A stretch of 64,000 bases of DNA from an uncultured Lachnospiraceae bacterium (GCA_964591125.1 CAZQAC010000001.1:24674-88673); one strand, 5' to 3'; numbered from the stretch's first letter, positions 1-64,000 are shown. A program made the numbers and translations. The notes: generated by a model not told the origin, from the letters alone.

Positions 1-607
1 GGCTTTGTACGGCATAACGGGCAAAAAATTTGCCGAAAGACTGAACGAACTCGCCGATTTATTAGATTTTAAGGCTTTATTAAAAAGACAGGTCGGAAAA
101 CTTTCGGGCGGACAAAGACGACGCGTAGACATTGCTCGAGCATTGATTCACAAACCGAAAATACTTATTCTGGACGAACCGACCACCGGTCTCGATCCGC
201 AAACTCGAAAACTGTTGTGGAACGTGGTATCGAACTTACAAAAAGATACGGGAATTACCGTTTTTTTGACCACTCATTATATGGAAGAAGCAGCCGCCGC
301 AGATTTCGTAACCATAATAGATCAAGGAAAAATAATAGCCGAAGGCTCTCCTTTGACTCTTAAAAACACTTATACCGGCGATTATATCACATTATACGGC
401 GTTTCGGAACAAGAAATAAAAAAACTCGGAAAGCCGTATACGAATTATAGCGAAGCGTTCCGAATCGAAGTGGAAAATACTGCGGAAGCAACGTCGCTGA
501 TTATTGCTCACCCCGAAATTTTTAACGATTACGAAATTACAAAAGGCAATATGGACGACGTATTCTTAGCCGCAACGGGAAAAATTCTGGGAGGAGAAAC
601 GAAATGA
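1..607 (+). CDS. ABC transporter ATP-binding protein (5' end cut by window edge)
   Basis: ORF 5..607. ABC signature LSGGQRRRV followed by Walker B ILILDEPTTGLD. Stop overlaps the start of the next gene (ATGA at 604-607). Confidence 0.9.
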   Translation, partial: ALYGITGKKFAERLNELADLLDFKALLKRQVGKLSGGQRRRVDIARALIHKPKILILDEPTTGLDPQTRKLLWNVVSNLQKDTGITVFLTTHYMEEAAAADFVTIIDQGKIIAEGSPLTLKNTYTGDYITLYGVSEQEIKKLGKPYTNYSEAFRIEVENTAEATSLIIAHPEIFNDYEITKGNMDDVFLAATGKILGGETK

Positions 608-1503
608 AAACTTTTTTACTCATGACAAAACGAAATATTAAACTGTTTCTGAAAGACAAAGGATTATTTTTCGTATCGCTTATAACGCCGTGTATTCTGT
701 TATTGCTATTCGTTACCTTTCTCGGCAACGTATACCGTTCTACATTCACGTCCGTTATTCCCGATGAAGCGGGTGTGCCCGAAAAACTGATTAACGGCTT
801 GGTCGGCGGACAGTTGATAAGCTCTTTGCTTGCCGTTTCGTGCATAACGGTCGCATTTTGTTCCAATATGATTATGGTTCAAGACAAAATAAACGGCGCG
901 TTCAAAGATATTTGCATGACTCCGATAAAAAAATCAACCTTATCGATGAGTTATTTCGTCGCAACAATGATCAGTTCGCTGTGCATATGTCTTGTTGCGT
1001 TTGCCGTTTCGCTTATTTATCTCGCGTGTACGGGTTGGTATTTGACCGTAGCAGATATTGTTTTTATAATATTCGATATAATAATTCTCGTTACTTTCGG
1101 CACCGCACTCTCATCCATCGTTAATTTCTTTCTGTCGACGCAAGGACAATGTTCCGCCGTAGGCTCTCTCGTCAGTTCGGTTTACGGATTCATATGCGGT
1201 GCGTATATGCCGATTTCTAATTTCCCGGCCTTTTTGCAAAGTTTACTTTCCTTCTTACCGGGAACTTACGGCACCGTTCTTTTGCGCAATCACTGCATGG
1301 GCAACGCAATCGAACAATTATCATCGTACGGCGTTCCCGAACAATTTGTCAATCAGCTGAAAGACAGCATCGACTGCAACATATACTTTTTCGACAATTC
1401 CGTTCCCGTCTACATGATGTTTACGATCATTACAGCAACAACCGCTTTGCTTATAATCGCCTATATTGTCATAAACATTTTTGCAAAACGTAAAAATCGC
1501 TAA
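604..1503 (+). CDS. ABC-2 type transporter permease
   Basis: 299-aa polytopic hydrophobic ORF, translationally coupled to the upstream ATPase. Typical ABC-2 exporter pair arrangement. Confidence 0.8.
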   Translation: MKTFLLMTKRNIKLFLKDKGLFFVSLITPCILLLLFVTFLGNVYRSTFTSVIPDEAGVPEKLINGLVGGQLISSLLAVSCITVAFCSNMIMVQDKINGAFKDICMTPIKKSTLSMSYFVATMISSLCICLVAFAVSLIYLACTGWYLTVADIVFIIFDIIILVTFGTALSSIVNFFLSTQGQCSAVGSLVSSVYGFICGAYMPISNFPAFLQSLLSFLPGTYGTVLLRNHCMGNAIEQLSSYGVPEQFVNQLKDSIDCNIYFFDNSVPVYMMFTIITATTALLIIAYIVINIFAKRKNR

Positions 1504-1523
1504 TTTCGGTACTTTATATAAAA

Positions 1524-1566
1524 GCAACACGCCAAGAATTTTACTTCTAAGCGTGCTGTTTTTTAT
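1524..1566. terminator. Weak bidirectional stem-loop between convergent genes
   Basis: caacacgc (1525-1532) pairs with gcgtgctg (1551-1558) with one mismatch and an 18-nt loop. It is followed by a run of 6 T on the + strand. The reverse strand is also T-rich after the stem. Confidence 0.4.
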
Positions 1567-1622
1567 ATATCGGGTTTATTTTCCGAGTTCTAATTATTTT
1601 AAGCATATAAATAAACGCAGAC

Positions 1623-2510
1623 TCAGTGTCGCAACCTCATTACTTTTGCGATAACAAGCCAAATCAGATTTGCGATAACAATAGGAACATAACATAGCGT
1701 CGATATAACAGCCAATATAATAGCCCACAAAATCGAAATCAAAGGCAAAGCCAAAAGAGTCGAAAAGAGAAAAACATATTGAGGTTGATATATTTTGTAA
1801 TTAGAAGCATAACTTTTATTGCTTTTTCCTATTTCAAGATTTTCATTGAAAATATCAAAAATCATATTCCAAAGACCGATATAATATTGTTTTGCCGCAT
1901 AAGAAAACTGCGATAATTCCACAGACGCGGTAAAATCAAAAGCGAACATCTCGCCTATATAATCTTTTTTCGTGTTTTTGACCGACCAAAAAACGGAATA
2001 AAAACAAGCAAACAAAAATGCTATTGTAAAATATGCAAGCAAAGCGCCGACAATGATTTGAGCAAAGAATAAAAAAATCATAATTTGCAAACCGATAACG
2101 CCGATTACAATCGCCGTACCCAAAACAACTACCGCGACAGCAACCATAAACCACATCCAACGCTTAGGCGACAACAGCCTGTATTGCCCCGATTTTGCCA
2201 ATGCATTCGAAGCAACCGACATATTTTCTTTAAACGAATATTTCGACGCAACCAAAATAATCGTTACCCAACGTTTTAATAAAGCCCAAAACGAATGAAT
2301 TTCGCATCCGCTTAATTCCCTTACTGCAACGACAAAAGACTTTACATAAACAATGAGCGCGTAAATTGCGGCGATTCCTACTCCCACCGCAAGAAATACG
2401 CTCAAGACCATCAAGCCTATAGAAGAAAATATAGCCGATACAAAAATTAATATAATGATGGTAACTAATATACTGGATAAAATATTTCCGAATAGTTTTC
2501 TGCCAAACAT
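1623..2510 (-). CDS. Polytopic membrane protein (about 6-8 TM); last gene of the Hsp70/GTPase operon
   Basis: ORF 1623..2522 begins at a TTG. The ATG at 2510 (MFGRKLF) has GAGG 6 nt upstream and lies 8 nt after the stop of the 89-aa gene. Long hydrophobic segments throughout. No family motif recognised. Confidence 0.75.
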   Translation of the reverse strand: MFGRKLFGNILSSILVTIIILIFVSAIFSSIGLMVLSVFLAVGVGIAAIYALIVYVKSFVVAVRELSGCEIHSFWALLKRWVTIILVASKYSFKENMSVASNALAKSGQYRLLSPKRWMWFMVAVAVVVLGTAIVIGVIGLQIMIFLFFAQIIVGALLAYFTIAFLFACFYSVFWSVKNTKKDYIGEMFAFDFTASVELSQFSYAAKQYYIGLWNMIFDIFNENLEIGKSNKSYASNYKIYQPQYVFLFSTLLALPLISILWAIILAVISTLCYVPIVIANLIWLVIAKVMRLRH

Positions 2511-2518
2511 TTTTCGCC

Positions 2519-2788
2519 TCAATATAATAATTGCAACAGTTTATTCCAAAACTTTTCATTTGCTTCGATAAGAGCTTTTTTACCGCTTTTCAAAACAATG
2601 GAAATAATATACTTACTTTTCATAATGCCGGAAGTTTGATTAACGATTTCATATTTCGAAACCGTATCTTTACTTATTTCTTCACGATTTAGGATATTCG
2701 TAAAATACAATCGCGGTTTATGCAATAAATTAAAGCTTTCGACAATATCCCAGCCCTTAAAATCTCCGGCAATTATTTTACTTTTCAT
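2519..2788 (-). CDS. Small soluble protein of unknown function (89 aa), operon member
   Basis: RBS GGAGGTG directly upstream of the ATG. Non-hydrophobic sequence that looks beta-rich. Tightly coupled to the downstream membrane protein. Confidence 0.7.
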   Translation of the reverse strand: MKSKIIAGDFKGWDIVESFNLLHKPRLYFTNILNREEISKDTVSKYEIVNQTSGIMKSKYIISIVLKSGKKALIEANEKFWNKLLQLLY

Positions 2789-2930
2789 TTTTCACCTCCG
2801 CAACGAAAACAATTCGACTCTTAAGCAATTCCTTACAATTAATCGTCGGACTCGCAACAAATTGCTAATTAATAATTCTTTGATGCACATTTCCATAAAA
2901 ATGCGGTCTTTAAGCACTATAAAATCAAAT

Positions 2931-4442
2931 TTATATACTTTTGCCCCACTTTTTTTTCAAATCTATCGATGGGCATACTTTATCGATTATCCAAAGAGCG
3001 GGCTCATAAACTCCGTTCGGAGAAAACGGAGTTCCGTCTTCGTTGTGTCCCAGCGCACTACACGTAAAGAATTGTACGCTTTTGAACTTGGACTTCAGAT
3101 TATTTAGGAAATTCTCTTCTTCATAATCTTGCAAGAATTTTTCGCAAACAACGTTCTTTGCCGCAAATTTATCCTTTATTTTTCCATCTTTCAAAAGATT
3201 TTGAACGGCTTTTTCGCCGATTAGTTCATCTATTCCGGGAATATCGCATTTATTGAATACAAGCAAAACGTCCGTTTTTAACATATCTTTTGAATTGAGG
3301 TTATACATATTCTGCAATGTGTTTACGAGAGAACTTAACACTTCGTCCATGGATTTTTGGCTAATCGTGTACGCGGTTAAATCCACGGATTTTTCTATGG
3401 ATTTTCTGTACGCGTTAATGGACAGCGGATCGACGACCATAATAAATGCTGAGGCATAACGGAAGCCGAGCTGATGCTCCAACGCAGAATTGTTATCGTA
3501 AGCTTCACCTGCCACATCACAAAAAGATATTAAATTGCGAACTTTGACTTTTTTGGGGGTTAGATAAAACTGATAATATTTTAATTTTTGATTATCCGTT
3601 TTGGGAAGACGGTGTCCTTGCTCCAATGCCATTTTGTTATCGGCGTAATCGTCATCGAGCAAATCGTTATTAATGTATTCAAAAACAAGATCGTTTTCGG
3701 AAGCTTTTTTTTCGAGCTCGCTAATAGCCATATTAATGAAGCATGATTTACCCGAACCCGTTCCGCCGACTACCGGAATACACCTGTCTACTTGCAAACC
3801 GTTAGAATGAAGTTCGTATTCACAATGCGGGCAAATCCATTTACCGGGCAACTTATGACGTCCGTTAAGAAAGGTCGTCGGCAATACTCTGCCGCATTCG
3901 CATTTTCGATGCATTATTCCGTAGCGACTCGGAACAAGATTCGTATGAATCGCGCCGCACTCGCATACATATGCCGGCAACGCGTATTTTCTTTGACAAT
4001 TCGGACAACTGGTAGATATGTTTTTAATATGATTATATAAAAAGTCGATAAATTTAACGATAACAAAGTATATATATGTAAACAAAAAGAAAACACTTAA
4101 AATTATCGTATGCAATACCGACATAATCGCCGTAACGACAATGGTTATCAAAGTTCCGCCAACCAATTTAAATAGAAAAAACGAAAATTTTATAAGAGAC
4201 CAAATGCCGCTAAAAAATTCCGACCATTCGAAATCGTCTCCGCTTAGACCGAAAGAAATGCATTTTTGGAACAAATACCCGACATGCTTTAATTTTTGCA
4301 AGCCCAACAACGCAAGCCCCAATTGAGCCGCAGAAGTTTTCATATGCCCTACGCATCTTTGAAAAGCATTTTTTATTGTGTTTACAAATTCAACATATCC
4401 GCCTTTAAAGAAATAATTTATAAATGCAGGTTGTTTTTTCAT
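2931..4442 (-). CDS. Membrane-anchored zinc-ribbon P-loop GTPase (TRAFAC-type motifs)
   Basis: 503 aa with RBS AGGAGA. N-terminal ~130 aa is hydrophobic (2-4 TM). Cysteine pairs CPNC..CECG..CECG..CPHC indicate two zinc ribbons. GTPase motifs: G1 GGTGSGKS, G3 DVAG, G4 NKCD, G5 CSALG. Confidence 0.85.
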   Translation of the reverse strand: MKKQPAFINYFFKGGYVEFVNTIKNAFQRCVGHMKTSAAQLGLALLGLQKLKHVGYLFQKCISFGLSGDDFEWSEFFSGIWSLIKFSFFLFKLVGGTLITIVVTAIMSVLHTIILSVFFLFTYIYFVIVKFIDFLYNHIKNISTSCPNCQRKYALPAYVCECGAIHTNLVPSRYGIMHRKCECGRVLPTTFLNGRHKLPGKWICPHCEYELHSNGLQVDRCIPVVGGTGSGKSCFINMAISELEKKASENDLVFEYINNDLLDDDYADNKMALEQGHRLPKTDNQKLKYYQFYLTPKKVKVRNLISFCDVAGEAYDNNSALEHQLGFRYASAFIMVVDPLSINAYRKSIEKSVDLTAYTISQKSMDEVLSSLVNTLQNMYNLNSKDMLKTDVLLVFNKCDIPGIDELIGEKAVQNLLKDGKIKDKFAAKNVVCEKFLQDYEEENFLNNLKSKFKSVQFFTCSALGHNEDGTPFSPNGVYEPALWIIDKVCPSIDLKKKWGKSI

Positions 4443-4458
4443 TGATTTTTTCTCCTAA

Positions 4459-4662
4459 CTACTGTCTGAGTTTAACTTGCGAGAACAATGCGGCAAAATA
4501 GTTTTTAACACCCATAACAGCTCCCAAAAACATGCCGATAATCGCCCCGCCGACAAAAGTCAAAAAACAAATATACAATACTATACAAAAACCGGCTATT
4601 ACCGCCGCAATATATAATAACGTAAATGCAATTTGAAATAACGAATCTAAAAAACCTTCCAT
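4459..4662 (-). CDS. Small two-TM membrane protein (67 aa), operon member
   Basis: RBS GGAGGTG upstream. Almost entirely hydrophobic (two helices). Gaps of 16-18 nt to both neighbours. Confidence 0.7.
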   Translation of the reverse strand: MEGFLDSLFQIAFTLLYIAAVIAGFCIVLYICFLTFVGGAIIGMFLGAVMGVKNYFAALFSQVKLRQ

Positions 4663-4680
4663 CTTTCACCTCCAATAATA

Positions 4681-7449
4681 TTAATCGTCGTCTTTATTTG
4701 TTTTATCTTTTTTTCCGAATCCGAAAATCTGAGAGAAAAAGCCTCCGCCTTCCTTTTTGTCTTTCTCTTTCTTATCGTTGTTTTTCTTTTTTTCTTCTTT
4801 TTTATTGACAAAACCTAACTGTTCCGTGAAAATTTGTATATTTTGCTTAAATTGTTCCGGAACCGACGAAAGAATATCGCCAATTAATCTCTCTGCCTTT
4901 TTTCTGTTGGAAAAACTGCCTATATAATAATTAAGAAGCCCCCTCAAATCATCGGCAAAGCTATAATGATAATTGCAAGCAAATACAAACATATCGGATA
5001 ACAAAATCATACTGTTCTTCGTATTAGATTTTGCCATTACATTCATAAATTCGCTTTTGAAATACCTACTTTTTATAAGTTCGCTAAATAATAAAGTCAA
5101 AACCCTCATATTATTATTGCAAATATAGTCATCGTTTTTTTCATTGGAGTTTTGCACGGTGCGATAATTTAAATAAATGTTAACTATAACGCAAAGATAA
5201 TTTGCGACCAATTCGTCTATTTGCCTTTCGTTAAGAATCGGAGTTACGAACGAATTGTATTGTATTAACTTTTCAACGAACCAGACGGTAGCCTCTTTGC
5301 TCCCCTCAGCCGTCTTTAGATTTTGTATTAAATCGACATAATTTCTTTTCGGATCGAGTTCGATGCGGTTATTATATAATTTACTGTCTAAATCCTTTCT
5401 AAGCGACGTTTCTTGCGCGGAATATTGAAGTATGTATTCCGCAGACGGCTCATACATTTTTTTGTGAATGTAAAGCAATACGTCTTTCATATCTCCCCGA
5501 TTAATATCCACGCCGGTACGACATATATCCGAATATATTTCAAAACAACTTTTTTCGTTAGGAGAATGTGCCAAATAGTACTTAAGCTTTTCTAAATACA
5601 ACCCTCTATCAAAGCCTTTAAGATAATAATTATTAAAATAATTATTTAAATCGGATCTGACGATATTGTTATTTACGCTGAACGCATATGTTTCGCGAAT
5701 TATTTTGAAATTAGAAAATCTCTGCTCTCGTATAAGTTCGTTTTCGAGCGCCGAATAAAGCGAAGGGTTGTTGTTATAATATTTCGTATACTCCGAAATA
5801 AAATGCGAAGATTGCTCATTCATTTCAACCACTCGTTTAAGTATTTCAAGCTGTAACGATTGAGATTTTACCGCTTCTATAAAAAAGAACATCATACGAT
5901 TATTATTTTCGGCGTTATCGAATCGACATATCGTGTCCAAAATTAGTTTTTCTGCAAGCTTGCCCGAAACCGAATACGCTTCGGAAAGAAGTGTATTAAC
6001 TTCTTTAACTGTCTTTTCATTTGAATAAAAGACAAAAATATACAGCATAACCGAATAAATTTTATCAGAACCCGAGTGCGATAATTCTTTAAGAAGAGTC
6101 ACATAAATCAAATTATTCCATCTAAAATCGTTTTGACTCGCAAAACCCGCAGCAAAACTGTTTTGCGCTACAAGATATTGTAAAAATTCGCTTGCAGAAA
6201 ACGGTGCAGCCGAAAAAAACGATTCGACATATTCCAAAGCGTCCGCCGATGACGACGCATAATTTTCAATATGCGAAATATAATAATCTATTAGATTTTT
6301 TCTTATCGCCGTATCTCCGTATCGATACATCCGTTTAAGAAGAGCCGCCGAAATCGTCACATCATTCCATTTTTTCTGAACAAAATACGAACTATAAATG
6401 TTGCTAACCGCATCATTGGGCGTTAAAATGTTATATTTTTCGGCAATATTGTTAGTTTCGATAAATTCATCGAAATTCGAAAACCACTGAACTCGATTAT
6501 TTTTAAGCATAAACAACGGAACTGCCTGCTCACGATTGCAATCGTATGCGTTACAGAGATTATCGATTTCGTTAACGTATTCCAACGCTTCGAGAAGACT
6601 TTTACCGAGAGCGTCGCGAATTCCGGCAATATACGCATCTAAAGAAATGCTTGCGATTATGTTTTTTGTTAAGTCAAAAATCGGTTGGCTTGTCGAAAAC
6701 GACGACACGGCTACATTTCGAATTGTAAGAGGTTTTGCTCCGGATAACCCGCTCGACGCATTAAAATTATTAACCGCGGCTATCTTAGAACCGAACGTTA
6801 CTTTTTCGCGCAACTGAGGAGGAAGAAACAATCCTATTGCGGTATACCATAATTCCAAATTGGCGTCGGTGTCGATCAAAACAACGGAACTGTCAGTATT
6901 CGCCGCATTTATAACAGCCTGCAACAATATAGGAAAACTCTGTTTTCTTTCGGCTGTCAAAAAAGCTTCGACTTCCCGAAAGTTCAACGCGTCGGGTTGA
7001 ATATCTATTTGCGGAAGCGTTTCCGGACAAGGGTTGTCATGCCATTCGACAAATTCCAACTTACTTTTAAATTTATTTTTGTTTAAAAACGACATCGGAA
7101 ACATTTCGCCCAAACTGTCGAAAACATAAGCATGTATAAAAAAGTTGCCCCATCGCGTATCCTGACCGTATTCCGTTTTGCCGCTATAAACCCTACCTAT
7201 GAAATTTGATTCCGCCAAAACTTTTTTGCCCGTTGACAACACAAAATAAGCGTATTTCGTCGGACACGCTTTTTTTATTTCTTCTTCTGACGCCTCGTAA
7301 AGATTAACACCCGAAGGGTTCTTATACGTCATAAGTTGATGAATTTCTTCACCTTCCGCATCGGTAATATCCGCCGTTTTCGACCAAACGGTAAAATCGC
7401 CGTTTTTTTGTTTTCCGCATGCCGTAAATATATACTGAGAAACTAACAT
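4681..7449 (-). CDS. Large (922 aa) alpha-helical protein of unknown function with a Lys/Glu/Asp-rich C-terminal tail
   Basis: Uninterrupted 922-aa ORF with RBS GGAGGAGGA. I recognise no catalytic motif. C-terminus is KKEEKKKNNDKKEKDKKEGGGFFSQIFGFGKKDKTNKDDD. Confidence 0.85.
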   Translation of the reverse strand: MLVSQYIFTACGKQKNGDFTVWSKTADITDAEGEEIHQLMTYKNPSGVNLYEASEEEIKKACPTKYAYFVLSTGKKVLAESNFIGRVYSGKTEYGQDTRWGNFFIHAYVFDSLGEMFPMSFLNKNKFKSKLEFVEWHDNPCPETLPQIDIQPDALNFREVEAFLTAERKQSFPILLQAVINAANTDSSVVLIDTDANLELWYTAIGLFLPPQLREKVTFGSKIAAVNNFNASSGLSGAKPLTIRNVAVSSFSTSQPIFDLTKNIIASISLDAYIAGIRDALGKSLLEALEYVNEIDNLCNAYDCNREQAVPLFMLKNNRVQWFSNFDEFIETNNIAEKYNILTPNDAVSNIYSSYFVQKKWNDVTISAALLKRMYRYGDTAIRKNLIDYYISHIENYASSSADALEYVESFFSAAPFSASEFLQYLVAQNSFAAGFASQNDFRWNNLIYVTLLKELSHSGSDKIYSVMLYIFVFYSNEKTVKEVNTLLSEAYSVSGKLAEKLILDTICRFDNAENNNRMMFFFIEAVKSQSLQLEILKRVVEMNEQSSHFISEYTKYYNNNPSLYSALENELIREQRFSNFKIIRETYAFSVNNNIVRSDLNNYFNNYYLKGFDRGLYLEKLKYYLAHSPNEKSCFEIYSDICRTGVDINRGDMKDVLLYIHKKMYEPSAEYILQYSAQETSLRKDLDSKLYNNRIELDPKRNYVDLIQNLKTAEGSKEATVWFVEKLIQYNSFVTPILNERQIDELVANYLCVIVNIYLNYRTVQNSNEKNDDYICNNNMRVLTLLFSELIKSRYFKSEFMNVMAKSNTKNSMILLSDMFVFACNYHYSFADDLRGLLNYYIGSFSNRKKAERLIGDILSSVPEQFKQNIQIFTEQLGFVNKKEEKKKNNDKKEKDKKEGGGFFSQIFGFGKKDKTNKDDD

Positions 7450-7465
7450 GGTATCCTCCTCCCCT

Positions 7466-8596
7466 TTATCTTTTAACTTTCTTTATATAATTTTTTTCCG
7501 CAAACAACCACAATAGCGGATCCAAAACGCGATGCGGCTGTATTTGAGAACCGGAAATTTTCATATCGTTAGGAACATCACCTAATGCGCTTACACCGAA
7601 TAGCGAATATTTCTCAAAATTTTTCATACATTGAAGCACTTCGCCCTCAAGCCAATGCGAAAGCAAATCTTCAAGCTCGGTATTGACGCTTTCTTGATCT
7701 TGAAGAACGAAAACTCCGCGTTTTAAATGTTCGGATTCGCTTGCGACCGCATAATCGTTTCTGATTACGCCATATTTAATAAGCGCGTCTATTTTTGTGA
7801 AAACGACAGCTAACGGCGTTTTTATGTTGCCCTTTGTCTTTTTGACGTTTTTAATGTTGGTCACTATTCGATTTAATATTTCTACAACGTCGGTATTTTG
7901 CGGCGGTAAATTCATTTTTCCTTTAAGTTTTTCTCTAACCGGAGGTAATTGTAAAGGATCCAAAAGTAAAATAATACCGTCGGCATTAGGTATATAACGA
8001 TTAAAATGTATCATATTTTCCGCGTTGTCAAGATTTTCTCCCGCGGTATCGTAAAATGTAAGCGAAGCGGTATTTTTAATTCTGTTTTTATTATCCATAA
8101 AATTAATGGGAAACAGTAACGGCGGTATAACTCCGCTATCCGTTGCGGAAATGACATATCCGTCTACAAATAACGGTTTATAATAGTTTTCGTCATAATA
8201 ACGTTTAGATTCTTCGCTACAACAAATATTCAGCGAGCAATTAAAACTGTGCGACATTTTACGCTTGATTTCGTTTACGAGCACGCCTATGTAATTGGAT
8301 TTTCCCGAAGCTTTTGCTCCGACAAGCGCAATGGTCATACCGTTATTGGTTAAATAATCTCTCGGAATAACTTTTTCACTTTCTTTAAATTCGGGACAAT
8401 AGATATATAAGCTGGCTTCTTTGCAATTAAGGCATTTGCTTTTGCTTGTTTTTGGGATATACATCGACGGAATCTCTTTTTTTACTCCGGATGCGCAGAC
8501 TTCACGCGTTTGTCCGTTCATGTTATCGGAACATCTCATGTCACATTCCAATAATTCGTGTTTTCCGTAGCAATAAGGGCAAGTAAATTTGGGCAT
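7466..8596 (-). CDS. Soluble zinc-ribbon P-loop GTPase, paralog of 2931..4442
   Basis: Start placed at ATG 8596 (MPKFTCPYC, RBS AAGGAGA) instead of the ORF-track 8650. N-terminal CPYC..C..C and CLNC..C cysteines. GTPase motifs: G1 GAKASGKS, G3 DTAG, G4 TKID, G5 VSALG. Confidence 0.85.
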   Translation of the reverse strand: MPKFTCPYCYGKHELLECDMRCSDNMNGQTREVCASGVKKEIPSMYIPKTSKSKCLNCKEASLYIYCPEFKESEKVIPRDYLTNNGMTIALVGAKASGKSNYIGVLVNEIKRKMSHSFNCSLNICCSEESKRYYDENYYKPLFVDGYVISATDSGVIPPLLFPINFMDNKNRIKNTASLTFYDTAGENLDNAENMIHFNRYIPNADGIILLLDPLQLPPVREKLKGKMNLPPQNTDVVEILNRIVTNIKNVKKTKGNIKTPLAVVFTKIDALIKYGVIRNDYAVASESEHLKRGVFVLQDQESVNTELEDLLSHWLEGEVLQCMKNFEKYSLFGVSALGDVPNDMKISGSQIQPHRVLDPLLWLFAEKNYIKKVKR

Positions 8597-8613
8597 ATAA
8601 AATTCTCCTTTCT

Positions 8614-11600
8614 TTAAAGTGTATTGACTTCTCGAAGTCTTACGTCGCATTTCTCGTCGGATACAAATATATTAAATTTCATATTCTTTGCAGTCGGAGC
8701 GAGCTTAACCGTATATTTTCCCGTATATTTATTTGAGAAAAAGCCTTTCTTCAACTGTATCGGCTCGATACGTTCAACAAGTTCTCCTTCCGTTTTATCG
8801 ATCGGACGAGGATATCCTTTTATTAAAAGCAAAGAAGGTATCGTAACTTCGGAATTTGCTTCGAATAAAATATTTAATTTAAATTGTTTTAACGCCGAAA
8901 CAGAATAATCGAGTTTATAATGAACGAATACTTTTTCTCTTTCGCCCAAAACTTCATCTATCACAAACGGCTGAGAATAAGATAAAATTCCGTTTAATCT
9001 AAATTCAGAAAAAACCGAAACGTAACTCAGCGTATTTGCTTTTAGTTTTAATTCAGCTTTGCCGTCTCGAACAAAATCGACGCGTTTATATCTAAAACAT
9101 TCGCCGTCATCCTCCATCGTTTTCGGGAAAGCTTTGTTGCTCACTTTCAAAACTAAATTTTCGGCTTTTTCGTTTATATTGCCCTTAACAACAAGCGAAC
9201 CCGACAGCAACTCGTATTCGAGCGCCTGACCTTTTATTGTATTGAAAACAATCGGCTCCGAAATTATAAATAATTGCTCGTTTTGAGCAACCGGATACAA
9301 CCAACCGATTTTTCCTTCGGGCAGATTAACAAGAGTATTTCCTTCTATATCCACAGACGTAGATAATTTCGTTAAACCTTTCGCCACCGTGCCAAAATCC
9401 GCAAGCCTCTGCGTTTTATTATACGGTAACGGTTGTTTGCTCTCGGAATAAAACATGCTTATCGCGTTAGCATTTTCGTCGCTGTTAAAAATATACTGGT
9501 TTCCGTGTGCAAATGTAATTCTTGCGTTTGTAATTTTATTTAATACTTTAAACGGGGTAAATACCGATCTGATACCTCGCGACAATATCTCATTTCCGTC
9601 GACGACGTATTCGCAAACAATTAAATATGCCGCTTCTCCCGAAACGTCGTAATCGGCAAAACCGGACAAATCGCAAGAAACAGATTCGCCGTCACCGATC
9701 TTCTCGGGGGCGATATTGCCTCTCTTCTTAAACACTTTGACAGCCTTGACGTTTTGCGGAGCTTTCCAGGTAACTTTTATACAATCATTAACTATTTCTT
9801 GATGGATCTGAGTAACCTCGGCGTAAATAATCGGCGCTTGAGTTGTAACTAATTTAGATTTAATTCCGCAACGATCGGCAAAAACCGCATAATAATATTT
9901 AGTCGCCGGAACGACTGCGAGATCTTCATAAAACATGATCGACAAATTTTCGGCAACAATCGATCCGTCATCCGGTCCGGTCGGACATACGCCTATTTTT
10001 TTAATTATCGTAAAACTTACGTTTTCCTGCGCAGCCGTAACCGACCATTCTATTTTCATGGAATTGCCGGAAATAAAAGTTCGCACTGAAGTCGGCGCAT
10101 TAGGAGGATATTTCTTTAAGATTGCTCTCGATTCTTCACAATCTTCGCATAATTCGTTAACTTTTACAGCATTCGCGATTGCCGTTTTAGAATCGTTTTT
10201 TTCCGCAGCCCCTTTTGCTATAGTAAGAAATTGACGAATCTTGCTCAGTTCCGTAGAAATCGAAGAAAGAAAAGCTGCCGTGCTGTTTGCATTATAGGTC
10301 AAATATTTTTGTTTTAACGTTTTTGCCAAAGCTTCCGCCGAAAAAAGCTTTTTTTCGGCAATGAGCTTCTTCAATTTTGCTTCGTCTTCTCGATAAGATT
10401 TACCTAGTTTTTCCTCTACCGCTTTAAGATTTTTAATCGAGTCTTCATAGCTTTTTATTTTCTTGCTTACAACCGAATTGGGCTTTGACAAATAATCGGG
10501 AAGAATATTACACAATTCAAGAAACGCGTTATCGAGTTTGGAAATATTCGGTTGCGATTGACTTAATAAAGCATCGATTTCGCTTGATTTTTGCTGCAAT
10601 TTTTCTTCCGTTTGCTTGGCGGCTCCGCAACTCGGACAAGTTTGCTTGTCTTTGGAATAAGCCATTCTTTCACCGCAATTCCAGCAAATGATTTCAAGAG
10701 GTTTACCGCAGTGAGGACAGCTTTTTGCGCCTTTTTTATAAATTTTGTTACAGTACGGACATGTATCGAAATTGCTCTCGTCTTCCTTGCCACTTACAAA
10801 CAACTTATAATAATTACAACCTACGGAAAGTATTTTTTCGGCTTCGTCAACGGTTACGCCAAGCGCGTCCACGGCAACCTGAACAAACTCCTCGTATTCT
10901 TCCATGGAAAGATTAAGACCGTAAACGTTTTTAAGTTTAAACTTTTCCCATATACTGTCTTTTAATTTTAAATAATAATCATAATTAGACCGATATTTTG
11001 CATCTTTATTTAGCAACAATTGCGTCATACTTCCGCACAGTCCGCTTATAGCTTGTTTTAATTTTAAATCGGCTGTTTTTGAAGCATTCGAATTCGCGGT
11101 TTTTATGGCAGCGGATATTTCGTCGCTTGTGGCATTAGCTTTAACCCCCAAAAACTCATATAAATCTCGCTTCTTTACCACTTTTAACATGTCTTCAACT
11201 TCTTTATATTTATTAAAAGGCATGCTTTTATCGATATTATCTATTATTTTAATACCTTGCTGCTGCAAATAATCGATTTTTGTTTTCAGCTCATCTAACG
11301 TAAAATAATTATTGGCTGCATGGCGAATGTTTTCCAAATCGCTAACCAAAATAAACTTTCGATTGGATTTCGTGCACATATCCTGAATTATTTCCACCGC
11401 TTCCGAAAGCTTGAATTCTTTTGCACGAGCAGCTTCCTCTTTACGAGCGCCTTTTTTCGGTTCGTAAACTTCACCGTTTAATTTAGCGTCGTTGCACATT
11501 ACTTCAAGAATATTTTCTCTAAGCTCCAAAAGTCGTTTTTTGTGCAAGTTAGTACCGCTGGCATCCCCAAGTATTGTTTTTACTTTTTGCTCGATATTCT

Positions 11601-11697
11601 TCGAATTGGTTTCAGTAATATCGAAAGCAAATGCAATAAAATAATTAAACTTCGGATCTTTTAATTCTTCCGCAGTTCTTTGTGCATGAACAGCCAT
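8614..11697 (-). CDS. 1027-aa multidomain protein: J-domain-like segment (no HPD), double zinc ribbon, coiled-coil region, beta-rich (Ig/FN3-like) C-terminal half
   Basis: RBS AGAGGAG. Residues ~177-240 (KKRDLYEFLGVKANATSDEISAAIK...) resemble J-domain helices I-II. Residues 313-357 are CPYC..CPHC..CWNC..CPSC. The C-terminal ~480 aa is rich in short beta-strand patterns. Confidence 0.8.
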   Translation of the reverse strand: MAVHAQRTAEELKDPKFNYFIAFAFDITETNSKNIEQKVKTILGDASGTNLHKKRLLELRENILEVMCNDAKLNGEVYEPKKGARKEEAARAKEFKLSEAVEIIQDMCTKSNRKFILVSDLENIRHAANNYFTLDELKTKIDYLQQQGIKIIDNIDKSMPFNKYKEVEDMLKVVKKRDLYEFLGVKANATSDEISAAIKTANSNASKTADLKLKQAISGLCGSMTQLLLNKDAKYRSNYDYYLKLKDSIWEKFKLKNVYGLNLSMEEYEEFVQVAVDALGVTVDEAEKILSVGCNYYKLFVSGKEDESNFDTCPYCNKIYKKGAKSCPHCGKPLEIICWNCGERMAYSKDKQTCPSCGAAKQTEEKLQQKSSEIDALLSQSQPNISKLDNAFLELCNILPDYLSKPNSVVSKKIKSYEDSIKNLKAVEEKLGKSYREDEAKLKKLIAEKKLFSAEALAKTLKQKYLTYNANSTAAFLSSISTELSKIRQFLTIAKGAAEKNDSKTAIANAVKVNELCEDCEESRAILKKYPPNAPTSVRTFISGNSMKIEWSVTAAQENVSFTIIKKIGVCPTGPDDGSIVAENLSIMFYEDLAVVPATKYYYAVFADRCGIKSKLVTTQAPIIYAEVTQIHQEIVNDCIKVTWKAPQNVKAVKVFKKRGNIAPEKIGDGESVSCDLSGFADYDVSGEAAYLIVCEYVVDGNEILSRGIRSVFTPFKVLNKITNARITFAHGNQYIFNSDENANAISMFYSESKQPLPYNKTQRLADFGTVAKGLTKLSTSVDIEGNTLVNLPEGKIGWLYPVAQNEQLFIISEPIVFNTIKGQALEYELLSGSLVVKGNINEKAENLVLKVSNKAFPKTMEDDGECFRYKRVDFVRDGKAELKLKANTLSYVSVFSEFRLNGILSYSQPFVIDEVLGEREKVFVHYKLDYSVSALKQFKLNILFEANSEVTIPSLLLIKGYPRPIDKTEGELVERIEPIQLKKGFFSNKYTGKYTVKLAPTAKNMKFNIFVSDEKCDVRLREVNTL

Positions 11698-11740
11698 GTT
11701 TTAACTCCTCTTTTGTATTTTGATTGTTTTTGGGGTTCGT

Positions 11741-14131
11741 TTAGAATTTAAATTTATTACCCAAAAAATTAGAATTCTTCAATTTTTGTTCTTTATGATA
11801 ACCAAATCTTTCAACGTTTGCAAGCCAAGCCGCAGCATTAACGACATATCTGTCCGTCCCCGCACTCTCCCATTTGCAATAAAGTCGAGTATAACCGCCA
11901 TCCGCCAACACGCGTCTTCCGTTATCGTCGCAACAAGCCGTAACTACGCCCAGATCGGAGCCGTATACCAAAGGCTTTAATATGCTTGTCGTATGCACGT
12001 CCGCGATTGTTTCTCCTTCATAAAAGTTTACCAATCCCGTTGTTATCGGATGATTTTCTATAATTCCGGGTTGTCCCGCCGTGTGCTGTATCGATATAAC
12101 CTTGCATCCGTGTAAATTACCGTCCATATATGTTCCGAACAATCTATCCAAAATAGCATTTGCATCCACATACCACGGATCATTGTCGCCCCACAAGTAA
12201 ATGCCGTGACCTTTTTGATAATAATCGTAAATAAGCTCTAAACATCTGTCGTCAATGTGACGCTTTACTCCGGAGATTACCCATAATTGAGAATCAGGTT
12301 CCGACAAAATACTTTTCAAAGACAAATACGATGGCGTTTCGCTATATTCTTGCACTTCAAAGCCTTTTCTTGCCAATGCAACTTTGGGCTTTCCCATAAT
12401 ATCATCATAAGTTCCGCTTGTTCCGTCATTGCCGAAATTCAAAACGATAATTTTATAGCCCTTAAACGCTCCGTCTTTCGCAAGATCGAATTCTCCGCCT
12501 TGCGGATTGCCGTATCGGTCGGTTGTAGTCGAAGGTATGTTGCTGATTCCCGCCCATTGAGTGTACGGGGTATTCATCGCTTGTTTATATTCTGCTTCCA
12601 ATTTATCGCAAATAGAATCCAAAGATTCCGTAATACTTACTCTTTGCACAGGCAAAGGGTTTCCGTTAGAATCTTTGGCGGTAACTTCCACAACGCCGTT
12701 TTGGTTGTATAAAAACGCAACCGAAAAATCATTTTGAACCCCTTTTTTCAGGTTGCTTAAGACATATTTATCCAAAAGCAAACATTCGTAAGGATTTTCG
12801 GATTCGCCTTGCAAAACATAAATCTCGGTAGAATCACTTTTGACGTTATACTTCTTTTCTTTTGCAATGCCGATTTTACTGTTTTTTTCAAGTATAATGC
12901 TGTTTATAAATTTAACACTCGTTTCGCTTATAGCCGAAGTAGCAAGCAATCCGAGACTGTGCGCGGTTATGTCTTTAATGTCGGAATTGTGAATAGTCAA
13001 AGCCATCGGTTGACTGCTTCCGTTTTTGGACGGTCCCATCAAAGTAATTACGTTGTTTACGCAAAGTTCGGCTTGCATTGCCGCACCGGTCGCAACAATC
13101 GTATCAACGTTTATATCTTTGGTTACAGGCGCTTTTCCGTATTCTTTTATAATCCTTTCTTTTACTTGCGGCATTCTCGTCGAACCGCCCACAAGCACGA
13201 CTTCGTCGATGTCTTTCCAACCGAAAGGACGTTGTTGTTGAACACTAATTTCTTCGAAACACCTATCTATAAGCAAAAAGGTTTCGTTTAATAAGCTTTC
13301 CGTTCTTTCTTCGAACATTTCCTTCGTAACTTCGTATTTTCCGCTACAACCTTCGCACGATGCCTGTATCAACGTTGTTGCAACCGACGAAAGTCTTTTT
13401 TTGGCATCTTCGCATTTAACCTGTAACTCTTTGAAATCATCCGAATGAGAACGAATGTCGATGCCGAACTCCGAATAAAATTGATCAATAACTTCGTTGA
13501 TCAAAACATCGTCCCAATTCATTCCGCCCAATTGATGATTACCGTTGGTTGCCGTTACGTTTATACCTGTTCCTTCAACGTGCGCGATAGTTACGTCAAA
13601 CGTACCTCCGCCGAGATCGTATACCATTACGTTTTTATTTTTATCGCCTGTCAAACCGTACGCGATTATTGCCGAAGTAGGTTCGTTGATAATTTTCAAC
13701 ACGTTCAATCCCGCTTTTTGAGCCGCACGCATTGTTGCTTCTCTTTGCTTATTGTCAAAATAAGCCGGAACGGTTATTACGGCGTTTTCGATCGTCACAT
13801 CGTTTGTTTGTTCGATATCCTTCTTCAATTCAGAAAGAAAAAGTCCTGACAAATCTTCTGCAGAATATTCCGTATCTTCCAAATATGCGCTATAACACGG
13901 GTTACACATCATGCTCTTATAAAAAGCAGCTGTATTTATATTACCGGATTTCTGTTCGTTTTTTGCGTCTTCACCAATCAACACGTTTCCGTTATCTAAG
14001 CACACAACAGACGGCGTTGTTTCTTTGCCCAAACTGTTTTTTAATACTTCGACACGATTATTTTGTTTAGAAAATACCGCTACAGCCGAATAAGTTGTTC
14101 CGAGATCTATTCCGACGTTTATTTTTTTCAT
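11741..14131 (-). CDS. Hsp70/DnaK-family ATPase with a ~260-aa non-canonical C-terminal extension
   Basis: Start at ATG 14131 ([24 protein letters not shown]); the ORF-track start 14143 is a TTG. Hsp70 signatures present: [30 protein letters not shown]. The C-terminal ~260 aa is unlike an Hsp70 lid. Confidence 0.9.
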   Translation of the reverse strand: MKKINVGIDLGTTYSAVAVFSKQNNRVEVLKNSLGKETTPSVVCLDNGNVLIGEDAKNEQKSGNINTAAFYKSMMCNPCYSAYLEDTEYSAEDLSGLFLSELKKDIEQTNDVTIENAVITVPAYFDNKQREATMRAAQKAGLNVLKIINEPTSAIIAYGLTGDKNKNVMVYDLGGGTFDVTIAHVEGTGINVTATNGNHQLGGMNWDDVLINEVIDQFYSEFGIDIRSHSDDFKELQVKCEDAKKRLSSVATTLIQASCEGCSGKYEVTKEMFEERTESLLNETFLLIDRCFEEISVQQQRPFGWKDIDEVVLVGGSTRMPQVKERIIKEYGKAPVTKDINVDTIVATGAAMQAELCVNNVITLMGPSKNGSSQPMALTIHNSDIKDITAHSLGLLATSAISETSVKFINSIILEKNSKIGIAKEKKYNVKSDSTEIYVLQGESENPYECLLLDKYVLSNLKKGVQNDFSVAFLYNQNGVVEVTAKDSNGNPLPVQRVSITESLDSICDKLEAEYKQAMNTPYTQWAGISNIPSTTTDRYGNPQGGEFDLAKDGAFKGYKIIVLNFGNDGTSGTYDDIMGKPKVALARKGFEVQEYSETPSYLSLKSILSEPDSQLWVISGVKRHIDDRCLELIYDYYQKGHGIYLWGDNDPWYVDANAILDRLFGTYMDGNLHGCKVISIQHTAGQPGIIENHPITTGLVNFYEGETIADVHTTSILKPLVYGSDLGVVTACCDDNGRRVLADGGYTRLYCKWESAGTDRYVVNAAAWLANVERFGYHKEQKLKNSNFLGNKFKF

Positions 14132-14162
14132 TTTTTTCTCCAATGTTTTTAACTAAAAGAGC

Positions 14163-14221
14163 AGGCTGCAAAACGATTTTACGATGATTACGATAATTCG
14201 GTAAAATATTTTTTGCAGCCT
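14163..14221 (-). promoter_or_regulatory. Intra-operon stem-loop in the 212-nt gap between the two Hsp70 genes (possible attenuator, partial terminator or processing site)
   Basis: aggctgcaaaa (14163-14173) pairs perfectly with ttttgcagcct (14211-14221), with a 37-nt loop. On the minus strand the stem is followed by gctcttttag. No classic U-run. Confidence 0.3.
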
Positions 14222-14343
14222 TGCCGATTTTAGTACGACTTTTTATTGTTAAGGTTAAAAAGATAAATAATTATAACTTTTTTCGATACATTACAAAACC
14301 GATAGCCGACGTCACGATTTTCACCGCAACGAAAATTATCAAA

Positions 14344-16002
14344 TTATTTTAATGTCATAGCGGAAACCGCAGCCATACCTTCTTGATTAGACTCTTCGCT
14401 CTTAAGTCTCGGATGCATTTCATATGTTTTATTGTTTTTCAAATCCGTCAATTTAAGAGTAATCAAACTATTTGCGTCAACATTCATCTCTATCGAAACC
14501 GGCGTATTTCCGGGAACCGAATTTTCAAGCTTAATAGGCTCTTCCGCATAAATCTCATTACATATATCAAGTTCCACAACTCTTTCGAGACTATCGCTTT
14601 CAAGAACAAGGATTTCTATCGAATCGATAGGCGTAGGGTCATTGGAAAACACCAACGAAAAATAATCCGCAGATGCACCGTAGGCCGGTTTTTGCGTATC
14701 TTTTATAATCAAATTGAGAACTTTATTCCTTTGAGCTTTTTGATCAAAAAAACGGAATCCGTAAGATTTTGTTACGTTTTCTATGAATTCGGTGTTTCCG
14801 ATTTTCGTTCCGCCGTTTTCGGTAGTCTCTATCAAAGAAAGAACGTTCGATAACGCGGAACCGGATTCCTGCGAAAGCGATTCGAGTATTTCTCCGTTTT
14901 CGTTTTGGAAAGAATATTCGTTGGCAACAAGAGCCGCGCCCATCGCAACAGCTTTATTGGGTTCGTACTGAGCAAGCGGTTTACCATATTCTTGTTCAAG
15001 CTTTTTCGATACCTGCGGCATATAAGTAGAACCGCCTACAAGAATAATTTCGTCGATATCGTTTATGCTCATGCTTTTTGCCGCTAACATTTCATTCACA
15101 AGCAATATGGTTTCTTCAAGCTTGCCGGATGTAACCTCGTCGAATTCTTGACGGGTTACCTCTATTTTCTGTCTTTGACCGTCGAAACTCGGAGTTAAAG
15201 ACGTCGATTCGCGGCTCGTAAGCATCTTCTTTGCTTTTTCGATATTTTCCGAAAACCAAGCGACGCACTCCGGATCGTTTTTCATTTCTGTCTCATCGCA
15301 ACCGGTTTCTTCGCAGAATTTTTCTCGAACGAGGTTTGCAAAAGCTTCGTCCCAATCCTTTCCGCCAAGCTGATGATTTCCGCCGGTCGTAATAACGCTG
15401 ACCGTTTTTTCTCCGCTCGCGATTTTAAGCTTCATAACCGTACAGTCGAACGTACCGCCGCCGAGATCGTATATAAGAACAGTTTTGTCCATGTCCTCCT
15501 TTCTCGAATCGGCATATGCGATTGCAGCCGAAGTCGGCTCGTCCAATATTCTGAGTACGTTTAATTTTTTTCCGTTTGAAAGTTCGACGTTTTCGCCGGC
15601 GAATTTAGTAGCGTTCTTTGCTTCGACTCCGAAATAAGCAGGAACTGTTATTACGGCACCGTCAATCTCTTCGCCTATGGCACTTTCCGCATCGGCAATC
15701 AACTTCTTCAAAATCAATGTCGAAACAGCCGCAGACGAATATTCCGTTCCGTTTGCAAAGAAACGATAATCAGCATTACCCATAAAGTTTTTTACTCTTT
15801 CGCAAAGACAGTCAGGATTCATTGCGCCTTCCGCTCTTGCCGTAGAACCAACAACCGCGCTTCCGTCCGGATCGAAATAAACGACCGAAGGAGTAGTTTG
15901 CTCGCCCTCCATATTGTCCACTATTCTTAAAACTCCGTTGTCATCGACATAGCTTACGCAAGAATACGTAGTTCCCAAATCTATTCCTATTTTCTTACTC
16001 AT
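14344..16002 (-). CDS. Hsp70/DnaK-family ATPase (552 aa, truncated substrate-binding region)
   Basis: RBS AAGGAGA. Signatures [31 protein letters not shown]. About 60-90 aa shorter than canonical DnaK and lacks the helical lid and EEVD-type tail. Confidence 0.9.
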
Positions 16003-16034
16003 AAATTTTTTCTCCTTATGAAATAATTAACTTT

Positions 16035-16322
16035 TTAACTTTTGTTTGCTTCGTTCCAAAGCTTATCGTATTCGTCAAACACCGCATCTATTACGGCATC
16101 GTCAAGCTCTATTTCAAAACTACTTTCGCCGTTTTTCTGCGTTACTTTAAAAACCAACGCTTCGTCTTCGTCCATGCCTTCAAGTAGTTCTACAGGTTGC
16201 AATATAGCATAAAAATCGCCTCGATATTGTATCCCGGCAATCTCTATAAAATCTATATCTTCGCCATTTGCACTTTTTAACGTAACAATATCGTCTTCAC
16301 AATAATCATGATCAGCAATCAT
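16035..16322 (-). CDS. DUF1292-like small acidic protein (95 aa)
   Basis: Start at ATG 16322 (MIADHDY, RBS GGAGAAGG); the ORF-track start 16343 is a TTG. Pattern IVTL..NGEDIDFIEIAGIQY..FYAILQPV...ALVFKV is typical of DUF1292. Confidence 0.75.
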   Translation of the reverse strand: MIADHDYCEDDIVTLKSANGEDIDFIEIAGIQYRGDFYAILQPVELLEGMDEDEALVFKVTQKNGESSFEIELDDAVIDAVFDEYDKLWNEANKS

Positions 16323-16355
16323 TGTCCTTCTCCTATTTTCCAAACCGTTTAGTCG

Positions 16356-16868
16356 TCATTTTTTCCAAGTTTTTTTAATTTTCCTAAAAACTCGCCGCAT
16401 TATAAGGAACGAAATCAATCCGCCTACTGCGCTAAACAAAGCAATACCGATCCCGCCAGAGACAAGAAGAACTATTGCCGAAACAGAATTAAAAACAAAA
16501 AAAACCGCGCTGATTATTAATATTACGCTCAAAAAAATGGTTTTTAAGCCTTTCCCAGCTGTTTTCGTGGCAACATGAGCTGTTTCTGCAAACGTGTTTT
16601 GCTCATTTTTAATTTTCTTGTTACCCGACTGATTTATAAGTTTATCATATTCTAAGAACACTGCGTCCAAAACGTTTTCGTCGCGTTCGAGCAGATAATT
16701 ATTTTTTCCGTTTTCATACAATACTTTGTAAACCGAAATTTTCTCGTCTCCGTTTACAGATCTTAATATTGCATAAAATTCGTCTCGATATTGTATCCAA
16801 GCTAACTTTACAAAATCGACCGATTCGCCGTATTCGTTTTTTATTGTAATAATATCATCATCAGCCAT
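16356..16868 (-). CDS. DUF1292-like domain fused to a C-terminal two-TM anchor (170 aa)
   Basis: RBS AGGTGA. N-terminal IITIKNEYGESVDFVKLAWIQYRDEFYAILRSV. The C-terminal 60 aa is hydrophobic, followed by a basic tail (RRVFRKIKKTWKK). Confidence 0.75.
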   Translation of the reverse strand: MADDDIITIKNEYGESVDFVKLAWIQYRDEFYAILRSVNGDEKISVYKVLYENGKNNYLLERDENVLDAVFLEYDKLINQSGNKKIKNEQNTFAETAHVATKTAGKGLKTIFLSVILIISAVFFVFNSVSAIVLLVSGGIGIALFSAVGGLISFLIMRRVFRKIKKTWKK

Positions 16869-16914
16869 TATTTTTCACCTAAAATTGATAAAGTTTAAAT
16901 TGATGTTACTAAAA

Positions 16915-17457
16915 TTATTTTTTCGATATAGTCTTAATAAACTTTTTAAGCGACCAACGTCCGACTAAAAACGAAATTACTCCGAAAATCGCGCAACCGA
17001 GCAATTGCGAAAAATCAAACGGATCGCATCCGTCTTGTACCGAAACGCATGCCGCAATAAAAACGACGGCGCATTGGAATGTAATTGCGCCCCATAAAAC
17101 AGCCATAACGATTTTCGAAGTTTTCTTTGCCGCCGCTTGAATATTATTAAAGGCGTTTCCCTTGCCTTGCGATTTTTTGACTTTGCCGCCGTTGTTAGAT
17201 GCGTTCCAAAGCTTATCGTATTCCTTGAACACCGCATCTATCACGCTATCGTCAAGCTCTATTTCAAAACTCTCTTCGCCGTTTTTCTGCGTTACTTTAA
17301 AAACCAACGCCTCGTCGTCTCCCATGCCTTCAAGAAGCTTGACGGGTTGCAATATAGCGTAAATATTGCCTTTGTATTGTATTGCGGCTATTTTTTCAAA
17401 ATCGATATTTTCGCCGTTCGCGCTTACTAAAGTGATTATGTTATCGTTATTTGCCAT
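16915..17457 (-). CDS. DUF1292-like domain fused to a C-terminal two-TM anchor (180 aa)
   Basis: RBS GGAGAA. N-terminal IITLVSANGENIDFEKIAAIQYKGNIYAILQPV. Hydrophobic C-terminus with a basic tail. About 165 bp of its DNA is ~89% identical to 16035..16322. Confidence 0.75.
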   Translation of the reverse strand: MANNDNIITLVSANGENIDFEKIAAIQYKGNIYAILQPVKLLEGMGDDEALVFKVTQKNGEESFEIELDDSVIDAVFKEYDKLWNASNNGGKVKKSQGKGNAFNNIQAAAKKTSKIVMAVLWGAITFQCAVVFIAACVSVQDGCDPFDFSQLLGCAIFGVISFLVGRWSLKKFIKTISKK

Positions 17458-17490
17458 CTTTCCAATTCTCCAAAATATTTTTAATTTTTA

Positions 17491-18552
17491 TTATCCTCGC
17501 ACTTTACAAACATCTACTTTTGCAGGATAAATCACTTTATCGTCCGATTTGTACAAATCGGTATAAACCTTAACAATCTTTCCGTTCTTTTCTGCTTCGT
17601 CGGAAGAAATCGGAATAAACTTCATTATCCGATGCAGTTTCGGCTCATAAGTATCTCCCGCGGCAAGCGCGTGTTCTACAGTAACTTGGCATAAATTCAA
17701 AACCGTTTCGGTTTGATCTAAAACCATACGAAGAATGTTTTTATACATTTCCGTCAGTTCGGACAAATCCGCTTCGTCGGACCGAGCGACAATCGCGTCT
17801 ATATCGTTTTTTGTTTTAATATAATATCCTACAAGTTGTCTGATAACCGGATAAAGCACGACTTGCTGTATATTACGCTCGGTGAGCGAGGATAGCTTAA
17901 TATACTCCCCAACTACAATATCAAGCATCGCGTTATCTTTTAAAAGAGATTTTATTTCTTCCGTCTTTTTATCAAATAAAGAAATGACGTCGCTCTGAGA
18001 ATAGCTTACGTTTTCCGAAATAGGTGCGACGTCTTCGTTCTGGGTTTCAGGAATAGGAGCAGAAAACGGTTGCACTCCGACGATCTCCGTCGCATTTATA
18101 TCGACGCCGTTTAAAATAACGGAACTTTCATTTACTTCTACGCCGATATTTTGCAATAACATCTCGTATTCGTCGGGAATATACAACAAATATTTCACGA
18201 TAGATTCTTTTTTTAATTCATATTGACCTGCATCTCTTAACGATTTAGCGCAATCTTCACGAAAATTAATAATATTCTGCGCAATCGATTTAAACAACTG
18301 CTTGCTGTAATCGTTTCTGTATTTTTGCAATTCGCTGTTCATTTTATAAAGATTCGCGTCTTTTTCTTTTACGATTTTTATAACGTTGCGAATATTAACA
18401 AACCAACCGTTAATAAGCTTTGCGAGATCTTCGTTCGGTATTTGTTGCACGCAAGAAGAATTTTTTTCGACGTTTGCAGTTTCATTCGAATTTACCGAAT
18501 CTTTTTCGTTTAAATCAAGCGATTCCTCTTGATTGATATCCGTATTTTCCAT
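17491..18552 (-). CDS. GrpE-like nucleotide exchange factor with a long acidic/coiled-coil N-terminal extension; first gene of the operon
   Basis: RBS GGAGGA. The C-terminal segment GDTYEPKLHRIMKFIP...GKIVKVYTDLYKSDDKVIYPAKVDVCKV matches the GrpE beta-domain pattern (G..FDP..H.A...V...GY....V.RPA.V.V.K). Confidence 0.7.
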   Translation of the reverse strand: MENTDINQEESLDLNEKDSVNSNETANVEKNSSCVQQIPNEDLAKLINGWFVNIRNVIKIVKEKDANLYKMNSELQKYRNDYSKQLFKSIAQNIINFREDCAKSLRDAGQYELKKESIVKYLLYIPDEYEMLLQNIGVEVNESSVILNGVDINATEIVGVQPFSAPIPETQNEDVAPISENVSYSQSDVISLFDKKTEEIKSLLKDNAMLDIVVGEYIKLSSLTERNIQQVVLYPVIRQLVGYYIKTKNDIDAIVARSDEADLSELTEMYKNILRMVLDQTETVLNLCQVTVEHALAAGDTYEPKLHRIMKFIPISSDEAEKNGKIVKVYTDLYKSDDKVIYPAKVDVCKVRG

Positions 18553-18582
18553 TTATTCCTCCACAATAAACATAATCAAGTA

Positions 18583-18651
18583 AATAAATCGAAATAGATT
18601 TATTGTTTCCCCTTATAAGTTCACACAAATTTCAGCCGTTAATCTTATAAG
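18583..18651. promoter_or_regulatory. Candidate operators in the divergent promoter region between the operon and the XRE gene
   Basis: Perfect inverted repeat AATAAATC-N6-GATTTATT (18583-18604). Two copies of the palindrome CTTATAAG (18612-18619 and 18644-18651) lie 32 bp apart. An extended -10 TGTTATAAT for the minus-strand operon sits at 18659-18667. Confidence 0.3.
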
Positions 18652-18755
18652 CATAATAATTATAACACTAAAAGACTGACAAAGCAAGCTTTTAGGACTA
18701 ATTTTTCGACAAAATTTTCGTAAAATTAAAACTATAAGCATATTGGAGAAAAAAC

Positions 18756-19037
18756 ATGAACGTTGGCGACAGAATTAAAGAACTTAGAGAATGCGCAGGA
18801 TTTACACAAAACCGTCTAGCCGAATGGTCCGGCATTTCACAGACGCATTTACGTCGTGTAGAGTTAGGGCAACAAGATATAACCGTCGGTCAACTTCAAA
18901 TGGTGTGCGACGGATTGGGAATCACTCTCGCAGAATTTTTCGACGTAAGCGAAGAAAACGAAAATTTAGCGGACACCATTTCCAAATTGACACCGAAACA
19001 AAAACAACTTTTAATAGATTTTCTAAAAAGCATATAG
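18756..19037 (+). CDS. XRE-family helix-turn-helix transcriptional regulator (93 aa)
   Basis: IKELRECAGFTQNRLAEWSGISQTHLRRVELGQ is a typical Cro/C1-type HTH. RBS GGAGAA. Divergent from the 13-gene operon. Confidence 0.85.
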   Translation: MNVGDRIKELRECAGFTQNRLAEWSGISQTHLRRVELGQQDITVGQLQMVCDGLGITLAEFFDVSEENENLADTISKLTPKQKQLLIDFLKSI

Positions 19038-19291
19038 CCTTAAAAATCTATTGTTTATACATTCAAAGAACATTCAAAAGAAAAAAGCAGACAATACATA
19101 AAAATTTATTAAACTCCTTATTATCAAATAATCGTTTCAATTATCTTTCGGTAATATGCTTCAATCGATTGATTTTTCAACGCATGCCGTTTGCTTTTTA
19201 AAACCTCATACATGCGATTATGTTTTAAAATAAAAAAACAAACCGACGCGGATTACGTCAGAATGTTTTATTCTAAAATTATAATATTGAA

Positions 19292-20143
19292 TTATAGATT
19301 ATTAAACTGATTTTTTAAAAATCCTATTGCACCCTTAATATCTTCGAACGGATCGGGACCGGCTTCGCGCTCTATCGTCACATAACCGTCATAACCGATT
19401 TTTTTGAGTGCGCCGAGATACTCGTGCCAATTAACGTCGCCCTGTCCTATCGGCAATTCTATATAACTTTTATGTGCGCGTTCGGCAAGTTCTTTATCGT
19501 AGTGAGCATTGTGATAAACATCTTCGGGAGTAATCGATTTATCCAGTTTTTTACCGTCTTTTGCGTGAGTATGAACAATGTAATTGCTCAAAATTTCGAC
19601 CGCTTGTGCAGCGTCTTGTTCGGTAACCATCGTAAAATTAGCCGGATCGAGATTAACGCCTACGCCACCCTTCGTTTTGTCGAGGAAACCTTTCAATACG
19701 ACGGCGGTTTCGGGACCGGTTTCGATAGCTAAAGTAACGCCCTGACTCTTCGCATAAATTCCGCATTCGGTCAAAGCTTCGAGCATAACGCCATAGCGTT
19801 CGTTTTGAGGATCTTCGGGTATGCAACCTATATGGGTAGTAACGACGTTCGTTTCGAAGAAAACAGCCAAATCGATTATTCTTTTGGTCTTTTCGATGCG
19901 CAAAGCGTTATCTTCTTTCTTTTCGAATCCGGCACCGCCCATATCACCGCACAACGCGCTCACTTTCAATCCGTTATCGGCGATTATTTTTTTGAAATAT
20001 TTCTTTTTTTCAAGCGAAATATCCGGGCAAAAAACGCCGCTTGTAGCATAAATCTGCACTGCCGACACACCCAATTCCGCAGCTTTAACGATAGCCTGTT
20101 CGAGCGGAAGTTTCGTGCAATCGGTAATCAATCCCAATTTCAT
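19292..20143 (-). CDS. Sugar phosphate isomerase/epimerase (xylose isomerase-like TIM barrel)
   Basis: Start at ATG 20143 (MKLGLITD, RBS GGAGGA). Family-typical layout with HTH.KD and IE.E motifs. Confidence 0.75.
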   Translation of the reverse strand: MKLGLITDCTKLPLEQAIVKAAELGVSAVQIYATSGVFCPDISLEKKKYFKKIIADNGLKVSALCGDMGGAGFEKKEDNALRIEKTKRIIDLAVFFETNVVTTHIGCIPEDPQNERYGVMLEALTECGIYAKSQGVTLAIETGPETAVVLKGFLDKTKGGVGVNLDPANFTMVTEQDAAQAVEILSNYIVHTHAKDGKKLDKSITPEDVYHNAHYDKELAERAHKSYIELPIGQGDVNWHEYLGALKKIGYDGYVTIEREAGPDPFEDIKGAIGFLKNQFNNL

Positions 20144-20259
20144 TATTAAATTCCTCCGAAAAATATTCGATTTCTCCAACATCTTCAATAATAACATAAA
20201 AGCCGCATATTGTCAAGAATATACGACCTTTTATGTTTTATAAATATTTCATGTCCCTA

Positions 20260-20841
20260 TCAATCGGCGTTTTCTTCGGAAACTATAGTCGAATGTTCTT
20301 CGGAAGAAATCGATACGTTGAGCGAACGAGCGATTTTAAGATCGGCGTCTTCGTCGCAACCGACGGGCAAATCGACAATAATCGCGACATATGCGGCGGC
20401 TCCGACTTTCAGCGTTCCGGTCGAAATCTGCAACGCTGTTTCTCCGACAGAACCGAAGCTTTCGAATTCGCCGTTCTTTACAGCGTCCGAAACCAATTGA
20501 GGCGCGGTTAAAAATTCCGCTACGTAAACGTTCATGTTCTTTGTGTCTATTTCACTCGGCAAAGAATCAACCGAAACAGCCAATTCGTAATCGCAAATAA
20601 GCGATCCCGTGTTTTTTACTTGCAAAACGGCGACAAGCTCGTTTTTTCCGGACACGTAATAAAAATCGAAAATAGGCGTTTCGTCTTCTTTTTCGACATA
20701 ATCGCCGTTAACCAACGAAAACACCTCGACTTTTACTTTACCTTTCGGCGGCGTAGTCTGCTGCGGAGAATTATCGCACCCGACGACAAACAAAATTATT
20801 GCGGTTAAAAGAATATATAGAATTGTCGACGTCTTTTTCAA
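20260..20841 (-). CDS. Lipoprotein of unknown function
   Basis: Signal peptide with lipobox LFVVGC at the N-terminus. 193 aa. Confidence 0.7.
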   Translation of the reverse strand: MKKTSTILYILLTAIILFVVGCDNSPQQTTPPKGKVKVEVFSLVNGDYVEKEDETPIFDFYYVSGKNELVAVLQVKNTGSLICDYELAVSVDSLPSEIDTKNMNVYVAEFLTAPQLVSDAVKNGEFESFGSVGETALQISTGTLKVGAAAYVAIIVDLPVGCDEDADLKIARSLNVSISSEEHSTIVSEENAD

Positions 20842-20951
20842 AAACGCACCTCCGAATCCACAAACGCAGCTTCTACTGCAACGCGTTTGTTTTTATATAA
20901 TACCACCTCGTCGGCGTTTTGTCAACAATTTGAACAATCTGTCGGCGTTTT

Positions 20952-21713
20952 TTACTTGCCTATTTTATCGAAATCGAAAAAATAATCGACTTTTTCCAAT
21001 GTCAGCGCTTTCGCGGGCGCGGTTATTCCGGAATTATCTCGATGTCCGCATTTCATAATTTCGCACACGCGTTCGGGCGGTATCTCGCCTTTTCCGACCG
21101 CAATCACCGTGCCGGCGATTATACGCGCCATATTATACAAAAATCCGTCACCTGTCAGCGTTAATTCGTAAAAATCGCTTTGTCGCGCGACAAAAACTTC
21201 GTATAACGTTTTTATATCGCTCGAATTGCTGTCGCTTTTCGTTTTAAAAGAAGAAAAATCGTGTTTCCCTACAAACAGAGCGCAAGCTTGATTCATCTTA
21301 TCGAAATCCAATCGCCCCTTAACGAAATAACAATCGCGGTTAAGTAAAGGTTTAACGTGATCGCCGTCGTAAAACTTATAGGTATACGTTTTCTGTTTCA
21401 CGTCTTTCCGAGCATGAAACGACAACGGAACTTCCACGCTGTTTTGAGCCTGAATGTCCTTCGGTAAAAATCGATTAAGCTTAAAACAAACGCGTTCGGC
21501 GGGCAATTTCGTTTCGGCGTCGAAATGAAAATAGTAGTTTTTCGCGCTCACTCCTGCATCCGTTCGAGAACAACCCTCTGCCACGATTTCGCTACCGAAT
21601 AACGCATGCAACGCGCGTTCCGTTTCACCTTGTATCGTTTTGAATTTATCTAGACGTTGCCAGCCGGAATATGCTTTTCCGTTATATTGCAATTGCACTA
21701 AAAATCTTCTCAA
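20952..21713 (-). CDS. truA: tRNA pseudouridine(38-40) synthase TruA
   Basis: Begins with MRRFLVQLQYNGKAYSGWQR, followed by RTDAGVSA containing the catalytic Asp. Length (253 aa) fits TruA. Confidence 0.9.
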   Translation of the reverse strand: MRRFLVQLQYNGKAYSGWQRLDKFKTIQGETERALHALFGSEIVAEGCSRTDAGVSAKNYYFHFDAETKLPAERVCFKLNRFLPKDIQAQNSVEVPLSFHARKDVKQKTYTYKFYDGDHVKPLLNRDCYFVKGRLDFDKMNQACALFVGKHDFSSFKTKSDSNSSDIKTLYEVFVARQSDFYELTLTGDGFLYNMARIIAGTVIAVGKGEIPPERVCEIMKCGHRDNSGITAPAKALTLEKVDYFFDFDKIGK

Positions 21714-21734
21714 TCTTAATTATCTTCCCGAAAA

Positions 21735-23018
21735 TTATTTTGCAAGCGAATTGATATACTGCTTAAACTCTCCGAGCAAGCGATCGACAAGCGTCGCGTC
21801 CTCGCTTTCGACCATAACGCGCACTTTGGGTTCCGTTCCCGACATACGTACAATGATGCGTCCGTTCCCGGCAAGAAGCCGTTCGCTTTCGTCTATCATA
21901 TTAATCAAACCTTTATCGTATATAACAGACGGATCGGCATATTCGGCTATAGCTTTTTGCGGAACAAGCGTAAGCTTTTCCATTTTTCCGAGTTCACCGT
22001 TTTTGAATAACGCTTTAGTCAGAAACAACGCGCTCAAAATTCCGTCGCCCGTAGTAGCGGCAGGATAGACTATGTAATGCCCCGATTGTTCTCCGCCCAA
22101 ATTATATCCGTTTCTGTAAAGCAAATCGCATATATGTTTATCTCCGACGGGAGTACGAAGAAGTTTTTTTCCGTTCTGAAGTAATTTTTTCTCCAAAGCA
22201 AGATTATTGAGAATGGTTCCGACAACAACGTTGCCTTTTAGTTCTATGCTTTTGCTTATATTATAAAGAACAGTATCTCCGTCGATAACGTCGCCGTCCA
22301 TTACGACCGCTAATCTATCCGCGTCGCCGTCGAACGCAAATCCGAGTCGATAATCCGTACCCTCCATGCTTCTCAAAACGTAATCGGGATGCAGAGCTCC
22401 GCAACCGCTGTTTATTTTTTCGCCGCGTAAGGAACAATTATCGACTTTAACCTCGGCGCCAAGCGATTCGAAAACCTGTTTTGCAACCGGTGCCGAAGCC
22501 CCGTAAGCGCAATCGAGCCAAACTTTAAGTCCCGAAAAATCAGCGTCCACAGTCTTGGTCAAAAAATCTATATATTTCTTTTTCGCGCCCACGAATTCCA
22601 CCGTATCGCCCGATATTCCGTGATAAACAGGCGGATTATCGATATAATATTCGACGCTGTTTTCCTGTTCCTGAGTAAGTTTTACGCCGTTGCAGTCAAA
22701 CACTTTAATTCCGTTATATTCGGGCGGATTATGCGAAGCGCTTATCATTATGCCGCACTTTGCATTCGTCGCCACCGTAATATGCGCGACCGCGGGCGTA
22801 GGCAATATTCCTGACAAAACGGCGCGACCGCCCATTTCGTTTATCCCTTTTATAAGCGCAAGTTCGAGAGGCTTGCCCGAAACGCGAGTATCGCGTCCTA
22901 CAACATAATCGCCCTCACCGAAATACTGACAGAGCGCCTTGCCCGTCTTATACGCCAAATCGGCGTCCAATTTTTCTCCGTACTTGCCTCTGATTCCGTC
23001 TGTACCAAAATATTTCAT
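21735..23018 (-). CDS. glmM: Phosphoglucosamine mutase GlmM
   Basis: MKYFGTDGIRG N-terminus. Phosphoserine loop SASHNP. Start chosen at ATG 23018 (GGAG 9 nt upstream) within ORF 21735..23069. Confidence 0.92.
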   Translation of the reverse strand: MKYFGTDGIRGKYGEKLDADLAYKTGKALCQYFGEGDYVVGRDTRVSGKPLELALIKGINEMGGRAVLSGILPTPAVAHITVATNAKCGIMISASHNPPEYNGIKVFDCNGVKLTQEQENSVEYYIDNPPVYHGISGDTVEFVGAKKKYIDFLTKTVDADFSGLKVWLDCAYGASAPVAKQVFESLGAEVKVDNCSLRGEKINSGCGALHPDYVLRSMEGTDYRLGFAFDGDADRLAVVMDGDVIDGDTVLYNISKSIELKGNVVVGTILNNLALEKKLLQNGKKLLRTPVGDKHICDLLYRNGYNLGGEQSGHYIVYPAATTGDGILSALFLTKALFKNGELGKMEKLTLVPQKAIAEYADPSVIYDKGLINMIDESERLLAGNGRIIVRMSGTEPKVRVMVESEDATLVDRLLGEFKQYINSLAK

Positions 23019-23157
23019 AAATTTCATCTCCAACATTTTAATTAAATCACTTTTAAGCTTTATTGTCAACTTAATTTTCCCGATAACGCAAACTATTTGA
23101 CTTTTTCGTTCGAATATACTATAATCTTCGATATAATGCTCGCACTTCGTTTAATCT

Positions 23158-23823
23158 ATGCGAATTTTACATCGTATGTGCGAAAGGAGTATCGTTACGG
23201 ACGGAATAATCGCATTTTTACAACAAATATTGATAAATATATTTTACTATCCGTGGATAGTTGTTTTTTTGCTTGCCGCTTTACCTATAGTCGAAGCCCG
23301 ATTATCCATTCCGATGGCAATCTCGTACGGTTATAAAGGATGGACTCCTTTTCTGCTCGGATTCGCGGGTTCGACCGTAGTCGCGCCGTTTTTGCTGTTA
23401 CTTTTCATTCCGTTTATCAAATGGCTGAGCAAAACAAAACTATTTAAACGATTGGGCAATGTAATTTATGAAAAATTCGAACAAAAATCGAAATCGGTAG
23501 ACGCAAATGCTTCCGACATAAAAAAAATGTTAGGAATCTTTTTTTTCGTAGCAGTTCCGCTTCCGCTTACCGGAGTATGGACAGGTTGCGCCGTGGCGTC
23601 CATAATTAAGCTGAGTTACCCCAAAGCTTTGATAAGCATAACCGCGGGCAACGCCGTCGCATGCGCGATTATTTCGATATTGTGCGCACTTTTTCCACAG
23701 CGAATCATAAACTATATTATAACGGCAATAGGCATTATCGCAATAACGGTGGTTTTATTTATTCTTTATAAAGCTTTTTGGGGAAAATCGAATAAAAATA
23801 AAGAAAAAGATAACGCACGATAG
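23158..23823 (+). CDS. Small multidrug-export-like (COG2426/Sm_multidrug_ex-like) membrane protein
   Basis: The hydrophobic protein with ALPIVEARLSIPMAI and a C-terminal basic tail resembles this family from memory. The exact start is uncertain. Confidence 0.55.
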   Translation: MRILHRMCERSIVTDGIIAFLQQILINIFYYPWIVVFLLAALPIVEARLSIPMAISYGYKGWTPFLLGFAGSTVVAPFLLLLFIPFIKWLSKTKLFKRLGNVIYEKFEQKSKSVDANASDIKKMLGIFFFVAVPLPLTGVWTGCAVASIIKLSYPKALISITAGNAVACAIISILCALFPQRIINYIITAIGIIAITVVLFILYKAFWGKSNKNKEKDNAR

Positions 23824-23896
23824 ACGATATGCGACAAATCATTAAAAATAAATAAAAAACAAAAACATACCGATATTGGTTGGAGAGAAGAAATAT

Positions 23897-25705
23897 ATGT
23901 GTGGAATTGTTGGATATACAGGTAGCGAACAAGCCGCTTCCGTTCTTTTTGACGGACTCGAAAAACTCGAATACAGAGGGTACGACAGCAGCGGCATAGC
24001 CGTAATCGACAAAAAAATTAACGTAGTAAAAACCAAAGGAAGAATTTCTTGCCTTAAAAATTGCGTTAACCGAACGCAATCGGTCGGTACGACGGGAATC
24101 GGTCACACCAGATGGGCGACGCACGGCGTTCCGGCAGATAAAAACGCTCACCCGATGCTTTCGTTCGACGGTAAATTTGCGATTGTACATAACGGAATTA
24201 TCGAAAATTTCGAAATCATAAAAAAACAACTTACAGATAAAGGCATAGTTTTTTCGTCCGATACGGATACGGAAGCCATCGTTCACCTGCTCGCCGTCGA
24301 ATACGAAAAAAGCAAAAATATCTTGTCCTCGATCGTCGCGACCGTAAAAGTTCTGAAAGGTTCGTTCGCGCTCGGAATCATTTGCGAAGACGCGTCCGAA
24401 CGTATTTTTGCCGTAAAAAAAGACTCGCCGTTGATTATAGGTCTCGGGAACGACTGTAATATGATTGCGTCGGACATACCCGCACTCGGAAAAAGAACAA
24501 ACAGATTTATTCTTCCGAACGATTTCGACGTCATAGAATTATCGCCGAACAACGTTTCAATTTACGATTTAACGTTAAAAAAACTATCGCCCGAAATAAT
24601 CTTCGTATCGGACGGAATATGCGAAACGAATAAAAACGGATTCAAGCATTTTATGCTCAAAGAAATTTACGAGCAACCCGAAGCCGTTCGTAATCTCACG
24701 AACAACGATGAAGTTTACGACGATATAAGGAATTTTATTAAATCCGAATTTTCCGCTCTCCCGACAAAAATCGACGTCATAGGTTGCGGTTCTGCATATC
24801 ATGCCGCATTGACGGGAAAATACGTTATCGAAAAAACGGCTCGCATACCGGTCGAAGTTCATCTTGCCGGCGAATATCGATACAAACAACCGATAACGGG
24901 AAAAAACACGCTGTCGGTCATTATAAGCCAAAGCGGAGAAACGGCGGATTCGCTTGCAGCATTGAGAGAAGCAAAATCATTAAATTCACCCGTTTTGTCA
25001 ATAGTAAACAGTAAGTATTCTTCAATTGCGCGCGAAAGCGACGCCGTAATATATACGGCGGCAGGGCCCGAAATCGCCGTTGCGACAACCAAAGGCTATA
25101 CGACTCAATTAGCCGCATTGTTCATGTTGTGCGCCGTTATTACAGAATTTCAAGACAAAACAACAAGCATAGAAATTACGGCAAAAATAAAAAATCTCGA
25201 TAAATCGGTAAATCAAGCATTAAATTCGGTAAAACAAGCGCGCTTGACTGCAAAAAGACTAAAAAATCAAAGCAGCGTGTTTTTTATCGGACGAGGCACG
25301 GATTTCGCTCCGGCATATGAAGGAGCGTTAAAACTTAAAGAAATATCCTACATTCACGCCGAAGCTTACGCTGCTTCCGAACTTAAACACGGCACAATTT
25401 CGCTCATCGGCGACGGCACTCACGTAATCGCACTATCAACAGACGCCGAAATAGAAAACAAATTATTATCGAACATAAAAGAAGTAAAAGCTCGCGGTGC
25501 ATACGTAACCGTTATAACCGATTCGAACAATCGCGAATTCGAACTTAGTTGCGACGAAATTATAAAATTACCTAAATCCGACTCTTTGTTTTCGCCCGTC
25601 ATAATAGCTCCCGTTTTGCAGCTCATAAGCTATTATACCGCACTCGAACTCGGTTCCGACATAGATAAACCGCGCAATTTGGCAAAATCCGTTACAGTAG
25701 AATAA
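23897..25705 (+). CDS. glmS: Glutamine--fructose-6-phosphate aminotransferase GlmS
   Basis: MCGIVGY N-terminal nucleophile start at 23897 (RBS GGAGAG). Two SIS domains. C-terminal KSVTVE. Confidence 0.95.
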   Translation: MCGIVGYTGSEQAASVLFDGLEKLEYRGYDSSGIAVIDKKINVVKTKGRISCLKNCVNRTQSVGTTGIGHTRWATHGVPADKNAHPMLSFDGKFAIVHNGIIENFEIIKKQLTDKGIVFSSDTDTEAIVHLLAVEYEKSKNILSSIVATVKVLKGSFALGIICEDASERIFAVKKDSPLIIGLGNDCNMIASDIPALGKRTNRFILPNDFDVIELSPNNVSIYDLTLKKLSPEIIFVSDGICETNKNGFKHFMLKEIYEQPEAVRNLTNNDEVYDDIRNFIKSEFSALPTKIDVIGCGSAYHAALTGKYVIEKTARIPVEVHLAGEYRYKQPITGKNTLSVIISQSGETADSLAALREAKSLNSPVLSIVNSKYSSIARESDAVIYTAAGPEIAVATTKGYTTQLAALFMLCAVITEFQDKTTSIEITAKIKNLDKSVNQALNSVKQARLTAKRLKNQSSVFFIGRGTDFAPAYEGALKLKEISYIHAEAYAASELKHGTISLIGDGTHVIALSTDAEIENKLLSNIKEVKARGAYVTVITDSNNREFELSCDEIIKLPKSDSLFSPVIIAPVLQLISYYTALELGSDIDKPRNLAKSVTVE

Positions 25706-25791
25706 AGGCAAAATAATTTTTATTATTTTATTGACAACCTTCTGCGTTATATGTTAGAATTTAGTCATAAAACGCAATCGAGGGTGTAAAA

Positions 25792-26904
25792 ATGAACATA
25801 TTGATTTTAAGCTGCTCTACGGGAGAAGGACACAACAGCGCGGCTTACGCTCTGAAAGAAGCGTTTGAACGTTACGGAGCAAACTGTTCGGTTGTCGATC
25901 CGATTTCTTTCAAAAGCGCCAAATCGAGAAAAACGGTATCGAATTTATACAACGGATTAATTCGCAAATCGCCAAAAGCTTTCGGCATGGTTTATAAAGT
26001 AGGTTCGATATACAGTAAAACGGGAATTTTATCGCCTGTTTATTTATACAACGCAAGCTATTCGAAAAAATTAACCGACTATATAATCGAAACCCAAACA
26101 GACGCGGTCGTTTGCACTCACCTATACGGAATGGAAGCGATGCATGCCGCAAAAAAACGCCACGGAAACACAACTCCGACTTTCGGAGTTTTTACCGATT
26201 ACACTTGTATTCCTTTCATAAAAGAATCGCGATGCGATAAATATTTCGTGCCTCACGAATGTATAAAAACCCAATTGGCAAATTCCGGCGTAGACGAAAA
26301 CATCATTGAAGCAAGCGGGATTCCCGTGTCCGAAAAATTTCGCGAACATACGGACAAGCTTAGCGCAAGAAAAATTTTAAACATTCCAGAAAACAAAAAG
26401 ATTTATTTGTTAATGTCGGGCGGAGTCGGTTGCGAAAACATATTACAACTATGCGAAAAACTTTCGAAGGACGCGCGCGATTGTTCGGTTTACGTCATCA
26501 CCGGACACAATAATGCTTTATGCGACAAAATTAAAGAAAATTTTCCGAATTCCAATCTAGTCCCCGTTCGTTTTACGGATAAAATTAATCTTTACATGCG
26601 AGCGGCAGACGTTATGATATCCAAAGCGGGCGGATTATCCAGCACGGAAGCGGCAGTCGCGAACGTCCCCCTTATTCATTTTAATTCTATACCGGGCTGC
26701 GAAAGCAAAAATACCGAATTCTTTTCTCGAAACAATTTATCGATAAGCGCTAAAAACGACGAAGAAGTAGTTTCTTTCGCCTATCTGTTATCGCACAATC
26801 AATCGACGGCAGAAAATATGATCAAAAATCAAAAAAGATTAATCAACGCATATGCGGCGGAACAAATCGTCGAATCCGTATTAAAGGATATATCGAAATG
26901 CTGA
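25792..26904 (+). CDS. MGDG-synthase/GT28-like glycolipid glycosyltransferase (UgtP-like)
   Basis: N-terminal MNILILSCSTGEGHNSAA motif is typical of diacylglycerol glycosyltransferases. The C-terminal GT28-like half contains KAGGLSSTEA. Confidence 0.75.
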   Translation: MNILILSCSTGEGHNSAAYALKEAFERYGANCSVVDPISFKSAKSRKTVSNLYNGLIRKSPKAFGMVYKVGSIYSKTGILSPVYLYNASYSKKLTDYIIETQTDAVVCTHLYGMEAMHAAKKRHGNTTPTFGVFTDYTCIPFIKESRCDKYFVPHECIKTQLANSGVDENIIEASGIPVSEKFREHTDKLSARKILNIPENKKIYLLMSGGVGCENILQLCEKLSKDARDCSVYVITGHNNALCDKIKENFPNSNLVPVRFTDKINLYMRAADVMISKAGGLSSTEAAVANVPLIHFNSIPGCESKNTEFFSRNNLSISAKNDEEVVSFAYLLSHNQSTAENMIKNQKRLINAYAAEQIVESVLKDISKC

Positions 26905-27482
26905 AATTTTTATTTTTTTCGTTAATAGGTTATCTTTGCGGCTCAATGTTGTTCTGTCAATGGGTACCAGAAAAATTCATGAAAAAAGATATATGTTCGT
27001 TAAGTGACGACGGGAATCCCGGCGCGTCGAACGTATTTATCAATTGCGGCGTTCCGATGGGCATGCTGTGTCTTATCCTCGACATGTTAAAAGGTTTACT
27101 GCCGATCGCATTGGCGTTAAAATATCTTGATTGGCGTAACATCGCGTTTGCCCTGACGTTATCGGCACCCGTATTCGGACACGCTTTTTCTTTGTATCAC
27201 AAATTTAGAGGCGGAAAATGTATAGCTACGGGGTTCGGCGTCATGATCGGACTGTTTCCGGTAACTTATACGGGTTTTATTTTGGCAGGACTCTATATTA
27301 TGTTTTCCACCGTAATCAAAATTAACCCACATAGAATGAGAAGCATCTGCGCATACGCGTTGTTCGCTCTCATTGCTACTCCGATATTGATAATCGAACG
27401 AAAAACAGCAATAGCGCTCGGCTTTTTGTTAATAGACGCAATAGCCGTTTATAAACACGTCAAAGCTCCTCGCCAGTCATGA
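26898..27482 (+). CDS. plsY: Glycerol-3-phosphate acyltransferase PlsY
   Basis: 194-aa membrane protein with DGNPGASNV (compare the PlsY motif GSGN.GATN) and HAFS..HKFRGGK. Overlaps the upstream gene by 7 nt. Confidence 0.85.
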   Translation: MLKFLFFSLIGYLCGSMLFCQWVPEKFMKKDICSLSDDGNPGASNVFINCGVPMGMLCLILDMLKGLLPIALALKYLDWRNIAFALTLSAPVFGHAFSLYHKFRGGKCIATGFGVMIGLFPVTYTGFILAGLYIMFSTVIKINPHRMRSICAYALFALIATPILIIERKTAIALGFLLIDAIAVYKHVKAPRQS

Positions 27483-27647
27483 TTTCCGACGTTTTTAACC
27501 GTTTTTATAACGCAAACTCATAAACACCGAAATTTTACAGCCGCGAATAACGGTTTTTTATTTTGAAAACTTTAAGATTTTTCGCTTAACCGCACCGATC
27601 TCAATATACCTAAAAGCATGATTTTTCAAAACGCAGCTTATGGAAGA

Positions 27648-27689
27648 ACAAATAAAAACGCAGACTCTTTATCCGAAATAAGAATCTGC
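27648..27689 (-). terminator. Rho-independent terminator downstream of the ThuA-like gene
   Basis: gcagactctt (27660-27669) pairs with aagaatctgc (27680-27689) with one mismatch. On the minus strand it is followed by GTTTTTATTT. Confidence 0.6.
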
Positions 27690-27717
27690 GCAATTATTTA
27701 ATTTAACCGACTACTCG

Positions 27718-28455
27718 TTAATCTTTAATGACAATCTCGCCTTCAGGCGGATTCGGTCTGTGATCGGGAGCGTAATCGGAAATACGAACGACCGGTTTTA
27801 AGTATTCGACGGCGTTTTTCATAATGAGCTGAACTTCCTTTTGTTTGTAAGTAGGATTGGTTTCGTGTCCGCAACGCAAGAAAAACACCTTACCTCTGCC
27901 ACGCTGCCAAACGCAACCGCTACGCATAACTTCTCCGCCTTGGAACCAACTGATAAAAACCAGCTCGTCGGGAGTCGGTATATCGAATTTTTCGCCGTAC
28001 ATTTCTTCGTGCGGTATTTCGAAATACGGTTCCAGTCCTTGTGCTATAGGATGAGTATCGTCTATAACCCAAATACGTTCTTTCTCATTGATTTCGCGCC
28101 AAATAAGATTACAAGACGTTCCCATAAGTCTGCGGAACGGCTTCGAATGATGCGCCGAATGTAAAACCGTTAATCCCATGCCTTTATTGACTTTATCGGC
28201 AACCATAGCGGCAGTTTCGTCCGATATGTGCTGATGATACCAATGTCCCCACCAAACGAGAACGTCGGTATTATCCAAAAGTTCGCTCGTAAGTTCTTTG
28301 GCATGACGTTTATCGTCATAAGTAATAAGCGTAGTTTCGTGTCCGAAACTTTCGTAAAGACTTTTTAAATAATTTCCGAGTCCTTCAGGATAAGCCTTAA
28401 CGCCTTCTTCGCCGGACATACTCGCATTATATTCGCAAACAACAGTTACTTTCAT
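27718..28455 (-). CDS. ThuA-like (trehalose-utilisation-like) domain protein
   Basis: 245 aa. The MKVTVV...YPEG...VLVWWGH pattern is typical of ThuA-domain proteins. Confidence 0.7.
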   Translation of the reverse strand: MKVTVVCEYNASMSGEEGVKAYPEGLGNYLKSLYESFGHETTLITYDDKRHAKELTSELLDNTDVLVWWGHWYHQHISDETAAMVADKVNKGMGLTVLHSAHHSKPFRRLMGTSCNLIWREINEKERIWVIDDTHPIAQGLEPYFEIPHEEMYGEKFDIPTPDELVFISWFQGGEVMRSGCVWQRGRGKVFFLRCGHETNPTYKQKEVQLIMKNAVEYLKPVVRISDYAPDHRPNPPEGEIVIKD

Positions 28456-28457
28456 AA

Positions 28458-29546
28458 TCAGTCCTCAAAATAGAAAGGTTTGCCTGTTTCGTGAGATTTA
28501 TAAATACCCTCGAGAATTCTAGTAACGCATGCAGCTTGTTCGGGCTTAACGTTCAATTCCGCTCCGTCAAGAATAGCCGCGGTAAAGTTAGCGGCTTCGA
28601 GATCGGCAGGTTCCTTTCCGCCTGCGCCGTCGAAGAACGCTACGCCGCCCGCTTTGAAATCAGGCTTAAGCATATACTGTCTTCCATCCATAACTCCGTT
28701 AATGCGCAAACCGTCGAGCATGTCCGCTCCGGCTTTATCTCCGCAAATGGTGGTAATTGCTTCTCTCGGATCGGCAATATTAAGCGCCCAGCTGCTCTTC
28801 AAATAAATTACCGCGCCGTTTTTCATTACGATAAAACCGAAAGCAGCGTCTTCCGCCGTAAATTTATCTACGTCCCAATCGCCCCAAGCATTACCCGTTT
28901 CGGTGTTTTTATTGAGTTTATGGAAAGTCTTTCCTACGCAATAAGCCGGTTCGTAGTTATTCATCATATGGAGAGTCAAATCGAGAGCGTGCGTTCCGAT
29001 ATCGATAAGCGGACCGCCGCCTTGCTTTTCTTCGTCGATGAACACGCCCCAGGTCGGAACGGCTCTTCTTCTGATTGCAATAGCTTCGGCGTAATATATA
29101 TCTCCGAAAAGACCTTTATCCGCTTCTTTTTTCATATACATACTGTCGTCGCGCCATCTGCTCTGATAACCGACCGTCAAAACTTTATTGTTTTTCTTAG
29201 CGGCGTCGAGCATCTGCAAAGCTTCTTCATAAGTCGTAGCCATAGGCTTCTCGCAAAGAACGTGCTTACCTGCGTTAAGCGCGGCAACCGTAATCTCGCA
29301 ATGCGCTTTATTGTGCGTAAGAACCAATACCGCGTCGATACTTTCGTCTTTAAGCAATTCCTTGTAATCTACATATACCTTGCTGTTTTCAGTACCGAAA
29401 TCTTTTTTAGCTTTCTCTGCGCGTTCTACGATAATATCGCAAAACGCAACCATTTCAGCTCTCGGATTTTTCTTTTCGGCGGGCATATGTTTACCGTTTG
29501 CGATTCCGCCGCAACCGATAACTCCGATTTTAATCTTCTTTTCCAT
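28458..29546 (-). CDS. Gfo/Idh/MocA family oxidoreductase
   Basis: N-terminal Rossmann motif IGVIGCGGIA. EKP motif (VLCEKPMA). Confidence 0.88.
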   Translation of the reverse strand: MEKKIKIGVIGCGGIANGKHMPAEKKNPRAEMVAFCDIIVERAEKAKKDFGTENSKVYVDYKELLKDESIDAVLVLTHNKAHCEITVAALNAGKHVLCEKPMATTYEEALQMLDAAKKNNKVLTVGYQSRWRDDSMYMKKEADKGLFGDIYYAEAIAIRRRAVPTWGVFIDEEKQGGGPLIDIGTHALDLTLHMMNNYEPAYCVGKTFHKLNKNTETGNAWGDWDVDKFTAEDAAFGFIVMKNGAVIYLKSSWALNIADPREAITTICGDKAGADMLDGLRINGVMDGRQYMLKPDFKAGGVAFFDGAGGKEPADLEAANFTAAILDGAELNVKPEQAACVTRILEGIYKSHETGKPFYFED

Positions 29547-29566
29547 TTTAAATTCTCCTGTAACTA

Positions 29567-30292
29567 TTATTTAAGCTCCGAAAACTTTTTCATGTTCTCG
29601 TAACTGCGTTTCAAATATTCTGCCGGCTCGCACGGGAAACCTTCTACTTCCAAAATAGCCAAATTTATTCCCATCTGATTGCCGAGTTTGAAAACTTTAT
29701 CGAATCCTACGCAACCTTCGCCTACGACGGGATTGATAAGCAAATCATCGGAATTGAGTTCTTTTATGTGCAAGCAACTCAATCTGTCGGAATATTTTTT
29801 CATCATTTCGACCGGTTCGAGACCTGCTCTCTTTACCCAATACGTATCGATTTCGCTGTGGAAATCAACCGTTTTATCAAGTAATTCACGGATAAGATCG
29901 TTGCCGCCTTCGTATTCATGCGCATGATTGTGGTAACCGAACACAACTCCTCTCTTATCGAGTTCGGGCTTAATTTTGTTGATTTTTTCTACTATTTCAT
30001 CCATTTTATTTTGCAAATCTTCTTTGCTTACCCAAGGGATATAAACGGATTTTATGCCTATTGTATCGATATAATCAAGTTGCTCCATAATAGCGTCGAT
30101 GCCGATATGTGCGGAAATACCCTCGAGATTGTATTTATCCAAAAGGTTCTTCATTTCCTGCGGCGTAAGTCCGTAAAACCCTGCGAATTCGACGCAGTCG
30201 AAACCTGCTTCCGCTACCATCTTAAATACTTCTTCGACGCCCATTTCTTTTATTTGATTGCGCAAAGAATAAAGCTGAACACCTATTTTCAT
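29567..30292 (-). CDS. Sugar phosphate isomerase/epimerase (xylose isomerase-like TIM barrel)
   Basis: Start at ATG 30292 (MKIGVQLYSL, RBS GAGG) within ORF 29567..30349. Family-typical YHNH and LE.E patterns. Confidence 0.8.
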   Translation of the reverse strand: MKIGVQLYSLRNQIKEMGVEEVFKMVAEAGFDCVEFAGFYGLTPQEMKNLLDKYNLEGISAHIGIDAIMEQLDYIDTIGIKSVYIPWVSKEDLQNKMDEIVEKINKIKPELDKRGVVFGYHNHAHEYEGGNDLIRELLDKTVDFHSEIDTYWVKRAGLEPVEMMKKYSDRLSCLHIKELNSDDLLINPVVGEGCVGFDKVFKLGNQMGINLAILEVEGFPCEPAEYLKRSYENMKKFSELK

Positions 30293-30356
30293 AATTCTTA
30301 CCTCATTTAAATTTAATTTTAATAGTCTGCGTTTTTTTGCTCTTAACAAACTTTAA

Positions 30357-31325
30357 TTATGCCCACCACATTTCGCCGGCTTTGCCTTCGATAATCATTC
30401 CCTTCAAATAATCGATCGCTTTTTCCAATCCTTCCAACGGCGCCATCAAGCTGTCTTCGTGCTCGATCGAAATGCTGTCGTCGTATCCGACAACTTTAAG
30501 CGCGGAAATGATGCGTTTCCAATTATCCGTACCGTATCCCATCGTACGGAATACCCAAGAACGATTCGCGACGTCACCGTAATGTTTCGTATCCAACACG
30601 CCGTTCTTACGAACGTTGCTCATATTCATTTCGGTATCTTTCGCATGGAAATAATAAATCGCGTCGCCGAGATAATAAATGACGTCTACGATATCCATTC
30701 CCTGCCAGATCAAATGAGAAGGATCGAGATTTGCTCCGATCATAGGACCTACGGCAGCGCGTAATTTCAACAAAGTTTCGGGATTGTAAACGCAAAAACC
30801 GGGATGCATTTCGAGCGCGATTTTTTCGACACCGTGTTTAGCAGCGAATTTAACTGCGTCTTTCCAATAGGGGATAAGAACATCGTTCCATTGATAATCG
30901 AGTATATCCAGATATTCCGGCGGCCACGCACAAGTAACCCAGTTCGGTTGCTGTGCCGCGGGATCGCTTCCGGGACAACCCGAAAAAGTTACGATACGCT
31001 TAATTCCGATTTGACCGGCAAGAATACAAGCCGCTTCGAAATCTTCTTCGAATTTAGCCGCGATTTCCTTATTCGGATGCACGCAGTTACCGTGAACCGC
31101 TATTGCCGAAATAGTCGAATCGTACTTCTTGAACGTTTCGAGAAGCGCGGTTCTGCCCGCTTCGTCATGAATAAGCTTTTTTGCGTCGGCATGAACCGTT
31201 CCGGGATAACCGCCTACGCCGAGGTCGAGTTGATGAACTCCGTGTTCAGCCAAAAATTTCAAGCTCTCGTCAAGAGTCATTCCGCCGAAAACTCCGTTTA
31301 CAACACTTAATTGCATAATTTTCAC
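30357..31325 (-). CDS. Sugar phosphate isomerase/epimerase (xylose isomerase-like TIM barrel)
   Basis: 322 aa. Contains IALEMHPG, HAKD and SIEHED motifs typical of the AP-endonuclease-2/xylose-isomerase-like fold. Confidence 0.8.
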   Translation of the reverse strand: MKIMQLSVVNGVFGGMTLDESLKFLAEHGVHQLDLGVGGYPGTVHADAKKLIHDEAGRTALLETFKKYDSTISAIAVHGNCVHPNKEIAAKFEEDFEAACILAGQIGIKRIVTFSGCPGSDPAAQQPNWVTCAWPPEYLDILDYQWNDVLIPYWKDAVKFAAKHGVEKIALEMHPGFCVYNPETLLKLRAAVGPMIGANLDPSHLIWQGMDIVDVIYYLGDAIYYFHAKDTEMNMSNVRKNGVLDTKHYGDVANRSWVFRTMGYGTDNWKRIISALKVVGYDDSISIEHEDSLMAPLEGLEKAIDYLKGMIIEGKAGEMWWA

Positions 31326-31353
31326 TCCTTAAAATTTATTAATTAAACTATCG

Positions 31354-32424
31354 TCAGATAATTTTTTCGATAACCTTATTGGTAAGCGCGCTTTCCTTAG
31401 CCGCTTCCATAACCGCAAACACTCTCAAAACCTGCTCTTGCGTAACGATTGTGTCGTCGCCTTTGATTACAGCGTCCATAAAATTGCGGTAATAAGCGTT
31501 TTTATCGCCTCTTACGATTTCGATAGGCGTTTCGACGTAAGTTTCGGCACGTCTTGCCGCCATGGTCTTGGTAAAACCGTTTCCTGCGTTCACGCCTTCG
31601 AGCTTATCGTCCACTCTCTGAGTGACGCGAATAACTCTGCCCTCAACGTTATCGCGACGCCAATTGGTAACGGTCCCCGTTCCGTCCATGCCGTAAATCT
31701 GCCAACGCGGAAGTTCGATAAAGCTGTTGGTGTCGACGATTATACGGTATTCCAAACCGCTTTCGAACTTAATCAGCAAATCGAATCCGTCGTCCACGTC
31801 CTCTCCCAAAACATACGAATAATTACAATAAACGGAAATAATCCGTTCGTCGATCATCTGCAAAGCTTGGTCTATCAAGTGAACGCCCCAATCGAGCATC
31901 ATTCCGCCGCCGCGCTTGGCTTCTTTTCTCCATGCTCCCGGAATACCGTTACTGCCCATGACTCTGCTTTCGATGCGGTAAACCTTGCCGATCGAACCGT
32001 TGTCGTAAATATTTTTTATCGAAAGATAATCGTCGTCCCAACGTCTGTTTTGATGAACGGCAAAAACCTTTCCGTATCTTTTTGCCGCGGCATACATTTC
32101 TTTTACTTCTTCGGAATCCATCGCCATAGGCTTTTCGACGATAACGTTTTTACCGCGCGACAAAGCTTCTATAACGTATTCTTTGTGCAAATCGTTGGGA
32201 GTTGCGACCAAAACGATTTTAATGTCGTCGTCGGAATAAATTTCCTCGGCGCTGTTAAAACAATGCAAACCGAGTTCGGTAGCGAACGCTCTTCTCTCTT
32301 CGCTAATATCGTAAATGCCCGCAATTTCCAACTTTTCGGGATAATCGCTGTCGTTCAATCTTTGAATAATATATTTTTTATGGTTGTTTCCCATTCCGCC
32401 GTAGCCGATAATAGCAATTTTCAT
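31354..32424 (-). CDS. Gfo/Idh/MocA family oxidoreductase
   Basis: MKIAIIGYGGMG Rossmann start. VIVEKPMA motif. Confidence 0.88.
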   Translation of the reverse strand: MKIAIIGYGGMGNNHKKYIIQRLNDSDYPEKLEIAGIYDISEERRAFATELGLHCFNSAEEIYSDDDIKIVLVATPNDLHKEYVIEALSRGKNVIVEKPMAMDSEEVKEMYAAAKRYGKVFAVHQNRRWDDDYLSIKNIYDNGSIGKVYRIESRVMGSNGIPGAWRKEAKRGGGMMLDWGVHLIDQALQMIDERIISVYCNYSYVLGEDVDDGFDLLIKFESGLEYRIIVDTNSFIELPRWQIYGMDGTGTVTNWRRDNVEGRVIRVTQRVDDKLEGVNAGNGFTKTMAARRAETYVETPIEIVRGDKNAYYRNFMDAVIKGDDTIVTQEQVLRVFAVMEAAKESALTNKVIEKII

Positions 32425-32555
32425 TTTCTATCTCCTTTATGGCTCGAAGCCGTTGACTTTTGTATTGGTTAATGATATAATAACATTAAATATTGATAAT
32501 TTCCTATCATATATAGCTTAATTTATCCCAAATAGTGACATAGTAGGCAAAAAGC

Positions 32556-33350
32556 ATGAAAAACATAACATACGAGAGTTTTACGGATAAAAATATCGAT
32601 TTAAGAATTTTTAAAAGCCATAACACGTACAGCCCGTTACATTTCCACCGAAGTTTCGAAATGATATACGTTTTGAACGGAAGAATTCGCACGACGGTCG
32701 GCAATACGGAATTCGACGCGGAAACGGACGACATTATCTTCGTGCAAAAATACTATCCGCACGCCTATCAAGATATAGAAGATTACGACAAATACGTGCT
32801 TATAATTCCGCCCGATTTGTACAACGATTTCGAAAAAAATCTCGAACAAAATACGCTGCCGTCAGTCATGACGGATAAAATTTTTAATCGAGAGCTGCTA
32901 CCGACAATAGAAAAATTGTGCGAAAAACATGAAGAAAAATCCATTCTGATAAAAAAAGGTTACGTAAACGTCATTATCGGCGAACTTATCTCGCATTATC
33001 CGTTAGAACCGATTATAAAAAACAACAACGTCGAACTGCTCGTAAAAATATTGGACTATATCGACGAGAATTATTACAAAGAATTATCGCTTGACTCGAT
33101 ATCCGCACAATTCGGTTATAATAAATATTATTTTTCGAAATTATTCAACCGGTTTATCGGGCAAAATATAAATAGTTATATAAATATCGTTCGTCTGCAG
33201 CAAATGATGAAAAAAGCCAAGCAAAGCGACAAAATCAATATAACCGAGCTTGCTTACGAATGTGGCTTTGACAGCTTGTCCACTTTTTATCGTTATTTCA
33301 ATAAAGTTTACGGAATCAGTCCCAAAAATGTTTTAAGTTCGCAAAAATAA
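32556..33350 (+). CDS. AraC-family transcriptional regulator
   Basis: N-terminal cupin-like sensor and a C-terminal double HTH (ITELAYECGFDSLSTFYRYFNKVYGISP). Divergent from the sugar cluster. Confidence 0.88.
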   Translation: MKNITYESFTDKNIDLRIFKSHNTYSPLHFHRSFEMIYVLNGRIRTTVGNTEFDAETDDIIFVQKYYPHAYQDIEDYDKYVLIIPPDLYNDFEKNLEQNTLPSVMTDKIFNRELLPTIEKLCEKHEEKSILIKKGYVNVIIGELISHYPLEPIIKNNNVELLVKILDYIDENYYKELSLDSISAQFGYNKYYFSKLFNRFIGQNINSYINIVRLQQMMKKAKQSDKINITELAYECGFDSLSTFYRYFNKVYGISPKNVLSSQK

Positions 33351-33703
33351 TCGAATTGATTTATTTTTGATCAAAATTTCTCACAAGTTTTAATATTTAC
33401 GGCTCAAAGGTTTGTAATTTACTTGCCTTTGAGTTTTTTGTTTGCTTTTTAATCGACAATGTCATAAAAAATCCGAAAATTCTTGCTCGTTTTTATTGAA
33501 AAATTTCTAAAAAACGCTTAATGTATAAGCAAATAGAAGAAAAAGGTTAGACGTTTAAGACGGACGAAGAAGGAAACAATCTCCGGAAAGGTTCAAGAGT
33601 ATCTATCGAATACTTTGACCTTATAGATAAACAAACGAGAAAGAGATTGGATATTATGAAATACTCAAAAGTCTTTCGCTTGCTATTTTTGAAAAAATAA
33701 GCA

Positions 33704-33750
33704 AACACCTCGTAAGGAGAATAATCGTCCCGTACGAGGTGTTTTATTGT
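33704..33750. terminator. Bidirectional rho-independent terminator
   Basis: aacacctcgta (33704-33714) pairs with tacgaggtgtt (33733-33743). T-run TTTTATT follows on the + strand and TTGCTTATTTTTT follows on the - strand. It lies 57 nt downstream of the 1829-aa gene. Confidence 0.7.
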
Positions 33751-33799
33751 CGAATCGTCGGAAAAGAATTGCTAACGCAAATCAATCCGCCCGTTCAAA

Positions 33800-36700
33800 T
33801 TATTCGTTTGTTTCTCTGTCGGTGATATTGAACCAGAGATCGGAGAACTTAACTGCGTCGAAGTTTATTATTTCGTTATCTCTTCTTGCCGAAGGTCCGA
33901 AGTAGCAAGGCTGATCGAGCTTATACAACGTATTGAGATAATCCTTTCCCGATCCTACCTGTGCACCAACATCGATGTTATAACGATCGTAAATGTTGAG
34001 GTTCTCAAAGCAGCATACCCATTCGTCCGAACTCCAAAGCTGATCTTGGTTGTAAGCTCTGTACTTGTTAGAGCCCTTGATCCACATGCTCAAGTTGTAA
34101 CCGTCGATCTTGAACTTGAACGTAATGTTCGTGTATGCCTGATTCCAATATATACCTACAGCACCGAGTTGTTCTTGACCGCGAGTATCCTGTCCGGGGA
34201 TAAAACCGCCCTTCCAAAGTTCCCGAGCCGAATCGCTTGCACTAAGTCTCGAATCGTAATCGTTCTTAGCAATAAAGAAGATTTGATCGCCGCTGTTGCC
34301 GCCGGTGTAAACCATTCTGCCCACGTTGCCGTCGTTACTCTTTACGAATATTCCGTAGAACGGATATTTCGAGTTGGATAAGTTACCCTTAAGCGTATAA
34401 CCGAATTCTACAATCTGCTCATTCGGAACAAAAGTCATGTTGAACGCCGATTCCTGAGTACTACCGCTGTACGGCGAGGAAAGAACGCCGTCTTTGTACT
34501 GCAATCCGTCGCCAGCAACCTTAACGAACATATCCTGATCGAACTGATTAAGAACAACGTTTTCGGTAGCGGCAGCGGTCAACTCGATTTCTTTTTCGAA
34601 ACAAAGTTTGCCGTTTGAATATTTAGCGGTGTATTTGCCTGCAGGAGCAGAAACGGTATAGTTGCCGTTTTGAATAAATCCTACGAACTTGCCGTTTTCG
34701 CCCGTCAAAGTTACGGAACCTTCGTTAGCGTTCAAAAGACTTGCATACTGTTCGGTAACGGTAACCGTTCCGGTAAGAGCCAACAAATCGGATTCTTTTA
34801 CGGTCGTAACAACAACGTCCGAAGAAAGCGTACCGAATACTTTTGCGTCGACCGAAGCGGTCTTAGCTGCGGCAACTTGGTATTTAGAAGCGCCGATAGT
34901 AATCGAAGTTACAAGATATCCTTCGCCTGCGGTAGCGGTTAAGGCAACTTCTTCGCCGTTCTTAGCCGTCGTCTTGCTTGTCGTAACGGTAGCGTTTTTG
35001 CTTGCATTAGCTACGTCTACGGAGATACTCGTCGATTCGTCGTATTTCCAATTCTTAATCGTATAGCTGATGTTAGCAGCGTCTTCATTACTTCTCGAGC
35101 TGTTGTACATCTTGAAGTAAACCACGCCGTCTTCCGAAAGTTTCTGTTCGTTGCATCCGGCATAAATCCATTCCGCGTCGTCATGATACTTAGCGTACTT
35201 AGAAATCTTCTTGCCTTCTCTTACGAGCATGAAGTCAACCGCTCTTACGTCGCCGACCGACCACTGCATCTTAAGTCCGCCCATCATACCGTATGCGGCT
35301 TCGCTATCGCTCCAACCGTCAAACGGATTATTATCGCCGCCGGAAATATCGTCGAATTTACCGCCGTTGCTGTTCATACCGACGTTAACGGTGTTATCGG
35401 AAGTTCCGACATACCAACGCCAATACATATCCTGATCGTAATAAGTACCGTTTGTCGCATGGCTGATGTTTTCATCGAAGTCGATGGTAAAGCTCCAAAC
35501 CGCGTTGGTCGCGATAGGCTGAGCCCAAGCGATCGTCTGGTTGAATTTGCTGACTTTGATTTCGAGATCGTCGTACGGATTAACCGATTTATCATAATCG
35601 AACTCTACAGCCGCGCTAGTCGTCTTTTCGCCGATGCCGAATCCGGTCAATTCTTCGCCGTTGAAGCCGTAACGCAAATTGCCTTCGTCCAAATCGGTAG
35701 TGTCTGCGGTAAGCTCGAGCTCGACTTCCTGAGTGAACGCTCCGACCGCGCTTACGGTAAGAGTATATTTACCGGGTTCGAGTTCTATCGACCAACTGCC
35801 GTCTGCAGCCGTTTCGGTAGCGAACTGAACGCCTTTTTCGTTAGTGAACGTAACAGACGCGGTTTTTTCGAAAATGAACTTACCGTGATAAGTTGCGGTT
35901 ACGCTGACGTCTTCGGTTGTAACGTTAACGGTATGATTGCCTACTTGCCACATTGCAGGCAAATTGTAAGTAAACTTACCGTTTACAAGCGAACCGTCGC
36001 TCATAACGTTTTTGCCGTCGTAAGTAACTGCCGAAATTGCCTTGCCTTTAACGGTAGAAACGGTAAGAACGCCGTTTTCGATCGTGGCGGTTGCGCCTTC
36101 GCCTGCCGTTACTGTTACGTTATCCTGCTTTTCGTTGTCGAGTTCTGCGATATAGAAATCGGAGAAAGTCATGTTGGGACAAACGTTACTCGTTTCGACA
36201 ATAGCAACAGCAACTTTGCCGCTTAAGTCTCCGTGACTCGGCATTTTGCCTTCGTAATACAAATACCATTTATCGGGATCGGGGAATTGCTGATTCTTTA
36301 CATAGAACTTAACGTTGCCGTTATCGTATTCCATTGCGATATAAATCTTACCCGCTCCGACAATCTTGTCTGCGTTTCCGTTCCAATCGTATCCGGGAGC
36401 GTCCTTGGCTGTGCCGCTGCCCCATCCGCTTATTAACGTAGAGCTATATTTGTTTCCATAAAGACCTATCATTCCAATATTACCGGCTGCGTCTGCAACG
36501 GTAAAGCCGATTCTCGGCCACTTATCATTTATAGTATCGTACTTAAGGGCTGCCATAGCCACGAATTTATCCGAAGCGAAGTTATTATACAAAACGACCG
36601 ATCTTGCCGAATCACCCGCTTTTGCGGTAACGATTTCGTTATCGTTCTCGTCAAGTCCTACGGTATAAGGCTTACTCATCGCACCGTTTACCCAATGCTC

Positions 36701-39289
36701 GTTTTTCTCATCGTTATGATAATAAAGCGCTGTATCGGCACCATGAACGTAAGTCAATTCGCCTACGGTGGTCGAGCCGCCCATCAAGTATTCGGAAAGT
36801 TGGATATCCGCAGCTGCGGTCAAATCGGTTACCGTGATAGTTTTCGGAACGTAATTGTCTGCGCTTGCCTTTATTGTATAACTTGCGGCTGCGGCTGTTT
36901 TGAGCGTATAAGCGCCGTTCGCGTCGGTATAGGTATAAACCTTTCCGTCGGATACTTTCGCGCCTACGACAGCAACGCCGTTAATAGTAACCGTTCCTTT
37001 GATCTCGGCAGTGTACGCACCGTCCGTCAATTTGATCTCGGCAGTATATGCGCCGCCTTCGAAAGCTACGTCTAAATAGAATTCGATTCCGTTGTCGGTT
37101 ACTTTGAAATCGACTGTTTTGCCGTTAACGGTAAGAGTATCGACTACTTTGCCTTCGGCGATTTCGAGTTCGACTTTGTTGGTCTTTGCTACTGCGAGTT
37201 CGATTTCCTTAGCGATGTCACCCGTTAAGGTAAGTTTCGCGCTTACTACGTCGGCATAAGAAGAAATTACGTCAGCGTCGTAGGTGTAGCCGAATCCGTA
37301 TACGTTAACCCAGTCATTTTTAGTCTGCTGGTTATGCATCTGAACCTTGGTTATATTTCCGGTTACGAGAGCTTTGCACTGATTTGCGCAATCGGTATAA
37401 GTATCACCGTTGCAGAGATACAAACCGTTTTCGTCCATAACGGCGATAAGTTTGTTTTCGGTCTTTTTGATGTTATCGTTGCCTACTTTTTCGCCGGTGT
37501 AATACATGTATAATTTGCCTGCTTTACGAACGGTAACCAACGTTACTTTGTCGTAAGCGGTTTCGGATTTACCCAACGCGTAGCCTGCGTCCGCGATCAA
37601 TCCGCCGACGTCGTTTATTCCGCTGAATCCTCTGAAACGCATACCGTTCTTGTTATAGAAAGGACTGATATCGCTATTTCCGACCGTAAAACAGAATCCG
37701 TAGGTAGGATCGCTTTCTTCGGTGGTTTTGCTCGTATCGCGCTGCCAAGTAGCGGTCAACGCAAAGTCTTCTGTTCCCGGAGCGAAATCGGCAAACGTAG
37801 CCACCAAATGATGATTCGACGTCTGATCGTTTACTACGTTGGTAATTACGCCGTTCTGAACTTCGTAAGCGTCGTCGATATTAACCTCATGAACGCCGAC
37901 CGAAACGGCTTTATCCGAAGTAAACGTATAAACGAGATTTTCGTCTGCAAGAGAAGCTTTAACTTCGAAATCCAAGTCTTCGGAAAGTTCCTCGTATCCG
38001 CCGTTTTCGAGTTCTTTTACGAACGTCAACGTATAAACGCCGGCTTTGATTCCGCTAAGAGTAGCTTTGCCTTCGCCGATTACGTTTTCGTGATATGAAT
38101 CTTTTCCGCTCTTATCCGTAAGTCGAGCCATTATGTCGGACTGTTTAACTTTCGCAGCCCATTCCAACGGGAATTCGGGCATTTCGACTTCGACGTTAAC
38201 GGTGTACGTTTTCTGAGCCAAGCCGGTTATTTCGAGTTTGGAATCGGCGTCTATCGTGAACGTGTAGAATCCGCCCTCGTCGGCGGTAAGTTCCGCGCTC
38301 GATTTTTCGGTGCCGTCGTCGTTATACTTAGTAACTTTTACGACGGGAGTTCCGATTACTTCGTCGCCTTCGAAATCGATTTTGAATGCGAATTCGGTAT
38401 TATATACGACAGAGCTCTGGTCGAAATCTTCTTTTTCGTCCCAGCCGTTTCCGTCAGCGTCGTAAGAAAGCCAATACATGCCGCTTACAGACAAATCGCC
38501 TTCGAGTTCGTAATGTCTTGCCGTCTTTTTATAAACTGCTATAAGAGCGATATCGCCTTCTACGGGCTTACTGAAATCGTAAGCGGGACCGTCTTCGGTC
38601 AAAGACCAATGCGAAAGCGAATATTCTTCGGATTCGGTCTTATCTTTTGCCGGTACGGGTTTTGTTGTTTCCGAAACGGTTGCTCCGTAACGAATTTCCT
38701 GCGTGTCGATGAGCTGTCCGTTTGCGGTAAAGGTAACCGTCTTTCTTTCTCTTGCGTAATATACCTTAAGAGTAAGCGTTCCGTCGCCTTTAATCGTTCC
38801 CGAAAGAACTTCGCCGGCGCCTTCCGCCTGAGTATAATGCTCGAGCGTCTTTACGGTTGCGTTAACCGTCGTATCGGTCGTACCTTTCAAACTTTCGGTA
38901 GAGTCGAGCGTATATTTTCCGTCTACGCCCTCGAGGTAATGTTCGACCGTGTAAGCGGTATCGGTTTTAGCCGTATACTTCAACGTAAACGTTACGTCTG
39001 CGGTGATGCTGTCCAAATTTGCAGCAGCGCCGTTCTCGTCTACCCAAGCCCAAGTATAACCGGCTTTTTCGGTTACGGTCGGTGCCGTTGCCGCATTGCC
39101 GTGCTTTACTTTGGCAGACGAAAGTTCCGCGCCCGTATCGGACTTAAACTTTACCGTGTACTCGTTGCTTTGCGTAGTTCCCGGATTATTCTCGTCAGGT
39201 TTTTCGTTGTCGCAAGCGGTCATCGCCGCTCCGCCGCCTACAGCCATTACCAAAGCGAGCAGGACTAACGCCAATTTTTTCTTTTTCAT
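33800..39289 (-). CDS. Giant (1829 aa) cell-surface lipoprotein with Listeria-Bacteroides (InlB B-type) repeats and many beta-sandwich modules
   Basis: Signal peptide plus lipobox (AMTAC). Repeats such as YTVKFKSDTGAELSSAKVKHGNAATAP..KAGYTWAWVDENG. Beta-rich throughout, with LamG/CBM-like stretches. Confidence 0.85.
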   Translation of the reverse strand: MKKKKLALVLLALVMAVGGGAAMTACDNEKPDENNPGTTQSNEYTVKFKSDTGAELSSAKVKHGNAATAPTVTEKAGYTWAWVDENGAAANLDSITADVTFTLKYTAKTDTAYTVEHYLEGVDGKYTLDSTESLKGTTDTTVNATVKTLEHYTQAEGAGEVLSGTIKGDGTLTLKVYYARERKTVTFTANGQLIDTQEIRYGATVSETTKPVPAKDKTESEEYSLSHWSLTEDGPAYDFSKPVEGDIALIAVYKKTARHYELEGDLSVSGMYWLSYDADGNGWDEKEDFDQSSVVYNTEFAFKIDFEGDEVIGTPVVKVTKYNDDGTEKSSAELTADEGGFYTFTIDADSKLEITGLAQKTYTVNVEVEMPEFPLEWAAKVKQSDIMARLTDKSGKDSYHENVIGEGKATLSGIKAGVYTLTFVKELENGGYEELSEDLDFEVKASLADENLVYTFTSDKAVSVGVHEVNIDDAYEVQNGVITNVVNDQTSNHHLVATFADFAPGTEDFALTATWQRDTSKTTEESDPTYGFCFTVGNSDISPFYNKNGMRFRGFSGINDVGGLIADAGYALGKSETAYDKVTLVTVRKAGKLYMYYTGEKVGNDNIKKTENKLIAVMDENGLYLCNGDTYTDCANQCKALVTGNITKVQMHNQQTKNDWVNVYGFGYTYDADVISSYADVVSAKLTLTGDIAKEIELAVAKTNKVELEIAEGKVVDTLTVNGKTVDFKVTDNGIEFYLDVAFEGGAYTAEIKLTDGAYTAEIKGTVTINGVAVVGAKVSDGKVYTYTDANGAYTLKTAAAASYTIKASADNYVPKTITVTDLTAAADIQLSEYLMGGSTTVGELTYVHGADTALYYHNDEKNEHWVNGAMSKPYTVGLDENDNEIVTAKAGDSARSVVLYNNFASDKFVAMAALKYDTINDKWPRIGFTVADAAGNIGMIGLYGNKYSSTLISGWGSGTAKDAPGYDWNGNADKIVGAGKIYIAMEYDNGNVKFYVKNQQFPDPDKWYLYYEGKMPSHGDLSGKVAVAIVETSNVCPNMTFSDFYIAELDNEKQDNVTVTAGEGATATIENGVLTVSTVKGKAISAVTYDGKNVMSDGSLVNGKFTYNLPAMWQVGNHTVNVTTEDVSVTATYHGKFIFEKTASVTFTNEKGVQFATETAADGSWSIELEPGKYTLTVSAVGAFTQEVELELTADTTDLDEGNLRYGFNGEELTGFGIGEKTTSAAVEFDYDKSVNPYDDLEIKVSKFNQTIAWAQPIATNAVWSFTIDFDENISHATNGTYYDQDMYWRWYVGTSDNTVNVGMNSNGGKFDDISGGDNNPFDGWSDSEAAYGMMGGLKMQWSVGDVRAVDFMLVREGKKISKYAKYHDDAEWIYAGCNEQKLSEDGVVYFKMYNSSRSNEDAANISYTIKNWKYDESTSISVDVANASKNATVTTSKTTAKNGEEVALTATAGEGYLVTSITIGASKYQVAAAKTASVDAKVFGTLSSDVVVTTVKESDLLALTGTVTVTEQYASLLNANEGSVTLTGENGKFVGFIQNGNYTVSAPAGKYTAKYSNGKLCFEKEIELTAAATENVVLNQFDQDMFVKVAGDGLQYKDGVLSSPYSGSTQESAFNMTFVPNEQIVEFGYTLKGNLSNSKYPFYGIFVKSNDGNVGRMVYTGGNSGDQIFFIAKNDYDSRLSASDSARELWKGGFIPGQDTRGQEQLGAVGIYWNQAYTNITFKFKIDGYNLSMWIKGSNKYRAYNQDQLWSSDEWVCCFENLNIYDRYNIDVGAQVGSGKDYLNTLYKLDQPCYFGPSARRDNEIINFDAVKFSDLWFNITDRETNE

Positions 39290-39600
39290 AAAACCTCCTA
39301 TAGATAAACACTATAAAAATTTGCTCTCAGAGCATTAACTATTAATCGTTATGAAAGCGGCAAACCGAGCTCGGCTCATCATTTTCTTCGCGATTATAAT
39401 TTTCTTACGATTATTATATCACATATATTTCATAAAAGTCAATATATTTTTTAAAATTTTTATTAACTTTTTCAAATTCTTCGAATTCGTTTACCGGCCG
39501 AGCATAATTTTTTTCGATTACAAGCCGCCGACCTTTCTTTCGACTTTTCGCAAAAATACGTCAACCTTATTGTATGCCGTCGTTACGAATAAATTCCGAA

Positions 39601-39628
39601 GCGCGGATCGAGATTTTTACGTCCGCGC
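39601..39628 (-). terminator. Possible terminator hairpin after the CotH-like gene
   Basis: GCGCGGA (39601-39607) pairs with TCCGCGC (39622-39628), with a 14-nt loop. The trailing sequence on the minus strand is only moderately T-rich. Confidence 0.35.
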
Positions 39629-39676
39629 CTCATATTATTCTATTTATATGTCTTTATTATTATACTTAAAATCCGT

Positions 39677-42600
39677 CTAAATCTTTTTCAGGACGAAATT
39701 TCGGTAAATCATATTCGCGTTATGCTGATAAATATCCATACCTATAAGCGTTCGGTCGGGAATCGCCACCGAATATTTTTTAATTCCGTCCACGTAAACG
39801 GTAAGCGTCGAACCTTGCTTTATCATTTTTATTTTATGCACGCCTTCGTATATTTTGTCGACGGTCGCCGTTTCGGACGAATTCATTCCTTTGACGTCGG
39901 TAAACACGATCGATTCGAGATTATTTCGCATAAACCGCGTCACGTAGTTATCGTTTCCGCCGCTACCGTAAATGAACTTCACATGGAATTGCGCGCTCAT
40001 GTCGCGTATTCCGTTGTTTATCATCGTATAACTAAGCTCGAAATCGTCTACCGATAAACCGCGTATTTCTTTCCGTCCCGTACCCTCCAAACTTCCGTTG
40101 CCTTGCCAGAACTGATTTACGCGGAATTCGCGTTCGCCGTAAACTATATTTTCGCCTTCGAGCTCAGTCGTTTCGTCTTTATCGTAAATAGCCATCGCGT
40201 TTTTGAGCGATTTCAGGAACAAAGCGGGACGACGACTAATCCAATCGTAAGCGGAATTAATTTGATTTTCCCAAGCCGATACGTTTTGGTCTTGAGCCCA
40301 TCTTACCACGTTGTAATTTACAAGAGGACGAACGGATTCCGCTAATCTGCTCAAAACCGACGAAGCTTTTTCGTAAGAGAACGTCGTTTGCATAAGTTCC
40401 TGTGCTCTGGCATAAAGTCTTTCACGGAATCCTTCGTTGGCAAGGGCACGATTCATTAAATTATATTTGCGATACGTATATCTGCTCGAATAAGAAAGAT
40501 TGTTTTCGTATTCACCGTCCAGAGTACCTTTCAGTAATCCCATATCCAAGTCATGCAGAACGAATCTTAATTTTCCGTCGGTATAAACGTTTCCTTTCGC
40601 AGGTTTGCTCACTCTCCAACATCTGTGGTTGTTCGAGTTACCGACGAAATCCCAATTACCCGAATACGCCTGGACTATCATTAAATCGATAAGACTCGCT
40701 TCGTCCACGTATTTGCCGAAAAATTCATCGAATACCGCGTCGTCTGCAAAATTCTTTTCGGGATTATTCAAAAACGCATTCATTTCTTCGATAAAAGCCG
40801 TAGCGCTCTCTTCGTCGCCGTCCGAAACGTTATACGTATTTCCTGTATAATCGAAATATTGAACGTCGCCTTTCTTTACTTTATAATTGTCCTTGAAATA
40901 AACGTCGCTGTAATGTTCGCGCAAATAATACATACCCCAAAATTCGCCGTTAAGATAAACTATCGCAGGTCTTGCCGCAGTCGTTCCGACATTCAGCTCT
41001 TCGGCAAGCGATTGGAAAAACGCGTCGTTGAATCTGATCGAGGAATCGTAGCTACTGCCGCCGTTCCACAAACGGAAACGAGTGAATTCGTCCAGCTTTT
41101 CGTCTACTCCGGCGCAATTTCTGTCGCCGAATATTTCGAATTGCACCGCATCTTGCTTTTTACCGTTTTCGTCTTTATTGAAATTCAAATGCAACGTTCT
41201 TTGCGGACGTCCTCTGGACCAACCGCCGCCCACTTTTATTTGCGTGTTGACTGAAAAACTTCCGTCGACGTCGAAAAATTCCAGATTCGCGCGAGCTTTA
41301 TTGTCCGCCGCACTGTTGCCGCCGCCCGGCAAATATACGTTATTGTAAATAGACGTTCCTTCGCCGTTCGGAATTCCGTCAAACCAATTTTCTTCCGGCA
41401 TTGAAATGGAAAGTATAGGCACGTCGTCGAAATCATCGGTATCGAAAACAATATACGACTGTATCGCTCTTTGAATTACCGTACCGTATTCGTCCACCAA
41501 CGCTACGTTATATACGTATCCGAGATTTATCAGCGGATAATTTTTCCCGTTTTGTATTTTTTGAACGTAACTCGACGAATAGTTTTTATTCGAACCTGCC
41601 CACGCCAACTCTCCGTCTACCTGTTGCATCAACGAATAATCGCCCAAAGAACCCGTTCTTTCCTTTACGACGCGCGACGCATTCCATACTTTCGCGTTTT
41701 TAAGATCGTCCGCGACAGGACTGCAATCGGTCGTATAATATATTTTTGCTCTCTTGACGTCGGTAAAATAATTAACGGTTTGTGAGGTCTTATATCGTCC
41801 TCCTACAACGGAAGCGTAAATTCCGTCCGCTATTTTCGTATATAATTCCGGAACTTCAAGATTAACAGTTTTTACCGTTACCGCAAAATCGCAATGAACG
41901 CCGAGCGCTTCGACTTCGCATCTCACCACCGCAACTCCGTCCGCAACGCCTTTAACCGTTCCGTCCTCGATTTCGATATAATCCGCGCCCGACAAAACGG
42001 AATAAGTAAATTCGACGTCTTTTTGAGACGGATACAGCACGGGTTCGACGCGGACGATTTCGGTAGGTTCGAGCGTTATTCCCGATACGGTCAGCTTATA
42101 ACTGATTTTTTCGATCGTAACGAGAAATTCGATTGCCGAATTTTCGTAACCTTCGATTTTACACTCGACCGTCGCCGTTCCTGCTTTAAGACCGTAAATT
42201 CTACCGTCCTTTATCAAAACGCACGATTGTCCCGATTTAACGGAATAAACCACTTTCGCATTTGATTCTGCGTTCTCGATAACAGGATTTATCAACTGAC
42301 TTTCGCCCTCTGCCAAAAGAATATCCGACACCGAAACCTCCGGGGCTTTTGCCAAAACTGTTATTTTGATCCGCGCAGTTTTGCCGGATAATTCGTCGCT
42401 ACAAACAAGAACGGCTTCGCCCGATTTAACGCCTAACACCTCGTTCCCGTCCAAAATCGCACAAACGCCCTCTATTTCGAATTTATAATCGGCTTGAGCT
42501 CCGACCGGTTCGCTTTTAACGTTCGGAACGACGCTCTCTCCGACATAAACGGTTATGTCCTCCGCCACGATGCTCCAATCGGTGACTTTTACGCTAAAAC

Positions 42601-43336
42601 GATATTCTTCGCTTCCCGAAACAGCCGAAACGACTGCGTCGCCTGTTTTTTTACCGACAAATTCGTATCCGTTTATTTCGACGACGTCCTCTCCCGAAAC
42701 AACTTTAAAAACCAATTCTCTGTCTATTCCGTCCGAAAATATCGGTTGCACCGTTATTTTTCCTCCAACGGGAATAACGTTCGACGCAAGCGTCACGTCG
42801 ACCGAATGATTTTCCACCGTTATTTCCGCAAAAGTCGCCTTTCCGCTCGTTTTGTCACGGCATAAAATTTCGCTCGTGCCGATTTTTTTCGCGACGAAAC
42901 GATTTCCGGTCAATTCAATCGAATCGCCGAATATGATTTCGTATGTAAAATCGCCTTTTTTATCCGATTGCGAAAAAGTCGCGTTTAATTCTCCGTACTC
43001 GCCGACGTAAGTCCTTACCGAATCGAGCATCAAAGTATAATCGGCTTGCGTTACGATAAACGTCTTTTCTTCTGTTTTCTCGCCAAGAACCGCCTTCACA
43101 ACCGCTTTTCCTTCGGCTATGGCTATTATTTCGTTACCGATCAGTCTAATTTTGTCTTTTCCCGTCGTTATTTCGATATCGCAGTCGTCCGAACGATCGA
43201 ACGGCGCGTATTCGTACGTTTCTCCGACGGCTATTCTTATTCCGTCATCCGTATTCGCGTCGTTATCGCAACCGACAAACGTGCACCCGAAAATAACTAA
43301 CGTTACACACAGTAATGTTGTTAAAAGTCTCCTCAT
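39677..43336 (-). CDS. 1219-aa lipoprotein: Big_2-type Ig-like repeats + CotH kinase-like domain + C-terminal jelly-roll-like domain
   Basis: Lipobox (IFGCTFVGC). About 6 repeats of ~85 aa of the Big_2 type. The central RLWNGGSSYDSS...IVYLNGEFWGMYYLREHY resembles the CotH core. Confidence 0.75.
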   Translation of the reverse strand: MRRLLTTLLCVTLVIFGCTFVGCDNDANTDDGIRIAVGETYEYAPFDRSDDCDIEITTGKDKIRLIGNEIIAIAEGKAVVKAVLGEKTEEKTFIVTQADYTLMLDSVRTYVGEYGELNATFSQSDKKGDFTYEIIFGDSIELTGNRFVAKKIGTSEILCRDKTSGKATFAEITVENHSVDVTLASNVIPVGGKITVQPIFSDGIDRELVFKVVSGEDVVEINGYEFVGKKTGDAVVSAVSGSEEYRFSVKVTDWSIVAEDITVYVGESVVPNVKSEPVGAQADYKFEIEGVCAILDGNEVLGVKSGEAVLVCSDELSGKTARIKITVLAKAPEVSVSDILLAEGESQLINPVIENAESNAKVVYSVKSGQSCVLIKDGRIYGLKAGTATVECKIEGYENSAIEFLVTIEKISYKLTVSGITLEPTEIVRVEPVLYPSQKDVEFTYSVLSGADYIEIEDGTVKGVADGVAVVRCEVEALGVHCDFAVTVKTVNLEVPELYTKIADGIYASVVGGRYKTSQTVNYFTDVKRAKIYYTTDCSPVADDLKNAKVWNASRVVKERTGSLGDYSLMQQVDGELAWAGSNKNYSSSYVQKIQNGKNYPLINLGYVYNVALVDEYGTVIQRAIQSYIVFDTDDFDDVPILSISMPEENWFDGIPNGEGTSIYNNVYLPGGGNSAADNKARANLEFFDVDGSFSVNTQIKVGGGWSRGRPQRTLHLNFNKDENGKKQDAVQFEIFGDRNCAGVDEKLDEFTRFRLWNGGSSYDSSIRFNDAFFQSLAEELNVGTTAARPAIVYLNGEFWGMYYLREHYSDVYFKDNYKVKKGDVQYFDYTGNTYNVSDGDEESATAFIEEMNAFLNNPEKNFADDAVFDEFFGKYVDEASLIDLMIVQAYSGNWDFVGNSNNHRCWRVSKPAKGNVYTDGKLRFVLHDLDMGLLKGTLDGEYENNLSYSSRYTYRKYNLMNRALANEGFRERLYARAQELMQTTFSYEKASSVLSRLAESVRPLVNYNVVRWAQDQNVSAWENQINSAYDWISRRPALFLKSLKNAMAIYDKDETTELEGENIVYGEREFRVNQFWQGNGSLEGTGRKEIRGLSVDDFELSYTMINNGIRDMSAQFHVKFIYGSGGNDNYVTRFMRNNLESIVFTDVKGMNSSETATVDKIYEGVHKIKMIKQGSTLTVYVDGIKKYSVAIPDRTLIGMDIYQHNANMIYRNFVLKKI

Positions 43337-43363
43337 AATCTCTCCTTACCGATATATGATAAT

Positions 43364-44425
43364 TTATATTTTACAGCCGTCAAGCTGATAAACCGAAGTA
43401 ACTATCTTCTTTTCTCCGCCTTTAATCGCTCTTTCGAGATCGGCGGAGGTGTTTACTCTAAACAGTATTTCAGTTCGTTCGTCCGACACGACAAAATCGC
43501 GAGTCACGTCGTCGTTAGAATAATAATCCGATATATAAACCGATTGCGAATCGGGCAACGCTTTTTTAATTTTTTCGGCGGAAATCGATTGCGAAGCCAT
43601 AATCTTCACCGCGCCGAACCCGAATTCCTTATACATGTTTTCAAGCGTTTCGAAAGGAAAATTCAAGCCGTGCGCGCAGACTATCGGAATAGATCCGGCG
43701 CTTTGCATTTGCATGAAAACGTCGCTTAGCGAAGATATTCTGGTGTTTTTGTAAAAATCGCCCGAAAACATTCCGAAATCGTACGTTTTAAGTTTTTCGT
43801 ATTCGGTTTCCTCTATAAGTCCTTCGCCGTCCGAACATCCCGAAAGCGCGCTGCCGTCGTGCGCGACGATAACGCCGTCAGAAGTCGCCGCAGCGTCCAC
43901 TACGATTCGCTTATACCCCGCTCTCAACGCCGCCAAAACCGCCGACATCGAATTTTTCGGCGCATAGGAAGACAAACCTCCCTCAGCTACACACTCGATT
44001 CCTCCGCCGAAATTTCCGAATCCGAAATTTACTTCCGCATCGAGCGCCAATATCGAAATCCCCGCGCCGCCCTCGGAATAAAAACTTACGAACGCCTCGT
44101 CCACGCCGAAAGGAATAAAATAATGCAACTTATATTCTTTGTAATTGTCTCCGCAAAGTTCTATTCTGCCCTTTGTTCCCGACGGACCGAAAATATTTCC
44201 GCGTCTTAAAAAAGTTACGCCGACTGTCGCAGAACCCGTCTTTTCGAGCGTCTTTTTTGCCACAACGGTCAGCGAAATCGTTTTATAACAAGAAAAAGAC
44301 AGCGGAAAAGACAAGCTTGCCTTGCCGTTATCCGTCGGAAATACGGTAAGTTTCCCCGGAGAATACTCCGTTTTGGCTGCGGATTTATCAGCTTTTCCCA
44401 TTGCGGACTTTGTTAAAAGATTCAT
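43364..44425 (-). CDS. GDPD-like (glycerophosphodiester phosphodiesterase fold) protein with a degenerate catalytic motif and an N-terminal beta-rich domain
   Basis: Residues 145-190 (VAEGGLSSYAPKNS...IVVDAAATSDGVIVAHD) align with the GDPD pattern aHRG....PENT...iE.DV..T.DG..V..HD. His, Arg and two Glu are substituted. Confidence 0.6.
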   Translation of the reverse strand: MNLLTKSAMGKADKSAAKTEYSPGKLTVFPTDNGKASLSFPLSFSCYKTISLTVVAKKTLEKTGSATVGVTFLRRGNIFGPSGTKGRIELCGDNYKEYKLHYFIPFGVDEAFVSFYSEGGAGISILALDAEVNFGFGNFGGGIECVAEGGLSSYAPKNSMSAVLAALRAGYKRIVVDAAATSDGVIVAHDGSALSGCSDGEGLIEETEYEKLKTYDFGMFSGDFYKNTRISSLSDVFMQMQSAGSIPIVCAHGLNFPFETLENMYKEFGFGAVKIMASQSISAEKIKKALPDSQSVYISDYYSNDDVTRDFVVSDERTEILFRVNTSADLERAIKGGEKKIVTSVYQLDGCKI

Positions 44426-44613
44426 TTTTCCTCGTCCTCCGTCTTTTTTACTCCGTAACTGTCGTTTTTGTACAATACCGATCTTTTTTATTTATTTTAC
44501 CACATTCGAGCCGTTTAGTCAAGAAGCTAAAACAAAATCGACAAAATACTCGAATATTTTCCTCAATAATGCTTTTTACGGCAATATTCGCAAAAAAGCC
44601 GACGTCAAAGACG

Positions 44614-44643
44614 TTGCTTTATTATATACAAAAGTGATAGAAT
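44614..44643 (+). promoter_or_regulatory. Candidate sigma-A-type promoter of spo0A
   Basis: TTGCTT (44614-44619), an 18-nt spacer, then TAGAAT (44638-44643) preceded by TG (extended -10 TGATAGAAT). Confidence 0.4.
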
Positions 44644-44698
44644 ATACCTGATAAAAATATACTTTCAGACGATATTTTTAATTATTTTGGAGGATTTT

Positions 44699-45439
44699 AT
44701 GAAAAACGGTATTCTTTTGATCGATGATAACACCGAATTCACCGCGTCGTTATCTTCACTGCTTCGTGCCGAAAAAGATTTTTCGGTCGCGGGTATTGCC
44801 TCGGACGGCGAAAACGGAATTAAATTATTTCGCGAACTCCGCCCGGACGTCGTTATCCTCGATCTCGTCATGCCAAAGAAAGACGGATTCGGATTCCTAC
44901 AAGAGATAGAAAAAGGCGACGCCAAAATACTCGTGCTGTCGGCACTGAACAAAGACGCGTTCGTAAGCAAAGCGATCGACCTAGGCGCAGATTATTACAT
45001 GCGCAAACCTTGCTCCTTTTCGGAGCTTGCCGAACGTATACGCGAACTGACGGGTTCGAGCAATTTAAGCGTCAAGCCTACAAAGAAAAACAAAGACATG
45101 GACGAACGCATCTCCAACATTTTTATTACAGTGGGCATTCCGGCTCACATTAAAGGCTATCAATTCCTTCGCGAAGCCATTAAAATGGCTGTGGAAAACC
45201 CGGATATAATCAATTCCATAACCAAACGCCTTTATCCCGAAGTCGCCAAAAAATTTTCGACGAGTGCAAGCAAAGTCGAAAGAGCTATAAGGCACGCGAT
45301 AGAAGTCGCCTGGAATCGCGGTAAAATCGAAAACATCAATTCGCTTTTCGGCGTTAAGGTTTATTCTCACAACGAAAAACCGACGAACGGCGAATTCATC
45401 GCGCTCGTAGCGGACAAAATGATTTTGGAAAGCGTATAA
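44699..45439 (+). CDS. spo0A: Sporulation master regulator Spo0A
   Basis: Start at ATG 44699 (RBS GGAGGA). Receiver domain ILLIDDN...VVILDLVMPKKDG. C-terminal Spo0A-specific region ITVGIPAHIKGYQFLREAI...SKVERAIRHAIEVAW. Confidence 0.95.
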   Translation: MKNGILLIDDNTEFTASLSSLLRAEKDFSVAGIASDGENGIKLFRELRPDVVILDLVMPKKDGFGFLQEIEKGDAKILVLSALNKDAFVSKAIDLGADYYMRKPCSFSELAERIRELTGSSNLSVKPTKKNKDMDERISNIFITVGIPAHIKGYQFLREAIKMAVENPDIINSITKRLYPEVAKKFSTSASKVERAIRHAIEVAWNRGKIENINSLFGVKVYSHNEKPTNGEFIALVADKMILESV

Positions 45440-45493
45440 GCCCTTTTATTCAATCGATTGTTTTACTCCTATAAGATTACTCCGAGATAAAAA

Positions 45494-45528
45494 CCGTTCG
45501 CGCGATAAACGCGGACGGTTTGATTTTT
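45494..45528. terminator. Bidirectional terminator between spo0A and the MATE gene
   Basis: ccgttcgcg (45494-45502) pairs with cgcggacgg (45510-45518) with one G-U pair. It is followed by TTTGATTTTT and preceded by AAAAA. Confidence 0.65.
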
Positions 45529-45605
45529 AACTACGAAGTCGAATTGCCAATATATAATAATAAGAATAAGATTTCTTGTTTCGGAAATTCTATTATTTAT
45601 CTTTC

Positions 45606-47000
45606 TTAAGCTTCCGAAAGTTTCTCGCCGAGACTATCTATTTTTATTTTCGTTACATGTTTCAAAATAAAGATTGAAATTACCGCGGTTATCGCTTCGG
45701 CTATCGGAAAACTCCACCAGACAGTATCGACCGCGGAGGAAGTCAACGTTAAAAAATACGCCGTCGGAAACACAAAAACGACCAGCCTGCAAAGTGCGGT
45801 CAAAAAAGGCAAGAAAGCATATCTTAACGCTTGAAGCACTCCTTGAACGGCAACAGTAAAACCCATAAAAACATAACCCGTCGCGGCTATCGCGGTCGCT
45901 TTTTCGCAAACGTCGATAAGTTCGCTTGTGGAACCGCCCGAAAGAGAGAATAAGCAAGCCAACGGTCTTGCGATTATTTCGAACAAAACGGTAATCGCAA
46001 CCGTTACCGTCAACGTATCGACGATGCCGTATTTTACGCAATCTTTCGATCGCGCCTTATCTTTCATTCCGTAATTAAACGAAAGAAGGGTTATGATCGT
46101 ATTGGACAATCCGAAACACGAAAACAGTGCGATTTGCTGTATTTTATAATAAATGCCGAATGCGCCCACGAGAACGGTCGGATTTTCGTCCGCGGAACCC
46201 AAAATAATATTCATTCCCGCCATCATAACAGACAGCAATCCTTGCATCAAAGCCGCCGAAACGCCTACAGAATAAATTTCTTTTATGATTTCTTTTTCCG
46301 GTCTAACGTATTTCAATTTTCCGCTGACTTCTTTATTTTTCGTATAATGAAAAATCATCGCGACTGTTAGTGATACAAATTGACCAAAAACGGTTGCCCA
46401 TGCGGCTCCGCTCACGCCGGCATTCAACGGAAAAATAAAAATATAATCGAATACGATATTTACTACAGCGCCCGAAATCTGCGCAATTGTCGAATACATC
46501 GTTTTACCCGTAGCCTGTAAAAATCTTTCGTATACGGTAAAACCGATCGAGCCTAAAGACAGAGCGGAACAAACGGTCAAATATTCCGTTCCCATCGCGA
46601 TAACCTGTTCGTCTTGAGTAAAAATCGAAATAAAACCTTTTGAGCCGAAAATTCCGAACAGCAAAAACACAGAATAAATAACTATCGACAAAAATATTCC
46701 GTTCCCAGCCGTCCTATTTGCCTTCTCACGGTCTTTTTCGCCCAAACTCTTGGAAAGTAAAGCGTTTAATCCGACGCCCGTTCCGACGCCTATCGCGATA
46801 ATCAAAATCTGCACGGGAAAAGCATATGTCAAAGCTTCGTTGGCTATTGCTCCGACGTCTTGAATGTTAGCAACAAACACGCTGTCCACGACGTTGTACA
46901 AAGCTTGCAGAATCATCGATATCATCATGGGCAACCCCATCTTCCAAAGCAGTTTTTTAATCGGTTCCGTTCCCATTTTATTCTGTTTTATTTCTTTCAT
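45606..47000 (-). CDS. MATE family efflux transporter
   Basis: 464 aa with about 12 TM segments. The N-terminal PIKKLLWKMGLPMMISMILQALYNVVDSVFV is typical of MATE/NorM proteins. Confidence 0.88.
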   Translation of the reverse strand: MKEIKQNKMGTEPIKKLLWKMGLPMMISMILQALYNVVDSVFVANIQDVGAIANEALTYAFPVQILIIAIGVGTGVGLNALLSKSLGEKDREKANRTAGNGIFLSIVIYSVFLLFGIFGSKGFISIFTQDEQVIAMGTEYLTVCSALSLGSIGFTVYERFLQATGKTMYSTIAQISGAVVNIVFDYIFIFPLNAGVSGAAWATVFGQFVSLTVAMIFHYTKNKEVSGKLKYVRPEKEIIKEIYSVGVSAALMQGLLSVMMAGMNIILGSADENPTVLVGAFGIYYKIQQIALFSCFGLSNTIITLLSFNYGMKDKARSKDCVKYGIVDTLTVTVAITVLFEIIARPLACLFSLSGGSTSELIDVCEKATAIAATGYVFMGFTVAVQGVLQALRYAFLPFLTALCRLVVFVFPTAYFLTLTSSAVDTVWWSFPIAEAITAVISIFILKHVTKIKIDSLGEKLSEA

Positions 47001-47510
47001 GTTTATCTCCTAAACGCAAAAAGCGCGCAAGCCCGAATCAATCGGACTTACACGCTTTGGTTGCTCATTGATATTATCATTTTAGCAAATTTTATTAAAT
47101 TTTTCAAGCAAAAAATCGCTTTTTTCGAAAAATAATTCAAATATGTCGTTATTCGCAAACAACGGACAATCGCAAAGCGAACAACAAATCTTTGATTTTT
47201 AAGCGAATTTACGCAATCGTTTTTTGTTACGGGCATAATTTATCCGTAAACTTTCAAAAATTTTAAGCGTTAATCTTCTACGCTTTCTTTGCAATGTCTT
47301 TTATTAAATAAATCTCCGCAAATAAAAACTTTATTTATCATTTACCGCAACGATATTCGAACACATGAAACAAAATATTTTTCCGTTGCTCGATACGCTT
47401 ACAAAATTCCCTACCGTCGAAATTAACATCCGACTATTTCTTTATTTCGCGACAAAGACTTTAAAAAGTCTTCGCCCAAACGACATCTCAAAATCGACAA
47501 AGCTTAATTT

Positions 47511-49841
47511 CTATTGAATTTCTTGCGAAAACAAAGCGGAAATCAGATTCTCGCTTGTCGCGATGAGTTTAAGTTCTCCTGCTTTTTTACCGAGTTTTAC
47601 GGCAACGCCGATACGTCCGGCGCGCATTTTTCGAACGCTTTTGAAAATAGTATCGTGTTCGGTTATGTCCGATCCGGTCGAATAAACTTTACCCGCACCG
47701 CTCGCGATAAAAGAAACGATAGGTTCGGCGTCAGGAACTTCCAAGCCGTTTTCGTCCACGCAATAACAGCTGAATATCGCGATGTCTTTTCCGTTCGCGC
47801 GAACGTCGGGAGTTTCCGAATTCAAAACCAATTTAACCGCTTTTCCCGTCGTAACGCGTTTATCGCTCGCTACGGCTTGTCCGTCGTTATAACCTATAGC
47901 TTCTATATAACCCGATTCGTACGGAACGCTCCACTCGCCGTGTCCGTATTTTTCTATTTCTTTAATTCCCAAACTTTTGCCGTTCAAAAACAATTCGAGC
48001 CGACTGCAATTCGTATACGCAACCACTCTTACGGGCATGCCTTCCATTCCGCCGAAATTCCAATGAGGAAGCAAATGAACCATAGGTTCGGTCGTCCAAT
48101 GCGATTTATTTTGATAAAAAGCGTCCTTTTTCTGTAAAAACAAATCTATCGCGCCGCTTTGAGAACATAATCTCGGCCAAACGGCTTCTCCGCGATGTTC
48201 GAAAGCTATCCACTGGTAACCGCCGAGCAACCACTCGTTTTCGGCGATAAATTTCCAAGTAAACTCTCTGCCTTTGAAATCCACGCTCGAATCTCTATCG
48301 TAAGCGGGAAGGAAAGCTTTGTTGTCGTCCTGTTCGAAATACCAACCGCGCGTCGTTCCCGTTGCGCAACATTCGGAAGAAAAAACAGCCTTGTCGGGAT
48401 ACTTTTTATGTACGGTTTCGTACATATTCCAATTGTAATTAATTCCTATCGCTTCCAATTCGTCGTATACTGTCGCTTTATCCGGCGAATGACAAACAGC
48501 TGTCATAATTATTCGCGAATCGTCTAATTTGTGTGCCAACGACATGAGCGAACGACAAATTCGACGACCTTCTTCGGTCACGTGATGAGGTTCTTCGTTT
48601 CCAACGGACCAGAAAAACACGCTCGGACGGTTACGATCGCGTTTCATCAGCATTTCAAGCTGAGCTTTACCTTCGTCTGTCGATTCGAACCAACGCGTTT
48701 CGTCCATTACGATAAAACCGTTTTCGTCCAAAGCGTCCATTAACGCTTCAGCCTGAGGATAATGACTGGTCCGATATCCGTTCGCCCCCATTTCTTTCAT
48801 GAGTCTCACTTTATATCTGTGAATATTGTCCGACACGGCTTTACCCGTTAATCCGCAATCCGCGTGTCCGCAAAGCCCTTTTATTTTATAATGCTTATCG
48901 TTTATAAACAAACCTTTGTTCGGATCCAATCGAAAATAACGAAATCCGAATCTAACGGAATTTTCATCTTTCAAACTTTTTCCGCAATAAACTCTCGCCT
49001 TCATGGTATACAAAACGGGATTGTCCGGAGACCAAAGTTCGGGTTCGATTACCCTGAAAGCATATTTGAGAGTGCTTTTGTCTTTGTCCGATATTGTCGC
49101 GGACGCTTTTGCCGTTGCGACGACATTCCCGTCTCGGTCGAGAATTTCGCCTTCCGTTCTTACCGACTTGCGAACGAATTCGTCGTTCCTTATCGTCGTT
49201 TCGGTAAAAACGGTCCATTCTCCATTTTCCCCTTTTACCGGTTTTGCGTAAATTCCCCAAAGATCAATAGACACCAAATCGGTTTTTATAAGCTTCACGT
49301 GACGATAAATGCCTCCGCCTTCGTACCACCACCCCTCGTGCGACTGTGTATTTACGTAAACGGCAAGGGCGTTTTCGGCGTCGTATTTGACCACGTCGCT
49401 AATATCGACCTCAAACGTATTGTAACCGCAAAAATTATGCTTCATAAGGCAACCGTTTAGATATACGGTCGCATGTGTGGCTACGCCTTCGAAAAGCAAC
49501 GTAATACGCTTGTTTCGGTCGCAATTCTCCAATCTGAATCTCTTTAAATACCAAGCGTTGTCATACGGTAAAAAACCGAGCGCGCTGTTATAACGTTTTT
49601 CTGGAATTCCTTCTATAACAAAATCATGAGGCAAATCCACTTTCCGCCACAACTCGCTCTTATGTTCGACGTTACTGTCATAACTATCGGGAACGGCATA
49701 ATAATCTTTAGAAGCCGGTCCCATATGGTAACGTTCTGTTTTCGCGCCAATGTAAGCAAACCCCTTCGTCGTCGGGAATTCGTTTTGTATGTCGCCAAGA
49801 TGAAACAACCAATTTTCGTCAAAATCCACTACTTCTCGCAT
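47511..49841 (-). CDS. Glycoside hydrolase family 2 enzyme (beta-galactosidase/beta-glucuronidase-like)
   Basis: 776 aa. Contains NGYRTSHYPQ and WSVGNEE (acid/base Glu region). The preceding beta-sandwich domains fit the GH2 architecture. Confidence 0.85.
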   Translation of the reverse strand: MREVVDFDENWLFHLGDIQNEFPTTKGFAYIGAKTERYHMGPASKDYYAVPDSYDSNVEHKSELWRKVDLPHDFVIEGIPEKRYNSALGFLPYDNAWYLKRFRLENCDRNKRITLLFEGVATHATVYLNGCLMKHNFCGYNTFEVDISDVVKYDAENALAVYVNTQSHEGWWYEGGGIYRHVKLIKTDLVSIDLWGIYAKPVKGENGEWTVFTETTIRNDEFVRKSVRTEGEILDRDGNVVATAKASATISDKDKSTLKYAFRVIEPELWSPDNPVLYTMKARVYCGKSLKDENSVRFGFRYFRLDPNKGLFINDKHYKIKGLCGHADCGLTGKAVSDNIHRYKVRLMKEMGANGYRTSHYPQAEALMDALDENGFIVMDETRWFESTDEGKAQLEMLMKRDRNRPSVFFWSVGNEEPHHVTEEGRRICRSLMSLAHKLDDSRIIMTAVCHSPDKATVYDELEAIGINYNWNMYETVHKKYPDKAVFSSECCATGTTRGWYFEQDDNKAFLPAYDRDSSVDFKGREFTWKFIAENEWLLGGYQWIAFEHRGEAVWPRLCSQSGAIDLFLQKKDAFYQNKSHWTTEPMVHLLPHWNFGGMEGMPVRVVAYTNCSRLELFLNGKSLGIKEIEKYGHGEWSVPYESGYIEAIGYNDGQAVASDKRVTTGKAVKLVLNSETPDVRANGKDIAIFSCYCVDENGLEVPDAEPIVSFIASGAGKVYSTGSDITEHDTIFKSVRKMRAGRIGVAVKLGKKAGELKLIATSENLISALFSQEIQ

Positions 49842-50241
49842 AAATTTCTCCTTAATTATTATCTTTTATTTTTCCATGAACGCCGATTTATTAGAAACCC
49901 GATAAAAAAACAGATCGAATCGCACGCATATACCGAATTTCATCAACCGCCCGTTCTCACCCGTCCAAATAACGAAATTTAAACGTACGCACCGTTTCGC
50001 CAAAATCGACCGAATCAATTCTTTTTACGCCAAAATCGTAACATCTCGAAAAAGTTTAAAAAGATTTTTTCTAACCGTTAACGATTTTCGTTTTTGCTAA
50101 TTTCGCTCGACTTCGACACTTATTCTCCAATCGTTTCCGCTTTACGATTCTCGGCGCAACGAAAATAATTCGCATCTATAAAATCCGATAACGGATATAT
50201 TAGATATATCAGTTAAATAATATCGTAAAATTTCTCGGCTG

Positions 50242-50258
50242 TCAATATTTTATATTGA
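50242..50258. promoter_or_regulatory. Perfect palindrome TCAATAT-TTT-ATATTGA in the GH2/AraC divergent intergenic region
   Basis: Read directly from the sequence. Additional AATATTGA copies lie at about 50270 and 50322. Confidence 0.3.
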
Positions 50259-50360
50259 TAATTATGGACAATATTGATATTTATTTTAGTTTTTACTTCA
50301 TTTTTATGAAAATATATGATAAAATATTGACAAACTTATAGACAAAACGGCGGAATAAAC

Positions 50361-51152
50361 ATGAATATTTTATTTGCTAAAGGCAAATCGGAAACCAACA
50401 AAGTCAGCAACGAACGGCTTTACGTTAATAATTGCGGTTACTATCGCGATATAAAAGAAAAAATAAACACTCGACGAACGGACGGCAGAGTCGATTATCA
50501 CCTGATATTCGTCGGAAACGGGAAATTGCATTACGCCGACGCCGATCACGAAAACGGCAGCGTCGTTCTTTTTTTACCGGGCGATAAACAAGAATATTCT
50601 TATCTCCCGGAAGACAAGTGTCTTTATTATTGGGTTCATTTTTCCGGAACGGATGCTCGAGCCGTAGTCGAATCGTTCGGACTGCGCAGAGGAATTTTTC
50701 GCGTCGAAGCAAATAGAACGCAAATAGAAACGTTATTCCGAATGATGATCGATTCCTATACCGACAACCTTGAATTCAAGGAGCAAAACGCAGCGGCTTT
50801 ATTATACAGTATTCTTGCGCTGACCGCCGAAAAGAAACAACATCGCTCATCATTCGGGCGTGCCGTCAAGCTTGTGGAAAATTTCGAAGAGCCTTTATCC
50901 GTCGAACAGCTGGCTCAATCGTTCAACATGAGCGAAGGACATTTTATTCGCGCGTTCAAGCAAGCCACCGGTTATCCGCCATATGCATACAGACTTCGTT
51001 GCCAAACGGAGTATGCACGCGCGCTACTTACAAACACGACTCTATCGGTTTCGAAAATTGCGAAATTGAGCGGATTCGACGACCCTCTGTATTTTAGCCG
51101 AATATTCAAAAAACGCGTAGGATATTCACCGACGAAATATCGCGTTTTATAG
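50361..51152 (+). CDS. AraC-family transcriptional regulator
   Basis: Cupin-like N-terminal half. C-terminal HTH pair (ISKIAKLSGFDDPLYFSRIFKKRVGYSP). Confidence 0.88.
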   Translation: MNILFAKGKSETNKVSNERLYVNNCGYYRDIKEKINTRRTDGRVDYHLIFVGNGKLHYADADHENGSVVLFLPGDKQEYSYLPEDKCLYYWVHFSGTDARAVVESFGLRRGIFRVEANRTQIETLFRMMIDSYTDNLEFKEQNAAALLYSILALTAEKKQHRSSFGRAVKLVENFEEPLSVEQLAQSFNMSEGHFIRAFKQATGYPPYAYRLRCQTEYARALLTNTTLSVSKIAKLSGFDDPLYFSRIFKKRVGYSPTKYRVL

Positions 51153-51931
51153 TCAAACAAACGGCTTGTAACGTAATTTTATCAATTCGAAACACAAAGC
51201 AATTTTGTCCTGTTTTTAAATATTTTCGATTGTCGATCACGTAAAAAAATTTCTGCCAAACTTCCGTTTGCACGATATAAAATATAGACGTAAACCAAAC
51301 CTCTCGAAATGCATCGTTACGCCGCTGAAAACGCCCGTTCGAAATCACGCATACAGAATCACAAAAAAGCAAGTTAAAAAATCAAATTCTACGTTGCGAA
51401 TTATAAAAATTAAAGCACTTTGTTTTTACGCGAAACAAAAGGAAAAATTCAAAATCTCCGCACCAATGCGACTTGAAAAATTTTTTGCAGTTAACAACTC
51501 ACATAAAACATTTTTCATTTTCACAAACACAATCGCAGACAAAGCGTTCGAACTACAGATAAATAATTCTCGAGGCTTTTTAATAATACATTGGACAATC
51601 TCAGTAAAACATTCTTTGCTCGTCGTTTTCCCATTCATGTAAATTCGACATAAAAACAATGCAATATAATTTTAGTATTCTCGACAGTGGTCGTCTACAA
51701 TCATTTTAGGTCTAAAAAATATCATATCTATTCTCAATAGCAAAAACCAAACAACAGTTATTTATTTTATAAAAACAAAATAACGACTATCTCCAAACAG
51801 ATTTAACAAACACGTCGGCAAATATAATTCTCCAACAAACAAACGCAGAGTAGTAGCGCAAACTGACAATCGAGCTACGAAATCAAAATTTTTAACGCCG
51901 AATAAATCTTAAATTGCTTTTTTTTGGTATT

Positions 51932-52624
51932 TACGAATTTTTTTCGTATATATTATTATATTTCCTATCATTTATACGCGACATAAAGCATTTAATAATC
52001 ATTTTTCTATTTACTGTATACTATCGTTATCAAAAATAAGGTAGATTATTACCGAAACGATTTACGAACTTTTTTCGTAAATCAAAATACTATCAAAATT
52101 TGAAATTTTATTATACGATTATGCATTATTTGTTGTTTATATTTAATTCTGCGACTTGATTTTGATGTGGTCAATTCTTTATTTTACGAATTTTTTTCGT
52201 ATGGATTTCGATCTCTAATGGAGAGGATTAATATATTATTATACAGGTTTTCTTTTACTGTATCATTACAAACTCAAATACACAAATTTTGATTGTTTAA
52301 TATCATAAAAAAAGAAAGCCGATTATTAAGTTTGCCTTCTTCGAAATCATAAATTATTTACGAATTTTCTTCGTAAAAACATATAATTAATTAAAATAAT
52401 CAATTTACTATACACATAACAATAATATGTATTTAAATTATTGCTAAATAATCGACATTTTATCTTGTTCGTTTATTGATGTTTACGAATTTTTTTCGTA
52501 TAATGTAAATATTACCAAAATCCACCTATTTATTGTACAATTAATATTATGTTTGTTGTTTATATTTAATTTTACAACTTAATTTTAATTTGTCCGAATA
52601 ATTGTATTACGAACATTTTTCGTA
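51932..52624. repeat. Left array: six copies of the 17-bp palindrome TACGAA-N5-TTCGTA in ORF-free DNA
   Basis: Copies at 51932-51948, 52063-52079, 52185-52201, 52359-52375, 52484-52500 and 52608-52624. Spacings are 131, 122, 174, 125 and 124 bp. The copy at 52063 extends to 10-bp arms (GATTTACGAA/TTCGTAAATC). Confidence 0.85.
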
Positions 52625-53582
52625 AGCCATTACAACATTTCAGTAGAAACAGAAACATGTTAAAATATAAATCGATATTCTCAAACAAAAAAAACGATAT
52701 TTCAACACAAACTTTTCTTATGTTTTTTTTGGAAAAAATTTTCCCCTCAAATCATTTTAAAAATATTTTCTAATATAATCATCATAACGCTACAAATATA
52801 TAATCAAATTTTTTCAGCGACATTTTAACAATATAAAAATTAAACCGCAACGAAAATTCAGTAGAAAATTTAAATTATATTCGTCACAAAATTCATACGA
52901 ATTTACAGAATTTTAAAACAGCAACACATGTAAAAATTATATAAAAAACATAATTGCGGCAACACAACAGCATATCTTTTCAATCGATTTACCAAAGTAC
53001 AAACGATTTTAACCGCGCAAATTTAACGAAATCAGCCGACAATATCACTCTTGTGCCGGTCAAATACTTTCACACAAAAAAACAGCAGCGAAAATATCGA
53101 ATTTGATAAAAGTCCAAGATGCAACAAAAATTTCCTTAAATTTCAAGCTAAATCACTCTTTCTCACACGATTTATATGCCCCAAAATATCACATTAATTA
53201 TTTACATTTATTCAACCATAAAATGAAAACAAAACCCAAATAAAAAGTCCCAAAAGAGAGTGGGCATAATATTATAAATCGAACAAGAAAATCCTATTTT
53301 TATTTCTAAATTACCATTATACTTATTATATCATAACTACTGTGTAATGATTTAAGTATACAAATTATATATAAAATTTTTCAAAACTTATTTTTACTTA
53401 TTTTTCAACATTTTACAACTTAAACAATAGCTAAAACACAAAGAAATCCGGTTGTTTTGTTATTATATCATAACTGTTTATGTAAAATATATAACAAATA
53501 TTCAGTATTAAAACATATATAATATCGTTTTTTATTCTTATTATATATTCTTTTCTGTAATAAGACTTAATCAGTGGGGGAC

Positions 53583-53688
53583 TTATCCACATTTTATCAA
53601 CATTTATCATTTAATTGTGGATAAAACTCTTTCAATCGACTAGTTTTGTATTTTACTTATCCACATAACATTAGTACAATGTGGATAA
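53583..53688. promoter_or_regulatory. Cluster of four perfect DnaA boxes (oriC core candidate)
   Basis: TTATCCACA at 53583-53591 and 53657-53665. The complement TGTGGATAA at 53626-53634 and 53680-53688. A very AT-rich tract lies immediately upstream (53490-53570), and a GTGGGGG cluster abuts box 1. Confidence 0.8.
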
Positions 53689-53918
53689 CACAATTATATT
53701 ATTTCCAAAAGAATTGCACAATTATTAACTAATTTTTAAACGAATCGTTTCTTCGAATAATTTTTCTTTTCTAAATTCCGTTGAAAAACTTCAAGATTTC
53801 AACTAAATTAGCCAATCATCTAACTTTTTTGTTGTTTCAATCGAAAACTTAATAATATAATTATAAGTTTTCGATTGCACTGTTTTTATAGTTAAACTAT
53901 ATAAATCTTTTATCTTCT

Positions 53919-53934
53919 TGTTTCACGTGAAACA
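53919..53934. promoter_or_regulatory. parS site (perfect 16-bp palindrome)
   Basis: TGTTTCACGTGAAACA matches the Firmicute parS consensus TGTTNCACGTGAAACA. Confidence 0.85.
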
Positions 53935-54045
53935 TATGTTTTCCTTATTAAAAACACAACGATTATCATATCATAACTATTTTTATTTTAAATGAATAAT
54001 TGGTCGACTCGATATTTGATTCATTATCCTTATTTGTCGCCATAA

Positions 54046-54061
54046 TGTTTCACGTGAAACA
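54046..54061. promoter_or_regulatory. parS site (perfect 16-bp palindrome)
   Basis: Second identical TGTTTCACGTGAAACA, 127 bp from the first and about 360 bp downstream of the parB stop. Confidence 0.85.
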
Positions 54062-54358
54062 ATTTTTATATAATGTAACCGAATATATTTACACTTTAAA
54101 CTATAAACCTACTCTAATAACTAAACAGACCCATTATTTCCTCATAAAACCCGCTTAAATTGATTTAAGTCTGATAAAAACACCCTATAATAATATTTGC
54201 ACTGTGAATAAAAACAATATGCTAATATTATTAAAATGAATGCATATAATTTGACAAGAATATAACCAAACGTATAAATATCAAAACCTTTGAGAATAAC
54301 AAGGAAAATGATCGCAAAACAGTGTAAATAGATAATCTACAAAAGAACTAAAAATATA

Positions 54359-54419
54359 TAAGCACATAATAAAAGAACAGAACGCTTTTTTAACGTTCTG
54401 TTCTTTTATTATGTGCTTA
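54359..54419 (-). terminator. Very long perfect hairpin terminator directly after parB
   Basis: A 26-bp perfect stem (54359-54384 pairs with 54394-54419) with a 9-nt loop, starting 3 nt after the parB stop. A T-rich tail follows on the minus strand. Confidence 0.8.
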
Positions 54420-54422
54420 CCT

Positions 54423-55331
54423 TTAATCTTTATTTCTTTCTAAAAACTCAAGAATTTCTACTATCCTATCTAAATCATCACGATTATAATAATCAATGTA
54501 TATGCGTCCTTTGTTGTCATTACCAAGCGCCGAAACTTTTGTTGCAAATACTCTTTGCATTCTACTTATCATATCTTTCAATTCCAAGCTTTGTTCAGGC
54601 TTAACTTTATCTGCATGTGAATTTAACGTTTTCTTTATGAGTTTTTCAAAATCACGAACAGACAAATTTTTAACAATGGCTTCATTTGCAAGCTGCAACT
54701 GCAACAACGTATCGCTTACAACAACTAAACATCTTGCGTGTCCCGCCGATAATTGATTTCGCGCAACCAAATCCATGACAGCAGGTGAAAGAGAGAGCAG
54801 ACGCAACGTATTTGCGACAGCCGGTCTACTTTTACCTATACGATCGGCGACTTGTTCTTGCGTATAATGATATTCATCCATCAACTGTTTAATTGCCTGC
54901 GCAGTCTCAATCGGATTTAAATCTTCGCGTTGCAAGTTATCGATTAATGAAATTTCCTTAACTTGCTGCGGCGTGTAATCTCTAACAATTGCAGGAACGC
55001 TCAATAAACCGGCACGTTTTGCAGCACGCCATCTGCGCTCACCCGCTATAATCATGTATTTACCGTTAGGTTGTTTTACTAAAATCAATGGCGAAATAAT
55101 ACCATGCAACCTAATGCTGTTCGCCAATTCAACTAAAGAAGCTTCGTCAAACGACTTACGCGGCTGATTAATGTTCGGTTCTATCAACGCAAGACTGATT
55201 TCCGTTGCCGCATTTGTTTCTTCTGTGGATTTTTCTTTAGACGTCTCATCTAAAATATCCAAATCGTATTCTTGTTCAGAATCCGATAATAAAGCTCCTA
55301 AACCACGCCCTAAACCTTTTTTTATTGCCAT
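54423..55331 (-). CDS. parB: Chromosome partitioning protein ParB/Spo0J
   Basis: MAIKKGLGRGLGALL N-terminus. ParB box IIAGERRWRAAKRAGL. HTH region. 302 aa. Confidence 0.93.
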   Translation of the reverse strand: MAIKKGLGRGLGALLSDSEQEYDLDILDETSKEKSTEETNAATEISLALIEPNINQPRKSFDEASLVELANSIRLHGIISPLILVKQPNGKYMIIAGERRWRAAKRAGLLSVPAIVRDYTPQQVKEISLIDNLQREDLNPIETAQAIKQLMDEYHYTQEQVADRIGKSRPAVANTLRLLSLSPAVMDLVARNQLSAGHARCLVVVSDTLLQLQLANEAIVKNLSVRDFEKLIKKTLNSHADKVKPEQSLELKDMISRMQRVFATKVSALGNDNKGRIYIDYYNRDDLDRIVEILEFLERNKD

Positions 55332-55466
55332 AATTCCTCCGAATTTTAGTTATGTTTTAATAACTAAATATATTTAATAGTAAAATTTTTAAAAAGTCGA
55401 ATTTTATACACTATTTAAAGATAATTAACACAAAAAAATAAGCTGGAACCGAAAAAATAAACTAAA

Positions 55467-55694
55467 TCAGTTATCAACATTGTTTTTTAAGCCCAGCAAA
55501 TAGTCACTAGAAGTTCGAAAAAGCTTAGCCAAGCGCACAATATTAACTGCATCGGGGTAACTTTTGCCCAATTCCCAAAGCGATATCGTATCCTGAGTCG
55601 TTTTCATAAGATTAGCAAGCTGGCTTTGCGTTAAATTATTCTGTTTTCTAAATTGCTTTATCTTGCTACCGATTTCCAACATAGTTTTACACAC
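55467..55694 (-). CDS. Small XRE-family HTH protein (71-75 aa)
   Basis: IKQFRKQNNLTQSQLANLMKTTQDTISLWELGK is a Cro/C1-type HTH. The ORF-track start 55694 is a GTG. The ATG at 55682 (MLEIGS) is the likelier start. Confidence 0.8.
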   Translation of the reverse strand: MCKTMLEIGSKIKQFRKQNNLTQSQLANLMKTTQDTISLWELGKSYPDAVNIVRLAKLFRTSSDYLLGLKNNVDN

Positions 55695-55717
55695 CCATGA
55701 AGATGAATTTCATATAT

Positions 55718-55746
55718 ATTATACGATATTTTTTCGTAAAAATCAA
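55718..55746 (-). promoter_or_regulatory. Near-consensus promoter of the XRE HTH gene with the 17-bp palindrome filling the spacer
   Basis: The minus strand reads TTGATT (55746-55741), a 17-nt spacer, then TATAAT (55723-55718). The palindrome TACGAAAAAATATCGTA (55738-55722) occupies the spacer and overlaps the -10 by 2 nt. Confidence 0.65.
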
Positions 55747-57219
55747 GTCTTTTGAAGCAACTTTCGTTCAATTCTCAAGTAAAAATTCAAATCCGTAATT
55801 ATGCGTCGACAACAGTATCGTAATAACAACTTCAAAGCTCAAAACAAGCAAACGCAATAAATTTTTCGGCACAAATAAAAATTATCATAGTATCGTAAAA
55901 AATAAAACAGGACATTTTTGCTTTTTAAATCAAGCATTATCAAAAAATACATTGACAAAAACTAATGCAAAATTACACATGCTCAAACACATTGAAACGC
56001 TATAAACATGTAATATATTGAAAATAATTTTGGGTTAATAAAATCACAAAAATTAATCTGCACAATTATTTCGGACAGAAAATAAATCGTACGCCCCAAA
56101 CCGAGCCGCATGCCTTCGTTAATATAAGTAGTTCTCGTGCATTTACGATTGCATTTTAAGATACGTTAATGTCAAGAGTAGCACTGCCAAAAAAGCCACA
56201 AATATTGCGAATATTTTACGTAATACTTTCATCTGTGGAAACCAAAAAACACAATTATTCCCGAAAAAAACACGAAACTCACAACAATATAAATTGCTCT
56301 TGTCGGCTCGTTAACGTGAAAAATACCCAATAAAACTTGAGGAATAAGCACAATAACAAAGAAAAAACAGAAAGAAATTAAAAAAACAACTCCAAAAATA
56401 ATGTTTGTACCTTTCTTAAATTGTCGTAAGTTTATAACACGAAAAATCGCCGGATTTTATTACGAATATTTTTCGTATCGATAAAAAAGCAACTATTTTT
56501 AAGCATTTTTTAGACTTTTTGCTCTTTTTTCGAACAAAGCGTTATATAGAGCAAAACATGTTTTACGAATATTTTTCGTACAGTTTTATTTTCGAAGCAT
56601 ATAAAGCCGAATAATTCTTAACCTTAAAACTTCGAAACGCTCAATGCTTTTAACACGCTCTTTTCGGCTACATTGACGCAAAGATTGTTCAATAAATCCG
56701 AGTAATGAGCACAATAGAATAGAAAATAGATGCAAATAAACTACCGCATCAACTCAAAAAACAAAGTATATCCTATTCTCCAAATATCATTAAGTTTATG
56801 ATGCGAAAAGTCGCCGTTTTCTATACGAACATTTTTCGTATATGCAAAAAAATAGCTATTTTTCAAGCGTTTTCAATACTTTTTATGGCATTTTTGAGGA
56901 AAACAAGATAATAAAGAAAAACATATTTACGAATATTTTTCGTGCTATTACAATGAAATCATTGCCAAATTCTTATTTCGAATCAGATAGAATAAAGTAA
57001 ATATACACTTTATTGAAAAATGAATAATTGACTCAAAAAAATATCGAAAAATCTACTCAAAAAACCGAATTTTTTCGCACGAGAATTATTCGTATTGCAC
57101 GATAAATCTTCGTAAATACTAAAAAACAATGCAAAAACGTGTGTTTTTGAATGTTTTTCGGGCTTTATTGCTTAAACCAAATTTACGTTTAAATTACATA
57201 AATACGAATATTATTCGTA
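55722..57219. repeat. Right array: about seven copies of the TACGAA-N5-TTCGTA palindrome in ORF-free DNA
   Basis: Copies at 55722-55738 (TACGAT half-site), 56461-56477, 56564-56580, 56824-56840, 56928-56944 (last base G), 57098-57114 (degenerate) and 57203-57219. A shortened variant lies at 57066-57077. Confidence 0.8.
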
Positions 57220-58169
57220 TAAAAACAACCCGTCAAACGAAACGTCAAAGGTAATTTCATGCTTAAACGAGTACAAAAATCAAAAAATTCGACAATACGT
57301 TTATCCCAAAAACAGACGAACAACTCACGCCTTGATTTCGATATATGCCTATAAGAAATTTTGTCAAAAATTTAAACCGCCGATAGTTCAACCTGCTTCA
57401 TAAACGTCGATTAACATAATCACGACTAAAAATCTCAACAACATGTTTTCGCGAAAATTCAAACTTACATAATTCGGTTAGAAATTTTCGTAGCTGTGAT
57501 TTATACCGTTAATTTAAAAACGACACATTTTAACAAAAGTTCAACTCGCCGAAAATCGATTAGAAATTCACACAACCGCAGCTTCTTTCGTTAATTCAAG
57601 ACAACCGTTTTTAGCAAAATACAAACTAACGCCATTCCGTTAAAAATCACCTCAAGACAATTCCCGTTGTTTTCTTTGCAGAAAATCGGAGCTCGTTGCG
57701 ATTGTATGCAAAAACAGATACGAAATTCAAAAATGCTTTTTGTACTTTTTGAATTAATCGAATTTTCAATGCCGAAAAAAATTTTTATGCCGAAAAATGT
57801 TCAACCGAATTTAAGCGTAATAAAATTTTAACGGCTATCGGTTTTTTATTTACCGCTCAACGTTCCCTTAATCAAAAATATTACGAACAAGACAATTCGA
57901 ACACTCCGACGAAACTCAATTAAACGCAATAAATTTTCCAAAGCCTTTTTCTAATATCCTTCAATAAAAAATCCTCTCGACATTATCGCACCGAGGCGTC
58001 AATCCTGTTAAACTTATTTCGGCACTGTTTGTTTCCGTTTCGTTAATTATAGACGCACGTAAAATTTCTTCTCGATAAGCGGGATTCTAAAAATAATCGC
58101 AGCCGCCCACCAAACGCTTTACTATGATCGACGTCATGATAATCTTACAAAAATCGAACCAAAATCAAT

Positions 58170-58199
58170 TTGACAAAATAAAGTCGGTTATGGTACAAT
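58170..58199 (+). promoter_or_regulatory. Candidate dnaN promoter
   Basis: TTGACA (58170-58175), an 18-nt spacer, then the extended -10 TGGTACAAT (58191-58199). It lies 40 nt upstream of the dnaN ATG, which has RBS AGAGGTG. Confidence 0.55.
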
Positions 58200-58238
58200 T
58201 AATAAGAAAATATTCGATAACCGAAAAAGAGGTGCTAT

Positions 58239-59342
58239 ATGAAATTCAACTGCAACGGCTACGACCTCGCCGACGCCGTAAACAAGGTCATAAAAGCGGT
58301 AGGGGCAAAAACGGTCAATCCCGTACTCGAAGGAATTAAAATACAAACATTGGAGGGTAGCATTAAGCTTACCTCTACCGATCTCGAACTCGCGATAGAA
58401 AAAACGATTCCGGCAGACATAACGGTAGACGGCATCGCCGTTGTTCCCGGAAGACTGTTTGCGGAATTCGTAAAGAAGCTCAATACCGAAAATATAGAGA
58501 TAAGCGTTTTCGGCGATAATAAAATGAAAATACGTTATCGCGATTCGGTCAGCGAAATAAATTGTTTGCCGGCAGACGAATATCCTGAAATCAAACCGTT
58601 AAAAGACGTTACAACCTTTACAATGCTCGGCAAAAATTTGCGCGATCTTATTAATAAAGTTTCGTTCTGTGTCTCATTGGACGAGTCTCGCCCGTTATTG
58701 AAAGGCGTACTGCTAAATGTCGAAGAAGGGGAAATTACCGCAGTGGCAACCGACGGATATCGACTTGCCAAATACGTCAAATCGCTCGAAAAATGCGATT
58801 CGAACATTACCGCAGTCGTTCCGGCACGAAGCCTGAACGAAATATCCAGGCTTATCGAAGACTCGGAACAACCGATAGAAATAGCAATTCAAAAAAGTTA
58901 TCTTGCCGTCGATCTCAAGCACACGGTAATAACGGCAAGAATTCTCGAAGGCAATTATATCAATTACAAACAAATCATTCCGCAATCTTTCGAAACAAGC
59001 GTTACGATTGCCAAAGACAGTTTTGAGGACAGCTTGGAACGTGCTATATTGCTTGCTCGTTCGGATCGCAACAATCTCGTTAAATTCGACGTACATGAAA
59101 ATATTATGGATATTTCGTCCAACAGCGAAATAGGCAACATCAACGAACATATAGACGTTAAACTCAACGGTCGCGATTTAGCCATCGCATTCAATGCAAG
59201 ATATTTTACCGAACTTATTAAATATATAGACACCGAATGTATGACAATCAATTTCAACGATCCCGTCCAACCTTGTACCGTCGTCCCGACCGGCTCGGCA
59301 GAAGATCTTTTGTATCTCGTTCTTCCTGTACGAATGATCTAA
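58239..59342 (+). CDS. dnaN: DNA polymerase III beta sliding clamp DnaN
   Basis: 367 aa. MKFNCNGYDLADAV...VNPVLEGIKI...TDLELAI...ATDGYRLA...PVRM is typical of DnaN along its whole length. Confidence 0.93.
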   Translation: MKFNCNGYDLADAVNKVIKAVGAKTVNPVLEGIKIQTLEGSIKLTSTDLELAIEKTIPADITVDGIAVVPGRLFAEFVKKLNTENIEISVFGDNKMKIRYRDSVSEINCLPADEYPEIKPLKDVTTFTMLGKNLRDLINKVSFCVSLDESRPLLKGVLLNVEEGEITAVATDGYRLAKYVKSLEKCDSNITAVVPARSLNEISRLIEDSEQPIEIAIQKSYLAVDLKHTVITARILEGNYINYKQIIPQSFETSVTIAKDSFEDSLERAILLARSDRNNLVKFDVHENIMDISSNSEIGNINEHIDVKLNGRDLAIAFNARYFTELIKYIDTECMTINFNDPVQPCTVVPTGSAEDLLYLVLPVRMI

Positions 59343-59378
59343 ATTCGTTATCACTTGTCTTGACATAAAAAGCAACAT

Positions 59379-59831
59379 ATGAAAAATCAAACGAATAAGC
59401 TGTTTTACCTCAACGATAATGATTTACGCTTTGTATGTGTGTCGGCTTTATCGGTTGCGATAAATGCGATAAAGAAAAAATACGACGTAAGCATAAAAGC
59501 CGCAAGTAATTTGGGCGGCGAATGGGTATTTACTCCCAACATAGACGAAATAAGCGTCGAAATCCCTTATTCGGGAGACGAAATGCGAGTTTGGATCGAT
59601 TCTTGGAATCTTCCGAATCATCCGCGTTGGGGTAGCGATTGGTTCGAACCCGCCACAAGCGGAGCAAATGTTTTTCATAAAAGAACATTTTATATCGCGC
59701 CCGACGGAAAAAGAGGACCAGGAAGAAACCCGATAAAAGAAAAAGGCGAATACATTATAACTTGTGAAGCCGATTCGACGTCCGATTTGTGGAATTGCAG
59801 ATTCGCTCATTTAATTATAATTATATATTAA
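59379..59831 (+). CDS. Hypothetical 150-aa protein (Trp-rich, no recognised motif)
   Basis: ORF followed by a strong terminator. No clear Shine-Dalgarno sequence. Its composition looks like that of a coding region. Confidence 0.5.
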   Translation: MKNQTNKLFYLNDNDLRFVCVSALSVAINAIKKKYDVSIKAASNLGGEWVFTPNIDEISVEIPYSGDEMRVWIDSWNLPNHPRWGSDWFEPATSGANVFHKRTFYIAPDGKRGPGRNPIKEKGEYIITCEADSTSDLWNCRFAHLIIIIY

Positions 59832-59842
59832 GGAATAAAACG

Positions 59843-59882
59843 CGTCGCGAAGTTCATCCGAAAATTTCGCGACGTTTTTTAT
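59843..59882 (+). terminator. Rho-independent terminator
   Basis: cgtcgcgaa (59843-59851) pairs perfectly with ttcgcgacg (59866-59874). Followed by TTTTTTAT. Confidence 0.8.
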
Positions 59883-59959
59883 ATTAACGGCATTTTTTCT
59901 ACTTCTAAAATAAGACCTAATTTTTCATTTTACATCTTATTAATTTGTAAAAAAATCGC

Positions 59960-59989
59960 TTTACAAACTACGCCGTCATATGCTATAAT
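59960..59989 (+). promoter_or_regulatory. Candidate promoter of the DUF1538/P-II-like/PiT operon
   Basis: TTTACA (59960-59965), an 18-nt spacer, then the extended -10 TGCTATAAT (59981-59989). The 7-bp inverted repeat TTGTAAA/TTTACAA (59945-59966) overlaps the -35. Confidence 0.55.
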
Positions 59990-60035
59990 AATGACATAAT
60001 GAAAAGTTTGTGATACTAAAAATTTTACTTATGGA

Positions 60036-61577
60036 GTGACTCAATTGAAAAAAAAGAAAAAATTTTCGGTATTGAACGACAAGAGCGTGCTCGCAGGACT
60101 ATTCAAACAGTCTTTCAGCTCGGTATTCCCGATCACGGTCATAATCGTTCTGCTATGTTTCAGTATTTGTCCCTTGCCGTCGGGCACTTTTCTCGCGTTT
60201 GTCCTCGGCGCCTTTCTTCTTATCGTGGGAATGAGCGTGTTTACATTGGGCGCGGACACTGCAATGATGCCGATAGGCGACTACATAGGCAGACAAGCGG
60301 TAAGCAAAAAAAAGATGTGGGTAATTGCGCTGGTCAGCTTTATCGTAGGAACGCTTATTACGGTTTCGGAACCGGACCTATCCGTTCTTGCCGGTCAAGT
60401 CGAAGGCGTTCCGAATATCGTTCTTATATTGGCGGTATCGTTGGGCGTGGGCGTATTTCTCGCAATCGCGATGTTGCGTAGCTTTTTGAAAATCCCGCTC
60501 AAAATAATTCTTCTCGTGCTGTACGTAGCCACTTTTACGCTGTCCTTTTTCGTCCCCAAAGAATTCGTACCGGTCGCGTTCGACTCGGGCGGAGTTACCA
60601 CGGGACCGATGAGCGTACCTTTTATAATGGCTCTCGGCGCAGGCGCGGCTTCAATGCGAAGCGATAAAAATTCCGAAAGCGATAGTTTCGGTATAATGGC
60701 GATTTGCTCTATCGGGCCTATACTCGCGGTAATGTTGCTCGGCTTGATATATCGTCCCGAAGAATCGGTTTACACTCCTACGGTTATCACTCCCATCAAC
60801 GATTCGCGCGAACTTATCGTCTCGTTTATTTCGGCTATTCCGGAATATATGGGCGAAGTCGCAAAAGCGCTGTTCCCCGTAATAATATTCTATTTTCTGT
60901 TCATGCTGTTCTGCCACAAGCCTCCGAAATCCGAATTAATAAAAATATTGATAGGAATAGTTTATACCTATTTCGGACTGGTATTGTTCTTGCTCGGCGT
61001 CAACGTCGGATTTTTACCGGCGGGCAGCTTACTCGGTACAGCCATAGCAGAACTCGATTATAATTGGATAATTATTCCGATCGGCATGATAGTAGGTTAC
61101 TTTGTCGTCGCGGCAGAACCTGCCGTCCACGCGCTCAACAAACAAGTAGGCGAAATTACGCAAGGTGCGATTCCCGAAAAAGCTCTCGGCGTTTCGTTGG
61201 GAATAGGCGTAGCGTTATCCATCGGGCTTTCGATGGCAAGAATATATTTTAATTTCAATTTGCTGTACATCTTAATTCCGGGTTACGCGATAGCGCTCGG
61301 CTTGATGTTCTTCGTTCCGGAAATATTCACCTCGATAGCGTTCGACTCAGGCGGAGTAGCGTCGGGAGCGATGACTGCGAGTTTCGTTCTTCCTCTGGCT
61401 ATAGGATACTGTATAGGAATCGGAGGCGACGTAACTCAAAGCGCGTTTGGAGTCGTTGCTATGGTCGCGATGATGCCGATAATCACCATTCAGATTCTCG
61501 GATTGCTGTATAAGCTCAAAATGAAAAAGAACGAAAAGAAAAGCAAAACAAACGAAAAAGAAGATATTATCAGTTAG
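60036..61577 (+). CDS. DUF1538-like polytopic membrane protein (internal two-fold repeat)
   Basis: About 12 TM segments. The motif is duplicated (AFDSGGVTTGPMSVPF and AFDSGGVASGAMTASF). The likely start is TTG 60045, 8 nt after GGAG. The family call is from memory. Confidence 0.6.
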   Translation: MTQLKKKKKFSVLNDKSVLAGLFKQSFSSVFPITVIIVLLCFSICPLPSGTFLAFVLGAFLLIVGMSVFTLGADTAMMPIGDYIGRQAVSKKKMWVIALVSFIVGTLITVSEPDLSVLAGQVEGVPNIVLILAVSLGVGVFLAIAMLRSFLKIPLKIILLVLYVATFTLSFFVPKEFVPVAFDSGGVTTGPMSVPFIMALGAGAASMRSDKNSESDSFGIMAICSIGPILAVMLLGLIYRPEESVYTPTVITPINDSRELIVSFISAIPEYMGEVAKALFPVIIFYFLFMLFCHKPPKSELIKILIGIVYTYFGLVLFLLGVNVGFLPAGSLLGTAIAELDYNWIIIPIGMIVGYFVVAAEPAVHALNKQVGEITQGAIPEKALGVSLGIGVALSIGLSMARIYFNFNLLYILIPGYAIALGLMFFVPEIFTSIAFDSGGVASGAMTASFVLPLAIGYCIGIGGDVTQSAFGVVAMVAMMPIITIQILGLLYKLKMKKNEKKSKTNEKEDIIS

Positions 61578-61585
61578 GAGGCAGA

Positions 61586-62257
61586 ATGAAAGGTTTACGG
61601 TATCTTATTACCATAACGCGCAGGGATTTTGCGCAAGAATACCTCGATTTTTTCGAACGTCATAATATTCAGACCGTAATGGCAACGCAAGGACGCGGTA
61701 CGGCAACGGGAACCATTCTCGAATACATGGGGTTAGAAAAAAGCGATAAAATAATGTTTCAGGCTTTTATTCGACAAAACGAAGTTCACGACTTGCTCGT
61801 CGAAATGATAAAAGACCTGAAAATAGGCGATTACGGCAACGGTATCGCGATTACGCTTCCCGTCGACGGAATGGGCGGCAAGTCCGCGCTTGAATATTTT
61901 GCGGGCAAAGTAGATTTGAATGAGGACGACATTATGAACGAATTTAAATATTCTCTTATTATTTCCGTGGTAAATCACGGTTTTACGGACGATGTTATGA
62001 ATGCGGCGCGCGCGGTAAACGCTCGCGGCGGCACTATAATCAAAGCTAAAGGCACGGGCGCCGATTATGCGAAAAAATTCTTCGGCGTTTCAATTACCGA
62101 AGAAAAAGAAATGGTCTTTATCGTTACAAAACATGAAGACAGAGATACCATTATGCGCGCAATTATGGAAAAAACGGGCAGCGATACAGACGCTCACGGC
62201 GCAGTATTCGCATTGCCGGTCGAAAGCGTCGTAGGTGTTCAAAGTCTACTCGACTAG
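61586..62257 (+). CDS. Tandem (two-domain) P-II-like signalling protein
   Basis: 223 aa made of two ~100-aa halves. Each half has a P-II-like beta-alpha-beta start followed by a G.G(T/A) loop (ITITRR...ATQGRGTATG and LIISVVNH...IKAKGTGADY). The start lies 8 nt after the DUF1538 stop. Confidence 0.5.
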   Translation: MKGLRYLITITRRDFAQEYLDFFERHNIQTVMATQGRGTATGTILEYMGLEKSDKIMFQAFIRQNEVHDLLVEMIKDLKIGDYGNGIAITLPVDGMGGKSALEYFAGKVDLNEDDIMNEFKYSLIISVVNHGFTDDVMNAARAVNARGGTIIKAKGTGADYAKKFFGVSITEEKEMVFIVTKHEDRDTIMRAIMEKTGSDTDAHGAVFALPVESVVGVQSLLD

Positions 62258-62265
62258 GAGAAATT

Positions 62266-63315
62266 ATGCAATTTTCCGAATTTTGGAACGCTTTAATTAC
62301 CCAACCGCTGCTTATTCCCGTCGTTCTGATGGTTTTCGGCGTTTGCATCGTCAACGGTTTTACCGACGCGCCGAACGCAATCGCGACATGTATTTCGACG
62401 CGTTCTCTCGGAGTATGGGCGTCTTTGATATTGGCAATGCTGTTCAACATTATCGGTTTAATCGTCATGGGCTTGGTCGCGCACGAAGTCAGCAATACGA
62501 TTCAGGAAGTCGCTTCTTTCGGCGACGATCCCAAAATCGCGATGCTTGCTCTTATAGGCGCGTTGTCCACAGTCGTGTTTTGGTCTTGCATGGCGCTTAA
62601 ACTCGGTCTTCCCACAAGCGAAAGTCATTCTCTCATAGCCGGATTAACGGGTGCGTCCGTTGCCGTTATGGGAAATTTTTCGAGCGTAAGCGGAGGAGCT
62701 TGGCTTAAAGTAGTATTGGGTTTAGTATTATCCACCTTCCTCGGATTTTTTCTCGGTTACGCGATATGCAAACTAATCGCCCTTATATGTAAAAAATGTG
62801 ACAAACGAAAAACGGACGTTTTTTTCCGTTACGCACAAATAGGCGGAGCTGCCGCTATGGCGTTCATGCACGGCGCGCAAGACGGACTTAAATTTTTGGG
62901 CGTGTTACTGATCGCCGTCGTAATAGTCGATCCTTCGCTGTCCGGCGCGGTAACGAGCGCGCCACCCGTTTGGCTGTTGTGCGTCATTCCCGTTTTCATG
63001 AGCATCGGAACGCTAATCGGCGGCAAAAAAATAATCAAATCGGTCGGCATGGACATGGTCAAATTAGAAAAATATCAAGGAAGTGCAGCGGATATGGCGT
63101 CGGCTTTGGGTTTGCTTTTTTGCTCGCTTACCGGAATACCCGTTTCTACGACGCACATGAAAACGACCGCCATTATGGGCGTCGGCGCAACAAAAAGATT
63201 TTCCGCAATCAATCTCGGAGTAGTTCGCCGAATGGTAACGAATTGGCTTTTGGTTTTTCCGGGTTGCGGACTAATTGCTTTCGGAATAACCAAACTGCTT
63301 TTATTATTTGTTTAA
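62266..63315 (+). CDS. PiT-family inorganic phosphate transporter
   Basis: 349-aa membrane protein with the N- and C-terminal PiT signatures NGFTDAPNAIAT and GIPVSTTH. Confidence 0.8.
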   Translation: MQFSEFWNALITQPLLIPVVLMVFGVCIVNGFTDAPNAIATCISTRSLGVWASLILAMLFNIIGLIVMGLVAHEVSNTIQEVASFGDDPKIAMLALIGALSTVVFWSCMALKLGLPTSESHSLIAGLTGASVAVMGNFSSVSGGAWLKVVLGLVLSTFLGFFLGYAICKLIALICKKCDKRKTDVFFRYAQIGGAAAMAFMHGAQDGLKFLGVLLIAVVIVDPSLSGAVTSAPPVWLLCVIPVFMSIGTLIGGKKIIKSVGMDMVKLEKYQGSAADMASALGLLFCSLTGIPVSTTHMKTTAIMGVGATKRFSAINLGVVRRMVTNWLLVFPGCGLIAFGITKLLLLFV

Positions 63316-63353
63316 CACATACGTAACAGCCGCGAAAGCGGAAGGAGCCAACA

Positions 63354-63974
63354 ATGGGAAAAAAAGATACTTACTATTTCGATAATTTCGTTTTATGCGC
63401 GGATTGCGCCTTACGTGCCGCGCAAATGCTCGAAAAAACGCTCGAAAATTATAACCCCGACGCCGTACTCGAACAAATGAATAAAATTCACGAAATCGAA
63501 CACGAAGGCGACGGAATCAAACACGAAACCATGAGTAAATTGGTAAAAGAATTTTTACCGCCTATCGAACGCGAAGACATAATAGAAATAAGTCAGCACA
63601 TAGACGACGTTATAGACATGATAGACGACGTTTTTATGCGGTTTTATACCTACGACGTAAAAACCGTTCGCGAAGACGCAATTGCGTTTACCAATATCAT
63701 AGTAAAATGTTGCGAAACGCTTAAAGAAATCATGGAAGAATTCGTTAACTTCAAAAAATCAAGCAAGCTTCGCGAAAAAATAATCGAAATTAACAATTAC
63801 GAAGACGAAGGCGACAGAATGTACATCGCAAACATGCACAAACTTTTCGAAACCGTTACCGATACGAAAGAGCTTATCGCTTGGCGCGAAATTTACAATT
63901 ATATGGAAAAATGTGCCGATTCGTGCGAAGACGTCGCAGACGCCATCGAATCCGTCGTTCTCAAAAACGCATAA
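63354..63974 (+). CDS. DUF47/PhoU-like phosphate transport regulator
   Basis: 206-aa helical protein. Contains IHEIEHEGD and EDEGD motifs typical of the DUF47 partner of PiT. Confidence 0.7.
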   Translation: MGKKDTYYFDNFVLCADCALRAAQMLEKTLENYNPDAVLEQMNKIHEIEHEGDGIKHETMSKLVKEFLPPIEREDIIEISQHIDDVIDMIDDVFMRFYTYDVKTVREDAIAFTNIIVKCCETLKEIMEEFVNFKKSSKLREKIIEINNYEDEGDRMYIANMHKLFETVTDTKELIAWREIYNYMEKCADSCEDVADAIESVVLKNA

Positions 63975-64000
63975 ACTGTATAAACAACGAATTAAAGCAA

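Follow-up and report, generated by a model that had tools for sequence, protein, structure and literature searches.

The analysed stretch of DNA (64 kb, referred to as the window) contains a cluster of DnaA boxes at positions 53583-53688, made up of four exact TTATCCACA boxes and one box with a single mismatch, which is presumed to be the oriC core. Two exact parS sites (TGTTTCACGTGAAACA) are located at 53919-53934 and 54046-54061. The parB gene (54423-55331, minus strand) encodes a protein of 302 aa with ParB_N and HTH_ParB domains and a GERRWRAA CTP-binding motif (IIAGERRWRAAKRAG); with the consensus parS sites nearby, these are the features of a canonical chromosomal ParB-parS system. Because its score with the Noc model (217.7) was under the cut-off of 315, the protein was not classified as Noc. 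A small HTH gene of the XRE/Cro-C1 type lies 135 bp upstream of parB on the same strand, and dnaN (58239-59342, plus strand) borders the gene-free island on the right. The identities of parB, the HTH gene and dnaN were confirmed with Pfam, and the cumulative GC skew had its minimum at approximately 58-60 kb of the window. The layout of the origin is unusual, with DnaA boxes beside parS, dnaN without an adjacent dnaA, and about 5 kb of non-coding DNA.

Copies of a 17-bp palindrome (T-ACGA-A-N5-T-TCGT-A) are found around these genes. In total 14 copies were detected in the window, all within 51932-57219, and a core scan gave no credible copy in the other 58.7 kb. The exact sequence TACGAA-N5-TTCGTA occurs ten times, each time inside 51932-57219, as compared to 0.04 expected copies for the 64-kb window, and none of 100 shuffled sequences reached ten. 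A preliminary description had suggested a genome-wide search for enrichment at the origin, and the counts given here cover the 64 kb of the window. A single mismatch is present in the copies at 55722 and 56928 and two mismatches in those at 57078 and 57098. Scanning for ACGA-N7-TCGT gave 15 matches in the window, where 2.7 would be expected, and 14 of these are in the region 51932-57219. The remaining match, at 40360, lies within an ORF with a CotH domain and has a G at position 1, a base found there in none of the 128 half-sites pooled from six array loci, and is probably due to chance. In the pooled sites the ACGA/TCGT core was invariant, all single mismatches (30/30) were at arm positions 1 or 6, and the flanks were generally low in information. 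The preliminary description had counted about 13 copies, and every site that it listed was recovered apart from a shortened variant at 57066 (CCGAATTTTTTCG), which is no true site, as the invariant core is missing. It had overlooked the copy at 57078-57094, which forms a 20-bp double site with the copy at 57098 and was also detected by TRF. The 10-bp arms that it had described at 52060-52084 are real, but are present in that copy alone.

The copies form two arrays that bracket a conserved block consisting of an operator/promoter, the HTH gene, parB, the two parS sites and the four DnaA boxes. Array B (51932-52624), on the downstream side of parB, contains six perfect 17-bp operators at 51932, 52063, 52185, 52359, 52484 and 52608, with a spacing of 122-174 bp. 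Its sequence suggests an ancient tandem duplication, with a unit of about 424 bp that has three sites, and the duplicated units are 58% identical (49% when shuffled) with every arm base intact. Array A (56461-57219), on the upstream side of the HTH gene, has units of about 363 bp and consists of single sites at 56461, 56564, 56824, 56928 and 57203 and the double site 57078/57098, along with a decayed relic with a broken core at 56206. Overall, the duplicated units in the window have decayed to 57-61% identity, with the arms still intact. Operators are 20 bp apart in the double sites and otherwise about 100-175 bp apart, mostly about 105-125 bp; the spacing classes of 105, 115 and 125 bp could be inherited from tandem duplication instead of being selected. 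The array DNA was found to be nearly free of ORFs, as described earlier, with no ORF of at least 50 aa in 51660-52953, few elsewhere, and stop codons dense in all six frames. Its GC content is 23-33% as compared to about 40-47% in the flanking genes.

The HTH gene (55467-55682, minus strand) had been described as encoding 75 aa, counted from an upstream GTG. Its assignment as a small XRE HTH held in Pfam, and the length was corrected to 71 aa from the ATG at 55682. The protein passes the curated Pfam cut-offs (PF01381, 48.4 bits with a cut-off of 23; PF12844, 47.3 with 30.2), matches ImmR and P22 C2 in the PDB by sequence (E = 1e-5), and has an AF2 model with five helices (4-14, 19-25, 30-38, 45-54 and 59-62; pLDDT 85), of which residues 30-38 (QDTISLWEL) are the recognition helix. 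Scans with Pfam and NCBIfam returned generic XRE models only, and no member of the family was found in IMG/VR viral contigs. A promoter (TTGATT-17-TATAAT) is predicted at 55718-55746 on the minus strand. The operator at 55722-55738 (TACGAAaaaatATCGTA, minus strand) fills its spacer between -35 and -10 and overlaps the -10, in agreement with the previous placement of one copy in this promoter. The same arrangement was seen in all four array lineages examined (the window, L001, L007 and L009), with operator sequence and position in the latter three nearly as in the window. This operator has a mismatch at the identical inner position (ATCGTA) in the four lineages, and many array sites are perfect. 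A palindrome that overlaps the gene's own core promoter, in a pairing kept across orthologues, has the sequence features of an autoregulated pair.

Next to the 64 kb of the source genome, 12-19 kb per relative was compared; the source organisms are uncultured MAGs. The preliminary description had suggested looking for the same arrays at oriC of relatives, and arrays of 8-20 sites were found in Candidatus Neoclostridium and its relatives, only where parB directly follows the HTH gene. Every array lineage has the HTH gene directly upstream of parB-parS-DnaA boxes, with HTH and parB on the same strand and 94-432 bp apart, and arrays on both sides of the block. The distance from parS to the HTH operator is 1.2-1.8 kb, and the DnaA-box cluster adjoins parS in L001, L007 and L009 as in the window. 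No array site overlaps a DnaA box in any array lineage. The nearest site in the window (52608-52624) is at least 0.9 kb from the DnaA boxes, and in the relatives this distance is about 0.2-0.9 kb. Two outgroup loci with ParB 70-72% identical have parS, but no HTH gene, no arrays and short intergenic regions. All array lineages belong to a single clade, so that the association of arrays with HTH-parB adjacency effectively amounts to one evolutionary event. The palindrome, the DnaA box and parS were the only enriched motifs, and sites, DnaA boxes and parS are the sole conserved elements in the 2-4 kb gene-free flanks; no between-species conservation was found in the non-site array DNA. Between L009 and L010 arm positions differed at 2 of 132 bases, whereas non-site, non-spacer aligned positions of the same intergenic DNA differed at 388 of 3972, a pattern which indicates that the sites are under selection. 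No description of an origin-flanking array of this type was found in the open-access literature, as had been stated before.

The adjacent HTH protein is very probably the binder of the palindrome. Distant homologues were compared at 19 loci without arrays (203 kb) in which the HTH gene is away from parB. Of the 24 core sites in these loci, 23 precede the HTH gene by no more than 150 bp, with -55 and -26 as the typical positions. The recognition helix TTQDTISLWELGKSYPD was invariant among homologues down to 55% identity, and loci of homologues with a different recognition helix had no sites. The operator thus follows the gene into unrelated genomic contexts and is missing where the helix differs, which gives strong comparative support to the earlier proposal that the palindromes are dimeric-repressor operators with the adjacent HTH protein as the predicted binder. 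Both the binding of the operator by the protein and the co-transcription of HTH and parB are predicted. Spo0A, which had been named as the alternative, was rejected: the G demanded by the 0A box TG[TA]CGAA is present in 0 of 128 half-sites, and the position is a T in 117 of them.

All 22 double sites of the array loci are exactly 20 bp apart, despite differing 3-bp linkers, and perfect sites are less frequent among paired (7/38) than among single sites (26/55, p = 0.005). The adjacent double operators imply, from their geometry, cooperative pairs of dimers. At the level of sequence the comparison demonstrates a site family tied to the HTH gene, in a conserved architecture and with a fixed double-site geometry. 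This geometry favours a cooperative structure acting in cis, and is also compatible with titration of the repressor.

We lean slightly towards an explanation, built on these comparisons, in which the palindromes would be operators for dimers of the 71-aa repressor, which would repress its own gene, because one operator sits between -35 and -10 of its promoter, and probably also silence parB 135 bp downstream. The remaining 13 sites would be mostly non-promoter, single and 20-bp double operators flanking the parB-parS-DnaA-box block. When occupied, the arrays may assemble many dimers into a nucleoprotein 'fence' that flanks the origin and centromere on either side and acts in cis. A structural role of the arrays in cis, instead of a promoter role, is considered somewhat more likely than not. 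The likeliest job of such a fence would be to delimit the ParB-parS complex, with the arrays blocking or latching ParB-CTP clamps that slide out from parS, and it may also bar outside transcription from the gene-free island. This specific boundary job, taken separately, is less likely than not. Rather improbable as well is the extended form, in which programmed boundaries or latches for the sliding ParB-CTP clamps are provided by the arrays, in effect as KorA-KorB on a chromosome. The mini-repressor, co-expressed with ParB, would then hold the partition complex within a gene-free origin island of 3-5 kb, and HTH protein at its own promoter would capture ParB, leading to co-repression of the HTH-parB operon. 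In the predicted structure the 71-aa protein is almost all HTH domain and would offer little surface for higher-order oligomerisation or ParB contact. The arrays would unavoidably buffer free repressor and so tie HTH-parB expression to origin copy number.

This buffering is the centre of the main rival explanation, rather unlikely as the full account, in which the arrays are decoys that soak up the repressor. As the arrays are replicated first, their doubling at initiation would transiently derepress HTH-parB and couple ParB supply to origin firing, or, in a simpler form, they would set a high, buffered repressor level. The shared mismatch in the promoter operator fits a weak regulatory site beside stronger decoys, there are 8-20 decoys per one promoter site, and the arrays adjoin the DnaA boxes. 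However, decoys need no set geometry, yet the double sites are invariably 20 bp apart; they could be anywhere near the origin, yet the arrays flank the block on either side in every case; and decoys leave 2-4 kb of gene-free DNA unexplained. Titration is compatible with the fence and does not exclude it. It is also improbable that the HTH protein gates initiation by binding around oriC and altering topology or DnaA access. The sites surround the DnaA-box cluster in each array lineage, and regulation of oriC by transcription factors is well documented. Known regulators of this kind, however, have sites that overlap the DnaA boxes or the DUE or are interleaved with them (PMC4285127), and no site here overlaps a DnaA box. 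A regulator of the Spo0A/CtrA/AdpA type was rejected on the same ground, as the sites neither overlap nor sit among the DnaA boxes. The distant HTH homologues, moreover, are ordinary autoregulators, mostly away from parB/parS or a DnaA-box cluster.

The preliminary description had named three possible roles (a centromere-like or nucleoid-organising array, a titration sink, and control of transcription). The evidence available from sequence argues against promoter control for most sites. Control of a small unannotated transcript (sRNA or micro-ORF) by each site would account for the site at 52484, which lies in a good promoter match (TTGATG-17-TATAAT) in the same register as in the HTH promoter, but this is only one site of 13. 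Promoter-like matches (46) were not above the expectation from shuffled sequences (39.1 +/- 6.1), no promoter-like flanks recurred among sites or between species, Rfam gave no matches, and no peptides or small ORFs were conserved between species, save translated palindromes; we regard this explanation as quite improbable. Highly improbable is another origin of the sites, either through a different binder (Spo0A, ParB/Noc or an unlinked regulator) or as selfish elements of the REP/MITE type or iterons from a replicon that has integrated. The half-site CGAA does resemble the 0A box and ParB-family proteins are encoded close by, but the 0A-box G is lacking, parS is a distinct, separately conserved motif, and the palindrome follows the HTH gene into loci without parB. 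Selfish elements disagree with a conservation limited to 17 bp without a larger unit and with the absence of the HTH family from viral contigs; REP/MITE-like repeats were rejected on the unconserved flanks and the confinement of credible copies to the origin region of the window. Plasmid iterons were rejected as well, since the sites are palindromic and 20 or about 100-175 bp apart instead of phased direct repeats, and there is no rep gene. Neither the window nor the relatives have a ParA/ParM gene adjacent to HTH-parB, and a plasmid centromere of type Ib or II, with its motor ATPase gene, was discarded.

From the sequences compared, the origin-flanking arrays appear as an autoregulatory operator multiplied around oriC and the ParB/parS centromere in uncultured gut Clostridia, and the locus is a clean natural case of such an operator amplified into a non-promoter array. 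It bears on how bacteria limit ParB spreading and insulate the origin and centromere from neighbouring transcription. To our knowledge, barriers to ParB spreading have so far been described as incidental roadblocks. The module is conserved, compact and easily transplantable (a 71-aa protein and a 17-bp site, in defined singles and doubles to either side of parS and oriC), which makes the question of ParB limits testable. If the boundary reading were true, the module would be the first delimiter of a bacterial centromere that is dedicated to this task and genetically encoded.

In fold (HTH_3/XRE) and size the HTH protein is similar to Cro/CI-type repressors (P22 C2 N-terminal domain, 434 repressor/Cro, ICEBs1 ImmR), which bind as dimers to palindromic operators with AT-rich centres and have an operator over their own promoter, as predicted here. 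Unlike these phage and ICE repressors, the HTH gene is chromosomal and without a partner gene for a lytic/lysogenic switch, and its operator has multiplied to 8-20 copies, which surround oriC in DNA without promoters. Small repression loops are formed between gal OE and OI (113 bp) and lac O1 and O3 (92 bp), and the operator spacing of about 105-125 bp in AT-rich DNA is in the range of such small loops. However, the putative loops enclose no regulated promoter, unlike gal and lac repressosomes, and the 71-aa protein has no evident tetramerisation domain. With Spo0A, CtrA, AdpA, MtrA and HP1021 the system shares several sites of a predicted sequence-specific regulator in the origin region (PMC4285127), but the motif is different and the sites are grouped in two arrays, at a distance of about 0.2-1.7 kb from the DnaA-box cluster. 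On the F plasmid, RepE-iteron complexes, situated some 3 and 4.5 kb away from parS, block ParB, confine it incompletely, and lower its density beyond the bound repeats (PMC7725951). Here repeat arrays lie at a similar scale of distance from parS, but as palindromes on both sides, whereas the iterons are direct repeats for replication and their barrier is incidental and one-sided. The HTH protein has no similarity to KorA or TrbA in the Pfam and NCBIfam scans, and, unlike in RK2, it is found on a chromosome with canonical parS and ParB, most of its sites are off promoters, and its contact with ParB is hypothetical. As in KorA-KorB (and TrbA-KorB) of plasmid RK2, a small HTH gene is followed closely, in the same orientation, by the gene of a ParB-family CTPase. 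The distance from the HTH operator to the ParB loading site is 1.2-1.8 kb, similar to the slide of up to about 1.5 kb after which KorA, itself a small HTH protein, latches the clamp of the ParB-family protein KorB (PMC11790492).

The palindrome TACGAA-N5-TTCGTA was concentrated in one part of the window. Exact copies of this 17-bp site numbered ten in the 64 kb, as compared to 0.04 expected by chance, and every one of them was located at 51932-57219. A mismatch search of the window added copies with one mismatch at 55722 and 56928 and copies with two mismatches at 57078 and 57098. When the window was rescanned with ACGA-N7-TCGT, 15 matches were obtained against 2.7 expected, with 14 of the 15 inside the same interval. 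The other match (40360-40374) lies inside an ORF of 1219 aa with a CotH domain and has a GC-containing spacer; it was rejected as a site and is probably due to chance, because the G that it carries at arm position 1 is absent from real sites. The site coordinates of the preliminary description were all correct on rescanning apart from two amendments. The "shortened variant" reported at 57066 has no core and was struck from the list of sites, and 57078, which had not been listed, forms a 20-bp double site together with 57098. TRF agreed with this, as the double site was the sole repeat that it detected. The distribution of the sites was surveyed in 64 kb of this genome and in 12-19 kb of its relatives, the organisms being MAGs.

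The sites form two arrays in a gene-poor island. The first array, with six sites (51932-52624), comes after an AraC-type gene (50361-51152, + strand) and is separated by about 950 bp of AT-rich DNA (52625-53582) from a group of four exact DnaA boxes (53583-53688), beyond which there are two exact parS sites (53919 and 54046). Further along are parB (54423-55331) and the XRE HTH gene (55467-55682), both on the - strand, the HTH promoter with one operator (55718-55746), a seven-site array (56461-57219) and dnaN (58239-59342, + strand). The non-coding stretches of the island, 2.8 kb and 2.5 kb long, have a GC content of 23-33% in comparison to about 40-47% in the flanking genes, and stop codons are dense across all six frames. 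Cumulative GC skew reached its minimum at about 58-60 kb, which fits the presence of a chromosomal origin here. The encoded ParB is of the canonical CTPase type, with a score under the Noc cut-off. A gathering scan with Rfam gave zero matches in the whole window.

Several other features of the region were observed. The dnaN gene is not preceded by dnaA, and there was no DnaA-family ORF among the ORFs scanned in the 64-kb window. The sole DnaA-box cluster adjoins parS and parB and is 4.5 kb away from dnaN. For a Firmicute, this origin layout is unusual; at the comparison locus L007 an additional group of DnaA boxes lies immediately upstream of dnaN. Close to the DnaA boxes and parS there are three copies of the short repeat TATATCATAACT (53327-53338, 53464-53475 and 53967-53978; 0.45 expected), and the 10-bp core of the repeat is found twice in the L007 island (8618 and 9907); this repeat may be a further origin element. 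The ORFs bordering the island (124 aa at 51268-51642, starting at TTG, and 150 aa at 59379-59831) had no Pfam or NCBIfam match. The former may not be a real gene, and the gene-free zone would then begin at 51153. On the - strand at 2931-16002, a run of large genes with Double-GTPase domains (DO-GTPase1 and 2) and an HSP70-like protein looks like a conflict or defence-type cluster, unrelated to the arrays.

The HTH ORF was called from a GTG, and its homologues begin at the ATG at 55682, giving a protein of 71 aa. It consists of an XRE/Cro-C1 domain and nothing more. The AF2 model has five predicted helices, of which residues 30-38 form the recognition helix, and the nearest solved structures were those of ICEBs1 ImmR and the N-terminal domain of P22 C2 (E = 1e-5). 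On the minus strand the HTH gene has a promoter, TTGATT-17-TATAAT, whose spacer is filled by the palindrome, which overlaps the -10. The family is widespread among uncultured Clostridia, and the stretch TTQDTISLWELGKSYPD is invariant across it, to as low as 55% overall identity. We compared 19 loci (203 kb) encoding distant homologues, 46-65% identical to the query, with neighbours as varied as hpf and clpC, ychF, rplJ, veg and a prophage border. At these loci 23 core sites fell in the 150 bp preceding the HTH gene, usually at -55 and -26, and one was elsewhere. Most of the distant loci that have no exact core site (L005, L026, L055 and L011) carry, at about -55, a near-match with a single change in the core, for example AACGAG-N5-TACGTA, and no sites were found at the loci of homologues with a different helix 3. 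Since gene, recognition helix and operator covary across contexts, there is strong comparative evidence for the HTH protein as the predicted binder of the palindrome, as the preliminary description had proposed for this adjacent gene. Its alternative, Spo0A, was excluded on the basis of the motif. A G is required in the 0A box, TG[TA]CGAA (PMC4285127), and this position was T in 117 of 128 half-sites and G in none of the 128. Some of the distant homologues were observed at the edges of prophage-like or integrative blocks with portal/terminase, serine recombinase or S24 peptidase genes (L005/L006, 7299-7538 and 11110-13991; L054, 1-6210; L055, 8362-15000). In viral contigs (IMG/VR) the family was absent, and one double-site match there was judged to be chance.

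The preliminary description had also suggested looking for the same arrays at the oriC of related genomes. The layout of the window was present at every locus with an HTH protein at least 81% identical to that of the window (L001, L002, L007-L010 and L019-L025), and the named array-bearing genomes are 'Candidatus Neoclostridium' or 'Clostridia bacterium'. The common order is array, a gap of about 0.5-1 kb, operator/promoter, HTH gene, parB, two to three parS sites, DnaA-box cluster and array, with gene-free flanks of 2-4 kb and 8-20 core sites at each locus. In L002, parS and the DnaA boxes seemed to be missing, which was an artefact of a 100-N scaffold gap and not biology. A scan for two exact sites 85-115 bp apart in about 186,000 species-representative genomes, excluding the window's own genome, returned six stretches. 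Three were from the clade (two Neoclostridium contigs and Clostridia HGM11391), two, a GC-rich pair in Chloroflexi and a tandem repeat of 42 bp from a gammaproteobacterium, were unrelated, and the sixth was a two-site match on L016, a short contig binned as Neisseriaceae. At two outgroup loci, whose ParB is 70-72% identical to that of the window, parS was present in both cases and DnaA boxes in one; at both there was no upstream HTH gene and no array, and intergenic lengths were ordinary. HTH-parB adjacency, arrays and expanded non-coding DNA thus occur together, which is essentially one evolutionary event because the array-bearing genomes form one clade.

Gene order around the island also varied. 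In the outgroup loci L058 (6948-7850) and L059 (7710-8597) an AraC-type regulator is directly upstream of parB, and in the window the AraC-type gene (50361-51152) borders the left array on its outer side; it may be an ancestral parB neighbour that was displaced when the island expanded. The block of HTH gene, parB, parS and DnaA boxes is inverted relative to dnaN between the window (54423-55694 versus 58239-59342) and L007 and L002. In the window dnaN adjoins the array upstream of the HTH gene, and in L007 and L002 the array downstream of parB. The inversion breakpoints could lie within the arrays.

The sequence of the sites was conserved to a much higher degree than that of their flanks. In the sites pooled from six array-bearing loci, the inner ACGA/TCGT was unchanged in 128 half-sites, all 30 single mismatches were at the outermost or innermost base of an arm, and the five central spacer bases were A/T-rich. 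Between two strains (L009 and L010) the arm bases differed at 2 of 132 positions, as compared to 388 of 3972 aligned intergenic positions outside sites and spacers. The arrays of the window look as if they arose long ago by tandem duplication, the units measuring about 424 bp and 363 bp; TRF did not detect these units because they have decayed too far; the duplicated units are at 57-61% identity (45-49% when shuffled) and their arm bases are all intact. Between species, BLASTN of the non-coding DNA gave near-zero similarity, except for short stretches beside parS and one 50-bp match containing the operator, and the only enriched motifs were the palindrome, the DnaA box and parS. Together the strain, duplicate-unit and cross-species comparisons are evidence for selection on the sites, as judged from sequence. 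Phylogenetic independence does not hold for many of the comparative counts made here. No hidden small genes are indicated, because the peptide matches across species were translated palindromes only. The flanks of the array sites had no recurrent -35/-10, site 52484 alone sits in a good promoter, and promoter-like matches in the AT-rich island were in no excess over the shuffled expectation. From these results we regard the arrays as putative binding-site arrays and not promoter arrays.

Adjacent pairs of sites in the six loci were exactly 20 bp apart in 22 of 22 cases, with variable 3-bp linkers. Perfect sites were less frequent among paired (7/38) than among single sites (26/55; Fisher p = 0.005, no phylogenetic correction), a pattern typical of cooperative double operators. 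The remaining spacings grouped at 103-109, 112-115 and 124-127 bp, which would fit 10, 11 and 12 helical turns. In a Rayleigh phase test of the 80-180 bp spacings, R was alike for periods of 10-11.5 bp and did not separate them; as the counts are also inflated by shared ancestry, so that the spacings are non-independent, the fit is suggestive only.

The comparison of loci thus shows a putative Cro-like repressor with a conserved autoregulatory operator, which in one clade is amplified on both sides of parB-parS-oriC under constrained double-site geometry. We infer that the HTH protein represses its own promoter and probably also parB, which follows on the same strand after 94-432 bp; no terminator-like site was detected between the two genes in the window. 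Once occupied, the arrays would form a cis-acting nucleoprotein fence around the origin/centromere island, and the role that we favour is a boundary for ParB-CTP clamps loaded at parS; such clamps are halted by stably bound proteins. In the F plasmid, complexes of RepE with iterons, situated at about 3 and 4.5 kb from parS, behave as roadblocks (PMC7725951). In RK2, KorA, a small HTH protein whose gene is upstream of the ParB-family gene korB, latches the KorB clamp after sliding, as far as 1.5 kb from where it was loaded (PMC11790492). In the array loci compared here, the distance from the HTH operator to parS is 1.2-1.8 kb.

The main rival explanation is titration, in which the arrays soak up the repressor. 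A single promoter operator facing 8-20 strong sites would make this effect automatic, and in each of the four lineages the promoter operator has a mismatch at one and the same inner position (ATCGTA); titration is also compatible with a boundary around the island. Direct control of replication initiation by the HTH protein is less likely, because the sites lie about 0.2-1.7 kb outside the DnaA-box cluster, unlike known origin-binding regulators, which overlap DnaA boxes or the DUE (PMC4285127).

Compared with known systems, the HTH protein is an ordinary XRE-family member and its promoter operator is textbook autoregulation. The arrays failed the defining tests for Spo0A boxes, iterons and REP elements, for plasmid centromeres with a motor-ATPase gene, and for sites of origin-binding regulators of the kind that overlap DnaA boxes. 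The likeness to KorA-KorB is in gene layout only, an HTH gene upstream of that for ParB, and the HTH protein has no homology to KorA. Searches of the open-access literature, including those for the motif and for XRE, parB, oriC and flanking sites, returned no description of an origin-flanking array of this type. Operator arrays and protein roadblocks are each familiar, unlike an array dedicated to a chromosomal oriC/parS island and placed on both sides of it.
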